From Candidatus Latescibacterota bacterium (GTDB taxonomy: Bacteria; Latescibacterota; UBA2968; GCA-2709665), in NCBI GenBank assembly GCA_965237675.1, contig OZ250150.1, forward strand, positions 192,001 through 256,000: DNA of 64,000 nucleotides. Direction: 5' to 3'. The notes below the pieces were generated by a model. The model saw only the letters and a list, made by a program, of their open reading frames with translations. It was not told where the DNA came from and made no database searches. This document shows, in pieces, positions 1-64,000 of this stretch; the first letter of the stretch is position 1; each line of letters starts with the position of its first letter. A program made the translations under genes and the position numbers.

Positions 1-142
1 CCTCCGGCGTGGCCTCCGACAGCCGCCACGACCAGACAAGAGGAACACTGATTGTACGACCATCAACAAAGTCGGCTGTAATGAAATCATCAGTAACCCG
101 GAGAATCTGAATTCTCGGTTCCGGACTACCCGCAATGTTCAT
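1..142 (-). CDS. DUF2442-family protein (putative antitoxin partner), truncated by window edge
   Basis: Not in the ORF track. Manual translation from ATG at 142 gives MNIAGSPEPRIQILRVTDDFITADFVDGRTISVPLVWSWRLSEATPE..., matching the DUF2442 pattern DGR-ISVPL-W--RL--AT. Overlaps the DUF4160 stop. Confidence 0.85.
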   Translation of the reverse strand, partial: MNIAGSPEPRIQILRVTDDFITADFVDGRTISVPLVWSWRLSEATPE

Positions 143-362
143 CCCAGTTCTCCAAAATGAGAATTAGATTGGCTTGAATTACTCGGCGAATTCGATTGAG
201 TTCATGAGAAGAAAAATCCAGATTTTTGCACAGACAAATTGGTTCGAGCCAGAATTTGCAGATCCGTTTTTCACGCTGAACGTGTATATGTTTCGGTTCA
301 TTGCAGTCGAAGCTAAAGAAGAAAAATCGATAGGGACCGGCAATGTCTCTGATAGTTGGCAT
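126..362 (-). CDS. DUF4160-family protein (putative toxin)
   Basis: MPTIRDIAGPYRFFFFSFDCNEPKHIHVQR...KFWLEP...NWDEH is the typical DUF4160 pattern (EPxHIHV, KFWL). Start moved to ATG 362. Confidence 0.85.
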   Translation of the reverse strand: MPTIRDIAGPYRFFFFSFDCNEPKHIHVQREKRICKFWLEPICLCKNLDFSSHELNRIRRVIQANLILILENWDEHCG

Positions 363-688
363 TTTTAAAAGGCATCGGGTGTACAATCAAAAGATTAGTA
401 AAAATTCGGTATGGCGGCCACAGCTCAGTGTTGAGTCGGTTTTCCATGACCTGAGACAACCGGGCAGTATATGACGTGTGTAATCGTGTGAATATATGCT
501 GATGTGTTTTTAAAATCAAGAGCGTTCAAAGTGCCCCGATACGCACCTGCTGTATGGGTGTCAGCCGATATGCTATAAGTGAGGTCGAGGGGAGTTGAAT
601 CAAGCGCGTGGATTGACGCCGTGACGTTTACGGTCGAAATCCGGCGCAACGGAAGCAGGGCCATCGAGCCCGGCGCGAGGAGGACAGG

Positions 689-1795
689 ATGCGTATAGAT
701 AGCGACAAAGTCTACTTGTTTCGAACCGGGATAACCGGAAACGAGGCGCCTTTTGAGATGTACAGAGACCTGGCTTTTGAGGCGCTGCGGGGGGTGGACC
801 TGACCCTGCCGAAAGAGGGAACGGTACTGCTCAAGCCGAATGCAACGGTCCTGTTTCCGGCGGAGAAACGAATTGTGACCCACCCTGGCTTTCTGGCGGG
901 TATGGCCGACGCGCTCGTGGAGAAAGGAGCCGACGCGAGCAGACTGGCGGTCGCGGACGGACAATCCGGCGAACAGCCGGACAGCGGGAATACATGGACG
1001 GGGGCGGGGTACACGAAGATGGCGGCCAGCAGAAAGCTGACGTTGACCGCATTGAACGATCGGCCGAGCAGGGGAGTTCCGGTGCCCGGCGGGGTGGTGT
1101 TCGAAGCCTATCCGATTTATAGGGATGTGACCGACTGCGCATTCTTTTTCAATGTGCCGCTGGCGAAATGCCACAACCTGGGATGTACGACCCTGGCCAT
1201 CAAGAACCTGATGGGAATCCTGGCGCGGCCGGAGCGTCATCTGTGTCATATACAGGATGTCGACCGGCCGTACGAAAACGGAATCTGGCGGCTGACGGAG
1301 AGCGGGTTGAGTCTGTTTGAAGACCGGTTTTACCACAAACTATGCGACCTGGTTTCCGCCCTGCGTTCGCTGAAAATTCCCCGCCTTTGCATGGTCGACG
1401 GGTTGGTCGGAAGGGATGGCACCGCGTTTAACGAAGGCGAGAATCATCCGCTGGGTTGGACGCTCATAGGAGAAAACGAGGTACACGTGGACGCGGTTGC
1501 GACGTATCTGATGGGGCTGGATCCGGAGACGACGCCCTATTTGAGATTCGCGGCCCTTCGCGGCCTGGGCAGCAACAGGCTGGATGAGATCGACGTGGTG
1601 GACCTGGCAGGCGGCGGGACGATGGACAGGCAGGCGATGGCCGAGGTTCGTTCGGAAAAGATATTGATGCCGATCGCCCGTTACGAGGGCGGCTATTATA
1701 ATCGGTATCGGACGGACGGTTCCGTGGTGCCCTGGCGCATTGACGACGTGAACAAGCAGCGGCTCGCAGACGGATTGGAGGCAATCGCGGTGTAG
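689..1795 (+). CDS. DUF362-domain putative Fe-S protein
   Basis: VLLKPN, VTHP, PLAKCH...TTLAIKNLMG, VDGLVG and VDAVA motifs; RBS GAGGAG upstream. Confidence 0.85.
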   Translation: MRIDSDKVYLFRTGITGNEAPFEMYRDLAFEALRGVDLTLPKEGTVLLKPNATVLFPAEKRIVTHPGFLAGMADALVEKGADASRLAVADGQSGEQPDSGNTWTGAGYTKMAASRKLTLTALNDRPSRGVPVPGGVVFEAYPIYRDVTDCAFFFNVPLAKCHNLGCTTLAIKNLMGILARPERHLCHIQDVDRPYENGIWRLTESGLSLFEDRFYHKLCDLVSALRSLKIPRLCMVDGLVGRDGTAFNEGENHPLGWTLIGENEVHVDAVATYLMGLDPETTPYLRFAALRGLGSNRLDEIDVVDLAGGGTMDRQAMAEVRSEKILMPIARYEGGYYNRYRTDGSVVPWRIDDVNKQRLADGLEAIAV

Positions 1796-1859
1796 GTGGG
1801 CGCTCGCTGGCAATACGGGCTATTTCCTGGCATGCTTGTTGACATAACCGGAGAATGGG

Positions 1860-4250
1860 ATGGACCAGACGACTGTAGCGCCTGAATACCGGATGCCGCC
1901 GGGCGAGATTGCGGCGATTCTGGACGCCCCGACCACACCCGATATCAGCGTCGACCCCAACGGGCGGTGGATGCTCGTGCTCACGAAGCCGAGCCTGCCG
2001 CCCATTTCTGAATTGGCCCGGGAGGAGTTGCGCCTGGCGGGCTTGCGTATCGACCCTGACGCTAACGGTTTGAGCCGGTCGGGGCATTATACGGGACTCA
2101 CACTGAAACGAATTTCCGATGGAACGGAACGCCCGGTGACGGGTTTGCCGCCGGAGGCCCGGATCGCGTGGCCGCGATGGGCGCCCGACGGGCGTTGTTT
2201 TGCATTTACCGTCCGTGACGAAACCGGGATCAGGCTGTGGCTGGCGGAAGTAGATTCCGGCCTGGCGCGACAGGTGTCGGAGATCCGCTTGAACGCGGTC
2301 TTCGGCGCGCCTTTCCACTGGATACCCTCAGGACACGGAACGGCGAACGTCGGTTCGCTGATCGTCCGGGCGGTGTTGGAAGACCCGGGTGAAATTCCCG
2401 TGGCGCCTGCGTTTCCCGTCGGGCCGGAGATACGGGAGAATGCGGGGCAATCGGCGCCTTCGCGGACCTATCAGGATCTGTTGTCCGGGGCGCACGACGA
2501 GTCACTCTTTGAGTACTACACCGCGTCCCGGGTCGTGATGGTCACATCCGAAGGGGACCAGCGGGAGATCGGAAGGGAAGGATCGATTCGCCGTGCGGAG
2601 CCGGCGCCGGGCGGCGACTATCTTCTGGTGGAGATCCTCCACCGGCCATTTTCATACCTGGTGCCGCACTACCGGTTTCCGGTTCGGGTTGAAGTCTGGG
2701 ATTTGGAGGGTCGGGTGGTTCGCGAACTGGTGGATGCGCCTCTGGCGGAGAATGTACCCATCGCGTTTGACGGCGTGCCCGCCTGCCCGCGATCGTTCCG
2801 GTGGCGCAACGACGCGAACGCGACGGTGTGTTGGGTGGAGGCACAGGATGGCGGCGACCCGTCCGCAGCGGCCGACTTGCGAGATTGCGTGTATGCGCTT
2901 TCCGAGCCCTTTGAGGGCGCGCCAACGTTGTTGCAGTCTCTGGAGCTTCGGTTCGCGGGGTTGGCCTGGGGAGACGGCGCGATGGCGCTGGTGGCCGAGC
3001 GGTGGTGGCAGACCCGCCGGGCCAGAACCTGGCGGTTTGAGCCAAACGGGAAAACCACGGACCGTGAGTTGCTTTTCGACCGGTCGTGGGAGGACCGGTA
3101 CAGTGATCCGGGTACGCCGCTGTTGACGTCAAATGCCGCAGGGCGGAGTGTACTGCTGACGGGTGATGGCGGCAGGCATCTTTTTCTGGTAGGCAACGGC
3201 GCATCTCCAGACGGGGAATTCCCATTCCTGGATCGGCTCGACCTGAACACGAAGGCGACAAAGCGATTGTGGCGATGCGAGCCGCCGTATTACGAGCAGC
3301 CCATCAAATTGATCGATAAAGCGGAGCGTCTGTTGTTGACGCTCCGCGAATCGACCGAACGCCCGCCGAACGTGTTCATGCGGGCGCTGAAGGCCCGGGA
3401 GGTCAGGGAGTTGACCACGTTCCCCCATCCGGCGCCACAGCTTGCCGAGATTCGGAAGGAGCTCATTCATTACCGGCGAGCGGACGGGATCGGCTTAAAC
3501 GGCACCCTTTATTTGCCGCCAGGGTATTCCGTTGAACAGGGACCCTTGCCCTTGCTGATGTGGGCGTATCCGCGTGAGTTCAAAACCGCCGATGCCGCCG
3601 GCCAGGTGACGGGTTCTCCGTACAAATTTACCCGGGTGGACTGGACGTCGCCCCTGCCCTGGTTAACACAGGGATATGCGGTTCTGGACGGCCCGTCCAT
3701 GCCAATTGTGGGAGCAGATGGCCAGGAAGGCAATGATTCGTACGTAACCCAGCTGGTGACCGGCGCAGAGGCGGCTGTTGAGGAAGTCGTGCGCCGGGGC
3801 GTTGCGGACCGTAACCGCATTGCGATCGGTGGACATTCCTATGGCGGGTTTATGACAGCCAATCTACTGGCGCACTGCGATCTGTTTCGGGCGGGCATTG
3901 CCCGGAGCGGCGCTTATAACCGTACGCTGACGCCGTTTGGTTTCCAGTCGGAAGAGCGCACCTTATGGCAGGCGCCGGAGGTTTATTCTGCCATGTCCGC
4001 ATTTATGCATGCCGACAAGATAAAGGCGCCGCTGTTGTTGATTCATGGCCAGGCCGACAACAATTCAGGGACGTTTCCCATGCAGAGCGAGCGGCTCTAC
4101 AACGCGCTGAAGGGCCACGGCGCAACAACGCGCCTTGTGATGCTGCCCCATGAGAGCCATGGGTATAGAGCGCGTGAATCGGTAATGCACGTATTCTGGG
4201 AGATGACGGAATGGCTGGCCCGCTACGTGAAAAATCATGAAAGAGGCTGA
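1860..4250 (+). CDS. S9 (prolyl oligopeptidase family) serine peptidase, glutamyl-endopeptidase-like
   Basis: GHSYGG nucleophile elbow, ARSGAYNRTLTPFGFQ, HGQADNN (Asp) and ESHGY (His); N-terminal beta-propeller-like region. Confidence 0.92.
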   Translation: MDQTTVAPEYRMPPGEIAAILDAPTTPDISVDPNGRWMLVLTKPSLPPISELAREELRLAGLRIDPDANGLSRSGHYTGLTLKRISDGTERPVTGLPPEARIAWPRWAPDGRCFAFTVRDETGIRLWLAEVDSGLARQVSEIRLNAVFGAPFHWIPSGHGTANVGSLIVRAVLEDPGEIPVAPAFPVGPEIRENAGQSAPSRTYQDLLSGAHDESLFEYYTASRVVMVTSEGDQREIGREGSIRRAEPAPGGDYLLVEILHRPFSYLVPHYRFPVRVEVWDLEGRVVRELVDAPLAENVPIAFDGVPACPRSFRWRNDANATVCWVEAQDGGDPSAAADLRDCVYALSEPFEGAPTLLQSLELRFAGLAWGDGAMALVAERWWQTRRARTWRFEPNGKTTDRELLFDRSWEDRYSDPGTPLLTSNAAGRSVLLTGDGGRHLFLVGNGASPDGEFPFLDRLDLNTKATKRLWRCEPPYYEQPIKLIDKAERLLLTLRESTERPPNVFMRALKAREVRELTTFPHPAPQLAEIRKELIHYRRADGIGLNGTLYLPPGYSVEQGPLPLLMWAYPREFKTADAAGQVTGSPYKFTRVDWTSPLPWLTQGYAVLDGPSMPIVGADGQEGNDSYVTQLVTGAEAAVEEVVRRGVADRNRIAIGGHSYGGFMTANLLAHCDLFRAGIARSGAYNRTLTPFGFQSEERTLWQAPEVYSAMSAFMHADKIKAPLLLIHGQADNNSGTFPMQSERLYNALKGHGATTRLVMLPHESHGYRARESVMHVFWEMTEWLARYVKNHERG

Positions 4251-4258
4251 ACAGAAGG

Positions 4259-5683
4259 TTGATAGAAATGCAGAACGATAACCGGACAGCGAAGACATCT
4301 TCGGATCCAAATCCGGCTGCGGCCATCGGGGAACTCCGATCGATGCTGGGCGATCGGATGCATACGGACGAGGAGATCCGGGAAGCCCATGCACAGGACG
4401 CTTCCTACCATACGCCCCGATTGCCGGACGCGGTGGTCTTTCCCGTCTGCAATGAAGAGGTGTCACAGGTCGTCAGGATCTGCGCGCGCTATCGGACGCC
4501 GATGGTGCCGTATGGGACCGGCACGGCCGTGGAAGGCGGAATTGTCGCGCTTCAGGGCGGGGTATGTATCGATACGAGCCGTATGAATCGTATCTTGAGG
4601 GTATATAAGGCAGATCAGGATGCAACGGTGGAGTCCGGGGTGACGAGGAAACAGCTGAACCGGCATTTGAAGGACACGCGGACCGGATTATACTTCCCGG
4701 TGGATCCCGGAGCGGATGCCTCACTGGGTGGAATGGCGGCGACCCGAGCATCGGGCAGTACGGCGGTGAGCTATGGAACGATGCGTGAGAACGTCCTGGG
4801 ACTGACGGTCATACTGGCTGACGGGAGTAAGGTTCACGCGGGGGGGCGGGCAAGGAAATCGTCCGCAGGGTACGACCTGGCGCATTTGTTCGTCGGATCC
4901 GAGGGTACCCTGGGTATCATAACGGAGGTGACGTTGAAGCTGATAAGGGTTCCCGAGGCCGTATCCGCGGCAGTCTGTGCGTTTCCGAACATTTCGTCGG
5001 CGGTGAATACGGTCATCGAGATCATGGCCGCGGGGATATCCATGGCGCGGATCGAGCTTCTGGACGAGGTTCAGATGGGGGCAATCAACGCCTACTCCGG
5101 GTTTGATTACCGAAAGGCACCGACCCTGTTTTTCGAGTTCCACGGTTCTGAAACGGCAGTCACCGAGAGCGTGGCGGCGGCCAGGCGGATTGCCGGAAGG
5201 TACGGCGGTGAAGATTTCCGATGGGCGACCGGTCAAAAAGAACGCGACCGTCTCTGGCAGGCGAGGTACGACGCCTATTACGCGTCGCGCAGCATGCGGC
5301 CGGGTTCGGTGGGATACGTGACGGATGTGTGCGTTCCGGTTTCAAGACTGGCGGACTGTATCTTGAGGACGAAAGACGAACTGAAGGCGTCAAGACTGAT
5401 CGCACCCCTGTTCGGACACGTTGGCGACGGAAATTTCCACGTGGTGTTCCTGATCGATCCGAACTGCACCGACGAGCTTGCCGAAGCGCGTCAGTTCGGT
5501 GAACGGATCGTTGACCTGGCCCTGGAGATGGGAGGAACCTGTACCGGTGAACACGGGATCGGAATGGGTAAACTGGCAGCCCTGGAGCATGAACATGGTG
5601 AAGGGGTGAAGGTGATGCGGGCGATTAAGAAAGCACTGGACCCGGACAATATCATGAATCCGGGAAAGGTGGTGAGGGTTTGA
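4259..5683 (+). CDS. FAD-linked oxidoreductase (D-lactate dehydrogenase / GlcD family)
   Basis: PVDPGADASLGGM, KSSAGYDL, GSEGTLG, HVGDGNFH, GEHGIG and LDP-NIMNPGK motifs. Confidence 0.92.
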   Translation: MIEMQNDNRTAKTSSDPNPAAAIGELRSMLGDRMHTDEEIREAHAQDASYHTPRLPDAVVFPVCNEEVSQVVRICARYRTPMVPYGTGTAVEGGIVALQGGVCIDTSRMNRILRVYKADQDATVESGVTRKQLNRHLKDTRTGLYFPVDPGADASLGGMAATRASGSTAVSYGTMRENVLGLTVILADGSKVHAGGRARKSSAGYDLAHLFVGSEGTLGIITEVTLKLIRVPEAVSAAVCAFPNISSAVNTVIEIMAAGISMARIELLDEVQMGAINAYSGFDYRKAPTLFFEFHGSETAVTESVAAARRIAGRYGGEDFRWATGQKERDRLWQARYDAYYASRSMRPGSVGYVTDVCVPVSRLADCILRTKDELKASRLIAPLFGHVGDGNFHVVFLIDPNCTDELAEARQFGERIVDLALEMGGTCTGEHGIGMGKLAALEHEHGEGVKVMRAIKKALDPDNIMNPGKVVRV

Positions 5684-5714
5684 GGCCTGGAGAAACCGAC
5701 AAAAAACTGCACAT

Positions 5715-5792
5715 AAGAATAAATATTCTTGCCATTTGGCTTTTTTTGGGTATTATTGGAATAATACTCCCATATTATGGAATAATTTTCGT
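5715..5792 (+). promoter_or_regulatory. arg operon promoter with ARG boxes
   Basis: Near-palindrome AAGAATAAATATTCTT (5715-5730) matches the ARG box TGAAT-W4-ATTCA. Two weaker boxes (GGAATAATACTCC, GGAATAATTTTC) follow. -35 TTGCCA 5729-5734 and -10 TATTAT 5751-5756, 16-nt spacer. Confidence 0.75.
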
Positions 5793-6255
5793 GAGCGAAA
5801 AACAGGAACGGCAGCGGCGAATTCTCGACTTCATCGCATCCCGGTCAATCGGGACCCAGAAGGCCTTGAGCGACGCGCTCAAAGCGGCGGGAATATTGAC
5901 CACACAGTCTACGCTCTCGAAGGACCTGAAACAACTGGGAATCGTGAAAACGCCGGACGGCGCGGTTGGTTTCCGCTACCAGGTGCATGTCGAAGAGTCC
6001 CAACCGTATGGCAACCGGTCGGATCTGCTGGCGCGGGAGTTGCGGGATTTCGTCGTCGATCTGGGCGGAGCGGGACATACGCTCGTGCTGAAGACGATTA
6101 CCGGTCACGCGCAGGGCGTTTGCGAGGCGATCGACGGAGTCGGATGGGCCGAGGTCGTAGGCACGATCGCAGGGGAGAATACGATCTTCATCCTGTGCCA
6201 ATCCGTGGAAAAACGCGAGGTGCTGAGGGAGCGGATTCTGAATATTTCGGGATAA
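5791..6255 (+). CDS. argR: Arginine repressor
   Basis: RQRRIL...TQKAL...TQSTLSKDLKQLG winged helix and the GTIAGENTI arginine-binding motif. Start moved to GTG 5791 because the upstream extension is the AT-rich promoter. Confidence 0.93.
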   Translation: MSEKQERQRRILDFIASRSIGTQKALSDALKAAGILTTQSTLSKDLKQLGIVKTPDGAVGFRYQVHVEESQPYGNRSDLLARELRDFVVDLGGAGHTLVLKTITGHAQGVCEAIDGVGWAEVVGTIAGENTIFILCQSVEKREVLRERILNISG

Positions 6256-6411
6256 TCGAACCGGGAGAATGAACGGCATGCGATATGATGCAGCAAGCCG
6301 CGTCTCGACGCCGTCGGCAGGAACGGGAATGAAGCGTGAGGCGTGGCCACACCCACGTTTTTCGGAACCCCCGACACCTGAGGGGGCACATGAATCCGCG
6401 GGAGGATCCGC

Positions 6412-7359
6412 GTGGTTTTGAGAGTTGGCATTTACGGCGATACGGGGATGGTTGGCCGGGAAATCGAACGGGTGCTGGCTCAGCACGACCGTGCGGAGAT
6501 CGGTTTCCGACAGAATTCAAGGCGCCGGCTGGGGGCCCTGGACGAGTGCGAACTGGTATTTCTGGCTACAAAAGACCCGGAGTCGATGCAATTCGCGCCG
6601 CAAGCGCTGGCGGCGGACACACGTGTCATCGATATGAGCGGCGCTTTCCGGCTGCCGAAGGCGCTCTTCGAGGCGGGGTACGGGATGGAACACCTCGAGC
6701 CCGAGCTGCTCGCAGAGGCGGTTTACGGGATGCCCGCCCTGTTTGCCGACCGGATTGCCGGCGCGCGATTGGTGGCCAACCCGGGCTGTTATCCAACCAG
6801 CGTCATTCTGGCTCTGAAACCGCTGAAAGGAATGGTGCAGGGGGAAGCAACGGTGGTGGCCACGTCGGGAAATTCGGGCGCACGCCGGGACGTGGAGGAT
6901 GAGCCCGACGAGGTAACGTACAACTTCGGCCGGCGCCACAAGCACGTCCCGGAGATGGAGGTCTACTCCGGGTTTCGGGTGAATTTCACGCCGATTGTGT
7001 TGCGGTCGATATTTGCGGGTATCAACGCCAATATTCGAATCGAACTGGCCGACGAACTGAAGGCGCTTCCCGGGCAGGAGGCAGCCAGCCGTCTGAACGA
7101 CGCAATCGCATCGGCGTATACGGAGGAGGACCTTGTCTGTCCTGTCGAAGATTCGGCGGACAAGCAGTGGGGCACGCGCGACGTGGTCGGAACGCACAAG
7201 TTGGCGATCAAGCTGGGGGTGGACGAAGGCTTTGCCTATATTTGCTCGATGGAGGACAATCTGGGCAAGGGGGCAGCAAGCCAGGCGGTTGAGAATATGA
7301 ATCTGATGCACGGGCTGCCCAGACTTTACGGGATCGACGGGGTTTACAGCACCGGCTGA
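6412..7359 (+). CDS. argC: N-acetyl-gamma-glutamyl-phosphate reductase
   Basis: GDTGMVG dinucleotide loop, IDMSGAFR, ANPGCYPT catalytic Cys, HKHVPE, DNLGKGAASQAVENMN. Confidence 0.93.
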   Translation: MVLRVGIYGDTGMVGREIERVLAQHDRAEIGFRQNSRRRLGALDECELVFLATKDPESMQFAPQALAADTRVIDMSGAFRLPKALFEAGYGMEHLEPELLAEAVYGMPALFADRIAGARLVANPGCYPTSVILALKPLKGMVQGEATVVATSGNSGARRDVEDEPDEVTYNFGRRHKHVPEMEVYSGFRVNFTPIVLRSIFAGINANIRIELADELKALPGQEAASRLNDAIASAYTEEDLVCPVEDSADKQWGTRDVVGTHKLAIKLGVDEGFAYICSMEDNLGKGAASQAVENMNLMHGLPRLYGIDGVYSTG

Positions 7360-7552
7360 GCCATTGGCCGATACCGGCCGCCCGCAAGTGCGGAGCTGTG
7401 GTGACACGTGTCTTCCGAAGTACGGCGTTACGGGCAGCAGAGCCGTCATTGAAAAGGCAGCCGGGTTGCGTTTTTTTGAGTCGAAACCCGGAGCGCGCTG
7501 TATCGGCCGGATGCTGGCTATCGCGCCGTGTTTTCGTGTGAAGGATCGTGCA

Positions 7553-8437
7553 ATGGAGCAATTCATCCAGAAAGCCGCTGCGCTGGTGGAGGCGTTTCCG
7601 TATATCCGTTCGTTTCGTGACAAGATTGTGGTCGTGAAATACGGCGGCAGCGCTCAGCCGGAGGATGGTGGATCGGATACGATTCTGGCCGATCTGGTCT
7701 TTATGGAGACGGTAGGAATGCGGCCGGTGGTTGTGCATGGCGGCGGCAAGGAGATCAGCAGACGCCTGAAGGACGCCGGGTTGGAGTCGAAGTGGATTGA
7801 CGGATTACGCGAGACAAACGCGGCGTCGATGCAGGTCGTAGAGGATACGTTGTTCGGGGTCGTCAACAGGCGGATTGTGGCAGGGATTCAGGCGCTGGAC
7901 GGCAGCGCCCACGGGATGTCGGCAAAGGACGCCGGCATTATGCACGTTCGTAAACACTATGCACAGGCGGAGGTGGGCGGGAAGAATACGGCGGTGGATA
8001 TCGGGTTTGTGGGTGACGTGCATCGGGTGGACCCCGCGCCGGTTCAAGAAGCCTGCAAGAAAGAGACCATACCGGTGATCGCGCCGATCGGTCTGGGTTC
8101 CGACGGCAGGAGTTACAATGTGAACGCGGACACGGCCGCGGGGGAGATTGCGCGAACGCTCCAGGCCGAGAAGCTGGTTTTTCTGACGGATGTAAACGGG
8201 ATTTTGAGAGATAGCGCCGATCGGGAATCCAGGATTTCAACGCTGCGCGTAAACGACGTGGCGGGCCTGATCCAGGACGGTACGGCAAAAGGGGGTATGA
8301 TTCCAAAACTTCAGGCCTGTGTGCGTTCGGTAAAAGGGGGCGTGAAGAAAACCCACATTGTAGATGGACGTGTTCCACACGCGTTGCTGCTCGAAGTTTT
8401 CACGCGTGAAGGGATCGGCACCGAGATTGTTCAATGA
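7553..8437 (+). CDS. argB: Acetylglutamate kinase
   Basis: EAFPYI..VVKYGG, VVHGGG, NVNADTAA, LTDVNG, GGMIPK, GIGT. Start moved to ATG 7553. Confidence 0.95.
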   Translation: MEQFIQKAAALVEAFPYIRSFRDKIVVVKYGGSAQPEDGGSDTILADLVFMETVGMRPVVVHGGGKEISRRLKDAGLESKWIDGLRETNAASMQVVEDTLFGVVNRRIVAGIQALDGSAHGMSAKDAGIMHVRKHYAQAEVGGKNTAVDIGFVGDVHRVDPAPVQEACKKETIPVIAPIGLGSDGRSYNVNADTAAGEIARTLQAEKLVFLTDVNGILRDSADRESRISTLRVNDVAGLIQDGTAKGGMIPKLQACVRSVKGGVKKTHIVDGRVPHALLLEVFTREGIGTEIVQ

Positions 8438-8490
8438 ATCGGGCACGCGGACCGTGCAGTGTATAAGGAACCCAACAACCGGGGGAATGG

Positions 8491-9690
8491 ATGATGGATA
8501 CGAAAGAGATAATCGATCTGGAGCAAAGCTACATTCTGCAGACCTATGCACGGCCCGACTTTGTCCTGGAACGGGGAGACGGGGTGCATCTGTTCGACAC
8601 CGATGGGAAACAGTATCTGGATTTTGTAAGCGGGTTGTCCGTAAATGCGCTGGGTTACAACAACCCGACCATTTGCGATACGATGACGGCGCAGGCGGGG
8701 AAGCTGATCCACGTCTCCAACCTGTATCATACGGTTCCCGCGCCTCGGTTGGCGGCAATGCTGTGCGAACGTTCTTTTGCGGATCGCGTATTCTTCTGCA
8801 ATAGCGGAACGGAATCCTGGGAGGCTGCGCTGAAGTTTGCGCGGAAGTGGGGGTACAGGAATTTCGAGGAACACACGAAGTATAAGTTCATTGCGATGAA
8901 CAACTCGTTTCACGGGCGCACAATGGGGTCGGTTTCCACCACGGGTCAACCGAAATTCCACAAGGGATTCGGACCCATGCTGCCCGGAATCTCGTTCGCG
9001 GATTTCAACGATCTCGAATCGGTGGAGCGGCTGGTTGACGCGGAGACGGTGGCGGTGATTCTGGAGCCCCTCCAGGCCGAGGGCGGCATTCATTCGGCAG
9101 ACCCTTCGTTCCTGGAAGGGCTGCGGCAGTTGTGCGATGAGATGAAGATGCTGCTCGTGTACGACGAGATCCAGTCCGGACTCTGCCGGACCGGGGCCCT
9201 GTTCTGTTACGAACACTATGGGGTGACGCCGGATATCATGACCCTGGCCAAGCCCCTGGCCGGCGGGCTGCCGATTGGCGCGACATTGATGAGCCAGGCC
9301 GTTGCCGACGCCGTGGAGCCGAGCGACCACGCGGCCACTTTCGGCGCGCATCCGGTTTGCTGCGCCGTTGGCATCGAGGTCTTCAGGCAGCTTTCCGAAC
9401 CGGGATTCATCGCGGGCGTCAGGGCCAAGGGCGACCATATCCAAAGCCGGCTGAACGCGCTGAAAGACCGGTATCCGGACAAAATCACGGAGGTTCGCGG
9501 CAGGGGGTTGATCGCGGGCGCGGTGATGGCCGACGTCCCAGCCGCGGATGTGATGGGCGCGTTTCGGGAGCGGGGGATTCTGGTGTGCGCCGCAGGGCCC
9601 GATGTAGTGCGCTTCCTGCCGCCTCTGGTGATTGAGACGGGGAATATCGACCACGTTATGGACGTGTTTGAAGAAATCTTGAAGGGCTAG
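8491..9690 (+). CDS. argD: Acetylornithine aminotransferase
   Basis: Class III PLP aminotransferase motifs: CNSGTE, SFHGRT, EPLQAEGG, DEIQSG, TLAKPLAGG, RFLPPL. Confidence 0.95.
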   Translation: MMDTKEIIDLEQSYILQTYARPDFVLERGDGVHLFDTDGKQYLDFVSGLSVNALGYNNPTICDTMTAQAGKLIHVSNLYHTVPAPRLAAMLCERSFADRVFFCNSGTESWEAALKFARKWGYRNFEEHTKYKFIAMNNSFHGRTMGSVSTTGQPKFHKGFGPMLPGISFADFNDLESVERLVDAETVAVILEPLQAEGGIHSADPSFLEGLRQLCDEMKMLLVYDEIQSGLCRTGALFCYEHYGVTPDIMTLAKPLAGGLPIGATLMSQAVADAVEPSDHAATFGAHPVCCAVGIEVFRQLSEPGFIAGVRAKGDHIQSRLNALKDRYPDKITEVRGRGLIAGAVMADVPAADVMGAFRERGILVCAAGPDVVRFLPPLVIETGNIDHVMDVFEEILKG

Positions 9691-9717
9691 CTGAAGGACG
9701 ATGGAAAAGGAGCGTGT

Positions 9718-10974
9718 GTGATGAGGGTGGAAGAACTTCGGGGAAAGCGGATTGCGCTGGCGGCTTCAGGCGGGCTGGACAGTTGCACGGTCGCGCGCTG
9801 GCTGGCCGATCAGGGGGTCGAGGTGGTGAGCATAACCGCGGATATCGGGCAGCCGGATGAGGACGATATCGAGGATATCGGGCGGCGGATGCTGGCCTGT
9901 GGGGCCGTGGAATCGGTGATCCTGGATCTGAAGGCGGACCTGGCCGAGGAGGCGATCACAATGCTTCTCGCCAACGCCGTGTATGAGGGCGGGTACTGGA
10001 ATACCACCGGTCTTGCCCGACACGTCACCACGCAGGGGATTCTAAGAGAGATGCTGGCGAGCGACATCGACGTGCTTTCGCATGGCGCCACGGGCCGCGG
10101 GAACGATCAGGTACGTATCCAACTAGTCGCGAATATGCTTTCGCCCGCCATCAAAGTGTACGCGCCGTGGCGCGACGACGCGTTCCTGGAGCATTTCGGC
10201 GGACGGCGGGAGATGATCGCCTACTGCCAGGCCCGAGACCTGCCCATAACGGCAACGCAGGACAAGCCGTATTCGACCGATGCAAATCTGTTGGGGTTGA
10301 CCCATGAGGCCGGCAAACTCGAATATCTCGACGTGGCGGCAGACTTCATCGAGCCCGGCATGGGGGTTTTTCCGCAGGACGCGCCCGACCGCGCGGAGAC
10401 GTTTTCAGTGACACTGGAGGCGGGTCGCCCGGTACTCATGAACGGGGAACCCGTGGATGCCGTGTCCGCGATCGCCACGGCCAACGACGTTGCCGGGCGC
10501 CACGGAGTGGGCATTGGAATCCACACGGTTGAAAACCGGTTTGTCGGCATCAAGTCCCGGGGCGTGTACGAAAGCCCGGGGCTCACGTTGCTGGGTTCGT
10601 GTTACCAGTTCCTGTTGCAGCAGGTGCTGGACAGGCGGGCGCGGCGATTTTACGATTCACTTTCCTCGGCGCTCGCCGAGCAGATTTATCAGGGATATTA
10701 TTTCGACCTGTCGTCGCAGATGATACGTGGCGCCCTGGCGCCGGTACGGACGTTGGCGGCGGGCTCGTTGACCGTGTCGGTCTACAAGGGCACGGTAACC
10801 TATCAATCCTCCTCGGCAGTGACGCATTCGCTGTATTCGTCCGAATTGTCCTCGATGGAAGCGATCGGGGATTACGACCATAGGGATTCGGAGGGGTTTC
10901 TGAATGTGTTGGGCGTCAGCGCCAAGGCGTTGAATGCTTCGGGCCAGGTGGATGAAGGACTGCCGGAAAACTGA
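9718..10974 (+). CDS. argG: Argininosuccinate synthase
   Basis: ASGGLDS PP-loop, HGATGRGNDQVR, YSTDANLLGLTHE, ENRFVGIKSRGVYE. Confidence 0.95.
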   Translation: MMRVEELRGKRIALAASGGLDSCTVARWLADQGVEVVSITADIGQPDEDDIEDIGRRMLACGAVESVILDLKADLAEEAITMLLANAVYEGGYWNTTGLARHVTTQGILREMLASDIDVLSHGATGRGNDQVRIQLVANMLSPAIKVYAPWRDDAFLEHFGGRREMIAYCQARDLPITATQDKPYSTDANLLGLTHEAGKLEYLDVAADFIEPGMGVFPQDAPDRAETFSVTLEAGRPVLMNGEPVDAVSAIATANDVAGRHGVGIGIHTVENRFVGIKSRGVYESPGLTLLGSCYQFLLQQVLDRRARRFYDSLSSALAEQIYQGYYFDLSSQMIRGALAPVRTLAAGSLTVSVYKGTVTYQSSSAVTHSLYSSELSSMEAIGDYDHRDSEGFLNVLGVSAKALNASGQVDEGLPEN

Positions 10975-11033
10975 AAGATCCGGAGTCTGTAACCGCGATT
11001 CATTCGGAGACGGTGGTAATTTCGGAGAATTCG

Positions 11034-12440
11034 ATGGACGGATCTGTAGAAAAACCCTGGTCGGGGCGGTTTGATAAGCCGTCGGATAGAAGCATGGAGC
11101 AATTCAACGCGTCCATCGGGTTCGACCGGCGGCTCTACAAGGCGGACATCGCCGGGAGCCGGGCGCAGGCGAAAGCGCTCGCGAAGATTGGTGTCTTGAA
11201 GCCGCAGGAAATGGAATATGTCCTGAATGGGTTGGACCAGGTGGAAGTGGAAATCGCCGAAGGGCGCCTCCCGCTGGGCGAACACCTGGAAGACATACAT
11301 ATGGCGGTGGAGGCGCGGCTGATCCAGATTGTGGGCGAGGTGGGCGGCAAGTTGCATACGGGGCGCAGCCGGAACGATCAGGTGGCGCTGGACGAGCGGC
11401 TGTATCTGCGGGAGGCAGCACGGGATACCGTTGCCGGAATCGACCGGCTGCAGGCCGTCCTCGTGGATTTCGCGGATCGGCACATCGACGTTTTGATGCC
11501 GGGATATACGCACTTGCAACAGGCGCAGCCCGTGCGCCTGTCACACTATACAATGGCATTGTTCTGGATGCTGGATCGGGACCGGGGACGGTTCGCGGCA
11601 TGCTCCGATCGGGCGGATGCGATGCCGCTCGGGTCGGGGGCATTCGCCGGCAGCGCCTATCCTATCGACCGGAAATTTCTGGCCTCGGAACTGGGTTTCT
11701 CACGGATAACCGAAAACAGCATCGACGCGGTGAGCGACCGCGACTATCTGCTGGAGTATCTGTCCGCCGCTGCAATTCTGATGGGACACCTGAGCCGGTT
11801 CTGTGAGGATCTGATAGTATGGTCGTCGTCGGAGTTTCATTTTATCGAACTGGACGACGCGTACAGCACCGGGTCGAGCATGATGCCGCAGAAAAAGAAC
11901 CCGGATTCACTGGAACTGATCCGCGGAAAGACGGGTCGGGTGTATGGCAATCTGATGTCGCTGTTAACCGTGATGAAGGGATTGCCCCTCACCTATTCGA
12001 AAGATCTGCAGGAGGACAAAGAGGCCTTTTTTGATACGGTCGATACGGTCAATCAGGTGCTGACGGTGTTTGCCGGCGCGTGGGAAACAATGACGGTCCG
12101 GTCGGAGCGCATGCGCGAAGCACTCGACGGCACGATTGTGGCGACGGATCTGGCGGATTATCTGGTGCGTAAGGGGTTGCCCTTTCGGGAAACCCACAGG
12201 ATCGTGGGCAGGCTGGTCCGGAAGGCCCTGTCGCAGGGACGGCGCCTGGACGAACTGGACCTGCGAACGTTCCGCTCCGAGTGCGATCTGTTTGAGGCGG
12301 ATGTCGCGGAGTCGCTTTGCGCCGAGGACAGCGTCGACAGGCGCGAACTGGCCGGTGGAACGGGTTATCAGGCTGTGCTGGGACAGATCCGCAATGGGAG
12401 ACAGTTGCTCAGGGGGAGAACCCGGGGAGCGGCAGGTTGA
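11034..12440 (+). CDS. argH: Argininosuccinate lyase
   Basis: WSGRF, EDIH, HTGRSRNDQV, PGYTHLQQAQP, GSSMMPQKKNPD, DLQEDKE. Confidence 0.97.
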   Translation: MDGSVEKPWSGRFDKPSDRSMEQFNASIGFDRRLYKADIAGSRAQAKALAKIGVLKPQEMEYVLNGLDQVEVEIAEGRLPLGEHLEDIHMAVEARLIQIVGEVGGKLHTGRSRNDQVALDERLYLREAARDTVAGIDRLQAVLVDFADRHIDVLMPGYTHLQQAQPVRLSHYTMALFWMLDRDRGRFAACSDRADAMPLGSGAFAGSAYPIDRKFLASELGFSRITENSIDAVSDRDYLLEYLSAAAILMGHLSRFCEDLIVWSSSEFHFIELDDAYSTGSSMMPQKKNPDSLELIRGKTGRVYGNLMSLLTVMKGLPLTYSKDLQEDKEAFFDTVDTVNQVLTVFAGAWETMTVRSERMREALDGTIVATDLADYLVRKGLPFRETHRIVGRLVRKALSQGRRLDELDLRTFRSECDLFEADVAESLCAEDSVDRRELAGGTGYQAVLGQIRNGRQLLRGRTRGAAG

Positions 12441-13072
12441 AGTCCTTCAGCGAGCGCGACGTGCGGCGACACTACGATCTCCTGCAACACAGACCCGAAC
12501 TTGGCCTCACGCAACTGAAAGCCATGGACGGAGACCATGTCATCGGCATCGGGTTGTTCGATAACGAGGCCGATTTCGTGTCGGAATGCCGTCGGTACAA
12601 TGGGTTGGGCACGCTATACGTGGGTGTGAATCCGAGGTCGAATCGGCTGTTGCAGGACTACGGCGGATTGAAGAACCGCATGCGCACCCTGTTCATGGAC
12701 GTGGTTGCGGAAGGCGATATCGACTTTATAACCGGCATGGCCGTTTTCGATCCGGAACGGCTCGTCAGTCCTGCCCGGAAATTTCTGCGCGACGCTTCCG
12801 TGCTTACGGAGCGGGAGGTATTCATCCCCCTCGATACAGCGATGCCTGTATCCCGGGAATCGCTGCACGAGGTCCGGCGGCGGCTGGGCATATGGCTTTA
12901 CGGCAAGGGCGAGTCCGACAGGATCGATGTAATGCAATGTGTACGGGTGGTGGGGACGGCGGTACCGCATGGTGGGTGGTTCAAGCGTCGAGCGGTGTTT
13001 AAGAAATATCGGCCCTACATCATGGATGGTATTACGTCTGAGATCGAGGATCCAAAGGACGGGCCGGTTTAA
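12437..13072 (+). CDS. Hypothetical protein, degenerate RepB/AEP primase-like fold
   Basis: TTG start overlaps the argH stop (TTGA). GLFDNE...LYVGVNPR and D..QCVRVVGT resemble RepB-type primase scaffold motifs. Confidence 0.55.
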   Translation: MKSFSERDVRRHYDLLQHRPELGLTQLKAMDGDHVIGIGLFDNEADFVSECRRYNGLGTLYVGVNPRSNRLLQDYGGLKNRMRTLFMDVVAEGDIDFITGMAVFDPERLVSPARKFLRDASVLTEREVFIPLDTAMPVSRESLHEVRRRLGIWLYGKGESDRIDVMQCVRVVGTAVPHGGWFKRRAVFKKYRPYIMDGITSEIEDPKDGPV

Positions 13073-13147
13073 CGATGCCCGAGACGGAACTTTCGGTCAG
13101 ATGGGGCGTCTACGAGGCGGCGTTATGTGCCGGCTAACCCCAGGCGC

Positions 13148-13170
13148 GCGGGTCGACGACCCGCTTTTTT
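13148..13170 (+). terminator. Intrinsic terminator ending the arg operon
   Basis: GCGGGTC-GAC-GACCCGC followed by TTTTTT. Confidence 0.75.
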
Positions 13171-13193
13171 ATTGACGTTATCGGCTCAGGCGC

Positions 13194-13222
13194 TTGACCT
13201 TCCACAATATCCGCCTTACATT
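13194..13222 (+). promoter_or_regulatory. Sigma70-like promoter
   Basis: TTGACC-17 nt-TACATT about 40 nt upstream of the next start codon. Confidence 0.5.
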
Positions 13223-13264
13223 GAAGTCCTGCCGGGAAGTCACCTCACATCCAGGGAGATGGTA

Positions 13265-14287
13265 ATGTTTCGAAAAACAATCGCTGTGCTGTGCGCCGGT
13301 TGTCTGCTGTGGACCAGCGTCGTTGGCGCGGGTCAGGCGTGGGCGACTGAATCCACAAGTGATAAGGCGGTGGAGGACGAAAAGGATGGCGAAGAACCTG
13401 TCAAAACCGTCCGAACGATTGAAAGCAAAGACGACGCGGGGTGGTCCATCGTGGATGTGAGGCAAATTGAGGGGAATCTGGTGGTCCTCAGCCCACTCGT
13501 GGGCCCGGAAATCGACCTGGAAGAGAGCAACCGGTACTCGATCCTCCAGGGGCGTAGCGTCTACAACGAGAGGGTTCCCATACGGTTCCTCGACGTGGCT
13601 GTTCCCGGTCTCCAGACAGCCACTTTTCTGAAACTTGGAGAACGCGTCGTGGTGAGGATCCGGTACCGGTCGGGCTCGGAGATCGAGGACAGGACGATGC
13701 CGGTAGGGGACGAGGATACGCTCCGACGGCTACGGGAATACGTCGAGCATTTCGACGAGGTTCGGAAGGGAAAATATAAGATCGGATTTGAATCCTCGTT
13801 GCCCGAAGATGCGGAGTACCCCAAATATACCGATCGGGAAGTATCCTTCGTAGAGCGGCGCACCCGCGCCGGGATCACGCGCCGTCTTCCAGGCGGGGTG
13901 GTTCTTAAGAACGGTGAGCGGATACAGGGGCAACTTTTACCGGAATTCGACGACGGAAACATACTGGTCCAATCCGGACTCGATGCCCGGCGTGTTCCGG
14001 TTGAGGATATCGAACGGGTCCTGTTCCATCGGGGGAAGCGTTCGACAAAGATTGGCACCGCTTTCCGGATGGGTATCGGTGGCGCCGTGTCGGGTGCAAT
14101 TCTCGGTGCGCTGGCCGCCTGGCAGTCGAACTCGCCCGTTAAAGAGACAGCGATTCTGTTCGGATCGATATCGGGCGGAATCGGGTTTCTTACAGGTCTT
14201 TTCCGCTCGAGAGGCGGTCCCGGCAAACGTGAGTTTGTGCTGGGTCCTGTAAAAGACGACAGGGATCGTAAATCGGACAAGGAATGA
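13265..14287 (+). CDS. Exported/membrane hypothetical protein with C-terminal glycine-rich transmembrane pair
   Basis: Signal peptide MFRKTIAVLCAGCLLWTSVVGAGQAWA and RBS GGAG. C-terminal GIGGAVSGAILGALAAW...GSISGGIGFLTGLF. Confidence 0.75.
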   Translation: MFRKTIAVLCAGCLLWTSVVGAGQAWATESTSDKAVEDEKDGEEPVKTVRTIESKDDAGWSIVDVRQIEGNLVVLSPLVGPEIDLEESNRYSILQGRSVYNERVPIRFLDVAVPGLQTATFLKLGERVVVRIRYRSGSEIEDRTMPVGDEDTLRRLREYVEHFDEVRKGKYKIGFESSLPEDAEYPKYTDREVSFVERRTRAGITRRLPGGVVLKNGERIQGQLLPEFDDGNILVQSGLDARRVPVEDIERVLFHRGKRSTKIGTAFRMGIGGAVSGAILGALAAWQSNSPVKETAILFGSISGGIGFLTGLFRSRGGPGKREFVLGPVKDDRDRKSDKE

Positions 14288-14426
14288 GATTGGGGGAACG
14301 GGAACCCGGATTCGAACCTGGCTGATTTTTCGCCCGGGTCCCGTATCTCAACCGGGGTGCTGCGACGTTTCTGAATGGGGATGGCTGGAAGCCGATCGCT
14401 GGTGGCCGCGTGACCCGGAGGGAGAA

Positions 14427-14948
14427 TTGACAATCCTGGCGTATCAGCACGAAAGTCCGGATGTTCATGAGTCGGCCTTTCTGGCCAACGGGGCGGTACT
14501 CATCGGAAGGGTGTGGGTCGCGTCGGAGGCCAGTGTCTGGTTCAATGCCGTTCTACGGGGCGACGAGGAGCCGATCCGGATCGGCAAAGGATCCAACATC
14601 CAGGACGGCGCAGTCTTACATACCGATCCTGGATGTCCGTGTACCGTGGGCGAATACGTAACGGTGGGACACAACGCGATCTTGCACGGTTGCGCGGTGG
14701 AGCGCGGGGCTACGATAGGAATGGGCGCAACGGTGTTGAATCATGCGAGGGTCGGCGAGGAATCGCTGGTTGCGGCCGGTGCACTTGTGCTGGAAGGCAT
14801 GGAGATCCCGCCTCGAACGCTGGCGGCGGGTGTGCCCGCCAGGATACGGCGGGAACTGACGGATGATGAGATCGCGCGTCTCAGGAAAAATACCGATGGG
14901 TACATAAATCGGAGGGAAGTCTACAAGGGACTGAAATCGAAAGCTTAG
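14427..14948 (+). CDS. Gamma carbonic anhydrase family protein (hexapeptide repeat, YrdA/PaaY-like)
   Basis: VWFNAVLRGD, NIQDGAVLH, TVGHNAILHGC with three His ligands; TTG start after GGAG. Confidence 0.93.
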   Translation: MTILAYQHESPDVHESAFLANGAVLIGRVWVASEASVWFNAVLRGDEEPIRIGKGSNIQDGAVLHTDPGCPCTVGEYVTVGHNAILHGCAVERGATIGMGATVLNHARVGEESLVAAGALVLEGMEIPPRTLAAGVPARIRRELTDDEIARLRKNTDGYINRREVYKGLKSKA

Positions 14949-15047
14949 CGTTGAAAATCGCTGCTGGCGGACTTTGAATGGTTTTCGGGGTCCGCCTTTA
15001 TTATTAATTCACCGTACCGCTGGAGCCATTGAGGCAACCTGTGTGAA

Positions 15048-15351
15048 GGTGGGGCAGACATTCCTGTCTGCCCGTCTCAATGTCCCTCTGCCAGAATGCA
15101 TATAGATGAAAGGCTTGCGCCGCCTTCGTAAAGCCGATACTCGTGGTGGCGCTTGAGTCAGAGCAGACGCGCTTCCTGGAAGGCGCGGCGTTTGTCACGG
15201 GGGATCGCGCCAGCGAGGCGAAATGTGGTCCAATAGATAGCGTCGTCCTTTTTCCAGTGAGGGAGACGGCGGCGAGTCGTGGCCTGCCCAGACATAGGAT
15301 TCTGAGGTTTGGGATTTGTGTACGTGAGCAGACAGGAATGTCTGCTCCACC
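15048..15351. repeat. Inverted pair of REP-like palindromes (REPIN-like)
   Basis: GGTGGGGCAGACATTCCTGTCTGCCC at 15048-15073 and an inverted copy GAGCAGACAGGAATGTCTGCTCCACC at 15326-15351 (24/26 identical after reverse complementing). Confidence 0.8.
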
Positions 15352-15453
15352 CTTTTTAGCTTTGGTTCGAAGTATCGCCTGAGCGCATCAACCATCCGGG
15401 AGAAGACGCCTGAACGTGCTTCCATTTCCCGACGCAGCACGGCGCCACTACCT

Positions 15454-15483
15454 CCTGTCTGCGTGCTGAAACGCACATGCAGG
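15454..15483. repeat. Short palindromic repeat, CCTGTCTGCGTGC...ACGCACA-GCAGG family
   Basis: CCTGTCTGCGTGCTGAAACGCACATGCAGG; a second family member lies inverted at 60384-60419. Confidence 0.6.
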
Positions 15484-15678
15484 CTGGTCAGGACGCCGCG
15501 TCGGAGGCGACTTCCATCTTCCTGGCGCATCGACTTGCAAGAGCGAACCGGACATAATATTCTTGAACTTACACGGTATTTTTCTCCAAACTCATTGATA
15601 TAACATTATTTGCGTCACCATAATACAATGAATTGTGTAAGGAAATCGCTTTTATATCGATTGTTCATGTGAAATACT

Positions 15679-16056
15679 GTGGATCCCACACCAGAAATTA
15701 CCGAGAGATTCGAGCAGGGCATCCGCGAGTTCAATTCGGGCGACTTTTATTCGTCTCACGACACGTGGGAGGACGTCTGGATGGATGTGCGAGGCCCGGA
15801 ACGGCCCTTCTTCCAGGGGATGATCCAGGTGGCCGTGGGATATTATCATCTGACGTGTGAGAATTTCGCGGGGGCGGAGCACCTGCTGACCCGGGGAATT
15901 CAGAAGCTGAAGGCATTCAGTCCGTGCCACCGGGGACTCGATACCGGGGACATGGTCCGCAAGGCGGCGGCGGTGCTGGCGGAGGTCCTCGAGATCCGGG
16001 CGGGCAGGCGGAAGGCATATCGATCGGAGATTGCGCCGAGGATTCGAAGGGTTTGA
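15679..16056 (+). CDS. DUF309-family protein
   Basis: FNSGDFYSSHDTWEDVW...FFQGMIQVAVGYYH...N..GA..LL, the DUF309 signature. Confidence 0.9.
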   Translation: MDPTPEITERFEQGIREFNSGDFYSSHDTWEDVWMDVRGPERPFFQGMIQVAVGYYHLTCENFAGAEHLLTRGIQKLKAFSPCHRGLDTGDMVRKAAAVLAEVLEIRAGRRKAYRSEIAPRIRRV

Positions 16057-16084
16057 CTTTTTACTGATCGCCAATGTCAACGAT

Positions 16085-16107
16085 AAGGGCCTTCCGGCCC
16101 TTTTTTT
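16085..16107 (+). terminator. Intrinsic (possibly bidirectional) terminator
   Basis: AAGGGCC-TTCC-GGCCCTT followed by a T run, between convergent genes. Confidence 0.75.
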
Positions 16108-17286
16108 ATTTTTCGACGTGGAAGATGGCCGTGCGAGTGGCGGCCTGTAAGCTGTTCAGGTCGGTCACGGATACCCGGATGCGGCTGAAGCCGGGTTTGA
16201 GATAGGGCGGCATCCAGTTCGAAGTAGATCGCCTCCGTGGCATCATCGCCGTTCCGCTCGTAGCTCACGACCACCTCCTCTGCTCCCGCTGCGACAATTC
16301 TGCGCACAAGCGACGATAACGCGCCGAAGAACCCCTTCCCCAAACGGGCGTCCCGTTGTATCGAATAGGAAACCCGGTATCTGTTTCTTCCGAACGCGTC
16401 CCGATGCAGGTTGTAAAGTTCATAGTAAATGTGGATGTTTGTGTCCTGACGGTAGCTCCGGCTCGGCATCGGCACCACCCACAGATTCTCTTTCTTGAAT
16501 TTCCCTTCCCGTGTCGTTTCCGTGATGTTCCAGCACAATTGCAGATCGCTGATAGTGAGCGAGTCCACATAGTCAGGGACGTTCAAATCCTGGAGATAAA
16601 CCCCCCATTTGCCGGAGGTCCGGTCCACAAGCTGGACGGCAAGACGGTAGTCTCCCGGAGCGACCTCAAACCGCATCAAGTCAGGCGCGAAGATCCCACG
16701 GGAATACTTTCTCCCCAAAAAACGTCCTGGCATACCACACCCTCCGGAAATGCTCCGCCTCCCGCACCCTACCCGCCGACACCAGCGCCATGTCCCGTTT
16801 CTTCCAGAATGCCCGAAGCCATTCCTCCTTTTCCTTCCCCGATTTGGCCTTATAGGTCTCAAGCTCCGCCGGGAAGGTCACAAGAGACAGATCTTCATAC
16901 AACGCACGCTCGCTGTCGGGCAGCGCGTGAAAAACCTTCTGGAATAGCGCAACGGCCAGGTCCACGTCGCCCAATGCCGCGTGTGCCTGTGCCGCCACCG
17001 GCAGGAGCCGTGAATCCGGCGACGAATCCGCAAGGGCGGGTTCGAGCGCCTTCAGCGCCGCCGCATATTTATATTGCTCGATATACGTCATCGCAAGGCC
17101 CCGATACCCCCGAATATCTCCAGGTAGAATCTCCAGATAGGCGTAACCCAGTCGAACCCATTCCCGGGCGTCACGCAGCGCTTCCAGTGACTCCGCGGGG
17201 CTCGCGGCAGTGCTGTAACGAGACAAAGGAAGAATCAGAAGCAGCACGACTAACGTCGATGCAAAAATCGCTTTCGCGCGCATCAC
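16106..17286 (-). pseudogene. Decayed TPR/GWxTD-domain exported protein
   Basis: Three frames align colinearly with the intact paralogue at 28133-30346: the N-terminal part to FPWD, the middle part GIFAPD...YRLAVQL...YFELD, and the tail YLKPGFSRIRVSVTDLNS...FHVEK* ending at 16106. Two large internal deletions and a frameshift near 16205. Confidence 0.88.
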
Positions 17287-17399
17287 TCTACCCTTCCCTA
17301 TGGATTTTGTTTTTCTTCCTGCGGACCGTGCATCAGAAACATACGATGAAGAAAAACTGCGAAATCTGTTTAGATTCCCCGAATCTACCCTCCAATGAG

Positions 17400-17434
17400 T
17401 AAAGACACCGATTCGCCTTTACCGGTTCAGTAAA
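17400..17434 (-). promoter_or_regulatory. ECF-sigma-like promoter, copy 1 (GWxTD pseudogene)
   Basis: Minus strand TTTACTGAACCGG-TAAAGGCGAATCG-GTGTCTTTA, same motif and spacing as at 28010 and 30504. Confidence 0.75.
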
Positions 17435-17565
17435 ATGTGGATCTGATTTGAAGACACGGTCGAATGGACGCAAGGCACTGTATTCGTTTTGCCAGAACTC
17501 ACATCCTTGTTTGAATCCGGCCGCTCTCGGCCTGTTTCACAAGATCTGAATTTATGAAATGCTCG

Positions 17566-17594
17566 TTGACATAAACCGGGGGCCAAGGTATATT
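17566..17594 (+). promoter_or_regulatory. Sigma70 promoter
   Basis: TTGACA-17 nt-TATATT upstream of the SDR gene. Confidence 0.75.
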
Positions 17595-17680
17595 GATTTA
17601 GGGTTGTAAGATGTTATTAATTGGCAACGTAGCCGATGGCTATGGGCAATTTCGACCAGACGACACCAAAGGAGTTTTCG

Positions 17681-18469
17681 ATGCGGTTAAAGGGGAAGGT
17701 CGCCTGGATTACAGGCGGCGGCGCAGGTATTGGCAGGGCCGCGTCAATGCGGTTCGCGACGGAGGGCGCGAAGGTGGTTGTACTCGAAATGGACCAGGCG
17801 CGTGGGCAGGCCGTCATTGAATCGATCCACCGGGCGGACGGCGAGGCGGCGCTCGTGGTGGGCAGCGCAACAGATGAGGCGGACGTGAACCGCGCGATCG
17901 AAATGGCCATGAAAAGGTATGGCGGCCTTGATATTCTGGTGAACAATGCCTATTATTGCCATGGTACTCATGTCCTGGAGATCGAGCCGGAATTATGGGA
18001 CCGAAATATCGAGGGATGCCTGAAGAGCGCCTATCTGTGCAGCCGGGCGGCGCTTCCGCATATGATCCATCGCGGTGCCGGATCGATTGTGAATATATCG
18101 TCCGTCAATGCGATCATGTCGTATGGCGAAAGTGCGTATAGCGCGGCAAAGGCAGGCGTCATTTCACTCACGAAAACAATGGCGGTGGATTACGGCCCGG
18201 AGGGGGTGCGGGTGAATGCAATCTGCCCGGGAACCATTGACACGGAAGGGTGGCAGCCCGTACTGGAAAAGGATCCGGAAATATTCGAACGCATTGCGCA
18301 GGTCTATCCCCTCAAGCGCGTCGGAAAACCCGAGGAAATCGCCAACGTCGCGCTCTTTCTGGCCTCGGACGAGGCATCGTTCGTTACCGGTGCGGTTGTT
18401 GTCGCCGATGGGGGCGTGACATCGGGAAATCCGGCTTTTCTGGATCATGTAGCGGGTAAACTCTCGTGA
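17681..18469 (+). CDS. Short-chain dehydrogenase/reductase (FabG-like)
   Basis: TGGGAGIG, LVNNA, NISS, YSAAK, NAICPG; RBS AAGGAG before ATG 17681. Confidence 0.93.
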   Translation: MRLKGKVAWITGGGAGIGRAASMRFATEGAKVVVLEMDQARGQAVIESIHRADGEAALVVGSATDEADVNRAIEMAMKRYGGLDILVNNAYYCHGTHVLEIEPELWDRNIEGCLKSAYLCSRAALPHMIHRGAGSIVNISSVNAIMSYGESAYSAAKAGVISLTKTMAVDYGPEGVRVNAICPGTIDTEGWQPVLEKDPEIFERIAQVYPLKRVGKPEEIANVALFLASDEASFVTGAVVVADGGVTSGNPAFLDHVAGKLS

Positions 18470-19404
18470 GCATAACCCTTCGAGTGCGCGATGCGTCCGT
18501 TTCAATTCAGGATCTCGTGGACTTGATGGCGCGTTGTGCCGACGGGGGTGGAGACGTGACGCCGCCAACCATGGAGACCCTCGAAAATCTGCGTAGTGAC
18601 GAGATTGTGCTGGCGTTCGATGGGCCGACGCCCGTGGGTGTCTGCTCGCTTTCATTGGACGGAGGTAGCGGATACGCGGTGCTGAGATTCCTGGGAGTCC
18701 TCCCCGAACAACGCCGCGCGGGTGTGGGACGCCGGCTCCTGGTGTACGCCGAGGCCGTCGCCGGGGAAAAGGGGCACGAAGCACTGCGGACGGGCACGAA
18801 CATCGCCAGCGACGACGTTGCGGCGGTTCGACTGCTTGAACGGACAGGCTGGAAACCCATGTTCGGCGCGGGGTTGCGAATGTGGCGTGAACTCACGGAC
18901 CTTCCCGAGGCGAAACCGCCGCCGGGGTACCGAATCAGGACTTACGAAACGGGCGACGATTCGGCATTCGTTCGGATCAAGAATGCCGCTTTCTTGAGTG
19001 AAGGCGGCGGCCGGGCGTGGACGGAAGTGGACTTCCAGAAAGAATATCTCGACTCACCGTATTTCGAGCCGGCGCGGGTCCTGTTTGCTATTTGCAACGG
19101 TGAACCCGTGGGCACGACCACGGCTTGGACGGCGATGAATTGGGGCAAGGAAGTCGGTCTGATTCACTGGGTGGCGGTTGTACCGGAACACCGGAGAAAA
19201 GGTTTGGGGTGGGTGTTGAACGTCCGGGCGGTGCATAAATTGAAGGAACTGGGGTACGGGGATGCGATCCTGAACACCAGCGAAACGCTGGAATCGGCCG
19301 TTCGCCTGTACCACCGGCTGGGTTTTGAGGTGGTTGTCCGGCGCGCGGTTTACGAGAAGCCGCTGGGTGGAGGTCGCAAACCGTCCTTCATTTCACAGAA
19401 TTGA
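18466..19404 (+). CDS. Tandem GNAT N-acetyltransferase
   Basis: Two acetyl-CoA motifs (VLPEQRRAGVGRRL and VVPEHRRKGLG) and AVRLYHRLGF; GTG start overlaps the SDR stop. Confidence 0.88.
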   Translation: MSITLRVRDASVSIQDLVDLMARCADGGGDVTPPTMETLENLRSDEIVLAFDGPTPVGVCSLSLDGGSGYAVLRFLGVLPEQRRAGVGRRLLVYAEAVAGEKGHEALRTGTNIASDDVAAVRLLERTGWKPMFGAGLRMWRELTDLPEAKPPPGYRIRTYETGDDSAFVRIKNAAFLSEGGGRAWTEVDFQKEYLDSPYFEPARVLFAICNGEPVGTTTAWTAMNWGKEVGLIHWVAVVPEHRRKGLGWVLNVRAVHKLKELGYGDAILNTSETLESAVRLYHRLGFEVVVRRAVYEKPLGGGRKPSFISQN

Positions 19405-19446
19405 ACGCTGCAGCGTGGAATCTGGCCGGGTGAGAGGCTGACGGAA

Positions 19447-19965
19447 ATGAAGGGGCGGCTGGGAATACTATTGATCTTCTGCCTGGGCTGTGGATCGTCG
19501 GATCCCGTAGGGGTCGTTGAACCGAGACCCGACGCCACGGGTGTGATGGTGTCGGTTGCGGTATTGGATCTGAATACGTACCTGGTAAACGTCTCGCGAA
19601 CCTACGAAACGGTGAATCTGATGAATGCCGAATTCGGGTCCATCACCCAGGGATGGTCGGGCGGCGTGGTTTCGAGGTACTGGACACGGCAGTTCATGTC
19701 GAATTTGATCGCCCGTTTGGAGACTTTGCAGGTGCAGGTACGGGACATTCGGCCGAACGATAGCGAATTGCGGCGGATTCACGCCAGCTACGAGCAGGGG
19801 CTGGCCACCTTCCGCGAGGCGTTTGACGCATTTGTTAACCTGATCGATTTCCCTACGTCTGAGGGCATCGATGGCGTGAACCTGCTGATATTCAGAGGCA
19901 ATAAGCGCATAGACGAGTTTCAGCTAATGTTGAGCAATCTTGCAGGACGACAAATTCGGTTCTAA
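19447..19965 (+). CDS. Putative helical lipoprotein
   Basis: MKGRLGILLIFCLGC lipobox; the body reads as amphipathic helices. Confidence 0.7.
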   Translation: MKGRLGILLIFCLGCGSSDPVGVVEPRPDATGVMVSVAVLDLNTYLVNVSRTYETVNLMNAEFGSITQGWSGGVVSRYWTRQFMSNLIARLETLQVQVRDIRPNDSELRRIHASYEQGLATFREAFDAFVNLIDFPTSEGIDGVNLLIFRGNKRIDEFQLMLSNLAGRQIRF

Positions 19966-20260
19966 TCCATTTGTAGCACTTCTGAGGCCCGGATTCGATC
20001 CGACTTCGGTGTGTTGGCAGGGAATTCAAGAATAATCCCCTATTCGATCCTGTCAGCATCCTCTCCCCGTCTTACATTTCATCGCGATGCTTTTCCATCG
20101 ACGTGTAATGATCGCGCTAGCGGACATGCCATCGCAGTCTGCCCGCCCTGGTATGACGCAGACCGATCCGACGATTCCGTCAGAGACAGGAATACTCGTG
20201 AAATATTGTCCAGGCTCCATTCTTCGACCGAACGCAGGCGGCACTGTGCCGAGAGACTTT

Positions 20261-23200
20261 ATGCGCGCGGCAGTCCTGGCCGTGATCGCCCTATGCATCC
20301 TTGGCGCGGCGGCGCCGGCGTGGTCCCAGAACCCGGAACTGGTGCTGTCCGTGTCATCGCTGACTTTGACGGAGGGTTCCAGCGCCAGTTATACGGTTAA
20401 GCTGGAAGCAGAGCCGACGACCACCTTAACGGTGTACATTACCGGTACGTCAGGAACAGACCTTACATTGAACGAAGAATCGCTGACGTTCACCACGGAC
20501 AACTGGAACTCCCCGCAGACGGTAACGGTGTCGGCAGGTGAGGACGGAAACGAGGTCAATGATATCGAGAAGCTGAAGCACATTGTATTTGGAGATTGCT
20601 GCTGCGGACGCCTTAGCGGCGAAATTCCCGTTACCGTGGTCGACAACGAAAGGTTCAATCTGGTGCTTTCGCCTGCCTCGCTGACGGTCGGCGAGGGTGA
20701 AAGCGCCACCTACACCGTCAAGCTGGCGTTGCAACCGACGGGAAACGTGACCGTGACCATCGGCGGTACTTCGGGGACTGACCTTTCGTTGAACAGATCC
20801 ACCCTGACGTTCTCCACCGGCAGCTGGAATTCCCCGCAAACGGTGAGGGTCACCGCGCGCCAGGACGAGAACCGAAGTCATGACAGCGAGACGATCACAC
20901 ACACCGCCTCGGGCGGCGGCTACGGGTCGGTCAGCGAGGATCTCCCGGTTACCGTGACGGACGACGACGTGCCCGATCTGGTGTTTTCGCCCGCCTCGCT
21001 GACAGTCGGCGAGGGAGAAAGCGCCACCTACACGGTCAAGCTGGCGGCACGACCCGATAGTGACGTATCTTTGGACGTAGACGCTTTTTCCGGAGATAAC
21101 CTCACCCTGGACAAGTACGAACTGACGTTCACCACCAACAACTGGAACAACCCCCAGAGGGTGAGAGTGACCGCAGGCCATGACCCTGACGGGGCCAACG
21201 AAAATGCAGGGGTGTGGCACGCGGGCTCGGGCGGCGGCTACGGGTCGGTGTTCAAGTTCATCCACGTTACTGTGACGGACGACGATACACCGGATCTGGT
21301 GTTGTCGGAGCGTTCGCTGACGATCAACGAAGGAGAACATACCACCTACACCGTGAAGCTGGCAATCGTGCCGACGGGCAACGTGACGGTGACCATCGGC
21401 GGCACCTCGGGGACCGACCTTACATTGGACAAGGATGAACTGACGTTCGACACCAACACCTGGAACTCCCCGCAGACGGTGAGGGTCACTGCCGACACGG
21501 ATCCGGACGGAACCAATGACAGCGAGACGCTCACGCACACGGCGTCGGGCGGTGACTATGGGTCGCTGAATAAAGACCTGCCCGTTACCGTGACGGACAA
21601 GGACGCACCCAATCTGCTGCTGACACCCGGCTCGCTGGCGATCGACGAGGGCGACAACAGGACCTATACGGTCAAGCTGACGACCCTGCCCACGGGCGAC
21701 GTGACGGTGACCATCGGCGGCACCTCGGGGACGGACCTTTCGTTGGACAAGAACACCCTGACGTTCACCACCAATACCTGGAGCTCACCCCAGACGGTGA
21801 GGGTGACCGCCGGCACGGACCCGGACGGAGCGAATGACACCGCCACGTTGACACACAGGGCTTCGAACGGTGGCTACGGAGGGGTAAACAAGGACCTTCC
21901 CGTTACGGTGACGGACCCCGACCCGGTGGGGCTGGTCCTGGCGCCGGAATTGCTTGGGATCAACGAGGGCGGAAATGAAACCTACACCGTGAAGCTGGCG
22001 ACGCAGCCGACGGGTCGCGTTACAGTGACCGTCGGCGGCACCGCGGGGACCGACCTTTCGTTAAACAGGTCGTCCGTGACGTTTACCACAACCACATGGA
22101 ATTCGCCGCAGACGGTGAGGGTCACGGCACGCACGGATCCGGACAACATTAATGACAGCGAGACGCTCACGCACACGGCATCGGGGGCCGACTACGGGTC
22201 GGTGAGCAAGGACCTTCCCGTTACCGTGACGGACAAGGACGTGCCCAATCTGTTTCTGTCACCGGGCTCGCTGACGATCGACGAGGAAAACAACAGGACC
22301 TATACCGTCAAGCTCGCGACACAGCCCACGGGTAACGTGACGGTGACCATCGGCGGCACATCGGGGACCGACCTTACATTGGACAAGGATGAACTGACGT
22401 TCGACACCAACACCTGGAACTCCCCCCAGACCGTGAGAGTGACAGCTGACCAGGACCCGGACGGGGCGAATGACAGCGAGACGCTCACGCACAGGGCCTC
22501 GGGCGGCGGCTACGGGTCGGTGAGCAAGGACCTTCCCGTGACCGTGACAGACAATGATACGCCGGATCTATTGCTTTCGGAGCGATCGCTGACGATCAAC
22601 GAGGGAGAAAATACCACCTACACCGTAAAGCTGGCGACACAGCCGACGGCCACCGTGACGGTGACCATCGGCGGCTGGTCGGGGACCGACCTCAGTTTGA
22701 ACAATTCCGCATTAACATTCACCAGAACAACCTGGAACTCCCCGCAGACGGTGAGGGTCACAGCCGACACGGATCCGGACGGAACCAATGACAGCGGGAC
22801 ACTCACGCACACGGCGTCGGGCGGTGACTATGGGTCGCTGAATAAAGGCCTGCCCGTTACCGTGACGGATAAGGACGCGCCCAATCTGTTGCTGACGCCC
22901 ACCTCGCTGACGATCGACGAGGGTAGCAACGAAACTTATACCGTCAAGCTGGCAACGCTGCCTTCCGCCGACGTGACGGTCACCATTCGGATTCCGTCGG
23001 GGACGGACCTTTCGTTGGACAAGAAAACCCTGACGTTCACCACCAATACCTGGAGCTCCCCTCAGACGGTGATAGTGACCGCCGGCCAGGATCCGGACGG
23101 GGCGAACGATACCGCCACGCTCACGCACACGGCCTCGGGCGGCGACTACGGATCGGTGAGGGCCGACCTCTCGGTTACGGTGACCGACAACGACCCGGTG

Positions 23201-26200
23201 GGAATGGTGCTGTCTCCGGTGTTACTGGAGGTCAACGAAGGCGAAAGCGCCACCTATACCGTCAAATTGGAGACACAGCCCACGGGTAACGTGACCGTGA
23301 CCATCGGAGGCTGGCCGGGGACCGACCTTTCGCTGAACAGGACCTCCGTAACGTTCACCAGGTCGACCTGGAACTCCCCGCAGACGGTGAGGGTCACGGC
23401 ACGCACAGACGCGGACATGGCAAATGACAGCGAGACGCTCACGCACACGGCCTCGGGGGGCGACTACGGGTCGGTAACCAAAGACCTTCCCGTTGCCGTG
23501 ACGGACAAGGACGTGCCCAATCTGTTTCTGTCGCCTGGCTCGCTGACAATCGACGAGGGAGACGACAAGACCTATACCCTCAAGCTGGCGACGCTGCCCA
23601 CGGGTGACGTGACGGTGACCATTGGTGGCATTTCGGGAACCGTCCTTACATTGGACAAGAATGAACTGACGTTCACCACCACGACATGGAACTCCCCCCA
23701 GACCGTGAGGGTAACGGCTGACGAGGACACGGACAAGACCGATGACAGAGAGACGCTCACGCACACGGCGTCGGGCGGCGGCTACGGAGGGGTCAACAAG
23801 GACCTCCCCGTGACCATTAACGACAACGATAAGCCGCGCTTGATCCTCTCGCGGAATTCGCTGACGATCACGGAGGGCGGAAGCGGCACCTACACGGTAA
23901 AACTGGCGACGCCGCCTGCCGCCGGCGTGACGGTGACCATTGGCGGCACCTCGGGGACCGACCTTTCCTTGAACAATGCCACACTGACGTTCGACACCAA
24001 CACCTGGAACTCTCCGCAGACGGTGAGGGTGACGGCCGGCCAGGACACGGACACGACGAATGACAGCGCGACGCTGACGCACATGGCCTCGGGCGGCGGC
24101 TACGATTCGGTGAGCAAGTACCTCCCCGTCACAGTGACGGACAACGATACGAGCCAGAGGCGGGTGGTGACAGCGGTGCAGGTGTCGTTTGCGCGCGCGA
24201 CCTACACGGCGACGGAAGGTGGTGGCACGGCGACGGTGAGCCTGTCATTGAACAAGAACCCCAGGCGTAAAGTGGTGGTCCCGCTGACGGTCACGATGAA
24301 TGGCGGCGCAACACTGGACGACTACACCGGTGTGCCGGAAAGCATCACGTTCTATAACGACCAATTGAAAAAGACCTTTGACGTCACCGCCACCGACGAC
24401 GCCGTAAACGATGACGGCGAGAGCCTGACTATCGGCTTCGGCAGATTGCCAAGTGGGGTCAGCACGGGCAGTCATGCGACGTCACTGATAAACCTGCGGG
24501 ACAACGACGCTGTGGTCAGAGTGTATTTCGACCAGCCGACCTATACGGCTGAAGAGGGTGGCGCCGCCGCAACCGTGCTCGTACGCCTGAGCAAGGATGC
24601 CATACGCGACGTAACGATTCCATTGACAGCGGTTTTTGAAGGCGGCGCGACGGAAAACGACGTTGTCGGTGTGCCGGAGCAAATCACCTTTGGTCGTGGA
24701 GAATCGGAAAAGACCTTCAATGTCACCGCCACGGACGACGACGTGGATGACGACGGTGAGAGCCTGACACTCGGGTTCGGCACGTTGCCAGACGGGTTCG
24801 ATCCAGGCAAGACTGCCACGACTTCAGTCAATATCAGGGACAACGATGACCCGGTGGTTACTGTATCTTTCGGCCAGGCGACCTACGAAGGTGTGGAAGG
24901 CGGCGGCGCCGTGGTCGTTCGAGTGCGTTTGAGCGCGGATCCCGAGCGGCAGGTCTCGATTCCATTGACGGCGACACCGGGTAACGGCGCCACGGCAAGT
25001 GATTTCTCCGATGTGCCCGAAAGCATTGTCTTCACCAGCGGCCAGACGGCAAAGGACTTCGTTGTTACGGTTATCGATGACGACATAGACGACGACGGCG
25101 AAACCCTGACTTTCGCCATTGGCACCCTGCCCGAAAGGGTCAATGTGGGAAGTCCCTCAACGACTGTCCTGCGCCTTTCCGACAATGACGATCCGGTGGT
25201 AACGATCTCATTTGGCGCGGAGGAATACACGGCCGAAGAGGGCGGCCAGGCGGCAAGTATAACCTTGAGTATGAGCGCAGACCCCGAACGCCGGGTCACC
25301 ATTCCACTGAACGTGACTCCTGGTAACGGCGCCACAGAGGCGGACTACAGAGTATCGCCGAACGTGACCTTTGACAGCGGCGAAACGGAAAAGACAGTTG
25401 AACTGGTCGCGGTTGATGACGACGTCGACGATGACGGCGAGACCGTGGCGCTCGCATTTGGCGCCCTCCCGGCCATGGTCAACGCCGGTGACCGCACGAC
25501 CGCCACCGTTACGTTGACCGACAACGACGAACGCGGTGTGATCGTATCGGTTTCGGAATTGGCGATTCCCGAAGGGGATGCCGGCAGCTATTCGGTAGCG
25601 CTGCGCAGCAGGCCGACAGGTACGGTTACTATAAATGTGACGGGTATGGAAAATACCGACGTGTCGGTAGACCCGTCTCAATTGACGTTCACGGCGCAGG
25701 ACTGGGACGTTCCACAAGAGGTCGGAGTCCGCACGCAGGACGACGACGACGCGGTCGCGGATCGGGTGACGTTAAATCACGTGGCGAGCGGAGGGGACTA
25801 CGGGAACGTGGTGGCGCCGTCCGTCGTCGTAACGGTCATCGAAGACGAAATGCCGGCGATGACCGTGGGGAACCAGCGTGCCACAGAAGGCGCGGGGGCG
25901 ATGGTATTCACCGTTACACTGGATATGCCGAGCAGTGAAGAAGCCACCGTGAAATACGCAACCTCCAACGGCACGGCATTGGCAGGCGAGGACTACAGGA
26001 CAACGCAGGGCACCCTGCGCTTTGCCGCGTTGCAGACGCGGCAGACGATCAGCGTGTCGCTCATCGACGATAGTGTAGATGAAGACCCGGAGACGTTCAC
26101 ACTGTCGCTGACCGAGCCTGTGAATGCGACGCTGAGTGTCGGCAGGGCGGTTGCTACGGGAACGATAGATGACAACGATGCCGCATCGGAAGCGCTGGAG

Positions 26201-27661
26201 GTATTGCTATCCAGTGTGGGAAGGATGGTGGCGACGGATGTGATTCACGTTGTCAGCGGGCGATTTGATCAACCCGAAGGGGTTGATCCTGCGCTCACGC
26301 TGAACGGCTTGCCGGTGGAATTGAATGGCGGGAAGGAACCTGGTAGCGCGAAGGATGCCACGGCTCCGGGCAACACCTTGACATGGGGATCGGATGCGGA
26401 TATCTGGATGCCGCTGGAAACGCAGATTTCCCACCCCTATGGTCTAAGCGTACCGGCGTCTCATCTGCGCGAGGTCGATGTCTGGGATGTGCTGTCGGAC
26501 AGCGACTTCGAGATGCCGCTTAAGCGCGCGGACAGAGTCAGTTCCTGGATCCTCTGGGGACAGGTCACACTGACCGGTTTTTCGAGTCTGCCGAACGCCA
26601 TACGCAGGATGGACGCGGATGGCTTCACCGGCTATCTCGGCGTTGAGTACCGGATGCGAGAGAATCTGCTGTTGGGAATGGCGCTGACGCACAGCAGGGG
26701 CGATCTGGACTATAACAACGTTAACTCCCGAAACACACTCGTGCCCAGCGATTATGGCATTACCAGTCTCCTGCCCTATGTCCACGTGCAAGTACGCCCC
26801 AGGTTGGGTATTTGGGGATTGAGCGGCTATGGGCGCGGCAGCTCGGATATGAGGGACCTGATCGGGTTCCACGACGCGGACATGACACTGCTGATGGGGG
26901 CGGCAGGGGCCAGGCAGGACCTGTCCAGGTGGCATGGCATCGGCTTCGCGGTGAAGGGAGACGCCTTTTTCGTGCGGACCGAATCTGATGGGAGCGCACG
27001 GTTGCCGGAAATTCGTGTCGATGCCAAGCGGGTACGCTTGATGATTGAAGGCCGGCGGACCCTCGCCTTCGATCCCGTATTGCGTCTGACGCCGAGTGTT
27101 GAAATTGGCGGGCGATGGGACCGGGGGCATATTGAGAATGGTGCGGGCATAGACGTAGGCGGTGGCATTCAAATCGCACACGCAGAGCGCGGCGTCAGCC
27201 TGTCCACACGCTTGCGATATCTGTTGGTACACCAGCAGGACGCCCGCGAGGAATGGGGCGTCAGTCTGATTTTGCGGGTCGATCCGGGATTGGCCAGACA
27301 GGGAGTTGTGCTGGATGTATCGCCGGTTTGGGGTGCGCAGGGCAGTGGTGCGGAAGCCATATGGCGTAGCCGGGCGGGCCTGGGGATTGGGAGTCTGGCG
27401 GGGCCGGAGCGTGCGACGAACGTGAGACCGGACCGCATGGAATTCAATTTTGGATACCGGCTGTTGACGCAGGAAAGGAAAGCGTCGCTGACCCCATACG
27501 GTGGGTGGACAACGGGTGTCCTCGGTTTTCAGAGGTATCGCGTAGGGAGCCGGCTGGTTGTTGGAAGGGGTGTAGATATGAATCTCGAAGGTATGCGCCA
27601 GAAAAGTGCAGCGGGTCCCGGCGCCTATGGGTTGATGCTGCGAGGGCGGATGAGATGGTAG
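20261..27661 (+). CDS. Giant repeat-containing surface adhesin with Calx-beta-like domains and an autotransporter-like C-terminal beta-barrel
   Basis: Signal peptide MRAAVLAVIALCILGAAAPAWS; 12 ~106 aa Thr-rich beta-sandwich repeats, 4 Asp-rich Calx-beta-like units, a 13th repeat, one Calx-beta, then amphipathic strands ending in Trp (RGRMRW). The ORF is open from 20087, so the start is uncertain. Confidence 0.85.
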   Translation: MRAAVLAVIALCILGAAAPAWSQNPELVLSVSSLTLTEGSSASYTVKLEAEPTTTLTVYITGTSGTDLTLNEESLTFTTDNWNSPQTVTVSAGEDGNEVNDIEKLKHIVFGDCCCGRLSGEIPVTVVDNERFNLVLSPASLTVGEGESATYTVKLALQPTGNVTVTIGGTSGTDLSLNRSTLTFSTGSWNSPQTVRVTARQDENRSHDSETITHTASGGGYGSVSEDLPVTVTDDDVPDLVFSPASLTVGEGESATYTVKLAARPDSDVSLDVDAFSGDNLTLDKYELTFTTNNWNNPQRVRVTAGHDPDGANENAGVWHAGSGGGYGSVFKFIHVTVTDDDTPDLVLSERSLTINEGEHTTYTVKLAIVPTGNVTVTIGGTSGTDLTLDKDELTFDTNTWNSPQTVRVTADTDPDGTNDSETLTHTASGGDYGSLNKDLPVTVTDKDAPNLLLTPGSLAIDEGDNRTYTVKLTTLPTGDVTVTIGGTSGTDLSLDKNTLTFTTNTWSSPQTVRVTAGTDPDGANDTATLTHRASNGGYGGVNKDLPVTVTDPDPVGLVLAPELLGINEGGNETYTVKLATQPTGRVTVTVGGTAGTDLSLNRSSVTFTTTTWNSPQTVRVTARTDPDNINDSETLTHTASGADYGSVSKDLPVTVTDKDVPNLFLSPGSLTIDEENNRTYTVKLATQPTGNVTVTIGGTSGTDLTLDKDELTFDTNTWNSPQTVRVTADQDPDGANDSETLTHRASGGGYGSVSKDLPVTVTDNDTPDLLLSERSLTINEGENTTYTVKLATQPTATVTVTIGGWSGTDLSLNNSALTFTRTTWNSPQTVRVTADTDPDGTNDSGTLTHTASGGDYGSLNKGLPVTVTDKDAPNLLLTPTSLTIDEGSNETYTVKLATLPSADVTVTIRIPSGTDLSLDKKTLTFTTNTWSSPQTVIVTAGQDPDGANDTATLTHTASGGDYGSVRADLSVTVTDNDPVGMVLSPVLLEVNEGESATYTVKLETQPTGNVTVTIGGWPGTDLSLNRTSVTFTRSTWNSPQTVRVTARTDADMANDSETLTHTASGGDYGSVTKDLPVAVTDKDVPNLFLSPGSLTIDEGDDKTYTLKLATLPTGDVTVTIGGISGTVLTLDKNELTFTTTTWNSPQTVRVTADEDTDKTDDRETLTHTASGGGYGGVNKDLPVTINDNDKPRLILSRNSLTITEGGSGTYTVKLATPPAAGVTVTIGGTSGTDLSLNNATLTFDTNTWNSPQTVRVTAGQDTDTTNDSATLTHMASGGGYDSVSKYLPVTVTDNDTSQRRVVTAVQVSFARATYTATEGGGTATVSLSLNKNPRRKVVVPLTVTMNGGATLDDYTGVPESITFYNDQLKKTFDVTATDDAVNDDGESLTIGFGRLPSGVSTGSHATSLINLRDNDAVVRVYFDQPTYTAEEGGAAATVLVRLSKDAIRDVTIPLTAVFEGGATENDVVGVPEQITFGRGESEKTFNVTATDDDVDDDGESLTLGFGTLPDGFDPGKTATTSVNIRDNDDPVVTVSFGQATYEGVEGGGAVVVRVRLSADPERQVSIPLTATPGNGATASDFSDVPESIVFTSGQTAKDFVVTVIDDDIDDDGETLTFAIGTLPERVNVGSPSTTVLRLSDNDDPVVTISFGAEEYTAEEGGQAASITLSMSADPERRVTIPLNVTPGNGATEADYRVSPNVTFDSGETEKTVELVAVDDDVDDDGETVALAFGALPAMVNAGDRTTATVTLTDNDERGVIVSVSELAIPEGDAGSYSVALRSRPTGTVTINVTGMENTDVSVDPSQLTFTAQDWDVPQEVGVRTQDDDDAVADRVTLNHVASGGDYGNVVAPSVVVTVIEDEMPAMTVGNQRATEGAGAMVFTVTLDMPSSEEATVKYATSNGTALAGEDYRTTQGTLRFAALQTRQTISVSLIDDSVDEDPETFTLSLTEPVNATLSVGRAVATGTIDDNDAASEALEVLLSSVGRMVATDVIHVVSGRFDQPEGVDPALTLNGLPVELNGGKEPGSAKDATAPGNTLTWGSDADIWMPLETQISHPYGLSVPASHLREVDVWDVLSDSDFEMPLKRADRVSSWILWGQVTLTGFSSLPNAIRRMDADGFTGYLGVEYRMRENLLLGMALTHSRGDLDYNNVNSRNTLVPSDYGITSLLPYVHVQVRPRLGIWGLSGYGRGSSDMRDLIGFHDADMTLLMGAAGARQDLSRWHGIGFAVKGDAFFVRTESDGSARLPEIRVDAKRVRLMIEGRRTLAFDPVLRLTPSVEIGGRWDRGHIENGAGIDVGGGIQIAHAERGVSLSTRLRYLLVHQQDAREEWGVSLILRVDPGLARQGVVLDVSPVWGAQGSGAEAIWRSRAGLGIGSLAGPERATNVRPDRMEFNFGYRLLTQERKASLTPYGGWTTGVLGFQRYRVGSRLVVGRGVDMNLEGMRQKSAAGPGAYGLMLRGRMRW
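20336..24154 (+). repeat. Intragenic tandem repeat, 12 units of 318 nt
   Basis: Unit starts at 20336, 20657, 20975, 21293, 21611, 21929, 22247, 22565, 22883, 23201, 23519 and 23837 (first unit 321 nt). Antisense shadow ORFs recur at 318-nt spacing. Confidence 0.95.
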
Positions 27662-27716
27662 GTGGGGAGAAGCAAATTCAACATCCACTTCTCCCAAATT
27701 CCCTGCCTCCGGCGGG

Positions 27717-27883
27717 TTCCTTTTGACACGACCAAAAGGAATCAAAAGTCGCCGCTGGGCACGGAGCCTGCCATATGCATAGCGCGAATCGCCTCAGAGG
27801 TGGTTCGCGGAAAAGCAGCCCCGCGGCGTCTGAGCGGCGCCGTTCTTTTTGGCCCTTTTTCTTTGGCGAGAAAGAAAAAGGGC
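27717..27883. repeat. Structured intergenic element with inverted terminal T/A-rich hairpins (MITE/REP-like)
   Basis: Left hairpin TTCCTTTTG-N7-CAAAAGGAA+TCAAAAG; right CTTTTTG+GCCCTTTTTCTTT-N6-AAAGAAAAAGGGC; inner GCCGCT...AGCGGC pairing. Confidence 0.55.
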
Positions 27884-27919
27884 GTAAGAAAATAGGGATT
27901 TAGATCCTCCGCCCAGGGC

Positions 27920-27943
27920 GGGTCCTTTCAGGACCCTTTTTTT
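27920..27943 (+). terminator. Intrinsic terminator
   Basis: GGGTCC-TTTCA-GGACCC followed by T7. Confidence 0.75.
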
Positions 27944-28009
27944 ATTTTTCGTCAGACGACGGGCCTGGTGGCCGTTCTTTTTTGGGAAGAGTACTTAATC
28001 TTCACTAAA

Positions 28010-28044
28010 TTTACCGAACCCGAGCCCTACAACATGTGTCTTAC
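28010..28044 (+). promoter_or_regulatory. ECF-sigma-like promoter, copy 2
   Basis: TTTACCGAACCCG-AGCCCTACAACAT-GTGTCTTAC. Confidence 0.75.
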
Positions 28045-28132
28045 GATTAGGAACGGGCACATGCCGAATCTCCGTGGCAGGCGGCGCCTTATGCCGACCG
28101 ACCTCGACCAAACCATCAACTTCAAGGCAGGG

Positions 28133-30346
28133 ATGGATTCTATCGGGACTGCTTTCCTTCTCGTGGTCGTTATATTCATTCCACTGGTTTCACCCGCGGC
28201 TGAATCGGATTCGCTAGAGTCGCTTGAGGCGGCGACGCATTCTGATCCTAAGGACGGGCGCGCATGGGTGCGCCTCGGGCACGCCTATCTTGATGCGGGT
28301 GACTACAAGCGGGCAAAAGGGGCGTTCAGGAAGGGCATTCGAAGTAACAGTCGGGCCGATGGATACAACGGTCTGGGGCTGGCTTACATGCGCGATCCGG
28401 GCTCCAGGGCGGTGAACAGGAAGGCTTTCGAGTACTTCAGGCGGGCGCTGGCGGCCGATCCCGGCTATGCCGAGGCCAGAATGAATATCGCCCGCCTGCA
28501 GATACAGTTGGGGCAACTGGACGCCGAGAAGGCCCTGAAGGAAGTCATCAAGCACCATCCGGGCTATGCGCCCGCATACCTCGCCCTTGCGGAATGGTTT
28601 CCGGATGGATACGAAGACCGGAGCGTGGTCCTGTATGAGCGGTACCTGGAGTTGCGGCCGGACGACCTGGACGGACACTACGGTCTGGCACTGGCATATA
28701 CCGGGCAACACCGATATGTTCGGGTGCTTGCAATTACGAACCGGGTACTCAAGCAACATCCTGGGTCCGGCCGTTTCCTGCCGCTGGCTGCGCAAGCATA
28801 CACCGCACGAGGTGACGCTGATAGAGCTCTGCAGCTGTTTGACACCTATTTTGGACTCATATCCGAGACAGAGCTGAGGCTTTATAAGGATGTTTCACTG
28901 ATCGCGTCTACCAAGGAGGTGAAAGCGTACAGCTCCAAGCCTTCCGAAGAGGCGGAACACTGGCTGAAGGCGTTCTGGCGCCAGCGGGATCCAACGCTGG
29001 TTTCCGGGGGAGCGCACCGCCAGGCGGAGCACTACCGGCGTATCTGGTACGCACGCACCTATTTTTCCGACAAGATGCATCCCTGGGACCGGCGGGGGGA
29101 GGTTTATATCCGTTACGGTGAACCGGACTATCGTTCCAGATCCGACCGGACCAACAAACCTGCCAGCCTGGATGTACAGTCGGTGAAGGAATTGATCTAT
29201 TTCGTTTTGAATGGGGTGGAGACCTTTGACGTCGAAAAGTACGACCTCGCGTTCACCGATCCGATATATCCAATATCGAGGTTTCTTCTCGGCGGAAACC
29301 GGGTCGCCTGGGAATCATGGGTTTACACCGACGTCGGCGGTGGGATTGAATTTGTGTTCACGGATGAAGCCGGAAACGGAAAGTGGGACTTCGCGCTGCC
29401 TCCACCTATTGATCCGATAAACCCCGACCTTCGGAAAATCAGCCGACTCATGAAGTACAATCCCGCGGTCGTATTTAAGGATGTGGTCTACAGGACGCCG
29501 GATTATTTCGATCTGCCTCCGGGTGTAGAGCCACTGGAGTTCTACTATGACCTTGCCACCTTTGACGGTGGGCCGGGTCGCACCAGGATGGAGATATATT
29601 TCGGCATCCCCGTGGAACACATCACAACCAGGGAAATCGAAGATCGCCTGCTGTCCCAGGTTGAATATACAGTTGCCGTGGTTGACGAGGAAGGTGAGAT
29701 GATTCACCGGGAACGGGACCGGCTCGCGTTTGCAGGACAGCAGAACGCGAAACCGGGTACGTTCGTGCCCCAGATAATAACGGTACGGTTGCCGCCGGGG
29801 GCCTATCGGCTCGCCGTTCAGTTGACGGATCTCTATTCGGACAAGTGGGGGCTGTATCATCAGGATCTGGATGTGCCGGCATATGGAGATTCTCTCAAGC
29901 TGAGCGACCTGGAATTGGCGTGGGGAATATCGAAGACCCGCGGAGCCGCCAAATTCCAGAAAGGCGATGTCTCGGTGGTCCCCATGCCCAGCCGGAGTTA
30001 TGGGAGAGGCCAGAGCGTATTCATTTACTATGAGGTGTATCACTTACTGAAGGATGAGTTCGGTCAAACCCGTTACCAGGTGACTTACACGCTGCGGCAA
30101 AACATCAGGCGGGGATTCAACCCGTTCGGCGCCCTGGCGGCGAAAATACGCCAGTTTGTCCGCAAAGCGGAACCGGAGTTGGTGATAAGCTATGAGCGAG
30201 CGGGGACGGATTCCTCCGAGCCCATCTACTTTGAGCTGGATACGAAAAAGGTAAAGCCGGGTCTTCATCAGATAGAAGTCACGGTTAAAGATCTGAATTC
30301 AAGCACTTCGGCTTCCACGAACGCGGTATTCCGGTTGGATGGATAG
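28133..30346 (+). CDS. TPR + GWxTD-domain exported protein
   Basis: Signal peptide MDSIGTAFLLVVVIFIPLVSPAA, TPR helices, FWRQRDP...EHYRRIWYA...PWDRRGEVYIRYGEP (GWxTD-domain variant), two C-terminal beta-sandwich regions. The start must lie downstream of the promoter (28061, 28091 or 28133). Confidence 0.87.
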   Translation: MDSIGTAFLLVVVIFIPLVSPAAESDSLESLEAATHSDPKDGRAWVRLGHAYLDAGDYKRAKGAFRKGIRSNSRADGYNGLGLAYMRDPGSRAVNRKAFEYFRRALAADPGYAEARMNIARLQIQLGQLDAEKALKEVIKHHPGYAPAYLALAEWFPDGYEDRSVVLYERYLELRPDDLDGHYGLALAYTGQHRYVRVLAITNRVLKQHPGSGRFLPLAAQAYTARGDADRALQLFDTYFGLISETELRLYKDVSLIASTKEVKAYSSKPSEEAEHWLKAFWRQRDPTLVSGGAHRQAEHYRRIWYARTYFSDKMHPWDRRGEVYIRYGEPDYRSRSDRTNKPASLDVQSVKELIYFVLNGVETFDVEKYDLAFTDPIYPISRFLLGGNRVAWESWVYTDVGGGIEFVFTDEAGNGKWDFALPPPIDPINPDLRKISRLMKYNPAVVFKDVVYRTPDYFDLPPGVEPLEFYYDLATFDGGPGRTRMEIYFGIPVEHITTREIEDRLLSQVEYTVAVVDEEGEMIHRERDRLAFAGQQNAKPGTFVPQIITVRLPPGAYRLAVQLTDLYSDKWGLYHQDLDVPAYGDSLKLSDLELAWGISKTRGAAKFQKGDVSVVPMPSRSYGRGQSVFIYYEVYHLLKDEFGQTRYQVTYTLRQNIRRGFNPFGALAAKIRQFVRKAEPELVISYERAGTDSSEPIYFELDTKKVKPGLHQIEVTVKDLNSSTSASTNAVFRLDG

Positions 30347-30452
30347 TCACGGACCGCTCCCATCGCTCGACGATATTCGACGAAGATCGGGACCGGTCGA
30401 ATCACGAATTTGAAACTGAAATGGTTTGATATTGCCGTCAGAGACGGAAGGG

Positions 30453-30476
30453 AGGGCCTCGCGGCCCTTTTTCTTT
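30453..30476 (+). terminator. Intrinsic terminator between the two GWxTD genes
   Basis: AGGGCC-TCGC-GGCCCT followed by TTTTCTTT. Confidence 0.7.
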
Positions 30477-30503
30477 GTGTAAGGATGGAGAATTATCCCG
30501 GAT

Positions 30504-30538
30504 TTTACCGAACCCGGGCTCGAGAACGAGTGTCTTAC
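30504..30538 (+). promoter_or_regulatory. ECF-sigma-like promoter, copy 3
   Basis: TTTACCGAACCCG-GGCTCGAGAACGA-GTGTCTTAC. Confidence 0.75.
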
Positions 30539-30666
30539 CATGTGAAAGGGATGTATCCGCCGACCCTGTTGCAAACCCTTCCGCCAGGTTGTTTTTCCAG
30601 ACTCTCAATCCAATCACGGATGGCGGGCGAGATCCTGCCGCTTTAGGGATGCAAGGAGCCGCGAAA

Positions 30667-32706
30667 ATGGTTCGTTTTGCATTAGCCGTTTGCCTGTTGG
30701 CGCTGTGCGCCACCCGTGTCGATGCCAGACGATCCGATCCGGCGAGGGTGGACTCGATGCTGGCCGTTGCAGCGGATACGCTGCTTCATAGGGACACGCG
30801 CGAAGCCCTGCTGAAGCGTGCGCTGAGGCACGACCGGTCTGGAAAGACAATGCACGCTCTGGCGCGGTTTTACATGGCCCAGGGCACGCCGGTATCCCGT
30901 CAGACAGCGGGCAGATGGCTGCTGCGGGCCCGGCAGCGGGAACGGAAAAACACGGAATATCTGGCAACTTCCTCTGAGTTGCTGTGGCGGTCCTTGCAGC
31001 GTCCGAACTCCTACCGAAGAGCGCTCGAGGTTCTGGCGCTGGATCCAAATCATGTCGAGGCGCTCTTCTGGGCGGGACGTTTTGTGGTCTGGTCCTGGGA
31101 GATGACCTATTTCACGGATATGCCTGATGACGACACCGAAACGATGCTCGGGAGATATTCAATCAGCGGTAGAAAAACCCTGACGTACGTTGAGTATCCG
31201 GACCTGCAAATTGACCGCGGAATCGCGTACCTGACCCGCGCCATCAGCGCGGATCCCGTCCACTGGCCGTCTCACCAGTACCTCGGGCTATCCTACTACG
31301 CAGCCGGGATGCCCGAGCCCCTCATCGACCTCTTCGAAGCCTATCGAAAGCGGCGTCCGGAGAATTGGAATGCCCACTTTTTCGTGGGCCTCGGCTATCA
31401 GATGAAGGGCGACCTGGAAGCGGCCTATCTGGCGTACGTGGATGGACTGAACCGGATGACTGAAACGGCCCGCAGGTTCATGCAGTCGATCTTTCTGATT
31501 CGAGACCCTGTTCAGGAAAAACGGGGCGGGGCGCCTCCCGGCGAAGAGGAGATCCGCAAGTTCTGGTTCGGGAAGGACCCCATGTTTTCGACTCCGGTGA
31601 ATGAGCGCTTGCTGGAACAGTGCCGGCGCGTGGCGTACTCGAACCTTCGGTTCTCCGATCCCATCAACGGGCGTGAAGGTTGGCAGACCGACCGGGGGCA
31701 GGTCTATATACGATATGGTGACCCGCGTGTCCGCTTTATGAAAGATCCCGCCAGGGGTCGGAAGGAAATATGGGGGTATGGCGAGTTTACGGTGGTGTTT
31801 TTTAATACGGTTTCGTGGGACTCCTGGCTGTTCGGATTGGCCAGGCTGGGAAATAAACGCCTGACACTCGAACAACTGGTGAAGGCGGTACCCGACATCT
31901 ATGAGCATCCTCTGCAATATGACGCCCCCTACCAGACTGCCCAGTTTCGACATGAAGACGGCACGACGCGCGTGGAAGTGTATTACGCCCTTCTGGATGA
32001 GAATGTGCGGCATGCGCTGTCGGGCGGCAACGGAAACGCCACTGTGGACCTCAGACAGGCGCTTTTTCTCTTCGATTCCGATTGGGATACCGTCCGGCAC
32101 AACGTCGTAAGCGTGGATCGGATGCCACGGGTCGAGTATGAATCCCCGGAAGAGGGCTTCCTGTTGGCCGCGGAACGCATGATCCTTGAACCGGGGATGT
32201 ATTTTCTGGCGGGCGAAGCCGAAGATCGGTCGACGAGGCGGGTGGGCACGTTTCGGGAGCCGTTGGAGGTAAGGTCTTTCGGGCAGGACACTCTGGAGAT
32301 CAGCAGCCTGTTGATGGCACGGCGCATTCAGGCGCGGGAGAACGCGCCATACGGCCGGGCGCAGTTTCTGGTTCTGCCGAATCCATTGCAGGTGTGCCGC
32401 CGCAAAGGGCACGCGTGGTTCTACTTTGAGATCTACAATCTGGCGCGGGACCCCTTTGGGGCTACCCACTACCGGATCAGCTATCAGATGCAGGTGCTTC
32501 CGGATGACGGGGTGGTCGACTCCACGGTGGCGTGGACGACGGCCGTTTCGTACTCGTACCGGGGCGGCCGCGAATGGGAGCCCCGCTTTCTGCGGGTCGA
32601 TATGGACGGCGCAACGCCGGGGTTACGTGCCTTTCAAGTGGTTGTGGAGGATTTGCAGAACGGTCGGGAGGCGCTTTCGGAGACAGGATTCAGGATAAGA
32701 TGGTAG
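30667..32706 (+). CDS. TPR + GWxTD-domain exported protein
   Basis: RBS AAGGAG, signal peptide MVRFALAVCLLALCATRVDA, canonical FW..KDP...NERLLE..RRVAYSN...GWQTDRGQVYIRYGDP. Confidence 0.9.
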   Translation: MVRFALAVCLLALCATRVDARRSDPARVDSMLAVAADTLLHRDTREALLKRALRHDRSGKTMHALARFYMAQGTPVSRQTAGRWLLRARQRERKNTEYLATSSELLWRSLQRPNSYRRALEVLALDPNHVEALFWAGRFVVWSWEMTYFTDMPDDDTETMLGRYSISGRKTLTYVEYPDLQIDRGIAYLTRAISADPVHWPSHQYLGLSYYAAGMPEPLIDLFEAYRKRRPENWNAHFFVGLGYQMKGDLEAAYLAYVDGLNRMTETARRFMQSIFLIRDPVQEKRGGAPPGEEEIRKFWFGKDPMFSTPVNERLLEQCRRVAYSNLRFSDPINGREGWQTDRGQVYIRYGDPRVRFMKDPARGRKEIWGYGEFTVVFFNTVSWDSWLFGLARLGNKRLTLEQLVKAVPDIYEHPLQYDAPYQTAQFRHEDGTTRVEVYYALLDENVRHALSGGNGNATVDLRQALFLFDSDWDTVRHNVVSVDRMPRVEYESPEEGFLLAAERMILEPGMYFLAGEAEDRSTRRVGTFREPLEVRSFGQDTLEISSLLMARRIQARENAPYGRAQFLVLPNPLQVCRRKGHAWFYFEIYNLARDPFGATHYRISYQMQVLPDDGVVDSTVAWTTAVSYSYRGGREWEPRFLRVDMDGATPGLRAFQVVVEDLQNGREALSETGFRIRW

Positions 32707-32755
32707 CCGGGATCCCTCATACCACACCCGCCCGAGGGCTGAAGCCGCGCAAACA

Positions 32756-32790
32756 GAAGGGGGCCAGGGCAGTTACCCTGGTCCCCCTTC
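32756..32790. terminator. Hairpin between convergent genes
   Basis: GAAGGGGGCCAGGG-CAGTTA-CCCTGGTCCCCCTTC. Confidence 0.6.
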
Positions 32791-32831
32791 CTCTGTTACA
32801 GCGAGCCATTTGACGCCGTCGCCTGGCCGGG

Positions 32832-35234
32832 CTATTCCAGGGCGGCGATTGTCCCCGGCGGGATTTGCGTTTCAGCGCCATTGTGTGTCACCTGAGCCAG
32901 GGCAGTGCCCGTGTTTCTGGCCCACACCACGCCGGTCTCGGCGGCGTTGATTTCAAGCGCGCCCTCTGTGGTGATGTTCAGGAGCGCTTCCTGCAGAAGG
33001 GCTTCGCCCGCTCCGAGAGTTCGCGCATAGGCGACCCCGTCCTCCGTTACGGACGTAACGCCCCCAAAAATAGGAATGTCGGAAAGTTCTGAGCGCTGCG
33101 CCGTAAAGGTAAACGCGGTGGCTCTGTCGCCGAAGTTCGCCACGGCCAGGTGATTGTCCGCGAGAAGGCCAATGGCGGATCGTTCAGTTTGCATAATCAC
33201 AAAGTCGATACCTGCCGTATTGCGATGGCTGCGATCCGGGGCGATGAGCGCAGTGAGTTCGGAAATAGTCTTGCCGGAGGTTACCTGAACGGGTTCGTCG
33301 ACCCGGCTGAGGGTGACGTCATCGGCCACGGCGCGCCAGACCTGGTAAAAGTGACGGTTGCGGTAGACGGTTTTCCCGGTACCCGTGTAGACGATACCCA
33401 GGCGGTTGTCGATGTTGAGCCACGCCGGATGATCGTAGGTCTTGACGTCGTCGCTGTCGGGATCCCTCGTGACGTAACTCCTGAAGCGATCCGAACCGCC
33501 CGGCGTGTGGACGTTACGGTAGCCGTTGCAGTTTCCCTTCAGGGCGTTGAAGTCTTCATTGACGATGCGCAGGAAACCCTGGTCGACACTCTGAACGGTA
33601 ATATTCTCTCTGGCCGTGAGCCGTTCGCAGGAAAGGGAGATACCGGAGGGCAGGCCCGCAAAGAGCACTTCCTGGCGTACCGAACCCTGGGCGCGGTTCA
33701 GGATCAGCGCGGCGGCAAAACCTTCCTGATGTTCGTCCACTCGAACGGAGATCAGGTCGTGGCTGTCGGGCCTGTCCTGAACATCGATGCTGGCCAGAAA
33801 CGAATTTGACGCCGGCGCGACCGTGTAGAGGCCGTCCTTGTTCAACGGCAGCACCATGATGTCGTTTCGCCACGAGAGTGAAGTTTGACCGGTGCGATGT
33901 CTCTGAAAGACGAAACCGGATTGGGGATAGACCTTAACGCCCCTCAGGCTGCGTTCGACACGCGACGAGGGTGCAGGATCCGGTCCGTCGCCGAAGATCC
34001 TGTGGAAGAAATAGGTGTGGGCGGGATTGACGATGTTGTGTTCCCGGATGATAAGCGGATCCTGGGGTCCATGCACCATCTCGGCGATCTGTTGATCGTG
34101 CACGCGCCCGCCGGCGCTTTCCGCGCGCTGTTCCAGGGTCTCAAGCGCCTGGCGTTCGAAATACGCGGCGTCCGGGTCGTTCAGGAACAGGGCGGCCGTC
34201 GCATGGGTGAGCGTGCCCGGGTCGGGCGAGAGATACGGCCAGTCCATGCCCTGCACGGGATGCATCGAGCCGGTCCGGTCCGTGGTACGTTTGAGTTGGT
34301 CGTAGATTTCCTTCCGGTTGAATAGGCCATGTACCGGAACCTCCGCGCCGAACGCCCCGTAGATGATGCCGAGCCGCCCCAGGAACATAACCGAACTGCC
34401 GGTGTAGCTGGGATGCACCATGCCGTGGTTCTCGGCCATATAGTCCGGCAACGTGGTGAAAGTCTGGCCGGTGAGTTCCCGAACGGTCTGACCGTTTGAA
34501 AACGGCGCAAAGTTCTTCGTGTCCTGCTGGGTTGTGGCCGTGGAGAACATCCAGCGGCGGGCCGTCTCGGCCCAGGATTTGACGTGGGGCGAGTTGCTCA
34601 GGAAGCACTCAACGGAGGCCAGGCCGCAGGATGTCCAGCCGTTTTCTTCCATTTGCGTATTGGTAAAAACGCCGCTCTTGGGCGCCATGGCTCCGAACCT
34701 CTCGGCATAGTCCTCGTGCATGCGCGCGATCATACCCCACGTCTCGTCGTCGACCATTCCGCCCAGCAAGAGGGCGATGAGGCCGACGTCGGAAAGATTC
34801 GTTCCGCACTGGCTCTCGGGGAAAAACCCCCGGCCGCGTTCGCCCCACTTGGTGCCCCAGGTTCTGGGATTGCCCAGGCTCTTTTCGGGCCGTATACAGT
34901 CGGCAGGACCCGTGTCGTGGGTATAGCAGAGATAACGGATGCCCTTCAGCGCGATCTCCCGGAGTTCCTTCCTGGAGCAGCCGGTCCGTTTCGCGTCGTA
35001 TTCGGGCGAATTCGCGAGCGCGGCAAATACGAAGGCCGGTCCGGCCGTGTCGCTGCCGTACCAGTGGGCGCCGCCGAAAAAATGCCCGCAATTGGGACGG
35101 TCCGGCCAATCTTCGAAATAATCGAGGCCTATGGGTACCCAGTTCTCCAGGATGCGCTTATAACGCCTGCTCAGCGGGGTTTCCATGGCAGGCACGGACG
35201 TCCGCCGGCGGTTGGTTAGAATTTCAGGGAGCAT
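32832..35234 (-). CDS. Large hypothetical protein, possible polysaccharide-lyase-like (helical toroid + beta-sandwich)
   Basis: 800 aa with coding-like composition and RBS AGGAG. NTQMEENGW, ENHGMVHPSY and QGMDW motifs in a helical N-half; beta-rich C-half. The function is inference. Confidence 0.6.
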   Translation of the reverse strand: MLPEILTNRRRTSVPAMETPLSRRYKRILENWVPIGLDYFEDWPDRPNCGHFFGGAHWYGSDTAGPAFVFAALANSPEYDAKRTGCSRKELREIALKGIRYLCYTHDTGPADCIRPEKSLGNPRTWGTKWGERGRGFFPESQCGTNLSDVGLIALLLGGMVDDETWGMIARMHEDYAERFGAMAPKSGVFTNTQMEENGWTSCGLASVECFLSNSPHVKSWAETARRWMFSTATTQQDTKNFAPFSNGQTVRELTGQTFTTLPDYMAENHGMVHPSYTGSSVMFLGRLGIIYGAFGAEVPVHGLFNRKEIYDQLKRTTDRTGSMHPVQGMDWPYLSPDPGTLTHATAALFLNDPDAAYFERQALETLEQRAESAGGRVHDQQIAEMVHGPQDPLIIREHNIVNPAHTYFFHRIFGDGPDPAPSSRVERSLRGVKVYPQSGFVFQRHRTGQTSLSWRNDIMVLPLNKDGLYTVAPASNSFLASIDVQDRPDSHDLISVRVDEHQEGFAAALILNRAQGSVRQEVLFAGLPSGISLSCERLTARENITVQSVDQGFLRIVNEDFNALKGNCNGYRNVHTPGGSDRFRSYVTRDPDSDDVKTYDHPAWLNIDNRLGIVYTGTGKTVYRNRHFYQVWRAVADDVTLSRVDEPVQVTSGKTISELTALIAPDRSHRNTAGIDFVIMQTERSAIGLLADNHLAVANFGDRATAFTFTAQRSELSDIPIFGGVTSVTEDGVAYARTLGAGEALLQEALLNITTEGALEINAAETGVVWARNTGTALAQVTHNGAETQIPPGTIAALE

Positions 35235-35360
35235 ATCATCTCCTTTTCGGTGTTGACTGCACGAGAGGGGTAAGGCTTCAGTGAAAAACCGGATCTCTGC
35301 TCGAATAACTCCGGATAACCGGCCGCGATTCGATCCAGGGTCTCCATCTCAGGTCCGTAC

Positions 35361-35780
35361 TCACGTCTCCGGGTTCCGTCCTAAGATCTTGTCGATTAAT
35401 GACCTCCGTGAAAGTCGTTCCACTGCGTTTCGAGTGCTTCGGATTTCCGACGAAAGTTCGTCGACGACGCCGAGCTTTTCATGGATTCGAGCGAGCGCTT
35501 CCTCAATCGCCGTGAGCCTTTCGCCGACCTGCAATGGTTCGGTGCGTTGCAAGAGTTCAACGGCATTCTGGAACGCTGAAAGGGCACTATTCAGCGAATC
35601 AATCGCGTCTCTCGCCACAGAGGCGAGATCCGAGACGATGACATTGGCTTCACCGAGCCCTCTGCCTGCGTTGGCAAGAGAATGTTGGAGCGCATCGAAC
35701 TTTTCGAGACGCTGCACCACCTCCGTGGCTCGACGTTCGGTTTCACTGAGCCGTTCCTGTAGATCTTCCAATATATCCAT
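35361..35780 (-). CDS. Small coiled-coil protein
   Basis: ATG directly abuts the RecQ-like stop (TAAATG); heptad-rich sequence ending RRSLIDKILGR. Confidence 0.75.
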   Translation of the reverse strand: MDILEDLQERLSETERRATEVVQRLEKFDALQHSLANAGRGLGEANVIVSDLASVARDAIDSLNSALSAFQNAVELLQRTEPLQVGERLTAIEEALARIHEKLGVVDELSSEIRSTRNAVERLSRRSLIDKILGRNPET

Positions 35781-38700
35781 TTACGCTCCCAATGCCTTTG
35801 CCACGCCGGGCGCCTCATATTGGCTGGCCACCCGGTCAGCTATCTGATTCAACCGATCGACAACGTTGCGAACCCTTCGGATCGCAATTACGGCGCGGAC
35901 GCGGGGATCGTCAAGGTCGCCCGTACGCTGAGACACCCGCCTTTCCAGGTATGCGAAGTCCGGCGCCGCATCGGCAAGATCGAGCAGCGCAACCGTGAGG
36001 GGCGGCCCGAGATCACCGGCGCGGGTTGACGCGAGGTCGTACATCTCGTCGATGGCCGCCTCGATATCCGTCCGCGAGATCCCATATTTTTCAACGCCGC
36101 CGCGGATCGCTGCGCCGATTCCCCTGGCGCTGACGGTTTCATCGTGATCCGAACACATCGACTCTGAAAGCGCGCGAGCCAGAAGAAGCCCGGGGTGGTC
36201 CGGGTCGGACTCGAGCGCGCGAATGCACAGACCACGAAGCTCGCCCGCGTCCATCACCGTCTGCACTTTGGAAACAAGATTCCACCACGAGGACAACTCG
36301 ACATCCTCACTCTTTAGCAGTCTTTCAATGTGCTCTGCGCCAAAGCCCTCCTGAAGGTAGTCGAGCAGCCGTGTACGAATTTCCGCGTCGTCTCGCGCCT
36401 GACGTGCCAGTAACAGGGCCTCCCTGATCATACCCCGCCGCGAACGTTCGACGAGGTCGTACGTGAACTCGATCAGTATCGTGACCAGCGCAAGCACCGC
36501 GTCTCTCGGTCGGCAAGTGCCGATCCTATCAACGCTTCGGACGATCGACTTGCTCCTTCCGGGTTGGGCCGAGCGAACGAATTCAAGCAGCCTGTTCTTA
36601 CAGCGATCGAAATCGAACGCCTCCGCATGAAGCACAAACTTGCGGGATCCGAAGTCGACCTCATAGTCGTCAATCACGCCAAGCCTGAGGAGCCGGTAGA
36701 CGGCCTTCTCCCCTCTGATGCGGTTGTCACCGTAGGGTCGTTCGATTCGTTGTCTGGAAGAGAGATCGCCCAGCGCATTCAAAAGATCGGTCACATCATC
36801 GATTTCCCGAGCCGCCCCACTGAACGCCTGCAGGTGAAACCACAATGCCCGGGTGATGTCATCCGCCGTCTGGCGGTTTCCTTCAATCGCTATAAATTTG
36901 CTGCGAAGCGCCTCCAGGTCGAGATCGGGATCGATCAACTCCGAGGAACGACTCGAGTCGTATTCCGAAAACACCACTGTCGCGCGTGCGAGTTTTCGAT
37001 CCCGCCCCGCGCGGCCGGCTTCCTGGTAGAAGCTCTCGAGCGACATCGGCATCCCGAAATGCACCGTATACCGGATATTCGGTTTGTCGATCCCCATCCC
37101 GAACGCTTTGGTCGCGACGAGCACGGGCACGCGATTGGCTTTGAAATCCGCCGCATTCTCACGCTTCTCCACGTCCCATTTCCCGGCATCCACGGACCCC
37201 GGCGGGTTGCCTGAGTATAACGTGACTTCCGCACCCGTAGCCTGCCGCACGATACTGCGCGCATCCTGTATCCCGTAAGTACGGGCATTGACCGTTGGGA
37301 CGAAGACGATTCCCGAAGCGGTATGGGCGCCCGAGGGTCGGTAGAACTCCGCCCGGGGCAACCCGAATTTTCCCGGCAGTGCGTTCAGCACGCCGCGCAG
37401 CGCCGCCTTAGGTTCCTCCGTCGGCGAGGTGCGCACGATCTCGAAGCGAATCTCGGAGCGATCGAAGGACGCCGGTCGAATTAATGCGTCCGATCGGTTC
37501 CTGTCGATGCCCAGGTCGGCAAGCATGTCCCGTAAGACCGCCCGCGAGGCGGTTCCCGTGAGGGCCAGCAGCGGCGGCGGCCGGCGTTCGCGATCCGCGC
37601 CGAGCCGTCTCAGGTTGTTCGCGAGGTTCAGGTACGCGGGACGGAAATCGTGTCCCCACTCCGATACGCAATGCGCTTCATCGATAACCGCAAGGTTGAC
37701 CGGCGCGCACTCCACCAGCGCACGGAGCGCCGCCCGAAACTGTGGCGACTGAAGCCGTTCGGGCGCGTGAAGCACGAACAGGTACTCGCCGCGTTCGATC
37801 CGCTGGAGCAGGCGTTCACGTTCCTCGCGCGTGGAGAGTTGGCCGGTAATCGAAACCGCCCGATCGATTCCGTAGGACCTCAGAACCTCGACCTGGTCTT
37901 CAATCAACGCGGTTATGGGATCGACCACCAGCGTTACGCCAGGCATCAGGAGCCCGGCGAGTTGATAGATGATACTCTTGCCCCCGCCGGTCTGAAGCAG
38001 CACGACGCTGTCTTTCTGTCGCAACACATTGAAGATGGCCTGCCCCTGCATCGGGCGGAAATCTTTCTTGCGAAATATGTTCCGGAGGAACATCCGGAGC
38101 GGTGCGTGAGCTTCTTCGTAGGTCGACACCGCGGTCCCTCGCCGGCGCAGGTCGAACGACTGCCCGGCCGCGATCAATGCCGGGACGTACACCGGGCGAA
38201 TGACGAAATCCCGCCCCTCGTGCCTGACCCGATGAAACGGGCTCATTGTGGACTCGATGGCAATGCTCAACCGGTCCACGGGTGCGTCGATCAGGGTGGT
38301 CTCCACCCACCGGCCGGCGTCGCCGCGCATCCACGTCTTGTGAAACCCGTCGTCCGCGCGCACGGAACATCGGGTTGGGACCGAACAACCACCATACAGA
38401 ATATCGATGCCCGCCAGCAACCGAAGCGCATCCAGCACCGCGGCCGCGGCCGGGGCTCCGGCCCCTTGTATGTCAATATCCCAGCTGCCGCCCGGCGTCA
38501 GCCACCCGTATTCCAGCGCGCGGGCGATCGCGAACTGTACCTTCGCTGCTGTTGCGCAATCCAGAACAAGCGAGGCAACGGCCCTTTCTTCACCGGCGGC
38601 CAGGCCGAATGCCGTCAGAGCCATCTTGCATCGACCGCGTATCTCATCCAGCATGGCGCCCTGGCCACTCAGCACTTCCGCGTTGGTGATCCGTAGAACG

Positions 38701-39635
38701 TCAATCCCGATCGAGCGCAGCGCCTCATCCCGCGCTTCGTCCACCGCGGTCGCTCCCTGGTGTTCCGGACCGTCGATTTCGATTGCGAAAGGTGATCCGC
38801 CCGGGTGGCTGAAGAGGAAATCGGCACGCCGGGCGCCGCTGCCATATCCGCCTGCGGACTCAACCAGCCTGTCCAGTGGCGCCTGCGGCGTGAGCCAGTG
38901 GCCGGCTGCGGGCCCGAGCGCCGTGGGCACCCATTGGTTGAGGAACCAGGCTTCCGCCTGGCTTTGCAGCAGCATTTCGTCCGAACCGGGATCGAAGTCG
39001 AAAGCAGGTTCGAGGATAAAGGGGACTCTTTGAGTGACACTTGAAAGGACGGTCTCGGTTGTCAAACGCAGTGACGCGCCTGGCCGCGGCTCCCAACCGA
39101 CATCCGTCCCATCTTCGCCGATCTCGCTCACCCTATCCAGAAGACCGAGGGAACGCAGCGCTTCGCGTTCGACATTCAGGGTCGCCAGGGGCGTATGGCC
39201 GCGGCGCAGCAACTTGAGAAGCAGTCCGGTTGCTAAGCGGACGTGCTCAGCCGCCTCTCCGCGCTCCCGGCTTCTGCGGGAAAGCAGCACGCACTGGCTG
39301 AGCGCACGCTTCAATAGTCCGTCCTGCAGGAGCCGATCCTGAAGGATTCCGGGCACTGCCCCGACAGACACGTACTCGGGGATGAAATCGGTGCGCCGCA
39401 CGCCTTCGATCCATTCGACGGGTAGCAAGGCGTCCGGCAACAACCGGGTCTGGCGGGAGGGTTCAGCCGGTTCCCCTTTGTCTCCAACGTTTCGGGTACC
39501 GCGACACCTCGGAAACTTCGTGCAGCCCCAGAACTGTTCGCCCGGGTTTCGACCCCGCTTCGCCGTGCGAAGCGCCATTGGAGCACCGCAGGAAGGACAC
39601 CGGGGCGATTCAGACTGGGAGATCGATCTATTCAT
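35781..39635 (-). CDS. Zn-ribbon / DUF559-like nuclease / RecQ-family helicase fusion
   Basis: CPSCG...FWGCTKFPRC (topoisomerase-type C4 ribbon); RADFLF...IEIDGPEH...DEARDEAL..IG..VLRI (DUF559/Vsr-like); TGGGKS, DEAHCVSEWGHDFRPAY, TGTA, AFGMGIDK, QEAGRAGRD. Confidence 0.92.
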   Translation of the reverse strand: MNRSISQSESPRCPSCGAPMALRTAKRGRNPGEQFWGCTKFPRCRGTRNVGDKGEPAEPSRQTRLLPDALLPVEWIEGVRRTDFIPEYVSVGAVPGILQDRLLQDGLLKRALSQCVLLSRRSRERGEAAEHVRLATGLLLKLLRRGHTPLATLNVEREALRSLGLLDRVSEIGEDGTDVGWEPRPGASLRLTTETVLSSVTQRVPFILEPAFDFDPGSDEMLLQSQAEAWFLNQWVPTALGPAAGHWLTPQAPLDRLVESAGGYGSGARRADFLFSHPGGSPFAIEIDGPEHQGATAVDEARDEALRSIGIDVLRITNAEVLSGQGAMLDEIRGRCKMALTAFGLAAGEERAVASLVLDCATAAKVQFAIARALEYGWLTPGGSWDIDIQGAGAPAAAAVLDALRLLAGIDILYGGCSVPTRCSVRADDGFHKTWMRGDAGRWVETTLIDAPVDRLSIAIESTMSPFHRVRHEGRDFVIRPVYVPALIAAGQSFDLRRRGTAVSTYEEAHAPLRMFLRNIFRKKDFRPMQGQAIFNVLRQKDSVVLLQTGGGKSIIYQLAGLLMPGVTLVVDPITALIEDQVEVLRSYGIDRAVSITGQLSTREERERLLQRIERGEYLFVLHAPERLQSPQFRAALRALVECAPVNLAVIDEAHCVSEWGHDFRPAYLNLANNLRRLGADRERRPPPLLALTGTASRAVLRDMLADLGIDRNRSDALIRPASFDRSEIRFEIVRTSPTEEPKAALRGVLNALPGKFGLPRAEFYRPSGAHTASGIVFVPTVNARTYGIQDARSIVRQATGAEVTLYSGNPPGSVDAGKWDVEKRENAADFKANRVPVLVATKAFGMGIDKPNIRYTVHFGMPMSLESFYQEAGRAGRDRKLARATVVFSEYDSSRSSELIDPDLDLEALRSKFIAIEGNRQTADDITRALWFHLQAFSGAAREIDDVTDLLNALGDLSSRQRIERPYGDNRIRGEKAVYRLLRLGVIDDYEVDFGSRKFVLHAEAFDFDRCKNRLLEFVRSAQPGRSKSIVRSVDRIGTCRPRDAVLALVTILIEFTYDLVERSRRGMIREALLLARQARDDAEIRTRLLDYLQEGFGAEHIERLLKSEDVELSSWWNLVSKVQTVMDAGELRGLCIRALESDPDHPGLLLARALSESMCSDHDETVSARGIGAAIRGGVEKYGISRTDIEAAIDEMYDLASTRAGDLGPPLTVALLDLADAAPDFAYLERRVSQRTGDLDDPRVRAVIAIRRVRNVVDRLNQIADRVASQYEAPGVAKALGA

Positions 39636-39671
39636 ATCGGCTTTCGTGCCGAGCATCCCGAAAAGGAGGAG

Positions 39672-40334
39672 TCAATACGCGCGGACACCTGTCCTCTCGC
39701 CGATCCAATCGATCATGGCACCGAATGTGGGACATTGGTCCGCGATGTCGTGCAGGTCTGCGTTTTTCAGGATGGCATAACTATCCGTATTTTCGCGATA
39801 GGACCGTTTGAGATGTCTCTGGAAGAGTCCCTCAACGATTCTCTTCGGCGGTCTGTCTTGATTCTGTTTTTCGGGAGGTCGGCGCCAGCCGCGGGGTTCG
39901 TTCGTCATTCTAAGGCGTGACCCAAGTTGACTCGTTGCCGCAAGGAGCAACACTTCCATGTCATATTTAAAAGCACTGGCATAAAAACGTGCGAAATGAC
40001 TGTTGAAATCAGCCTTGCTAACCACCCGCTGCAGATTCCGCCCTACGAGTCGGGTTTGGATGTCCCTTAGTTCCTCCAAATCACCGTGCTCGTATTCCGT
40101 GGCAAATCCTCGATTCGGGTATAGGTCCGGTAAGCCTACAACCAGGTCTCTGGGATTGTTTGCCAGTTTCTCAGTCGCTCGTGCGCCGATCTTTCTCAGA
40201 TATTTTTGTTTGTTGTTCAGGGAAATCAGCTTAACGCCCCAACCCTCGTGACCAAGCTGCCGTTTCCAACCGCTCAACAACGCCGATAGTGCCTGTTCGT
40301 CCGAGTTCCCCTCCACAAAAATCCACACCTTCAT
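39672..40334 (-). CDS. DUF4276-family (TOPRIM/RloB-like) protein
   Basis: IFVEGNSDE, GLPDLYP, MEVLLLA, PEKQN..PPKR, CPTF motifs; ATGA overlap with the ATPase. Confidence 0.8.
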   Translation of the reverse strand: MKVWIFVEGNSDEQALSALLSGWKRQLGHEGWGVKLISLNNKQKYLRKIGARATEKLANNPRDLVVGLPDLYPNRGFATEYEHGDLEELRDIQTRLVGRNLQRVVSKADFNSHFARFYASAFKYDMEVLLLAATSQLGSRLRMTNEPRGWRRPPEKQNQDRPPKRIVEGLFQRHLKRSYRENTDSYAILKNADLHDIADQCPTFGAMIDWIGERTGVRAY

Positions 40335-41623
40335 GCGCCGGCCTCCAGTTCGCCGGAGCGGTGGAGGTCTCCAAGGGTTTCGCCTGTAACGTTCTTAAGC
40401 ATCTCCACAAGCGTCTTCCGGTTCGCCGGGCGGTGCCATGCTACCTTTGCGTCGTCTTCGCTCCGCGCCATCACGGCTACGTCGTCAATATCGAAGCGGT
40501 TGAGCAAATCCGGGCTGTGAGTCGTCACCAGCACCTGGGTGCGTTCCGCGGCTGTCTTGATCATTTCGGCGACGACCGGCAACAGCCCGGGATGCAAACC
40601 CAATTCGGGTTCGTCAATTGCTACCATCATGCGAGGCGCCGGAGTCAATAGAGCCGTCGCCAGGCAGAGGAATCTCAGCATGCCATCTGAAAGATCCCAC
40701 AGATTCATGGACCGGTGCATGCCCTTCTCGCGCACGCCGACGAGCACTTGCGGCGGCGTTCCATAGGTAGTGTCGCAATGTATCTCCTCAAATGCCGGGT
40801 AAGCTACGCGCAGGAATTCGCGCAGCTCCTCTGCCGATGACCGGTAGTCATATCGAGTCAGGATTTCGTGCAGCACGGTCCCGAGATTGCCGCCATTGCT
40901 TGACAATGTTGTAACTGGTAAAATGTCGGCGGCCTTGGTGCGAAGCGAGGAAGACCGTGTCATATCGAAACCGGGGTAGAACGCCATATGTGCCAACAAA
41001 ACCCGAACGGAAGAGGGAACAGGAAACTCGTTGAAGAACCGAATTTGCGAAAGCAACAAGGCGACTTCCTGTTGTGCCGTCTGGGCAGGAACGCTCGGCA
41101 GAGCAGTTTCCGAAGGATTGGACTCGCGTACAATATCAGTTGACGATTGCGCTTCATCAAACGGTGTAAACTTACCTTGTCTTCTGTCGAATATCTGCCG
41201 GCGGTATGGGGTTGCCTCCAGGAACTTGAAGGGTTCCATATGACCAGGTGCTGGCTCTTGGTTTCTGAGAACCTCGTATCGGGGCTGCATTTGGTTCTGA
41301 GTATCTGGCACTAAAACGACCTCGTACACCAGCGACTTTTCCGCCTCCATGTTCAAAATGCCCCATAGGGTGGGGTCATGAAAAGTGATGTTCCAGGTCA
41401 ACTGCTTGTTAACGTTACCCGAGGAAATGATGGACGCTGCCCCATAGTGCCAGCCAATTGCCGAATTCAGGGGGACCTCGCAACACTCCGCAATCAGTTG
41501 CAGGCAATCGATCAACGTACTCTTACCGACCGCATTTGCGCCGATCACCACGGTGAGCGGTTTTAAGTCCGCTTTGAAGTCGTCGAGAAGCCGGTAGCCC
41601 CCGATCTCAATTTCAGAAATCAT
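40331..41623 (-). CDS. ABC-type (AAA_21/AAA_15) ATPase
   Basis: Walker A GANAVGKS, signature LSDG, Walker B/D-loop IDEPELGLHP, H-loop TTHS. Confidence 0.92.
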   Translation of the reverse strand: MISEIEIGGYRLLDDFKADLKPLTVVIGANAVGKSTLIDCLQLIAECCEVPLNSAIGWHYGAASIISSGNVNKQLTWNITFHDPTLWGILNMEAEKSLVYEVVLVPDTQNQMQPRYEVLRNQEPAPGHMEPFKFLEATPYRRQIFDRRQGKFTPFDEAQSSTDIVRESNPSETALPSVPAQTAQQEVALLLSQIRFFNEFPVPSSVRVLLAHMAFYPGFDMTRSSSLRTKAADILPVTTLSSNGGNLGTVLHEILTRYDYRSSAEELREFLRVAYPAFEEIHCDTTYGTPPQVLVGVREKGMHRSMNLWDLSDGMLRFLCLATALLTPAPRMMVAIDEPELGLHPGLLPVVAEMIKTAAERTQVLVTTHSPDLLNRFDIDDVAVMARSEDDAKVAWHRPANRKTLVEMLKNVTGETLGDLHRSGELEAGA

Positions 41624-41989
41624 AGGAAAATACCTTTCGCGTCAATTGTCGACATCGTTACAGTGCGCGGTTCCGGCGGTTGAGTACCTTGCGGGAGAGT
41701 TTGGCATCTGCGTCGCGGCCCTTGGCGCGCTTGATGCAATACATCAAAGGACGATTGCTTACAATTAATGCCCTTCAGACGGTCTGTCAAGGGGCATAAC
41801 ACAGGCAAGGATCGTGCCAGGCGTGGGGGTGAGGTTTTCTCTAGATCATTCATCATGGCACGCCGTAGGGACAGGTTCGGGCCGCTGGAGTTCTGATTCG
41901 ACGTCGTCCGGTCCCGACCAAGCGCGTCAGCAGATGCCGTTGCGGTGAATCGCCGAATCGAAGGGTATCGGCCAGCTACGGTATCCGCT

Positions 41990-42727
41990 CTACTCGACTG
42001 CGAACAGACGGTTGCGCGACGGCAGGCTGACGAACTTCGAGAAGTGGTGGATCTGCAGATCGGGGTGGCGGGAATCGACGGCGGTGGGCGCTTCGATCAC
42101 GAAATCGGCGAAGTGGGGGGCATTGAATGCCACGAAGGCGAGCGACAGGGAGTCGACAAGCCGCGTGGGCCTCGACGAGAGGTCGGGAAACGCGAGCGGG
42201 CCGGTGTCGACCTGGTACCGGTCGTCCTCGCGGCGGGTATTCATCGTCTTCACCGGGCATTCGATCAGGGCCCTGAGTCCGGTTTCATCGTTTCGGATCT
42301 CGGTCTGCGAGACCAGCGGCGCGAAGCGGTACGTTTCCTCGCGGATGGACGCGTTCGACGGCAACTCGCGAATTCTCCTGCCTTCGACGAGGTGGAGGTC
42401 GTAGCCGCCGAACATCTCCGCGTACGGCCGCGTTTCCCGGTAGCGGACGCTGAAATAGGCGGGACGCCGGAAAATGAGCCCGTACCCGGCACTGAAGATC
42501 GGAAGAAAATCGTAATTCTCGCGCCGGAACAGATCCTTTTCGTGGAAGGTGTTCTCGCTCTTGCACGAGGCGGTCTGGTAGAAATCCTCGCAGATCCCCT
42601 CGCTTTCGTCGATAACGCGGGTGCGCGACTCGATCCAGAAGCGCGCCTCGTTTGTCCGCCCCTTTCCAATCAGGAACGAGCGGCCGTAGTCGAGCGGGGT
42701 CATTTCGATCTGTGAATCGCGATTCAT
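41990..42727 (-). CDS. Hypothetical protein
   Basis: Strong GC3 bias and enzyme-like motifs (DYGRSF, RFWIESRT, ASCKSENTF, NYDF, ECPVKTMN, QVDTGP). Confidence 0.7.
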   Translation of the reverse strand: MNRDSQIEMTPLDYGRSFLIGKGRTNEARFWIESRTRVIDESEGICEDFYQTASCKSENTFHEKDLFRRENYDFLPIFSAGYGLIFRRPAYFSVRYRETRPYAEMFGGYDLHLVEGRRIRELPSNASIREETYRFAPLVSQTEIRNDETGLRALIECPVKTMNTRREDDRYQVDTGPLAFPDLSSRPTRLVDSLSLAFVAFNAPHFADFVIEAPTAVDSRHPDLQIHHFSKFVSLPSRNRLFAVE

Positions 42728-42881
42728 AGCGCACACTCGCCGGTTAGCGACACAAAACACAAAAACCCCAGAACCTCAAACGCTCCCGCAGGGTATCCCG
42801 AGGTTTAGCCCCAATCCCTTGGAACTTCCTTTGTAGCTGCGATACTTTCGGTTAACCTAATAGCAGGTTCCGGCGGGCAAT

Positions 42882-43493
42882 CTAAGTCGCAAAAAGCGGG
42901 AACTTCTCATTGATAAGCATAAGCGTTTTCTGCTTCGCAATGACCCGGTAGGAGCGACTGATGAACTTCCCGCCTTCAAGGTGCGCGACGGCACGCGGCA
43001 GACCGCTCAATGACTCCATACCGCACCAGAGCAGTTCGCGCCGAGTCTCCAGACCGATTCGCCGCAGGAGCCCGCCCAATCCCTCCCTGTCAGACGCCAA
43101 CCCTTCCAGAAAGGATTTCGGCAGACGATGCGGCACTATCAACGAGTCTGCGTACACATAAATGGTCGATGGCGAGCCGTCAGGCGTGTGGACTCGAATC
43201 ACCGCCTGCCTTGAGATCACCTTCGCCCCGATGGGTAACTCCAACCACGGATGTCCGCCTGAGAGCGTCCGTTCCGACTGCTGTAGGCGGACAACCTCCA
43301 CCGGCGTCATTGTATACGCTTCGATGAACCGTGTAACGATCCCGTCCGTAACCAGCATCCCCCTCTGAAACGGAGTGAGGCGGGACAGGTTGATTTCTCC
43401 CAACGCGGAAGGCTTGTCGTGTTGCGCCACAAAGAGTTCTTTCATGCGTGCACCGAGGACGGCGTCCGATTCGTCAGTGACGTCAGGTTTCAT
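42882..43493 (-). CDS. Chorismate pyruvate-lyase-like protein (DUF98/UbiC fold)
   Basis: LVTDGIVTRFIEA, YADSLI, GLGGLL..LETRRE, SRSY, INEKFP. Confidence 0.85.
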   Translation of the reverse strand: MKPDVTDESDAVLGARMKELFVAQHDKPSALGEINLSRLTPFQRGMLVTDGIVTRFIEAYTMTPVEVVRLQQSERTLSGGHPWLELPIGAKVISRQAVIRVHTPDGSPSTIYVYADSLIVPHRLPKSFLEGLASDREGLGGLLRRIGLETRRELLWCGMESLSGLPRAVAHLEGGKFISRSYRVIAKQKTLMLINEKFPLFAT

Positions 43494-43575
43494 GGTCCAG
43501 GTTCGCTTTCACCTGCGAGGAACGTGCGTTGGCAGTGAAGAATCATTCGGCGCGGTGACAGACAACCCACACGAA

Positions 43576-44616
43576 TCAATCTCTGAGGGGCAGCTTGATC
43601 GCTTTGCCAGTGTGGGACGAGCGGTAAGCGGCCAGGGCGATCTCGACGGCGGCCCGTCCGTCTTCCCCCGAAACGGAGGGCGGCGTATCGTCCACGATAC
43701 AGGCGATGAAATCCCGCACTTCATCGGCAAACGCTTTCTGCCGGGGATCCGGGACCGAGGCGAAGTCGTACACCGTTTCCCACTCCGTTGCACCTTCACG
43801 GGCGACCCTTACCCGGTTGTAGGGGTCGACTTCCATCAGACCGTTCTCACCGACGAGTTCGGCGCCGCAACTGAAGCCCTTCCAGCCGGGCGGGGGAAGG
43901 GCTTCGGAGTAGATGAGGTGGGCGCTGCCGCCGTTTCGGAAGGTAATCATCACCATGTTGGATGTGACGTCGTTGGGAACCTCCGTACGCAGGGAATAGG
44001 ACCGGGCAAAGACATAGTCGGCTTCGCTTTGGAACCACCACCGTAACCGGTCGATATTGTGGACACCCCACGCGATGAGGCCGCCCGGGCCGTAGAGATC
44101 CAGGTTCGTGAACCAGGCCCGGTCCGGATTGGGCCTGCGGTAGCCGGGTGTGGCGAGGGTATCCCTGCACATGAGCAGCCGGCCGATGGCGCCCTCGTCC
44201 AGAAGGCGTTTGGACACGGCGTCGCCTTCCCAGTACCGATGGCTCTGCGCGACCATGAGTTTGCGGTTCTTGCGACGGGCGGATTGAATAATGGCGTCGC
44301 ACTTGTCCAGCGTGAGTTCCAGGGGTTTTTCCACGAGCACATGTTTGCCGGCTTCGAGGGCGGCAATGGCGTGTTCGGCGTGCAGGGCGTGCGGCGTGGT
44401 GACGATAACGGCGTGGATATCGTCCCTGGAAATCAGCGATTCAAGGCTCTTCTCGTAGTCCAGGCCATACTGACCGGCAAGGCCGGGGCCGACTTCCGGC
44501 AGGTTGGCGGGATCGTTCACGGCAACGGCTTCGCCCTGCGTTACGTCTTTGAGGGCGTCGATATGGGTACGCCCCATTTTTCCTGCGCCGACGATACCCA
44601 CGCGGACGCGTTCCAT
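43576..44616 (-). CDS. Gfo/Idh/MocA family oxidoreductase
   Basis: GIVGAGKMG, TTPHALH, GKHVLVEKP, HNID. Confidence 0.93.
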   Translation of the reverse strand: MERVRVGIVGAGKMGRTHIDALKDVTQGEAVAVNDPANLPEVGPGLAGQYGLDYEKSLESLISRDDIHAVIVTTPHALHAEHAIAALEAGKHVLVEKPLELTLDKCDAIIQSARRKNRKLMVAQSHRYWEGDAVSKRLLDEGAIGRLLMCRDTLATPGYRRPNPDRAWFTNLDLYGPGGLIAWGVHNIDRLRWWFQSEADYVFARSYSLRTEVPNDVTSNMVMITFRNGGSAHLIYSEALPPPGWKGFSCGAELVGENGLMEVDPYNRVRVAREGATEWETVYDFASVPDPRQKAFADEVRDFIACIVDDTPPSVSGEDGRAAVEIALAAYRSSHTGKAIKLPLRD

Positions 44617-44664
44617 TGGACCCTCTCAGGTGTGGAAAACAAGGCGGGAAAGCGGGGATTCAAC

Positions 44665-45561
44665 TTACATCAGGCGTTTACGCTTGGCAAGATAATTGAA
44701 CAAGACCGTATCGAAGGGCTCGGCGGTGTCCAGCAGGACATAGTCGATCAGGCTTTCACGGCATTCGCGGCCCAATTGTTCGGTGAGGGCGCCCATATGG
44801 TCTCTGTAATCGGATGCGATGTGCCACGGTTCGGTGGTCACGGAGGCACCGGATTCGAGATCGACGAACCGGGTTTCGCGACCAAAGGCGAGATCCCGTT
44901 CCCTGGGATCCAGAATGTGGAAGACGATTACTTCGTGTTTGCGGTGCCGGAAGTGTTTCAGGCCGGAAAGCAGGGAACGCGGGTCGTCCATCAGATCGGA
45001 CAGGACCACGATAAGACCGCGTCGCACAATACGTTCGGCAAGGCTGTGGAAGGTTGTGGCCAGGTCGGTGTCTTCTCCCTCGGGGTCTGTATTCTGTAGC
45101 GTTCGAAGCAGGGCGTGAAGATGCGTACTCGCTGATCTGGGCGGGAGGTAGGTGCGGATGCCGCGGTCGAAGGCTACCAGGCCGACGGCGTCGCGCTGGC
45201 GCAGCATCAGGTGTGAGAGGGCGGCAGCGGTATAGGCGGCATACTGATACTTGGTGAGGGCAGTGGAGCCATATGCCATCGACCGGCTGGCGTCCAGGAG
45301 GATATAGGCCTTGAGGTTGGTTTCTTCTTCATATTGTTTCACGTACAGCCGGTCGGTCTTGCCGTAAACCTTCCAGTCGACGTTGCGCGGCGGGTCACCC
45401 GGTATGTACTGACGGTATTCGGAGAATTCAACCGAGAATCCATGGTACGGACTCTGGTGCAGGCCCGTGATGAAGCCCTCGACCACGAGGCGGGCAACCA
45501 GGTCGAGGCGGGACAGGCGGGCGACAACGTCGGGCTGGAGGTACGCGCGGAAATCGGGCAT
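44665..45561 (-). CDS. DUF58 (vWA-like) protein
   Basis: GLHQSPYHGFSVEFSEYRQY, VDWK, YEEETN, LDASRSM, VLSD. Confidence 0.93.
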   Translation of the reverse strand: MPDFRAYLQPDVVARLSRLDLVARLVVEGFITGLHQSPYHGFSVEFSEYRQYIPGDPPRNVDWKVYGKTDRLYVKQYEEETNLKAYILLDASRSMAYGSTALTKYQYAAYTAAALSHLMLRQRDAVGLVAFDRGIRTYLPPRSASTHLHALLRTLQNTDPEGEDTDLATTFHSLAERIVRRGLIVVLSDLMDDPRSLLSGLKHFRHRKHEVIVFHILDPRERDLAFGRETRFVDLESGASVTTEPWHIASDYRDHMGALTEQLGRECRESLIDYVLLDTAEPFDTVLFNYLAKRKRLM

Positions 45562-45581
45562 CGGCGTTCGGAATTGAGGAA

Positions 45582-46577
<996 letters not shown>

Positions 46578-46659
46578 GGTTGGGAAATCCTTTGCGGGGC
46601 GGAAGGTACCGTTTTCGCCGATTCTCCAGGCCGCCGGCTGCTGACCGCCGGGGCTTCGT

Positions 46660-48018
46660 TCAGGTTTTCTGTTTCTGTTTTTTGGCTGCGGGAAAAAGGA
46701 CGTTGTTCAATATGAGGCGATAGCCAGGCGAGTTCGGGCGCAGGGCGAGTTGCGTGGGCGGGTCGCCTACGAAGTGGCGATAATCTTCCGGGTCGTGGCC
46801 GGCATAGAACGTAAACGTGCCCCGGCCCACGTTACCGTGGATGTATTTGACCTGGTCCGTACCGCTCACCTCGCCCATAATGGTGACCGACTTCTTGATT
46901 CGGCCCTTTCGGAATGCCGTGGTCTGCCCCAGAAACCCCCGGACAACGGGAACGTGGTTCTGGGTGAGCATGGTGGGCACCGGATCAAATTTGGCCGAAA
47001 ACTCAAACAGGGTGAACGCGTCCGCATCGGGCCCGCGGAACTGCGCGCCTGTGGTGGGCGAGACGTCGATGTCCGCGTGTTCATATTCCAGAGGGTCCGT
47101 GACCAGGGAAAAGTTCTCAAATGCGATGGTTCTTGAAAAATCCAACCTGGCCTGTGCCGCGGGGTGGGGCGGATCCCCGTCGTACACGGTATCGACAATG
47201 TCGACACCGGCCGAGGCCAGGGCAATGTCAAAGGTATCTGTGGCGGAACACATGGCAAAGACAAACCCGCCATCGGAGATGTATTCCAGAATGGTCCGGG
47301 CAACGGCGCCTTTTTCCAGGGACACCTTTTTGAAACCGAGGCGGCTGGCAAGGCTTTCGAACTGGGCCTGCTGACGCCGGTACCAGAGTTCGTGGCCGTG
47401 GCTGCGATAGAATTTTCCGTATTGGCCGGTGAAATCTTCATGATGCAGATGCAACCAGTCATACTCGGAGAGTTTACCGGCAAGCACTTCCTCGTCCCAG
47501 AGGATGTCGTACGGGATTTCGGCGTAGGACAGGGCCAGGGTGACGGCGTCGTCCCAGGGCTGTTTGTTGGGCGGCGTATACACTGCAATTTTCGGCGCTC
47601 TTTCCAGCCGAACGGGATTCATGTTTTCGTGCTCGATCTCCGCGAATATTCGTACGGCATCGGCGCCGGCGATGCGCTCGAAAGAGACGTCGCGCAGACG
47701 GGCCTCCATGGCCGCCGATTCCACGTATTCCATCATGAAGGCGCCGCCCCGGTAGTTGAGCAGCCACTCGACGTCGATACTCTGTTGCAGCGACCAGTAG
47801 GCCAGCCCATAGGCCTTGAGATGATTGGTCTGCCCCAGGTCCATGGGGATGAGCAGTTTGTCGGCGGCCGCGTGGGAAGAGAACCCGAGCAGACACAGAC
47901 AGAAAGCCATGGTCCTGACGAGAAGACCGGGGACTCCACACGGGGGGCGGGCGAAGCGAGTGTCCACCCGGGGGCCTGGGGAGGACGTCTTTCGGTACTG
48001 CCGGCAGTGAGTCTTCAC
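46660..48018 (-). CDS. Conserved exported protein of the FCB group (often labelled 'asparagine synthetase B'-like; GATase-like fold)
   Basis: LIPMD..QTNHLKAYG, WLLNYRGG, PWDDAVTLAL, WLHLHHEDFTGQYGKF, FAMCSATD, NSPGYRLILNNVLFPAA. Alternative start ATG 47910 gives a signal peptide. Confidence 0.8.
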   Translation of the reverse strand: MKTHCRQYRKTSSPGPRVDTRFARPPCGVPGLLVRTMAFCLCLLGFSSHAAADKLLIPMDLGQTNHLKAYGLAYWSLQQSIDVEWLLNYRGGAFMMEYVESAAMEARLRDVSFERIAGADAVRIFAEIEHENMNPVRLERAPKIAVYTPPNKQPWDDAVTLALSYAEIPYDILWDEEVLAGKLSEYDWLHLHHEDFTGQYGKFYRSHGHELWYRRQQAQFESLASRLGFKKVSLEKGAVARTILEYISDGGFVFAMCSATDTFDIALASAGVDIVDTVYDGDPPHPAAQARLDFSRTIAFENFSLVTDPLEYEHADIDVSPTTGAQFRGPDADAFTLFEFSAKFDPVPTMLTQNHVPVVRGFLGQTTAFRKGRIKKSVTIMGEVSGTDQVKYIHGNVGRGTFTFYAGHDPEDYRHFVGDPPTQLALRPNSPGYRLILNNVLFPAAKKQKQKT

Positions 48019-49845
48019 CTATCCGGGCTCCTTGCGGTTGGCCTCAAGGGCTTTTATCTTCTCTCGAAGCGCCCGCACCTGTTCCCGGGCCTCCTCTGCT
48101 TCCAGGCTGTGCGGATATGCCGCCAGCACAGATTCGTATGTGCGCAGTGCTTCCTGGTATCGGCCCAGCCGTTGGTCGTAGATCCTGCCCATGGTGACCA
48201 TCGCCTCCGGGCACAACGGGCTCCACGGGACGGTCGCAAGCAGGTGCCGGGACATCCGGATGGCTTCGTTGTGACTGCCGAGTCTATCCAGAAGCGCGAT
48301 CTGACTCGCCAGGGCACGGTCCAGTAGCCGCGACTTCCCATGGGTTTCTACAAACGTCCGGAAGGCGTCCAGGGCCCTTTCCGGTTTTTGCTGTCGCATG
48401 AGCCTGGACGCCGCTGAATAGGATTGAAGCACCCCGACATCTTCAAATTCGGCCTGCTCGAGCAGGACCGCCAACGCCAGCGCATCGTTGAAAGCGAATC
48501 GGTTGGACGAGCCCGACAAAAGGCTGTCAATAATGGCGCGGGCGGCGCCTAAGTCACCCGAAAAGAAACGGCACTGCGCAATACCGAAACGAGCCTGGGC
48601 GGCGTCTTCCTTGCCGTGTTGTTCACGTGCCACGCGGGCGTAAACCGATTCGGCCTCCGCGAGCCGGTCCGACAGAACCATCATATCCGCGATTTCGAAG
48701 AGGGCGCGATGGCGCCAGGAAGAACGCCTCTTCGCCCCTGCGACGGCGCGAAATACATCCAGTGCGGCCGCAGTATCCCGGTAGACCCCGCGCAAGAGAC
48801 GTCCCAGACGATAACCGGCCTCGTGGGCACGTACAGTCCGGGGAAATCTGCCAATCAGATTCCTGTACATCGTCGCAGCCGTGTCGACCTGCGACAATCC
48901 TTCGCTTGCCCTCCCCAGGCCCAGCAATGCGCCGGGCAACTGGGCGGTGGTATCGAGTCGGTCCAACAGCAGACGATAAGCCGCGGCCGCCGTGTCGAAC
49001 TCGCCGGCATCGAAGGCGTGTTTGGCGACTCGGAACAAGAGCGTCTTCTGAAGCGGATCGAGACGTGAGAACGTCGCAAAGACCCGCAGGGCCGGCTCCT
49101 CACGTCGGGCCGCCAGGGCGTATTCCGTGAACAGCCGCAGTGAAATCTCGTCTCCTGGATGGGTCCGGACCTCCTGGCCGAGTGTGGCAAGTATCCGTTC
49201 CTGGTGATCGCCCTCCTGGGCAAATTTCCTGAAGCGGGTTTCGACGAACCCGAGAGACTGCGGCTGTTGCCGAACAAAATCCAGGTATTCGGCGACGGCG
49301 TCGGGATAACGCGCGAGCCTGTCGGCGATTTCAGCCATTTCCCTGGCGAAGAGCCGCGGGTTTTTCAGGGTTTTTCGTCCCTGCCGGCAAACGGAAAGCG
49401 CCCGCGACGGAAGGTTGTGTTTCAGGAGGCTTTGCGCAACCCTCTGAAACGTACCCTCATCGGCTGCTTCCGTGACGATTCGGTTCCAGTTTGCAATTGC
49501 CCCATCCAGGTTGCCCGTTTCGGACTGGACGTCCGCCAGACGGAAACGGACCGACCTCTCCCGCGGTCTCTTTTGAAGATGGGATTCCAGGAGGCGAATG
49601 GCTTCGCCGCGGCGCCCCGTGCGGAAGAGAAGGGATTCCATACGGAGGAGAATGTCAGCGCGGTTCGGATACCGTTTCAAGAGCTTCCTGTAAAGGTGCA
49701 ACGCGCCCTTCAGGTCGCCGGATGCTTTCTTCGCATCGGCGTGTTTCAGGGTCTCGCTGGCAGTGCCGGCGGGGAGACTCACCGGCAAGAGTACGACAAG
49801 GGCCGCAAGGATCGGGAACAGGCGAGATGAAGTCCGGGTCTTCAT
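48019..49845 (-). CDS. Exported TPR-repeat protein
   Basis: Signal peptide plus many TPR-like helix pairs (Y..L..RFP, A...G..Y, YP.S). Confidence 0.85.
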   Translation of the reverse strand: MKTRTSSRLFPILAALVVLLPVSLPAGTASETLKHADAKKASGDLKGALHLYRKLLKRYPNRADILLRMESLLFRTGRRGEAIRLLESHLQKRPRERSVRFRLADVQSETGNLDGAIANWNRIVTEAADEGTFQRVAQSLLKHNLPSRALSVCRQGRKTLKNPRLFAREMAEIADRLARYPDAVAEYLDFVRQQPQSLGFVETRFRKFAQEGDHQERILATLGQEVRTHPGDEISLRLFTEYALAARREEPALRVFATFSRLDPLQKTLLFRVAKHAFDAGEFDTAAAAYRLLLDRLDTTAQLPGALLGLGRASEGLSQVDTAATMYRNLIGRFPRTVRAHEAGYRLGRLLRGVYRDTAAALDVFRAVAGAKRRSSWRHRALFEIADMMVLSDRLAEAESVYARVAREQHGKEDAAQARFGIAQCRFFSGDLGAARAIIDSLLSGSSNRFAFNDALALAVLLEQAEFEDVGVLQSYSAASRLMRQQKPERALDAFRTFVETHGKSRLLDRALASQIALLDRLGSHNEAIRMSRHLLATVPWSPLCPEAMVTMGRIYDQRLGRYQEALRTYESVLAAYPHSLEAEEAREQVRALREKIKALEANRKEPG

Positions 49846-52800
49846 TGGGAATTCTCGCGTTTCAGCGCGTCCTGCATCAATGCTTCGAAGTAGTTCCGGA
49901 TGAGTCGCTGGTATTCGGTGGCAAAACCCGCATCGAGCGCCTTCCGGAGCCGGTCACGGAGCGGGTTGTCCGCTTCTCCCAGATTTGAAGGCAGCGAACC
50001 CGGCCCCTCGTACGCGAGGTCTGTACCCCGCCTGGCACGCCGTTCTCTGCTTCGGTCGCGTTCACGAATCGACCTCTGGGCATCCAGCAGGCGTGAGAGA
50101 ATCCTGCGCTGGCGTTCGAGTGTACGGCTGCCGACGCGGCGGTTCTTCATCTCCTGAATGACCGCGTTCATTTCGGAAGCGATATTATCCAGATCGCCGA
50201 GCAGCGCCTGTCTACGGCTGCCCATCTGCTGGCGGATTTCCTCCAGTGCCTGCTGGATGGCTCTCTGTCGGGCGGCCATGCGAGCGAGGCTCAATTGCTG
50301 GCCGGGTTCCTCCACCGCGGGGCGCTGCGGGCCGAACATGGATTCACTCTGAGCGTTCAGACCCGCCTGCCGGTCGGCCACGTCCTGCATGCGCTGAAGC
50401 ATTTCTTCATAGCCGACCGAAGAACCGGCAGCGGCGATGTCCTTGACCACCCGACGGAGCGCCAACGCCGTGGCGTTGAGGGCGCCCATTGCGTCCTGGC
50501 CGGTACGCGTTGCCCGGGATCCGGCGCGGGCCTGGATATGTCCGGCGGTCTCGCGGATCTTAATGAGAGCCCGACCCAGCGCCGCGCCGGTTTCGGGCGT
50601 TACAAAATAGGTCCTGTGAGCGACTTCCATCAGGTGGTCCGCCAGACGCGCTGCGCCGGCCAGAATACGGGCTTGCTCAAGCGCAAGCGCCGTCGGGTCG
50701 CTATCCCGGGAGATATCCCCCGCCTTACGCGCGGTCTTTTCCTGCGCGGCGGAAAGGCCCAGCAGGTTGTGCGTTAACTGATCGAGTTGGCGCGTCAGCG
50801 CTTCTTTCTGCCGACTGACGAAGGCCTGCCTCGCCGCCTGGAGTTCGCTCGCGAACCTGTTGAGATCTTCCGCTATGCGTGCACCGCGGTTTCGGGCGGA
50901 CCGTGCTGCTCCCTCGCGCAATTCGCGACTGACCTGCCGCATCCGCCCGGGGATACGCTGCTTTTCAAAACGGTCCGCCAGGCGTCCCAGTTCGTTCGCC
51001 ACCCCGGGGTGCTCCGCCAATTTCCCGGCAGTCTGCGCAAGTTCATCCTCAAATGAATCGGCCCGCCTTTCAATCGCGTCCTGTTGCCCGGCCACGGACG
51101 AAGGATCACGTTCATCGGCGATGTTGTCAACCACGCGCCGCTGATCTTCAGTCAGCGCTTCCAGCGTCCTGGCCAGCGCCTCTAGGTTCTGCTCGTCCCT
51201 CAGTTGTTGCAGCAGAGCGATCGTCCGCTCCAGAGCCTGCTGAAACCCGTCCTGTTCGGCACGGAACGCCTTGAGGGCCTCCTTCACGGCTTCAGGGTCG
51301 ACGCGCTGCATGGCGTCGCGGAGTTTCTCCATAGCTTCTTTCAATCCAGGCGTCTCAATTTCGGTGAGCAGCTCCTGAATCTGGTTCAGCTTTTGAAGCG
51401 TTTCGTCCCCGAGAAGTCCGCTCTGTTCCAGCCGGTCGAGCGTTTCTTCGAGTTTCTCGCTAACTTTCTCAAGATGCTCCGCCGCGGTGACCTGGTCCTT
51501 AATTGCGGTTTCCAGTTCCTTACGGTGCTGCCATTGCATCTCCTGTCCTTTCAAGAGTCGACGCGCAATCTCTTCTAGGCGTTCCCGAACCGCCTTTCCG
51601 CCTTCCCGGATGTCTGTCATCCGTTCCAGCCCCTCTTCCTGGGCTCTTTGCGCCTGCCGGTGGATTTCCAGGAGAGAAGGAAAGCGGATGGTGAAGGCCG
51701 GTGTTTCTGCTGTGCCGGGGCCGGAGACGATGTTGGTGTCATACGCGCGCAGCCGAAAGACGACCCGGTCGCCCGGCAGCAAATCCAGGCTTGAAAGATC
51801 CCAGACGGTGGTCTGGGTGAGTTCTCCTGCGCCCGGGTTTACCAGGGGGAGGGGTATGGTATTCTGCTCCGCGTCATCGTTCAGGAGGTAACGAATCTCG
51901 ATCCGCGCGACGCCGAAGTCGTCGCGGGCTTCCACGAATAGAGGGACCCGCATGTTTTCCCCCAATTCGGTGTCTCTGCCCGGTCGGAGAAGGCGGATTT
52001 CAGGCGGTTGGTCCTTAAGGGCCACAACGCGGTATTCTACAGGATTCGTGCTGGGGATACCGTGGGTATCGCGCAGGACGATTGTATATCGCCGGTTCTG
52101 CCTGACGGTCAGATTGACACGAGCGAAACTTCCGTTAATCCCTGCCGGTGACGCGGTGCTGTCGTCGAAGACGATTTCAACCGTTTTCAGCGGCAGGCTG
52201 GATTCGACGTGGAGGGCGGTCGAGGTTCCGGCAATGGCCACAATGTCGCCACCGCCTATGTCCCTGACTTCCTCCAGCCGGGTATAGGCCGGATAACGGT
52301 TGTCGTGTTTGATCCGCACGACCATCGGCCGGGGTTTCGCGGTGAGCGTGTAAACCGGCGTTTCCGCGTCGTTCGCGCGAAGACGGTACTGAAACGACCG
52401 TGTAACCGAGGGCATCCTGTGCGCGATCCGCCCGTTCCGGACGGTAAGCTCAACTGGTGTCCACGTATCGTCTTCCCGCATGTGCATGTGGGCCCGGAGG
52501 GGCACGAGACCGGTGAGAGTCGCCGTTATTTCGAAGGGTTCGCCGGCGATGACTTCAGCGCTACCGGGCTGAAGTGCAATAAAGGTCTCGGGCGGACGGA
52601 CATAGACTGCTGCCGGATGGGCGAGCCGTCGGGCGGCCGCGGTAAGCGGTCCGGGAAGAATTGCGAACGCGAGGAGAATGGCCAGACCGAGAGCGCCACA
52701 CAGGGCAGCCATCCGCAGGGGTGGCGTGCGGGCGACAAGGAGGTCCAGATTCAGCCTCGCAAGCGTTTCATCCGCCTGAATCACCGCGGCTTCGACCATC

Positions 52801-53177
52801 GGGGACGAATAGTCGGTGTCCCTGTGGGAACCCCAGAGTTGCAGCGCACTGATCAGGCGTTGCTGCAGGCCTCCGAACGCGTGTTCGACCTGCAACGCCA
52901 CGTCTTCCGGCGAAGGTGGAAGGAACAGCGGGCGAACGCAGTACGATGCCGCAAGGCCGACGAGAACAAGCCCCGCGACCCCCTCCGCGGCCAACTTGAC
53001 AGCTGGCAGAAGATACAGGGCGGTCTCCAGGAGAAGCAAAACAAAAAAACCCGCCAGCGCACAGCAGAGGGTCAACCCCGCACCGTACAGAATGCGGGCG
53101 GCCGTTTGCCTTCTGCGAAGCGCGTACAACCTGCGCAGCAGGTTCTGGTATGCGGAATTTGCGATTGGCCTGGACAT
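49842..53177 (-). CDS. DUF4175-family membrane protein with long coiled coil
   Basis: N-terminal TMs, RLISALQL, PAYT, DQPPEI, ARDDFGV, LLPGD...AYD, then Gln-rich helices ending RLLDAQRS...YF..L. Confidence 0.85.
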   Translation of the reverse strand: MSRPIANSAYQNLLRRLYALRRRQTAARILYGAGLTLCCALAGFFVLLLLETALYLLPAVKLAAEGVAGLVLVGLAASYCVRPLFLPPSPEDVALQVEHAFGGLQQRLISALQLWGSHRDTDYSSPMVEAAVIQADETLARLNLDLLVARTPPLRMAALCGALGLAILLAFAILPGPLTAAARRLAHPAAVYVRPPETFIALQPGSAEVIAGEPFEITATLTGLVPLRAHMHMREDDTWTPVELTVRNGRIAHRMPSVTRSFQYRLRANDAETPVYTLTAKPRPMVVRIKHDNRYPAYTRLEEVRDIGGGDIVAIAGTSTALHVESSLPLKTVEIVFDDSTASPAGINGSFARVNLTVRQNRRYTIVLRDTHGIPSTNPVEYRVVALKDQPPEIRLLRPGRDTELGENMRVPLFVEARDDFGVARIEIRYLLNDDAEQNTIPLPLVNPGAGELTQTTVWDLSSLDLLPGDRVVFRLRAYDTNIVSGPGTAETPAFTIRFPSLLEIHRQAQRAQEEGLERMTDIREGGKAVRERLEEIARRLLKGQEMQWQHRKELETAIKDQVTAAEHLEKVSEKLEETLDRLEQSGLLGDETLQKLNQIQELLTEIETPGLKEAMEKLRDAMQRVDPEAVKEALKAFRAEQDGFQQALERTIALLQQLRDEQNLEALARTLEALTEDQRRVVDNIADERDPSSVAGQQDAIERRADSFEDELAQTAGKLAEHPGVANELGRLADRFEKQRIPGRMRQVSRELREGAARSARNRGARIAEDLNRFASELQAARQAFVSRQKEALTRQLDQLTHNLLGLSAAQEKTARKAGDISRDSDPTALALEQARILAGAARLADHLMEVAHRTYFVTPETGAALGRALIKIRETAGHIQARAGSRATRTGQDAMGALNATALALRRVVKDIAAAGSSVGYEEMLQRMQDVADRQAGLNAQSESMFGPQRPAVEEPGQQLSLARMAARQRAIQQALEEIRQQMGSRRQALLGDLDNIASEMNAVIQEMKNRRVGSRTLERQRRILSRLLDAQRSIRERDRSRERRARRGTDLAYEGPGSLPSNLGEADNPLRDRLRKALDAGFATEYQRLIRNYFEALMQDALKRENSQ

Positions 53178-53279
53178 AAGTGAGGTGAGCGCAGGGACGG
53201 AGGTCCCGCTTTGCCGGCGTGAACGAGGTACGGGGCGGCGGCGTTACGGATCCCTTTCTGCGTGGGACCGGTCGCGCGG

Positions 53280-53999
53280 TTAATGCGTGAGCGTCCAGAC
53301 GATGACGTTCGTCCCCATTTTCAAGGCGGCGTCCCGCTTCTCCGGCGGATCTTTGTGAACGGCGGCATCGTTCCAGCCATCGCCGAGGTCGCTCTCGTAA
53401 TTGTAAAAGACCACGAGGCGTCCTTCGTGAAAGATGCCGAAGGCCTGCGGCCGTTTCCCGTCGTGCTCGTGGATTTTGGGCAGGCCGCCCGGAAATGGGA
53501 ACGGGTGTTGAAAGATGCCGTGAGAGGGCGGCAGCTCCACCAGTTCTTTGTCGGGAAAGGTCCGTTTGATTTCACGGCGAAACGCTTCATCGAGTCCGTA
53601 GTCGTCGTTGGCAAACAGGAAGCCGCCGTGTTCGAGGTACGTGCGAAGGCGCCTGACCTCATCTTCTGTAAATCGGATATTCCCGTGCCCGGTGAGGTAG
53701 AGAACTGGAAAGGTAAAGAGGTTTTCGTCCATGATTTCTACGCGGGCTTCCTGTTTTGCCGTATGGATCGTCGTTCGGGTTCGGATAAAGGCCAGAAGGT
53801 TGGGAATCTCGGTCGGGCCGTTGTACCAGTCTCCGCCGCCGGCGAATTTGAGTCGCGCCATTGTGAATGACGCCGGAGGATGTGACAGCTGAGCCGAGGA
53901 GCGGCCGGCGAAGCCCATCAGAAGGAAGAGAACAGCGCACGGTACGCGCCAACGTGTGGTTGGCCCGACGGTGTTGTTGTGCTTTTTTTTTTGGTTCAC
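53280..53999 (-). CDS. DUF4159-family protein
   Basis: ARLKFAGGGDWY, YLTGHG, GGFLFANDDYG, PKIHEHDG, ESDLGDGW. Confidence 0.92.
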   Translation of the reverse strand: MNQKKKHNNTVGPTTRWRVPCAVLFLLMGFAGRSSAQLSHPPASFTMARLKFAGGGDWYNGPTEIPNLLAFIRTRTTIHTAKQEARVEIMDENLFTFPVLYLTGHGNIRFTEDEVRRLRTYLEHGGFLFANDDYGLDEAFRREIKRTFPDKELVELPPSHGIFQHPFPFPGGLPKIHEHDGKRPQAFGIFHEGRLVVFYNYESDLGDGWNDAAVHKDPPEKRDAALKMGTNVIVWTLTH

Positions 54000-54132
54000 G
54001 TCTTCTGAAAATAGCCTCTCGGTTCAGCGAAATAGGGGCCGGGCATGGGAAACGGGGGCCTTGCGTGCCCCGCGTTCCGGCGCCCAACCCCAATTTAGAC
54101 GTGGTGCAAGAATGGAAGTTCCAGGGCTCCGG

Positions 54133-54480
54133 TCAATCGGAGTCGATCTGAAGCAGTGTGTGCGGCCGGTCCGACCTGGAAACGGGATTCTTCGCGAAGC
54201 TGAACGTGCAGTCGAATTCCACGTCGGCCAGGCATCGTTCATCGATCGGAAACGCGCTACACTGGCCCGGCCGGTCTTCGTAGATGCTGCACACGGAAAA
54301 TCCATCGTCCTGTTTGATTACGAAAGGGCATTTGAAGAGAATTTCACAACAGTTCCCGCATCGGTTGCATTCGCCCGTTCGCAGGGTTGCCTGTTCGACA
54401 ACATAGGATTTTCGGAAGTGAACAAAGAGAAAACGACGAACTTTGCCCGCGGCCTGGCGCGCCTTCAACGGCAATTTCAT
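54133..54480 (-). CDS. Small Cys-cluster protein (YkgJ / CxxCxxCC family)
   Basis: CNRCGNCC...CPF...CSIYEDRPGQCSAFP...C...C. Confidence 0.85.
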   Translation of the reverse strand: MKLPLKARQAAGKVRRFLFVHFRKSYVVEQATLRTGECNRCGNCCEILFKCPFVIKQDDGFSVCSIYEDRPGQCSAFPIDERCLADVEFDCTFSFAKNPVSRSDRPHTLLQIDSD

Positions 54481-54513
54481 GTGCGCTCCGTTCCCTCTTT
54501 CGCATGGATCCAG

Positions 54514-56052
54514 TCAGGGGGTTTCGGTTCCGTTCTCAGCGGATACACCGGATTCGACCCCCGTCGGCTTCTGTAGCCGGAACAGTTGACGAATTTCCCG
54601 CCACTCTCCGGTTTCCAGGAAGTTCCAACCCCACAGAATGAGCGGATAGGCCAGCAACAGAATGCACCGTGTCGCGATGCCGGACGGGCCGACACCGGAG
54701 GCATATCCGGATACAACGAGAAAAACGATACCGCCGGCGACCGCGACCTTTGCAAGCCGTGCGTATTCGTAGGCAACCGGGTAAAACCGTCGTGTGTACA
54801 AATAGAGGAAAAGGACCATGACCCCGTAGGCGGCCAGGGTACTCCAGGCCGCGCCAAGCACACCCAGACGCGGGATGAGCAGAAGGTTTAACCCCACGTT
54901 GACGCTCGCGCCCACGCCCACAACAACGGGCAGCATGCGGGAACGACCCTCCGCGTAAACCCCCGCCGTCAGTATAATGTATATTCCGGAAAACAGGAAT
55001 GCAAGGGTTACAATGGGGATGACGCCCTGCGCGGGTAGATAATCGGCGGCTTTGCTTCCACAGGCCAGCAGGATGAGATCGCGGGCAAAAGTGGAGAGTG
55101 CCAGCAGGAACAGGGTTGCTCCCGCCGCAAAGTAGGTGGTCATCCTGGCGACAACGCTACGGGCCTCTGTTCTGTCCGGAATGGCCAGAATGCCCGGCGC
55201 CCACGCGGCGCGGAATACGCGCGTAAGCATCTGCATGGGCAGGCAGAACCGGAAGAGGATCTGAAGGACACCGACGGAATCCTTGCCGAGGAAGAATTTC
55301 AGAAACAACCGGTCTGAAAGGTTGATCAGCAGAAGGGCGGCGGCGGACGGAACAAAGGGCAGCCCAAAACGCAGAAGGTCGCGCAGGACCGGCGGCGAGT
55401 AGATGGGCCGGAGTACACGGAACCCGATCGGGCACAGGGCCAGGAAGGCAAAAATGGAGCTTGCCAGGTTGCTCCAGAAAATAGCCCGTACCCCTTGACC
55501 TTCCCAGACGATCAGGTAAACGGTGAGACCAAGCTGCAAGGTATGCTGGACAAACCGTACTGACGCATAGATTGCGGATCGCTGCCGCACCCGGCACAAC
55601 GTAAAGAAGGGCTCGGACAGGGTGTCCAGCAGCAGAATGACCGCGATAATCTGGAAGACATCCGTGTAGGACGTCGTGTTGAGAAACACGATGGCCAGGC
55701 GCGGCGCAGCGTTCCACACCAACAAAGAAAGAAAGACGCCGATGCCCAGAAGCGTCCAGTATGCCGTGCTGAACTTGAGGCGCATGTCCGCGGCATCGCG
55801 CTCGACAGCAAGGTGTCGGACGAGCGCATGGTTCAGACCCAGGGCGTACAAAAGAACGCTGAAGCTGACAAAAGCGTACGCCAGGGCCATGTCGCCGTTT
55901 TCGGATGTGGAAAGAAGGCGGGCGTAAACCGGCACCAGAAGGATGCCTGTGGCCTTTCCCAGCATGTCGCCCAGACCGTAAACGGCGGTGTGCCTTGCTA
56001 TCGATTTGACGTGTCGGAAGCGCATGGACAATCCACGACTATCCATCTTCAT
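54514..56052 (-). CDS. Polysaccharide flippase (Wzx/MOP family)
   Basis: About 14 TM segments; YGLG..L.K...LLVPVYARLL, LLRFGLP, SDR, NLLLIPRLGVLGAAW. Confidence 0.88.
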   Translation of the reverse strand: MKMDSRGLSMRFRHVKSIARHTAVYGLGDMLGKATGILLVPVYARLLSTSENGDMALAYAFVSFSVLLYALGLNHALVRHLAVERDAADMRLKFSTAYWTLLGIGVFLSLLVWNAAPRLAIVFLNTTSYTDVFQIIAVILLLDTLSEPFFTLCRVRQRSAIYASVRFVQHTLQLGLTVYLIVWEGQGVRAIFWSNLASSIFAFLALCPIGFRVLRPIYSPPVLRDLLRFGLPFVPSAAALLLINLSDRLFLKFFLGKDSVGVLQILFRFCLPMQMLTRVFRAAWAPGILAIPDRTEARSVVARMTTYFAAGATLFLLALSTFARDLILLACGSKAADYLPAQGVIPIVTLAFLFSGIYIILTAGVYAEGRSRMLPVVVGVGASVNVGLNLLLIPRLGVLGAAWSTLAAYGVMVLFLYLYTRRFYPVAYEYARLAKVAVAGGIVFLVVSGYASGVGPSGIATRCILLLAYPLILWGWNFLETGEWREIRQLFRLQKPTGVESGVSAENGTETP

Positions 56053-56160
56053 CGGTGGTCGAAACGGCGGCCGACGTTCCGGCTCACCACGGGACCTGGT
56101 GAACGCATGACGTCTTCCGGCGCCTGGCCAACGAGACGCTTAGTCGGACGGATGGAATGA

Positions 56161-58590
56161 TTACAACATTGAAACAGGGTCGATATCTACGTCCAGGGTC
56201 ACGGCGGCGCGGCGATTTCGGCCGAATTCCCGCATGGCTCGGCGGGCGAGGACGTTCAGGTTTCTGGATGAGGGGGTCTTGAGCACGACCTGCCACCGAT
56301 AGCTCCTTCGGATTCGGGCAAGCGGCGCCTGTGCGGGTCCCATCACGTCCACGTGCGGCAGCGCCATTGCACGCAGGGTCTCGGCGCACAATCCGGCGGT
56401 ACGGGAGACGTCATGTTCATGCCGGCCCTTGAAGAGAAGCAGGGCCATTCGGCCGAACGGCGGATAAAGCACGCTGCGTCGTCCCTCGAGTTCAAGTTCA
56501 GCAAATTTCGGAAAATCGTGTGTCCGTGCGCACCGAACGGCTTCACCGTCCGGCAGGTGGGTCTGAACGACGACCTCTCCGGGCAAATGCCCCCGTCCGG
56601 CCCGGCCGCTCACCTGCGTGAGCAACTGGAACGTACGTTCTCCGGCTCTGAAATCCGGTAGATGAATGCCGGTATCGGCCGAAATGACACCGACGAGGGT
56701 AACGCCGGGGAAATCCAGACCTTTGGCCACCATTTGTGTACCCAGGAGAACATCCGCCTGACCCATCCTGAATGACTCGAGGATACGGTCATGCGCCCCT
56801 TTTCGACGGGTCGTATCGACGTCCATGCGGAGCAGGCGTAAGTCGGGAAATTGGTCCTTAAGGGCTTCTTCCACCCGCTGCGTGCCCACACCCATCAGCC
56901 GAAGGTTGGGCCCCTCGCAGGCGCGGCATACGGACGGCGCTGACGTATCGAAGGCGCAGTAGTGGCACACCATCCGTCGGCCGGGGGCATGGTAGGTGAG
57001 CGTTACCCGGCAATTCGGGCATTGTACACCCCCGCCACAATCCAGACATTGTACGAACGGAGCGTACCCTCTGCGGTTTTGCAACAGGATGATCCGTTCC
57101 CTTTTTTCAAGGCGGTCCCTTAGTTTTTCCCGCAACACCCGCGAAAAGAGGCCGCCACTTTCTTTTCTCATATCCACAAGGGTGACTTCGGGCAGGGGGC
57201 GGGAATCGATCCGTTCCGGTAGGGAAAGCATTCGGAATTTTTCGGTGCCGACGTTGTGAAAAGACTCGAGCGCGGGCGTTGCCGAGCCCAGAATGATGGG
57301 GATATTTTCCATTTTTGCCCGCATCACCGCCACATCGCGAGCGTTGTACCGCGGTGCCGGATCGGACTGTTTGTAGGCGCTATCGTGCTCTTCGTCGACA
57401 ACGATCAGGCCCATGTTCGGTACGGGCGCAAAGACGGCGGAACGGGCGCCGACGACAATGGTCCGCCGGCCCTCGCGGACGTCCCGCCAGGCATCGTAGC
57501 GTTCGCTTTCCGACAGGGCGCTGTGCATGACGGCGACCCGGTTGCCAAAATGGGACCTGAAACGGCTTACCGTCTGAGGAGTGAGCGAGATCTCGGGTAC
57601 AAGAATCAGCGAGCCCAGGCCGGATTTCAGAACCAGGTCAACGGCCTGGATGTAGACCAGCGTTTTCCCGCTCCCGGTAACCCCGTGCAGGAGAAAAGGA
57701 CTGAAGTTGGAGGGGTTGAGCGAACCCTGAATTTCCTCTAACGCTTTCTGCTGATGCAAGGTGAGTGTCTGGCGTTCGGGGGGAGTCGGTTCCACTTCAG
57801 CGTATGGGTCCCTTCGGACTTCGCGCTGGTATATCCGAACCAGTCTGCGTTCCGCCAGCGCTTTGACGATAGCGGGTCCAATCCCGGCGCGGCTGAGCTT
57901 TGCGGTCGGCACAACGCCGCCACAGGCCCGAAGGCGCCGGAGACATTCCGCCTGTCGGGGCGCCCTTCGCTCCAGTGCGGGCCATTCGAGTTCGAACCAC
58001 CGCGCATCGGGCACGAGTTGAACCATGCGCTCTCGCCGCGGCCTGACGCGGGGGTCTTCAATTGTCTGATAGGTTGCAAGCATACCCCTGCGAATCAATC
58101 CGTAGACTGCACTGCGGACCTCGTTTCCACACAGGCGACGCTGCAGTTGTCGGAGGCTGGCCGGGCCCCGCGTTTGCAACTGGTCGAGCACCTGCTGCTG
58201 AAAGGAGGAAATCGGACCCCGACCGGCGCCATCGAGGTCGTTAAGGGCAATGCGCTGCCCGCTGTGGGTGTGGATGCCGGCCGGAAGCGCGGCCGTGAGG
58301 ACTTCGGACAGGGTGCAGACGTAATAGCCCGCTATCCAGCGGCAGAGGTCGAGGACGTTTGGTGAAACCACGGGATAGGCGTCGAGCAGGATACCGATCG
58401 ACTTGACGTTGTCCAGGTCGGTCCGGTTCTGAAACCCGACGACAATGCCGGTCGTCCAACGGGGTCCCAGAGGAACGAGCGCTCTGCTGCCGACGTGGAT
58501 TTGATGCTTCAGGTCGTCGGGAACAAGATAGGTCAATTCCCGGTCGATTGGCGTGGCGAGAGGGACAATTTGCGCGTAGTTGGAATCCAT
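56161..58590 (-). CDS. priA: Primosomal protein N'
   Basis: GVTGSGKT, LVPEISLT, DEEHD, SATP, NRRGY, four CxxC pairs, GTQMVAKGLDF, QVSGRAGR. Confidence 0.97.
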   Translation of the reverse strand: MDSNYAQIVPLATPIDRELTYLVPDDLKHQIHVGSRALVPLGPRWTTGIVVGFQNRTDLDNVKSIGILLDAYPVVSPNVLDLCRWIAGYYVCTLSEVLTAALPAGIHTHSGQRIALNDLDGAGRGPISSFQQQVLDQLQTRGPASLRQLQRRLCGNEVRSAVYGLIRRGMLATYQTIEDPRVRPRRERMVQLVPDARWFELEWPALERRAPRQAECLRRLRACGGVVPTAKLSRAGIGPAIVKALAERRLVRIYQREVRRDPYAEVEPTPPERQTLTLHQQKALEEIQGSLNPSNFSPFLLHGVTGSGKTLVYIQAVDLVLKSGLGSLILVPEISLTPQTVSRFRSHFGNRVAVMHSALSESERYDAWRDVREGRRTIVVGARSAVFAPVPNMGLIVVDEEHDSAYKQSDPAPRYNARDVAVMRAKMENIPIILGSATPALESFHNVGTEKFRMLSLPERIDSRPLPEVTLVDMRKESGGLFSRVLREKLRDRLEKRERIILLQNRRGYAPFVQCLDCGGGVQCPNCRVTLTYHAPGRRMVCHYCAFDTSAPSVCRACEGPNLRLMGVGTQRVEEALKDQFPDLRLLRMDVDTTRRKGAHDRILESFRMGQADVLLGTQMVAKGLDFPGVTLVGVISADTGIHLPDFRAGERTFQLLTQVSGRAGRGHLPGEVVVQTHLPDGEAVRCARTHDFPKFAELELEGRRSVLYPPFGRMALLLFKGRHEHDVSRTAGLCAETLRAMALPHVDVMGPAQAPLARIRRSYRWQVVLKTPSSRNLNVLARRAMREFGRNRRAAVTLDVDIDPVSML

Positions 58591-58596
58591 TGAGGA

Positions 58597-59583
58597 TTAA
58601 CGTACGGATGGCGGCGCCTCAGGTTCAATCTCTTCGACCCAGATATTGGATCGGGAGATGAACAGGCGGTGTTTCCGTCCGTGTTTTATAGGGAGGGGAA
58701 TAGGCGTTTCCTGCAGGGAGAGGGAAACGGCGGCGGCGTCTTCAATTTCCACACGGAACCGATCTCGGGCGGTCCAATGCCGCTGGGTGCCGGAAAGCAG
58801 ACGGCTTTCAAAGGTTGAATCGCCGTCGCTGGAAATACGTACCTGGGTCTCCGCCACAGCACGTACGGAAAGGATTAAATCGTCTTCCCAAATGCCGGAA
58901 AAACGCTGCGGGAGCGAATAGGACGAAACCACCCGCTCGCCCGGCGGCGAACTTCGATGGGTGTCCCGCTGCCGGGGGGCCGTCTGGAGGGACTCGGGAG
59001 CCGCTGTAACCGCCTGGCTTTCGGGTGGCGCCGTGTGAATCTCGGGCTCCGGTGTTGCAGAAGTCTCCAAAGCGGATGACGTTGACTGGCTTCCGATTTT
59101 CGACATCGGAGCCTCCGCTTCGACAGGGCCCGCCGACGTCGAATCACGCCTTAGCATCACGGCAGCGATGACAGCGCCGAGTGCCAATACACATAGAATT
59201 GCCAGGATGGGACGCAACGACAGGGACTGTTCTCGTAGAATTGCCAGGATGGGACGCAACGACAGGGACTGTTCTCGTAGAATTGCCAGGATGGGACGCA
59301 ACGACAGGGACTGTTCTCGTTCCCGGCGTACGACGGGCGGGCGGGATGTCGCGTGAGGCCTTGTTTTGCCGTATTTGTCCAGCGTCGCCTGAACATCGAG
59401 CCCGACTTCCTGCGCGTATCTCTTCAGAAAGAGGCGAATGTAGATTTCAGGAAGGATGTCGTAGTTGCCGGTTTCGAGGGCGTTGAGGTACTCCGGATTG
59501 ATTCGTGTCCGTTCAAACAGTTCTTCCAGGGACAGGCCGCTGGCTTCGCGTTGGGCTCGTAACTCTGATGCAAATTCACGCAT
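58597..59583 (-). CDS. rodZ: RodZ-like protein (HTH, TM, DUF4115)
   Basis: LRAQRE..GLSLE...TRI...L.ALE.G...LP..Y.R.FL..YA N-terminal HTH, a single TM, and a C-terminal beta domain. Confidence 0.82.
   Translation of the reverse strand: MREFASELRAQREASGLSLEELFERTRINPEYLNALETGNYDILPEIYIRLFLKRYAQEVGLDVQATLDKYGKTRPHATSRPPVVRREREQSLSLRPILAILREQSLSLRPILAILREQSLSLRPILAILCVLALGAVIAAVMLRRDSTSAGPVEAEAPMSKIGSQSTSSALETSATPEPEIHTAPPESQAVTAAPESLQTAPRQRDTHRSSPPGERVVSSYSLPQRFSGIWEDDLILSVRAVAETQVRISSDGDSTFESRLLSGTQRHWTARDRFRVEIEDAAAVSLSLQETPIPLPIKHGRKHRLFISRSNIWVEEIEPEAPPSVR
59194..59319. repeat. Perfect 42-nt tandem repeat x3 inside the rodZ-like gene
   Basis: TAGAATTGCCAGGATGGGACGCAACGACAGGGACTGTTCTCG at 59194, 59236 and 59278; encodes REQSLSLRPILAIL x3. 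Confidence 0.97.
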
Positions 59584-59606
59584 AACCGGCTCCGATAACG
59601 ACCTTT

Positions 59607-60203
59607 CTAATGCTCAGATGCAAACAGTAACGGCGATTGGCCCACCATGCGTTCGAGGAGTGAGCAGAAGAGTGAAAGCGGTAACCCGACGACGTTGTAA
59701 AAACAGCCGGAGATGGAGTGGACGAAGGCCGCCGCTCTGCCCTGGACCGCGTACGCGCCCGCTTTGTCCATGGGTTCCCGGGTCTGCACGTAAAACTGAA
59801 TTTCCTCCCGCGAGAGCGGCCTCATCGCGACGTCCGTCACCGCAACGTCGCGGAGAGAACGGCCGGACCCGGTATCGATCAACGTAAGGCCGGTATATAC
59901 GCTGTGTGTCTTTCCCGAGAGTCTGCTCAGCATTCGAATCGCCTCATCTTCCCCGGCCGGCTTTTCGAGAATGTCGCCTTCCAGCACAACTACGGTATCC
60001 GCGCCCAGAACCAGCTCCCCGCGGAAGTTGGCAGCGACCGCGCGCGCCTTGCGGGAAGAGATTTCACGGACGTAGTCGGCGGGAGGCATCGGCCTGTCCA
60101 GGGTTTCCGAAACGTGGCTCGGCACAACGTCAAAGGATATACCGAGCAGACGCAGGAGGTCGGACCGCCTTGGCGATGCGGAGGCCAGAATGAGTTTTTT
60201 CAT
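59607..60203 (-). CDS. maf: Maf-family nucleotide pyrophosphatase (YhdE type)
   Basis: ILASASPRR, GADTVV, LEKP, DKAGAY, NVVGLP. Confidence 0.95.
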   Translation of the reverse strand: MKKLILASASPRRSDLLRLLGISFDVVPSHVSETLDRPMPPADYVREISSRKARAVAANFRGELVLGADTVVVLEGDILEKPAGEDEAIRMLSRLSGKTHSVYTGLTLIDTGSGRSLRDVAVTDVAMRPLSREEIQFYVQTREPMDKAGAYAVQGRAAAFVHSISGCFYNVVGLPLSLFCSLLERMVGQSPLLFASEH

Positions 60204-60383
60204 TGTGGGAATGGCGATGCAGACAGCGGCTGCGCGGTGGCGAACTCCCGCATCCTGCGTCTAGTGTGCTGTCCCGGAAATAGGTTGCCGAATTCGGCCC
60301 ACGGGTCGCCCGGCCCGCAAGGCGCCTGAGCAAGGCGACCTGCGGAAGGTCGGCCCAACGCAGCGAGCCGGGATGAACCGGCG

Positions 60384-60419
60384 CCTGCCTGTGCGTGCTG
60401 CCTCACGCACGCAGACAGG
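60384..60419. repeat. Short palindromic repeat (same family as 15454)
   Basis: Reverse complement is CCTGTCTGCGTGCGTGAGGCAGCACGCACAGGCAGG. Confidence 0.6.
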
Positions 60420-60451
60420 GATGAATGGTTACATATTTCCGGGAAAGGACA

Positions 60452-60889
60452 CTATGTTTCAACCATCAGAGTAACGGGGCCGTCGTTGTGTATTTCGACT
60501 TGCATGTGGGCGCCAAACTCACCGGTGCATACGGAAATGCCCAGGGTGCGCAGCGTATCCACGAACTCGTTGTAATACACCTCGGCCATCTCGGGCCGCG
60601 CCGCGTTGGAATATCCCGGCCGGCGGCCCCTTCGGGTATCTCCGTAGAGCGTGAACTGTGAGACCACCAGGGCCTGCCCTCCGATGTCCAGGAGGGAGCG
60701 ATTCATTTTGCCCCGTTCGTCTTCAAAAATACGAAGGTTGGCGCATTTGCCGGCTACATATTCGATAATTTCCGGCGTATCCTGTCGGCCGACGCCAAGC
60801 AGTATAAGCATCCCCCGGCCGATATCGGCGGTGGGCCGCCCGTTGATGGACACCGCTGAACGACTGACCCGTTGTACAAGCGCTCGCAC
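60452..60889 (-). CDS. dtd: D-aminoacyl-tRNA deacylase
   Basis: MRALVQRV, LRIFED..GKMN, VSQFTL, GRRP, NDGPVT. Start moved to GTG 60889. Confidence 0.96.
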   Translation of the reverse strand: MRALVQRVSRSAVSINGRPTADIGRGMLILLGVGRQDTPEIIEYVAGKCANLRIFEDERGKMNRSLLDIGGQALVVSQFTLYGDTRRGRRPGYSNAARPEMAEVYYNEFVDTLRTLGISVCTGEFGAHMQVEIHNDGPVTLMVET

Positions 60890-61080
60890 TCTGGTTCCCG
60901 GAATTCGGAGAACGCCAACCAAGGACGGATTTCGATGGGAAGAAACAGAATGAGGGACGAGTGGATATTCGCTAATTAATTTAGCCCATTCGGGGGTGCG
61001 AGGCAAGGGAAGAAAGGACAGGGGGCATGGCGCTGAATCCGGTCATGGAGAGGACGGGATCCCGGATTGTCCTATACATT

Positions 61081-63453
61081 TCAGAGCCCGAAACCGCCCC
61101 TGCGATGTTCAACTTTGATCTGAGGGATGTCTTTGATATTGACTTTGAAATGGAAGCCCTTGTTGAAGCCGGTGGGATACCAGCTGAACGTGGCCTGCCA
61201 GCAATGCAGGTCCCGGTACACATAGATCGTCTGTGATATAAGCCTGGTATTGATGAGATCATAGTTCACTGAATAATTGAACCGCCATGTCCGCGTGGGG
61301 TTCAGCGCCAGGTCCGCCTTGACCCAGGAGCGCCTGGTGTCCGTGAAGCCGGCGGCGAAAGACTGCCGATGGCTGAAATAATGCCCCAGATTGAAATGCC
61401 AGGGCTGCGCGGCGTCGCCAAAGTCGCGGTAAATGTCGTCTTCAAAGTTAAAACCGGTCCTGGCCGTGGGAAGCATGGTGCTGCGGGCTTGGGTCGGTTC
61501 GGATTCCCGATCAGCTCGACCGCTGAAGCGCAGGCTTGTGTTGACGGTGACGCTGCGCAGACGCGGCCGATAGAGGGAGAGACGGCCCAGGGAGTCGTAA
61601 AAAGTGTGGGACATGCTGAGGCGAACGTCGACTTGTCGTCCGGGCTTGATCGAGGCCGAAGTGAGGAGGGCGCGCCATCTGCGCAACGGGCTGGTGTCGA
61701 AGTCGTATCCGGATGAGAAACTGGCCGTTGCAAAGGTGGACCGTCTTGTCTTGCCGTCCTCCTCGGTCTTGATTTCGAAGGAGTTGTTGAGCCTCATATT
61801 CAAAGTGCGCCTGGGGTCGTCCCAGTCGCGGTGGCCGTGAAATCCCAGTGTGGCGCCTGCAACCCGCGCGTTATGGTAATACCGGAAGTCGACCTGCGGC
61901 TGGAACCGGTGACGAATTCCCCGGAGGCGTCCTACGTGGGGTTCAAAGATGCCATAGAGCGCAGTGCCGACGGCGATACTCGCGTTGTAGGATTCCCGCC
62001 GGGTGCGCTCATCGTCGTTCAGGCGTGAGGAGGTCTGGCTGAGGTTGAATCGTTGGGTGAGATCCAGCCAGCCGAAGGGACGGTGCTGGCTGCTCATCCC
62101 GAGGCGGGAGTTGAGGGTCAGATTCCGCGTGTTGTCGGCCGGGTCCACGTTGCGCGTGAAGGCGTTGGTCAGACCGCCGGAAACGTCGTAGTAAAAAGCG
62201 TGGTGCCATCTGGCTTCGCGGCTTGATTCGGGCCGTCCGAAAATGCGTCGCCGGGCCTGGCGGAGCGAAAGGCGAGGGAACCCCTGGAAACGGCTCTGGC
62301 TCTGATCGAGGTCACGGTAGTAGTTGAGATTGAGGTCCATGCTGCGTCCGGCCTCCGTCCATCGTTTGTCCATGGAGAAGGAAGAACGAAGTTGCCGGTT
62401 CAGGTATCGATAGAGGCTGTTGGAATTGTGAAGGTCAAAGCTGGAACTGTTCGTGAAATCTCCCGTGGCCCGCATATTCAGCGTCGGGTTCAGCCGATGC
62501 TGATGATGAAAGTTCAGACGCCATGCGCGACGGGAGTCGCCCGATGTCTGCCGCCCGCGTTCAAAGGAGATATCCATATTTCCACGGAGGCGTCTACGTA
62601 CGGAATAGTTAACGCCTGCATCAACAAGAAATCCGTTGCGTTCTCTCAATGCCGTCTTCATGGTGGCATCCCAATAGTCGCTGGGCGCCCAATAGTACCC
62701 GATGTTGCTTACCGTAATTCCGTCCCTGCTGTTGCTCCCGATGCGGGGTGTGAGAATGCCGGAGCGCCTGCCCTGGGTGAGCGGAAAAACGTAGAACGGG
62801 AGCCACATCAGAGGAACCGGTCCGATGCGGAAGGTTACGGACCGCGCGATGGCCTTGTCGTTCTCGACAACCTTAAGAGCCTGACAGAGAAAGTCGTAAT
62901 GGGTATGATCCCTGTTGCAGGTGGACATGGAAATCGAACGGGCGTGAAGTTCACGTTGTTGATCGAGCAGAATCTGTTCGCCCCTGTAATAACGCCTCCG
63001 GTGACGCGCCCGGCCACCACGCACTTTGCCACGGCCGGTTTTCAGGTTGTACACCATTGACGATCCCGAGAACCGCTCCCCGCCCCGGATAAACTCAGGC
63101 ATACCGATGGTTTTCCTGCCGGTGGAGTCCGGCAGCGCCTCGGCCTCCAGACGCTCTTCTTTCCGGTGGAGAATGATGCGGCCAGCGCGCAGTTCCACAT
63201 CCCGATACTTTAGGACGACGTTTCCTGTGAAGACGACCCGCCCTCTCGCAATATCGACCACCACCCGGTCAGCCGCATATTCATAAAGCAACGAGTCCAA
63301 CGCAGTCGACGCCTGCCGGGCGGGGAGCGGGCCGGGAAACATCTGCGCGAAAGCCGGATCGACCGCAAATAGCACCAGGAGGAACAGCGCGCCGGAGGCG
63401 CGTTGGATCGCCTTCCAGTGAGCAGTTGCCGGTTTTACGTGTCGCATGTTCAT
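61081..63453 (-). CDS. lptD: LPS-assembly outer membrane protein (LptD/OstA family)
   Basis: Signal peptide, OstA-like jellyroll (YAAD...GNV.LKY), STC..H.HY, RSGILTP, a long beta-barrel and C-terminal RDLHCW. Confidence 0.88.
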   Translation of the reverse strand: MNMRHVKPATAHWKAIQRASGALFLLVLFAVDPAFAQMFPGPLPARQASTALDSLLYEYAADRVVVDIARGRVVFTGNVVLKYRDVELRAGRIILHRKEERLEAEALPDSTGRKTIGMPEFIRGGERFSGSSMVYNLKTGRGKVRGGRARHRRRYYRGEQILLDQQRELHARSISMSTCNRDHTHYDFLCQALKVVENDKAIARSVTFRIGPVPLMWLPFYVFPLTQGRRSGILTPRIGSNSRDGITVSNIGYYWAPSDYWDATMKTALRERNGFLVDAGVNYSVRRRLRGNMDISFERGRQTSGDSRRAWRLNFHHQHRLNPTLNMRATGDFTNSSSFDLHNSNSLYRYLNRQLRSSFSMDKRWTEAGRSMDLNLNYYRDLDQSQSRFQGFPRLSLRQARRRIFGRPESSREARWHHAFYYDVSGGLTNAFTRNVDPADNTRNLTLNSRLGMSSQHRPFGWLDLTQRFNLSQTSSRLNDDERTRRESYNASIAVGTALYGIFEPHVGRLRGIRHRFQPQVDFRYYHNARVAGATLGFHGHRDWDDPRRTLNMRLNNSFEIKTEEDGKTRRSTFATASFSSGYDFDTSPLRRWRALLTSASIKPGRQVDVRLSMSHTFYDSLGRLSLYRPRLRSVTVNTSLRFSGRADRESEPTQARSTMLPTARTGFNFEDDIYRDFGDAAQPWHFNLGHYFSHRQSFAAGFTDTRRSWVKADLALNPTRTWRFNYSVNYDLINTRLISQTIYVYRDLHCWQATFSWYPTGFNKGFHFKVNIKDIPQIKVEHRRGGFGL

Positions 63454-63635
63454 ATCTTTGCGGCAACGCCTGCATCCACGAATGATCGTGAAGCATCCTG
63501 GAAAGAAAGTTAAACGGCGCGTCATTGGAAGGATCGACGGACGCCTCGTTTCGCGCCTCCGGGGCCGGTCCCGGGGTTCACATCTCCTGGCGCGCCGCGC
63601 AGGGACAACCCACATTCAGGAGGAGACAATAGCAG

Positions 63636-63665
63636 TTGACTTTTTAATGTTTTTCGCGTTATTTT
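63636..63665 (+). promoter_or_regulatory. Possible sigma70 promoter for tRNA-Leu
   Basis: TTGACT-18 nt-TATTTT in the AT-rich divergent intergenic region. Confidence 0.4.
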
Positions 63666-63742
63666 AGTCGCTGTCCAGCGGAATGGGTTGGACATCAAGC
63701 ACAGACTGAAACCTCGCGAAATATTAACTTATTGTAAGTAAA

Positions 63743-63828
63743 GCGGAAGTGGTGGAATTGGCAGACACGTCAGATTTAGGATCTGGTGGGCTATGCCCGT
63801 GGGGGTTCGAGTCCCCCCTTCCGCACCA
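63743..63828 (+). tRNA. tRNA-Leu (anticodon TAG)
   Basis: Acceptor GCGGAAG/CTTCCGC+ACCA, D-loop GGAATTGGCAGAC, anticodon arm TCAGA-TTTAGGA-TCTGG, long variable arm, T arm GGGGG-TTCGAGT-CCCCC. Confidence 0.97.
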
Positions 63829-64000
63829 ATGTTGATGCCGGACGGCGGCCTCCGGGAATCCGGGCCGTGCGCTACTGTTTTTCTGGCGCACGGCTTTCCT
63901 CTTGTACAGGCGGTCATAAGCGAATCCGCCGGTCGGCGCTGCACGCCCTTCGCGCCTCATAACCGAACCTTTTCGCGCGCGCTCGGGAACGCACCAGGCA

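Follow-up and report, generated by a model that had tools for sequence, protein, structure and literature searches.

The four co-oriented genes at positions 35361 to 41623 of the window, as we call the 64,000-nucleotide stretch of DNA analyzed here, are probably two modules of two genes each, separable from one another and placed head to tail within a variable defence hotspot, and not one four-gene system. The first, module A, consists of an ABC-type ATPase and a DUF4276 protein and is, by sequence comparison, a pair of the HEC-01 type, which is already catalogued as a candidate in PADLOC. The second, module B, is an uncatalogued candidate helicase-nuclease pair with a putative anti-phage role, and merits testing as a candidate new anti-phage system. 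The initial annotation had proposed a novel operon of all four genes with a match to no named system, and had kept two independent two-gene modules as a fallback. It is the fallback that is supported, by gene neighbourhoods, by the alternative contents of the hotspot and by the independent decay of the halves. The lack of a named counterpart holds for the helicase pair but not for the ATPase/DUF4276 half, to which one of the refuting conditions set in the initial annotation, a match to an already named system, applies.

All four open reading frames lie on the minus strand and are tightly packed between unrelated genes, as had been described. They encode, in order, the HEC-01A-like ATPase (40331 to 41623, 430 aa), the Toprim-like, HEC-01B-like DUF4276 protein (39672 to 40334, 220 aa), a multidomain helicase fusion (35781 to 39656, 1291 aa) and a helical, coiled-coil-like partner (35361 to 35780, 139 aa). 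The start of the DUF4276 gene overlaps the stop of the ATPase gene (ATGA), and that of the partner gene abuts the helicase stop (TAAATG); both junctions were read in the sequence. The gap between the DUF4276 and helicase genes, previously given as 36 nt, has that length only from the second ATG (39635), and measures 15 nt from the first (39656). The zinc ribbon of the helicase is retained with either codon, and would be cut by the protein collection's start, which lies a further 26 residues in. On one side lies a gene for an 800-aa protein without a Pfam family (32832 to 35234, minus strand), and on the other a 256-aa ORF without a family (41990 to 42760, minus strand, with the strand uncertain); a chorismate-lyase-like gene is also among the flanking genes. 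Neither a tRNA gene nor a flanking direct repeat was found at the window's copy. The ATPase and DUF4276 genes, at 55.0 and 51.9% GC, are indeed more AT-rich than the window (59.2%), but this is not peculiar to that half, because the small fourth gene is AT-richer as well (54.3%); the helicase gene has 62.2%.

The earlier domain calls (ABC ATPase, DUF4276 and nuclease-RecQ fusion) were all confirmed. From its N terminus, the 1291-aa protein comprises a zinc ribbon of the Top1/GRF type (residues ∼20-57, Pfam Zn_ribbon_Top1), a domain without a match (∼72-230), a PD-(D/E)xK nuclease of the Vsr/DUF559 type (∼228-348, from Pfam and the AF2 model), an alpha/beta domain without a match (∼350-515), a RecQ-family helicase core (∼520-915, DEAD and Helicase_C) and a winged-helix-like plus all-helical C-terminal domain without a family (∼915-1291). 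The DUF559 match reaches 34 bits (cut-off 20.6). Membership of the RecQ family is indicated by TIGR00614 recQ_fam (239.5 bits, above the cut-off of 219.8) and by the RecQ motifs (motif 0, DEAH, aromatic-rich loop and arginine finger), with DEAHC-SEWGHDFRPAY and QEAGRAGRD read in the translation; E. coli RecQ (1oyw) matches the helicase core only (2.2e-82). The scores of the housekeeping RecQ equivalogs were not reached (TIGR01389, 266.6 versus 640.2 bits; PRK11057, 213.5 versus 1015).

AF2 models of the N- and C-terminal parts have pLDDT values of 89.0 and 89.7, respectively. Residues 228-348 of the former superimpose on 3hrl (Z 9.9, rmsd 3.1, 94 residues aligned), I-Bth0305I (3r3p, Z 9.9) and Vsr (1cw0, Z 7.9), and the N-terminal model also matches the GRF zinc finger 7jl5 with a probability of 1.0. 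The C-terminal model found no match in the PDB (E 0.32 at best in Foldseek and Z 6.8 at best in VIA). The first half of that model aligned with RecQL4 (5lst) at Z 6.1, a lead only. Across 54 sequences, the nuclease residues Asp-279, Glu-293, Asp-295 and His-299, which form the D...ExD..H motif, and the zinc cysteines Cys-20, Cys-23, Cys-45 and Cys-51 are each at least 90% conserved. Among the 28 family representatives scanned, DEAD and Helicase_C were present in all, DUF559 in 20 and the zinc ribbon in 15.

The fourth gene matched no family above its cut-off in Pfam, PADLOC or NCBIfam, and yet the helicase and this small partner are a coherent, strictly linked pair. Each of the 76 metagenome loci that have a helicase ORF also encodes a partner downstream: directly adjacent in 67, after one inserted gene in three and found by tblastn in six, three of the last being shortened by the end of the contig. 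In each locus looked at, five genome loci without HEC-01 included, a partner homologue comes after the helicase, and one phmmer cluster takes in 70 of the 73 ORFs downstream of the helicase. The partner family usually has a C-terminal membrane helix (a hydrophobic 19-mer with a Kyte-Doolittle score above 1.6 in 57 of the 67 directly adjacent partners), which is absent from the window's clade; the best 19-mer of the window's nearest metagenome relative (locus L117) scores 1.13.

The module B family numbers 1421 representatives at E ≤ 1e-10. In eight of 42 non-redundant metagenome loci, a neighbour within 3.6 kb matched a PADLOC model at E ≤ 1e-20 in what was judged a real defence match (PDC-M72B, PbeA-like, TmtA, Mokosh/Hhe-like, type II R-M, a PD-T4-6-like kinase, AbiE and BrxL), and a ninth has an McrBC neighbour by Pfam; two IstB proteins that matched DrmD were discounted. 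Integrases, ArdC and transposases lie nearby in further loci, with an integrase near genome locus L002 and HsdM near L105. These figures, as raw counts set against no background rate, are suggestive of an enrichment near defence genes, and many other neighbourhoods are of a housekeeping character (ribosomal proteins, ThiG and pyruvate dehydrogenase).

Several known systems resemble module B in part. Hhe, Hna, Nhi and DpdF likewise combine a helicase motor and a nuclease in one polypeptide, and Hhe also carries a nuclease of the Vsr/DUF559 type. Hhe and Nhi are SF1 helicases, however, whereas the module B enzyme belongs to the RecQ family of SF2, and none of the four is known to have the obligatory small partner or the C-terminal domain of module B. 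The Hhe model was not among the 25 PADLOC families matched by the 1291-aa protein. DpdF models of PADLOC match the helicase core (5.6e-85), and Dpd was rejected because NCBIfam DpdF (NF041063) reaches 158.5 bits where its cut-off is 550, and because dpd genes are absent nearby. PsyrTA/RqlHI is likewise laid out as two genes, with a smaller partner after a RecQ-family helicase. Residues 521-895, the core only, are matched by the PsyrT model of PADLOC (model positions 9-344 of 689), and PsyrTA was also rejected, since PsyrT is not matched at full length and the fourth gene has no match to PsyrA or to any PRTase family, in agreement with the absence of a PRTase-like partner that had been pointed out. 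Unlike PsyrT, the module B enzyme carries a zinc ribbon and the Vsr/DUF559 nuclease, as well as a C-terminal domain that is unrelated, and its partner differs from that of PsyrTA in being short, helical and usually tail-anchored.

A most likely mechanism can be proposed for module B. The enzyme would load onto invading or replicating foreign DNA, probably helped by the binding of single strands by its zinc ribbon. As a RecQ-family 3'-5' motor it may then translocate with ATP and nick or cut the DNA. The partner would restrain or position the enzyme, in most relatives possibly by tethering it to the inner membrane, and in the window's clade as a soluble protein. Such logic would resemble that of PsyrTA, a defence pair of RecQ-like toxin and antitoxin.

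That resemblance also lends itself to another explanation, that module B acts chiefly as a toxin-antitoxin or addiction pair that stabilizes the island, in which a toxic helicase-nuclease is neutralized by its partner and any effect on phage is secondary. The PsyrTA-like order of a RecQ-like toxin gene and then an antitoxin gene, together with the PsyrT match to the core (1.7e-62), fits this account, as do the strict linkage and the translational coupling of stop and start codons in most loci. We nevertheless think it unlikely, because the partner has no similarity to PsyrA or any antitoxin family, a membrane-anchored antitoxin would be unusual, and neither a lone helicase gene nor a lone partner gene that would indicate toxicity was seen in the loci surveyed, which had been collected by the helicase.

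An accessory role of module B in DNA repair or recombination, with a RecQ-type motor and a Vsr-like nicking domain acting on mismatches, stalled forks or modified DNA, is quite unlikely. It would accord with the core being that of a bona fide RecQ-family helicase, with the resemblance of the nuclease domain to a repair nuclease, Vsr, and with a MutS_I domain in one relative (P0147 of the representatives scanned). Genes for methylpurine glycosylase, RmuC or MgsA lie near four loci (L118, L140, L162 and L194), and the housekeeping genes in many neighbourhoods point the same way. Against it stands a very patchy distribution: the N-terminal half of the helicase is present in 13 of the phylum's 168 genomes, module B in seven of 14 sister genomes of the genus, and the helicase in none of 400 further genomes of another phylum. 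The site is otherwise occupied by AbiC, ABC-3C and TIR genes, and copies in close relatives are frameshifted or deleted. An obligatory partner that is usually membrane-anchored is not known from repair helicases, and the RecQ_Zn_bind, RQC and HRDC modules are absent from the 1291-aa protein by Pfam. A candidate defence pair remains our preferred reading of module B.

Module A is more readily placed. Its ATPase matches Pfam AAA_21 (1.1e-30) and AAA_15 (1.6e-20) and, in PADLOC, HEC-01A PDLC04175 (1.9e-54), one of six HEC-01A models that reach 1e-30 or better, with weaker matches to AriA (1.2e-30), mad3 (2.6e-19) and GajA (1.4e-18). The Walker A, ABC signature, Walker B and H-loop motifs can be read intact in the translation (GANAVGKS, LSDGMLR, IDEPELGLHP and TTHSP). 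The product of the second gene scores 58.4 bits against Pfam DUF4276 (cut-off 30.2) over profile positions 1-191 of 192, and matches HEC-01B PDLC04188 weakly (4.4e-6). DUF4276 has been described as a Toprim domain (PMC12065111). Glu-8, Asp-70 and Glu-127 are invariant across eight orthologues, and a consensus made from 24 other DUF4276 proteins also shows the VEG, DLY and xE(V/A)LL motifs, the Toprim residues having been matched by eye. In hhalign against these other proteins the C-terminal half alone was aligned (probability 82%). The window's protein belongs to a divergent subfamily, with no phmmer match among 40 ORFs at the 30 best-scoring DUF4276 sites of the phylum.

HEC-01 has been described as an ABC ATPase paired with a TOPRIM protein (bioRxiv 10.1101/2024.01.29.577857), and the adjacent, co-oriented and overlapping genes of module A are the same in both members. 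The two differ in setting, as HEC-01 is embedded in a Hma system (Hma-embedded candidate 01) and the window's pair lies outside any. According to that preprint, the one HEC-01 that its authors tested gave no protection from any of the phages they used, so that the name stands for a candidate and not a proven system. The logic of a sensor ATPase and a Toprim nuclease is shared with PARIS (AriA/AriB), MADS (Mad3/Mad4) and OLD/Gabija. If module A works as PARIS, OLD and Gabija do, its ATPase might act as sensor or scaffold, with the nuclease effector being the Toprim protein. The Toprim partner is DUF4435 in PARIS (AriB) and is fused in OLD/GajA, whereas it is DUF4276 in module A. Mad4 has been described as a DUF4276 homologue (PMC12065111). 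PARIS was rejected, with no DUF4435 match in the second gene at E ≤ 0.01 and no AriB among the three PADLOC families that it matched, and so was MADS, with NCBIfam MAD3 (NF047739) reaching 105.1 bits where its cut-off is 420, and with no methyltransferase or other mad gene among the flanking genes scanned.

The region bordered by the 256-aa ORF on one side and the 800-aa gene on the other, compared in 15 genomes of the genus, is a variable defence hotspot. Its borders are conserved: the 800-aa protein has orthologues in all 15 (82-91% identity), and the 256-aa ORF (80-85% identity) adjoins the site in 13 sister genomes out of 14, the remaining contig (G051) starting inside the helicase, so that module B is seen there with its upstream side not covered. 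The site is empty in five genomes (G047, G048, G052, G054 and G057) and holds both modules in seven (the window's own, G000, and G046, G050, G053, G055, G056 and G058). Further genes at the site are an IS transposase and ABC-3C genes in G056, ABC-3C genes in G058, and 8xMP and two TIR genes in G046. One genome has module A and putAbiC only (G045), and another putAbiC and an IS-disrupted AAA_13 gene (G049). The idea of a defence island in the initial annotation is confirmed.

The proposal that all four genes form one system, in which infection would be sensed by the ATPase/Toprim pair, which would license the helicase-nuclease, the coiled-coil protein serving as adaptor, draws on the ATGA overlap, the gap of 15-36 nt and the TAAATG abutment, on the direct adjacency of the four tightly packed genes in five of the seven genomes holding both modules, on promoter- and terminator-like matches no more frequent than in shuffled sequence, with no internal signal, and on nested or "embedded" defence genes being a described pattern (bioRxiv 10.1101/2024.01.29.577857). 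Because of the tight packing and the lack of such internal signals, the four genes may be co-transcribed in this genus, perhaps with some functional cross-talk. As a functional unit, however, they are very improbable, given that adjacency is confined to a single syntenic site, in one genus and, as a decayed copy, in its sister; that putAbiC and duplicated flank part the halves in G046 and G055, where direct repeats of the flank bracket an ATPase-DUF4276-AbiC cassette; that the ATPase pair occurs without the helicase in G045; and that the GC3 of the halves is unequal (0.57-0.64 in module A versus 0.71 in the helicase). That all co-occurrences trace to a single lineage speaks weakly both for and against a functional link.

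The two modules also occur and decay independently. No ATPase/DUF4276 gene lies beside the helicase pair in five genome loci (L001, L002, L102, L103 and L105) or in 79 of 80 metagenome loci retrieved with the C-terminal domain, many of them on contigs with little upstream DNA. The exception, L117, has module A beside a C-terminal domain 73% identical to the window's, and the same flank gene. In the neighbourhood check that had been suggested, DUF4276 was found in none and AAA_21 in one of the 146 neighbours scanned in the 42 non-redundant loci. Three genomes of the phylum (G102, G107 and G167) have the helicase and its partner with no ATPase/DUF4276 match within the 20 kb fetched, and their DUF4276 copies, among the 150 of 308 matches listed, lie more than 500 kb from the helicase. 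DUF4276 itself is present in at least 87 of the 168 genomes, with at least 11 copies in the richest. Finally, one half may be broken while the other is intact: the ATPase is frameshifted in G046, the helicase is frameshifted in G058, and in G040 the helicase is reduced to a 108-aa remnant. The DUF4276 gene of G045 is read in two frames.

Four co-oriented genes lie on the minus strand of the window between unrelated neighbors, as the initial annotation described: a 430-aa ATPase (positions 40331-41623), a 220-aa DUF4276 protein (39672-40334), a 1291-aa helicase fusion (35781-39656) and a small partner of 139 aa (35361-35780). The first two genes (module A) share the ATGA overlap and the last two (module B) the TAA-ATG abutment that had been claimed for them, and the 36-nt gap reported between the modules is correct if the helicase starts at its second ATG; from the first ATG it is 15 nt. 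GC contents are 55.0% for the ATPase gene, 51.9% for the DUF4276 gene, 62.2% for the helicase gene and 54.3% for the partner gene, the window average being 59.2%. No promoter-like or terminator-like signals above chance level were found at the four genes, and neither a tRNA gene nor a flanking direct repeat was found at the window's copy. A 78-aa ORF (41620-41856, minus strand), which shares 4 nt with the start of the ATPase gene and matched no family, was considered as a fifth gene and rejected. Because G049, a genome of the same genus without module A, has this sequence conserved alongside the flank gene, it is probably part of the flank and not a gene. The fallback reading of the initial annotation, that of two independent two-gene modules sharing one hotspot, is supported by the occurrence of the helicase pair without module A and by the varying content of the site.

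The testable candidate that remains is module B, a two-gene helicase-nuclease family of which the helicase C-terminal domain and the partner fall outside known models. The 1291-aa protein carries a Top1/GRF-type zinc ribbon, a DUF559 nuclease and a DEAD/Helicase_C region. It scores above the cut-off of the RecQ-family model (239.5 bits vs 219.8), its closest solved structures are RecQ cores (1oyw, 2.2e-82), and the NCBIfam equivalog models, including RecQ and DpdF, were all missed. In an AF2 model of residues 1-550 (pLDDT 89.0), residues 228-348 resemble Vsr-type nucleases (3hrl and I-Bth0305I, both with Z 9.9, and Vsr itself with Z 7.9), and the zinc ribbon resembles GRF zinc fingers (7jl5, probability 1.0). 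A Foldseek search of this model against the PDB returned domain-level matches only, and the nuclease domain filled the match list of VIA-align, so that residues 72-230 and 350-515 were scarcely probed and are not claimed as new folds. Conservation among 54 sequences, with identities down to ~22%, is at least 90% for the zinc cysteines and for D279, E293, D295 and H299 of the nuclease. Residues 900-1291, modeled with a pLDDT of 89.7, form a small winged-helix-like unit that leads into a helical bundle. This C-terminal domain is covered by no Pfam, NCBIfam or PADLOC v2 model; Foldseek found no PDB match for it at E<=0.001, and VIA-align gave generic helical-repeat matches only (best Z 6.8), which we have not taken to indicate a new fold. 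In the ESM Atlas, residues 915-1291 matched clusters without names, with a best score of 0.89, which is uninformative. No description of a RecQ-DUF559 helicase-nuclease fusion was found in the literature listings searched, and newer catalogs or preprint supplements may list one.

When metagenomes were scanned with an alignment restricted to the C-terminal domain, 80 loci were recovered. The helicase ORF, mostly 1200-1290 aa in length, is present in 76 of these and overruns the contig in the other four. It is followed directly by a small co-oriented ORF in 67 of the 76 loci, at a distance of -88 to +141 nt, and by a partner homologue after one intervening gene in three (L161, L166 and L171); the remaining six encode the partner as judged by tblastn, a contig end clipping it in three. 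In all loci examined, the partner follows the helicase. The window's own partner matched no model of Pfam, NCBIfam or PADLOC v2. Single linkage by phmmer joined 70 of 73 downstream proteins, including those of the window and of two public MAGs, into one cluster; the 73 comprise 64 distinct sequences, some loci being duplicated. A C-terminal hydrophobic 19-mer with a Kyte-Doolittle value >1.6 is found in 57 of the 67 directly adjacent partners, and two more reach 1.51; this helix is missing from the partners of the window's clade and a few others. A complex prediction for helicase residues 500-1291 with the partner, run without controls, scored 0.01 (mark 0.32), which counts neither for nor against binding. 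The proteins inserted between helicase and partner in the three loci with an intervening gene (L161:1179-1931, L166:5459-6145 and L171:6059-6865) are of 228-268 aa and bear an N-terminal hydrophobic segment.

Among 1.84 billion proteins, the profile of the C-terminal domain found 1797, 1421 and 688 representatives at E-values of 1e-3, 1e-10 and 1e-30, respectively, and 28 long representatives all contain the helicase, with DUF559 in 20 and the zinc ribbon in 15. Rare relatives are fused to an N-terminal Ser/Thr kinase or a C-terminal MutS_I domain (P0179, 1643 aa; P0147, 1531 aa). Within the phylum the helicase N-terminal half occurs in 13 of 168 genomes, and within the genus in 7 of 14 sister genomes; in a sample of 400 additional genomes from another phylum, that of G168, the family was not found. 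It is nearly absent from viral contigs, where the scan found two loci. A separate scan of genome contigs with a full-length alignment keyed on the RecQ core and returned 78 ordinary RecQ-like loci with two true relatives. A 1471-aa open frame of Hymenobacter (L003; G170:C2:391582-392208) matches the middle of the C-terminal domain profile weakly (4.4e-18), is 37% identical to helicase residues 503-1149 and may represent a more distant architecture of the family. One helicase sub-clade has a PDDEXK_1 nuclease gene directly upstream of the helicase (L150:2072-3112, L152:1190-2197 and L167:128-1135), and this nuclease may be a third component there; in a further locus such a gene stands just past the partner (L183:9585-10772).

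Module B would be an ATP-driven RecQ-type translocase bearing its own Vsr-type endonuclease and acting on foreign DNA, restrained or localized by its small obligatory partner, which in most relatives would be at the membrane. A partner anchored by its tail in the inner membrane would keep the enzyme at the envelope, ready for foreign DNA as it enters or replicates. We regard a role in defense as an evenly balanced proposition, and give the membrane-gating picture less credence than that. A fuller, tentative reading makes module B a novel anti-phage pair of fairly wide distribution, in which a coiled-coil partner, tail-anchored in most lineages, holds or positions the RecQ-Vsr enzyme; in this genus a variant with a soluble partner would have been captured beside a HEC-01 cassette. 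Neighboring genes were surveyed within 3.6 kb at 42 non-redundant loci. Matches to PADLOC models at E<=1e-20, read as real defense, adjoin eight of the 42, a raw count without a background rate, and a ninth has an McrBC neighbor by Pfam; other loci adjoin integrases, ArdC or transposases. Many of the remaining neighbors are housekeeping genes. One rival explanation is that module B is an accessory repair enzyme. The constancy with which helicase and partner travel together would also be expected of a plain addiction module, a second rival. PsyrTA and the helicase-nuclease effectors are nearest to module B in working; when tested for membership, module B fell outside PsyrTA, Dpd and housekeeping RecQ alike. 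If it does defend, a RecQ-family motor with a membrane-tethered regulator would join the known helicase-nuclease immune effectors, and PsyrTA would gain a second, structurally different relative.

To trace the link between the two modules, the four proteins were searched against 20-kb stretches with tblastn. The helicase and partner stand alone in three genomes of another family (G102, G107 and G167) and in the two public MAGs, one of Bryobacterales (L001) and one of Proteobacteria (L002), an integrase adjoining the pair in the latter. G045 and G060 each have an ATPase orthologue and lack the helicase, and a genome of a sister genus (G040) holds the ATPase pair with a 108-aa helicase remnant. 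Among the metagenome loci, module A lies upstream of the helicase pair in L117 only, which is of the window's own lineage, and the 146 neighbors in the survey include no DUF4276 gene and one AAA_21 gene. That all four genes are one true and novel system, as the initial annotation proposed and as their joint occurrence in six sister genomes (G046, G050, G053, G055, G056 and G058) might suggest, was therefore not borne out, and we have dropped this reading as a false lead, the adjacency being an accident of the hotspot and one half already named. In G060 the ATPase orthologue (L108:8128-10394, 76% identity by tblastn) has no detectable DUF4276 gene, and the gene after it is class I methyltransferase-like.

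The site itself lies between a 256-aa ORF (41990-42760, tentatively minus strand) and an 800-aa gene (32832-35234, minus strand). All 15 genomes of the genus carry the latter, and the content between the two varies. The site is empty in G047, G048, G052, G054 and G057, an ORF of 208 or 217 aa that matches no family being present in four of them, and holds the four genes in the window's genome, G050 and G053. G056 has the four genes with an IS transposase and ABC-3C genes (CTD7, MC3 and DUF3732), and G058 the four genes, the helicase frameshifted, together with ABC-3C genes. A putAbiC gene follows the DUF4276 gene in three genomes: G055 (ATPase, DUF4276, putAbiC, helicase, partner), G046 (frameshifted ATPase, DUF4276, putAbiC, a 96-aa ORF, helicase, partner, 8xMP and two TIR genes) and G045 (ATPase, DUF4276, putAbiC), where DUF4276 is in two frames spanning two contig ends and the helicase is absent. 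G049 has putAbiC and an AAA_13 gene interrupted by an IS, and in G051 the helicase pair lies where the contig starts. Between putAbiC and the helicase, G046 and G055 have a spacer of 344 nt (L101:11779-12122 and L100:7996-8340) that contains two stretches of upstream flank: ~72 nt copied from the 3' end of the 256-aa ORF, with identity to the source of 90-92% in G055 and 79-82% in G046, and ~40 nt of sequence normally found 5' of the ATPase. The ATPase-DUF4276-AbiC cassette therefore lies between direct repeats. In the simplest history, this cassette would have inserted between the flank gene and an already resident helicase pair, and the window's lineage would later have lost AbiC and the repeat, giving the tight junction. 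With its empty, AbiC, ABC-3C, TIR, HEC-01 and helicase states, the hotspot offers a clean natural experiment, at the level of a genus, on the exchange of defense cassettes.

Module A is, on sequence grounds, a member of HEC-01, a named but unvalidated candidate. Its ATPase is an ABC-type enzyme of the AAA_21/AAA_15 type with Walker A, signature, Walker B and H-loop all intact, and its second protein scores 58.4 bits for DUF4276 (cut-off 30.2); in PADLOC-DB v2 the two match HEC-01A (1.9e-54) and HEC-01B (4.4e-6). The sections of the preprint that deal with HEC-01 describe an ABC ATPase together with a TOPRIM protein embedded in Hma systems, and report no protection against any phage tested in the authors' assays (bioRxiv 10.1101/2024.01.29.577857). 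Passages elsewhere describe DUF4276 as a Toprim member and Mad4 homologue (PMC12065111) and include it among the partners of AAA15/21 defense ATPases (PMC11464382). MADS differs, the window's ATPase having missed the NCBIfam MAD3 equivalog (105 bits vs 420). If module A works like PARIS, OLD and Gabija, its ATPase would sense or scaffold and its Toprim protein would cut nucleic acid. Residues E8, D70 and E127 of the latter are invariant across eight orthologues, and its VEG, DLY and xE(V/A)LL motifs recur in a consensus derived from 24 further DUF4276 proteins; the match was made by eye, since the hhalign alignment covered just the C-terminal half. Neither phmmer nor a custom HMM built from the phylum's best-scoring DUF4276 proteins reached the window's protein. 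The DUF4276 family is unusually abundant in Latescibacterota: 87 of 168 genomes have it, the copy number reaching 11, and the window's genome has three. A second ABC ATPase-DUF4276 pair lies outside the window in the same genome (G000:C1:857325-858607), its ATPase 33% identical to that studied here and its DUF4276 gene scoring 78 bits. Elsewhere in the window are a 2524-aa Calx-beta/LapA-type adhesin-like protein (20087-27661, plus strand) and a Bat-like operon of MoxR (AAA_3), DUF58, TPR and DUF4175 genes (44665-53177, minus strand).
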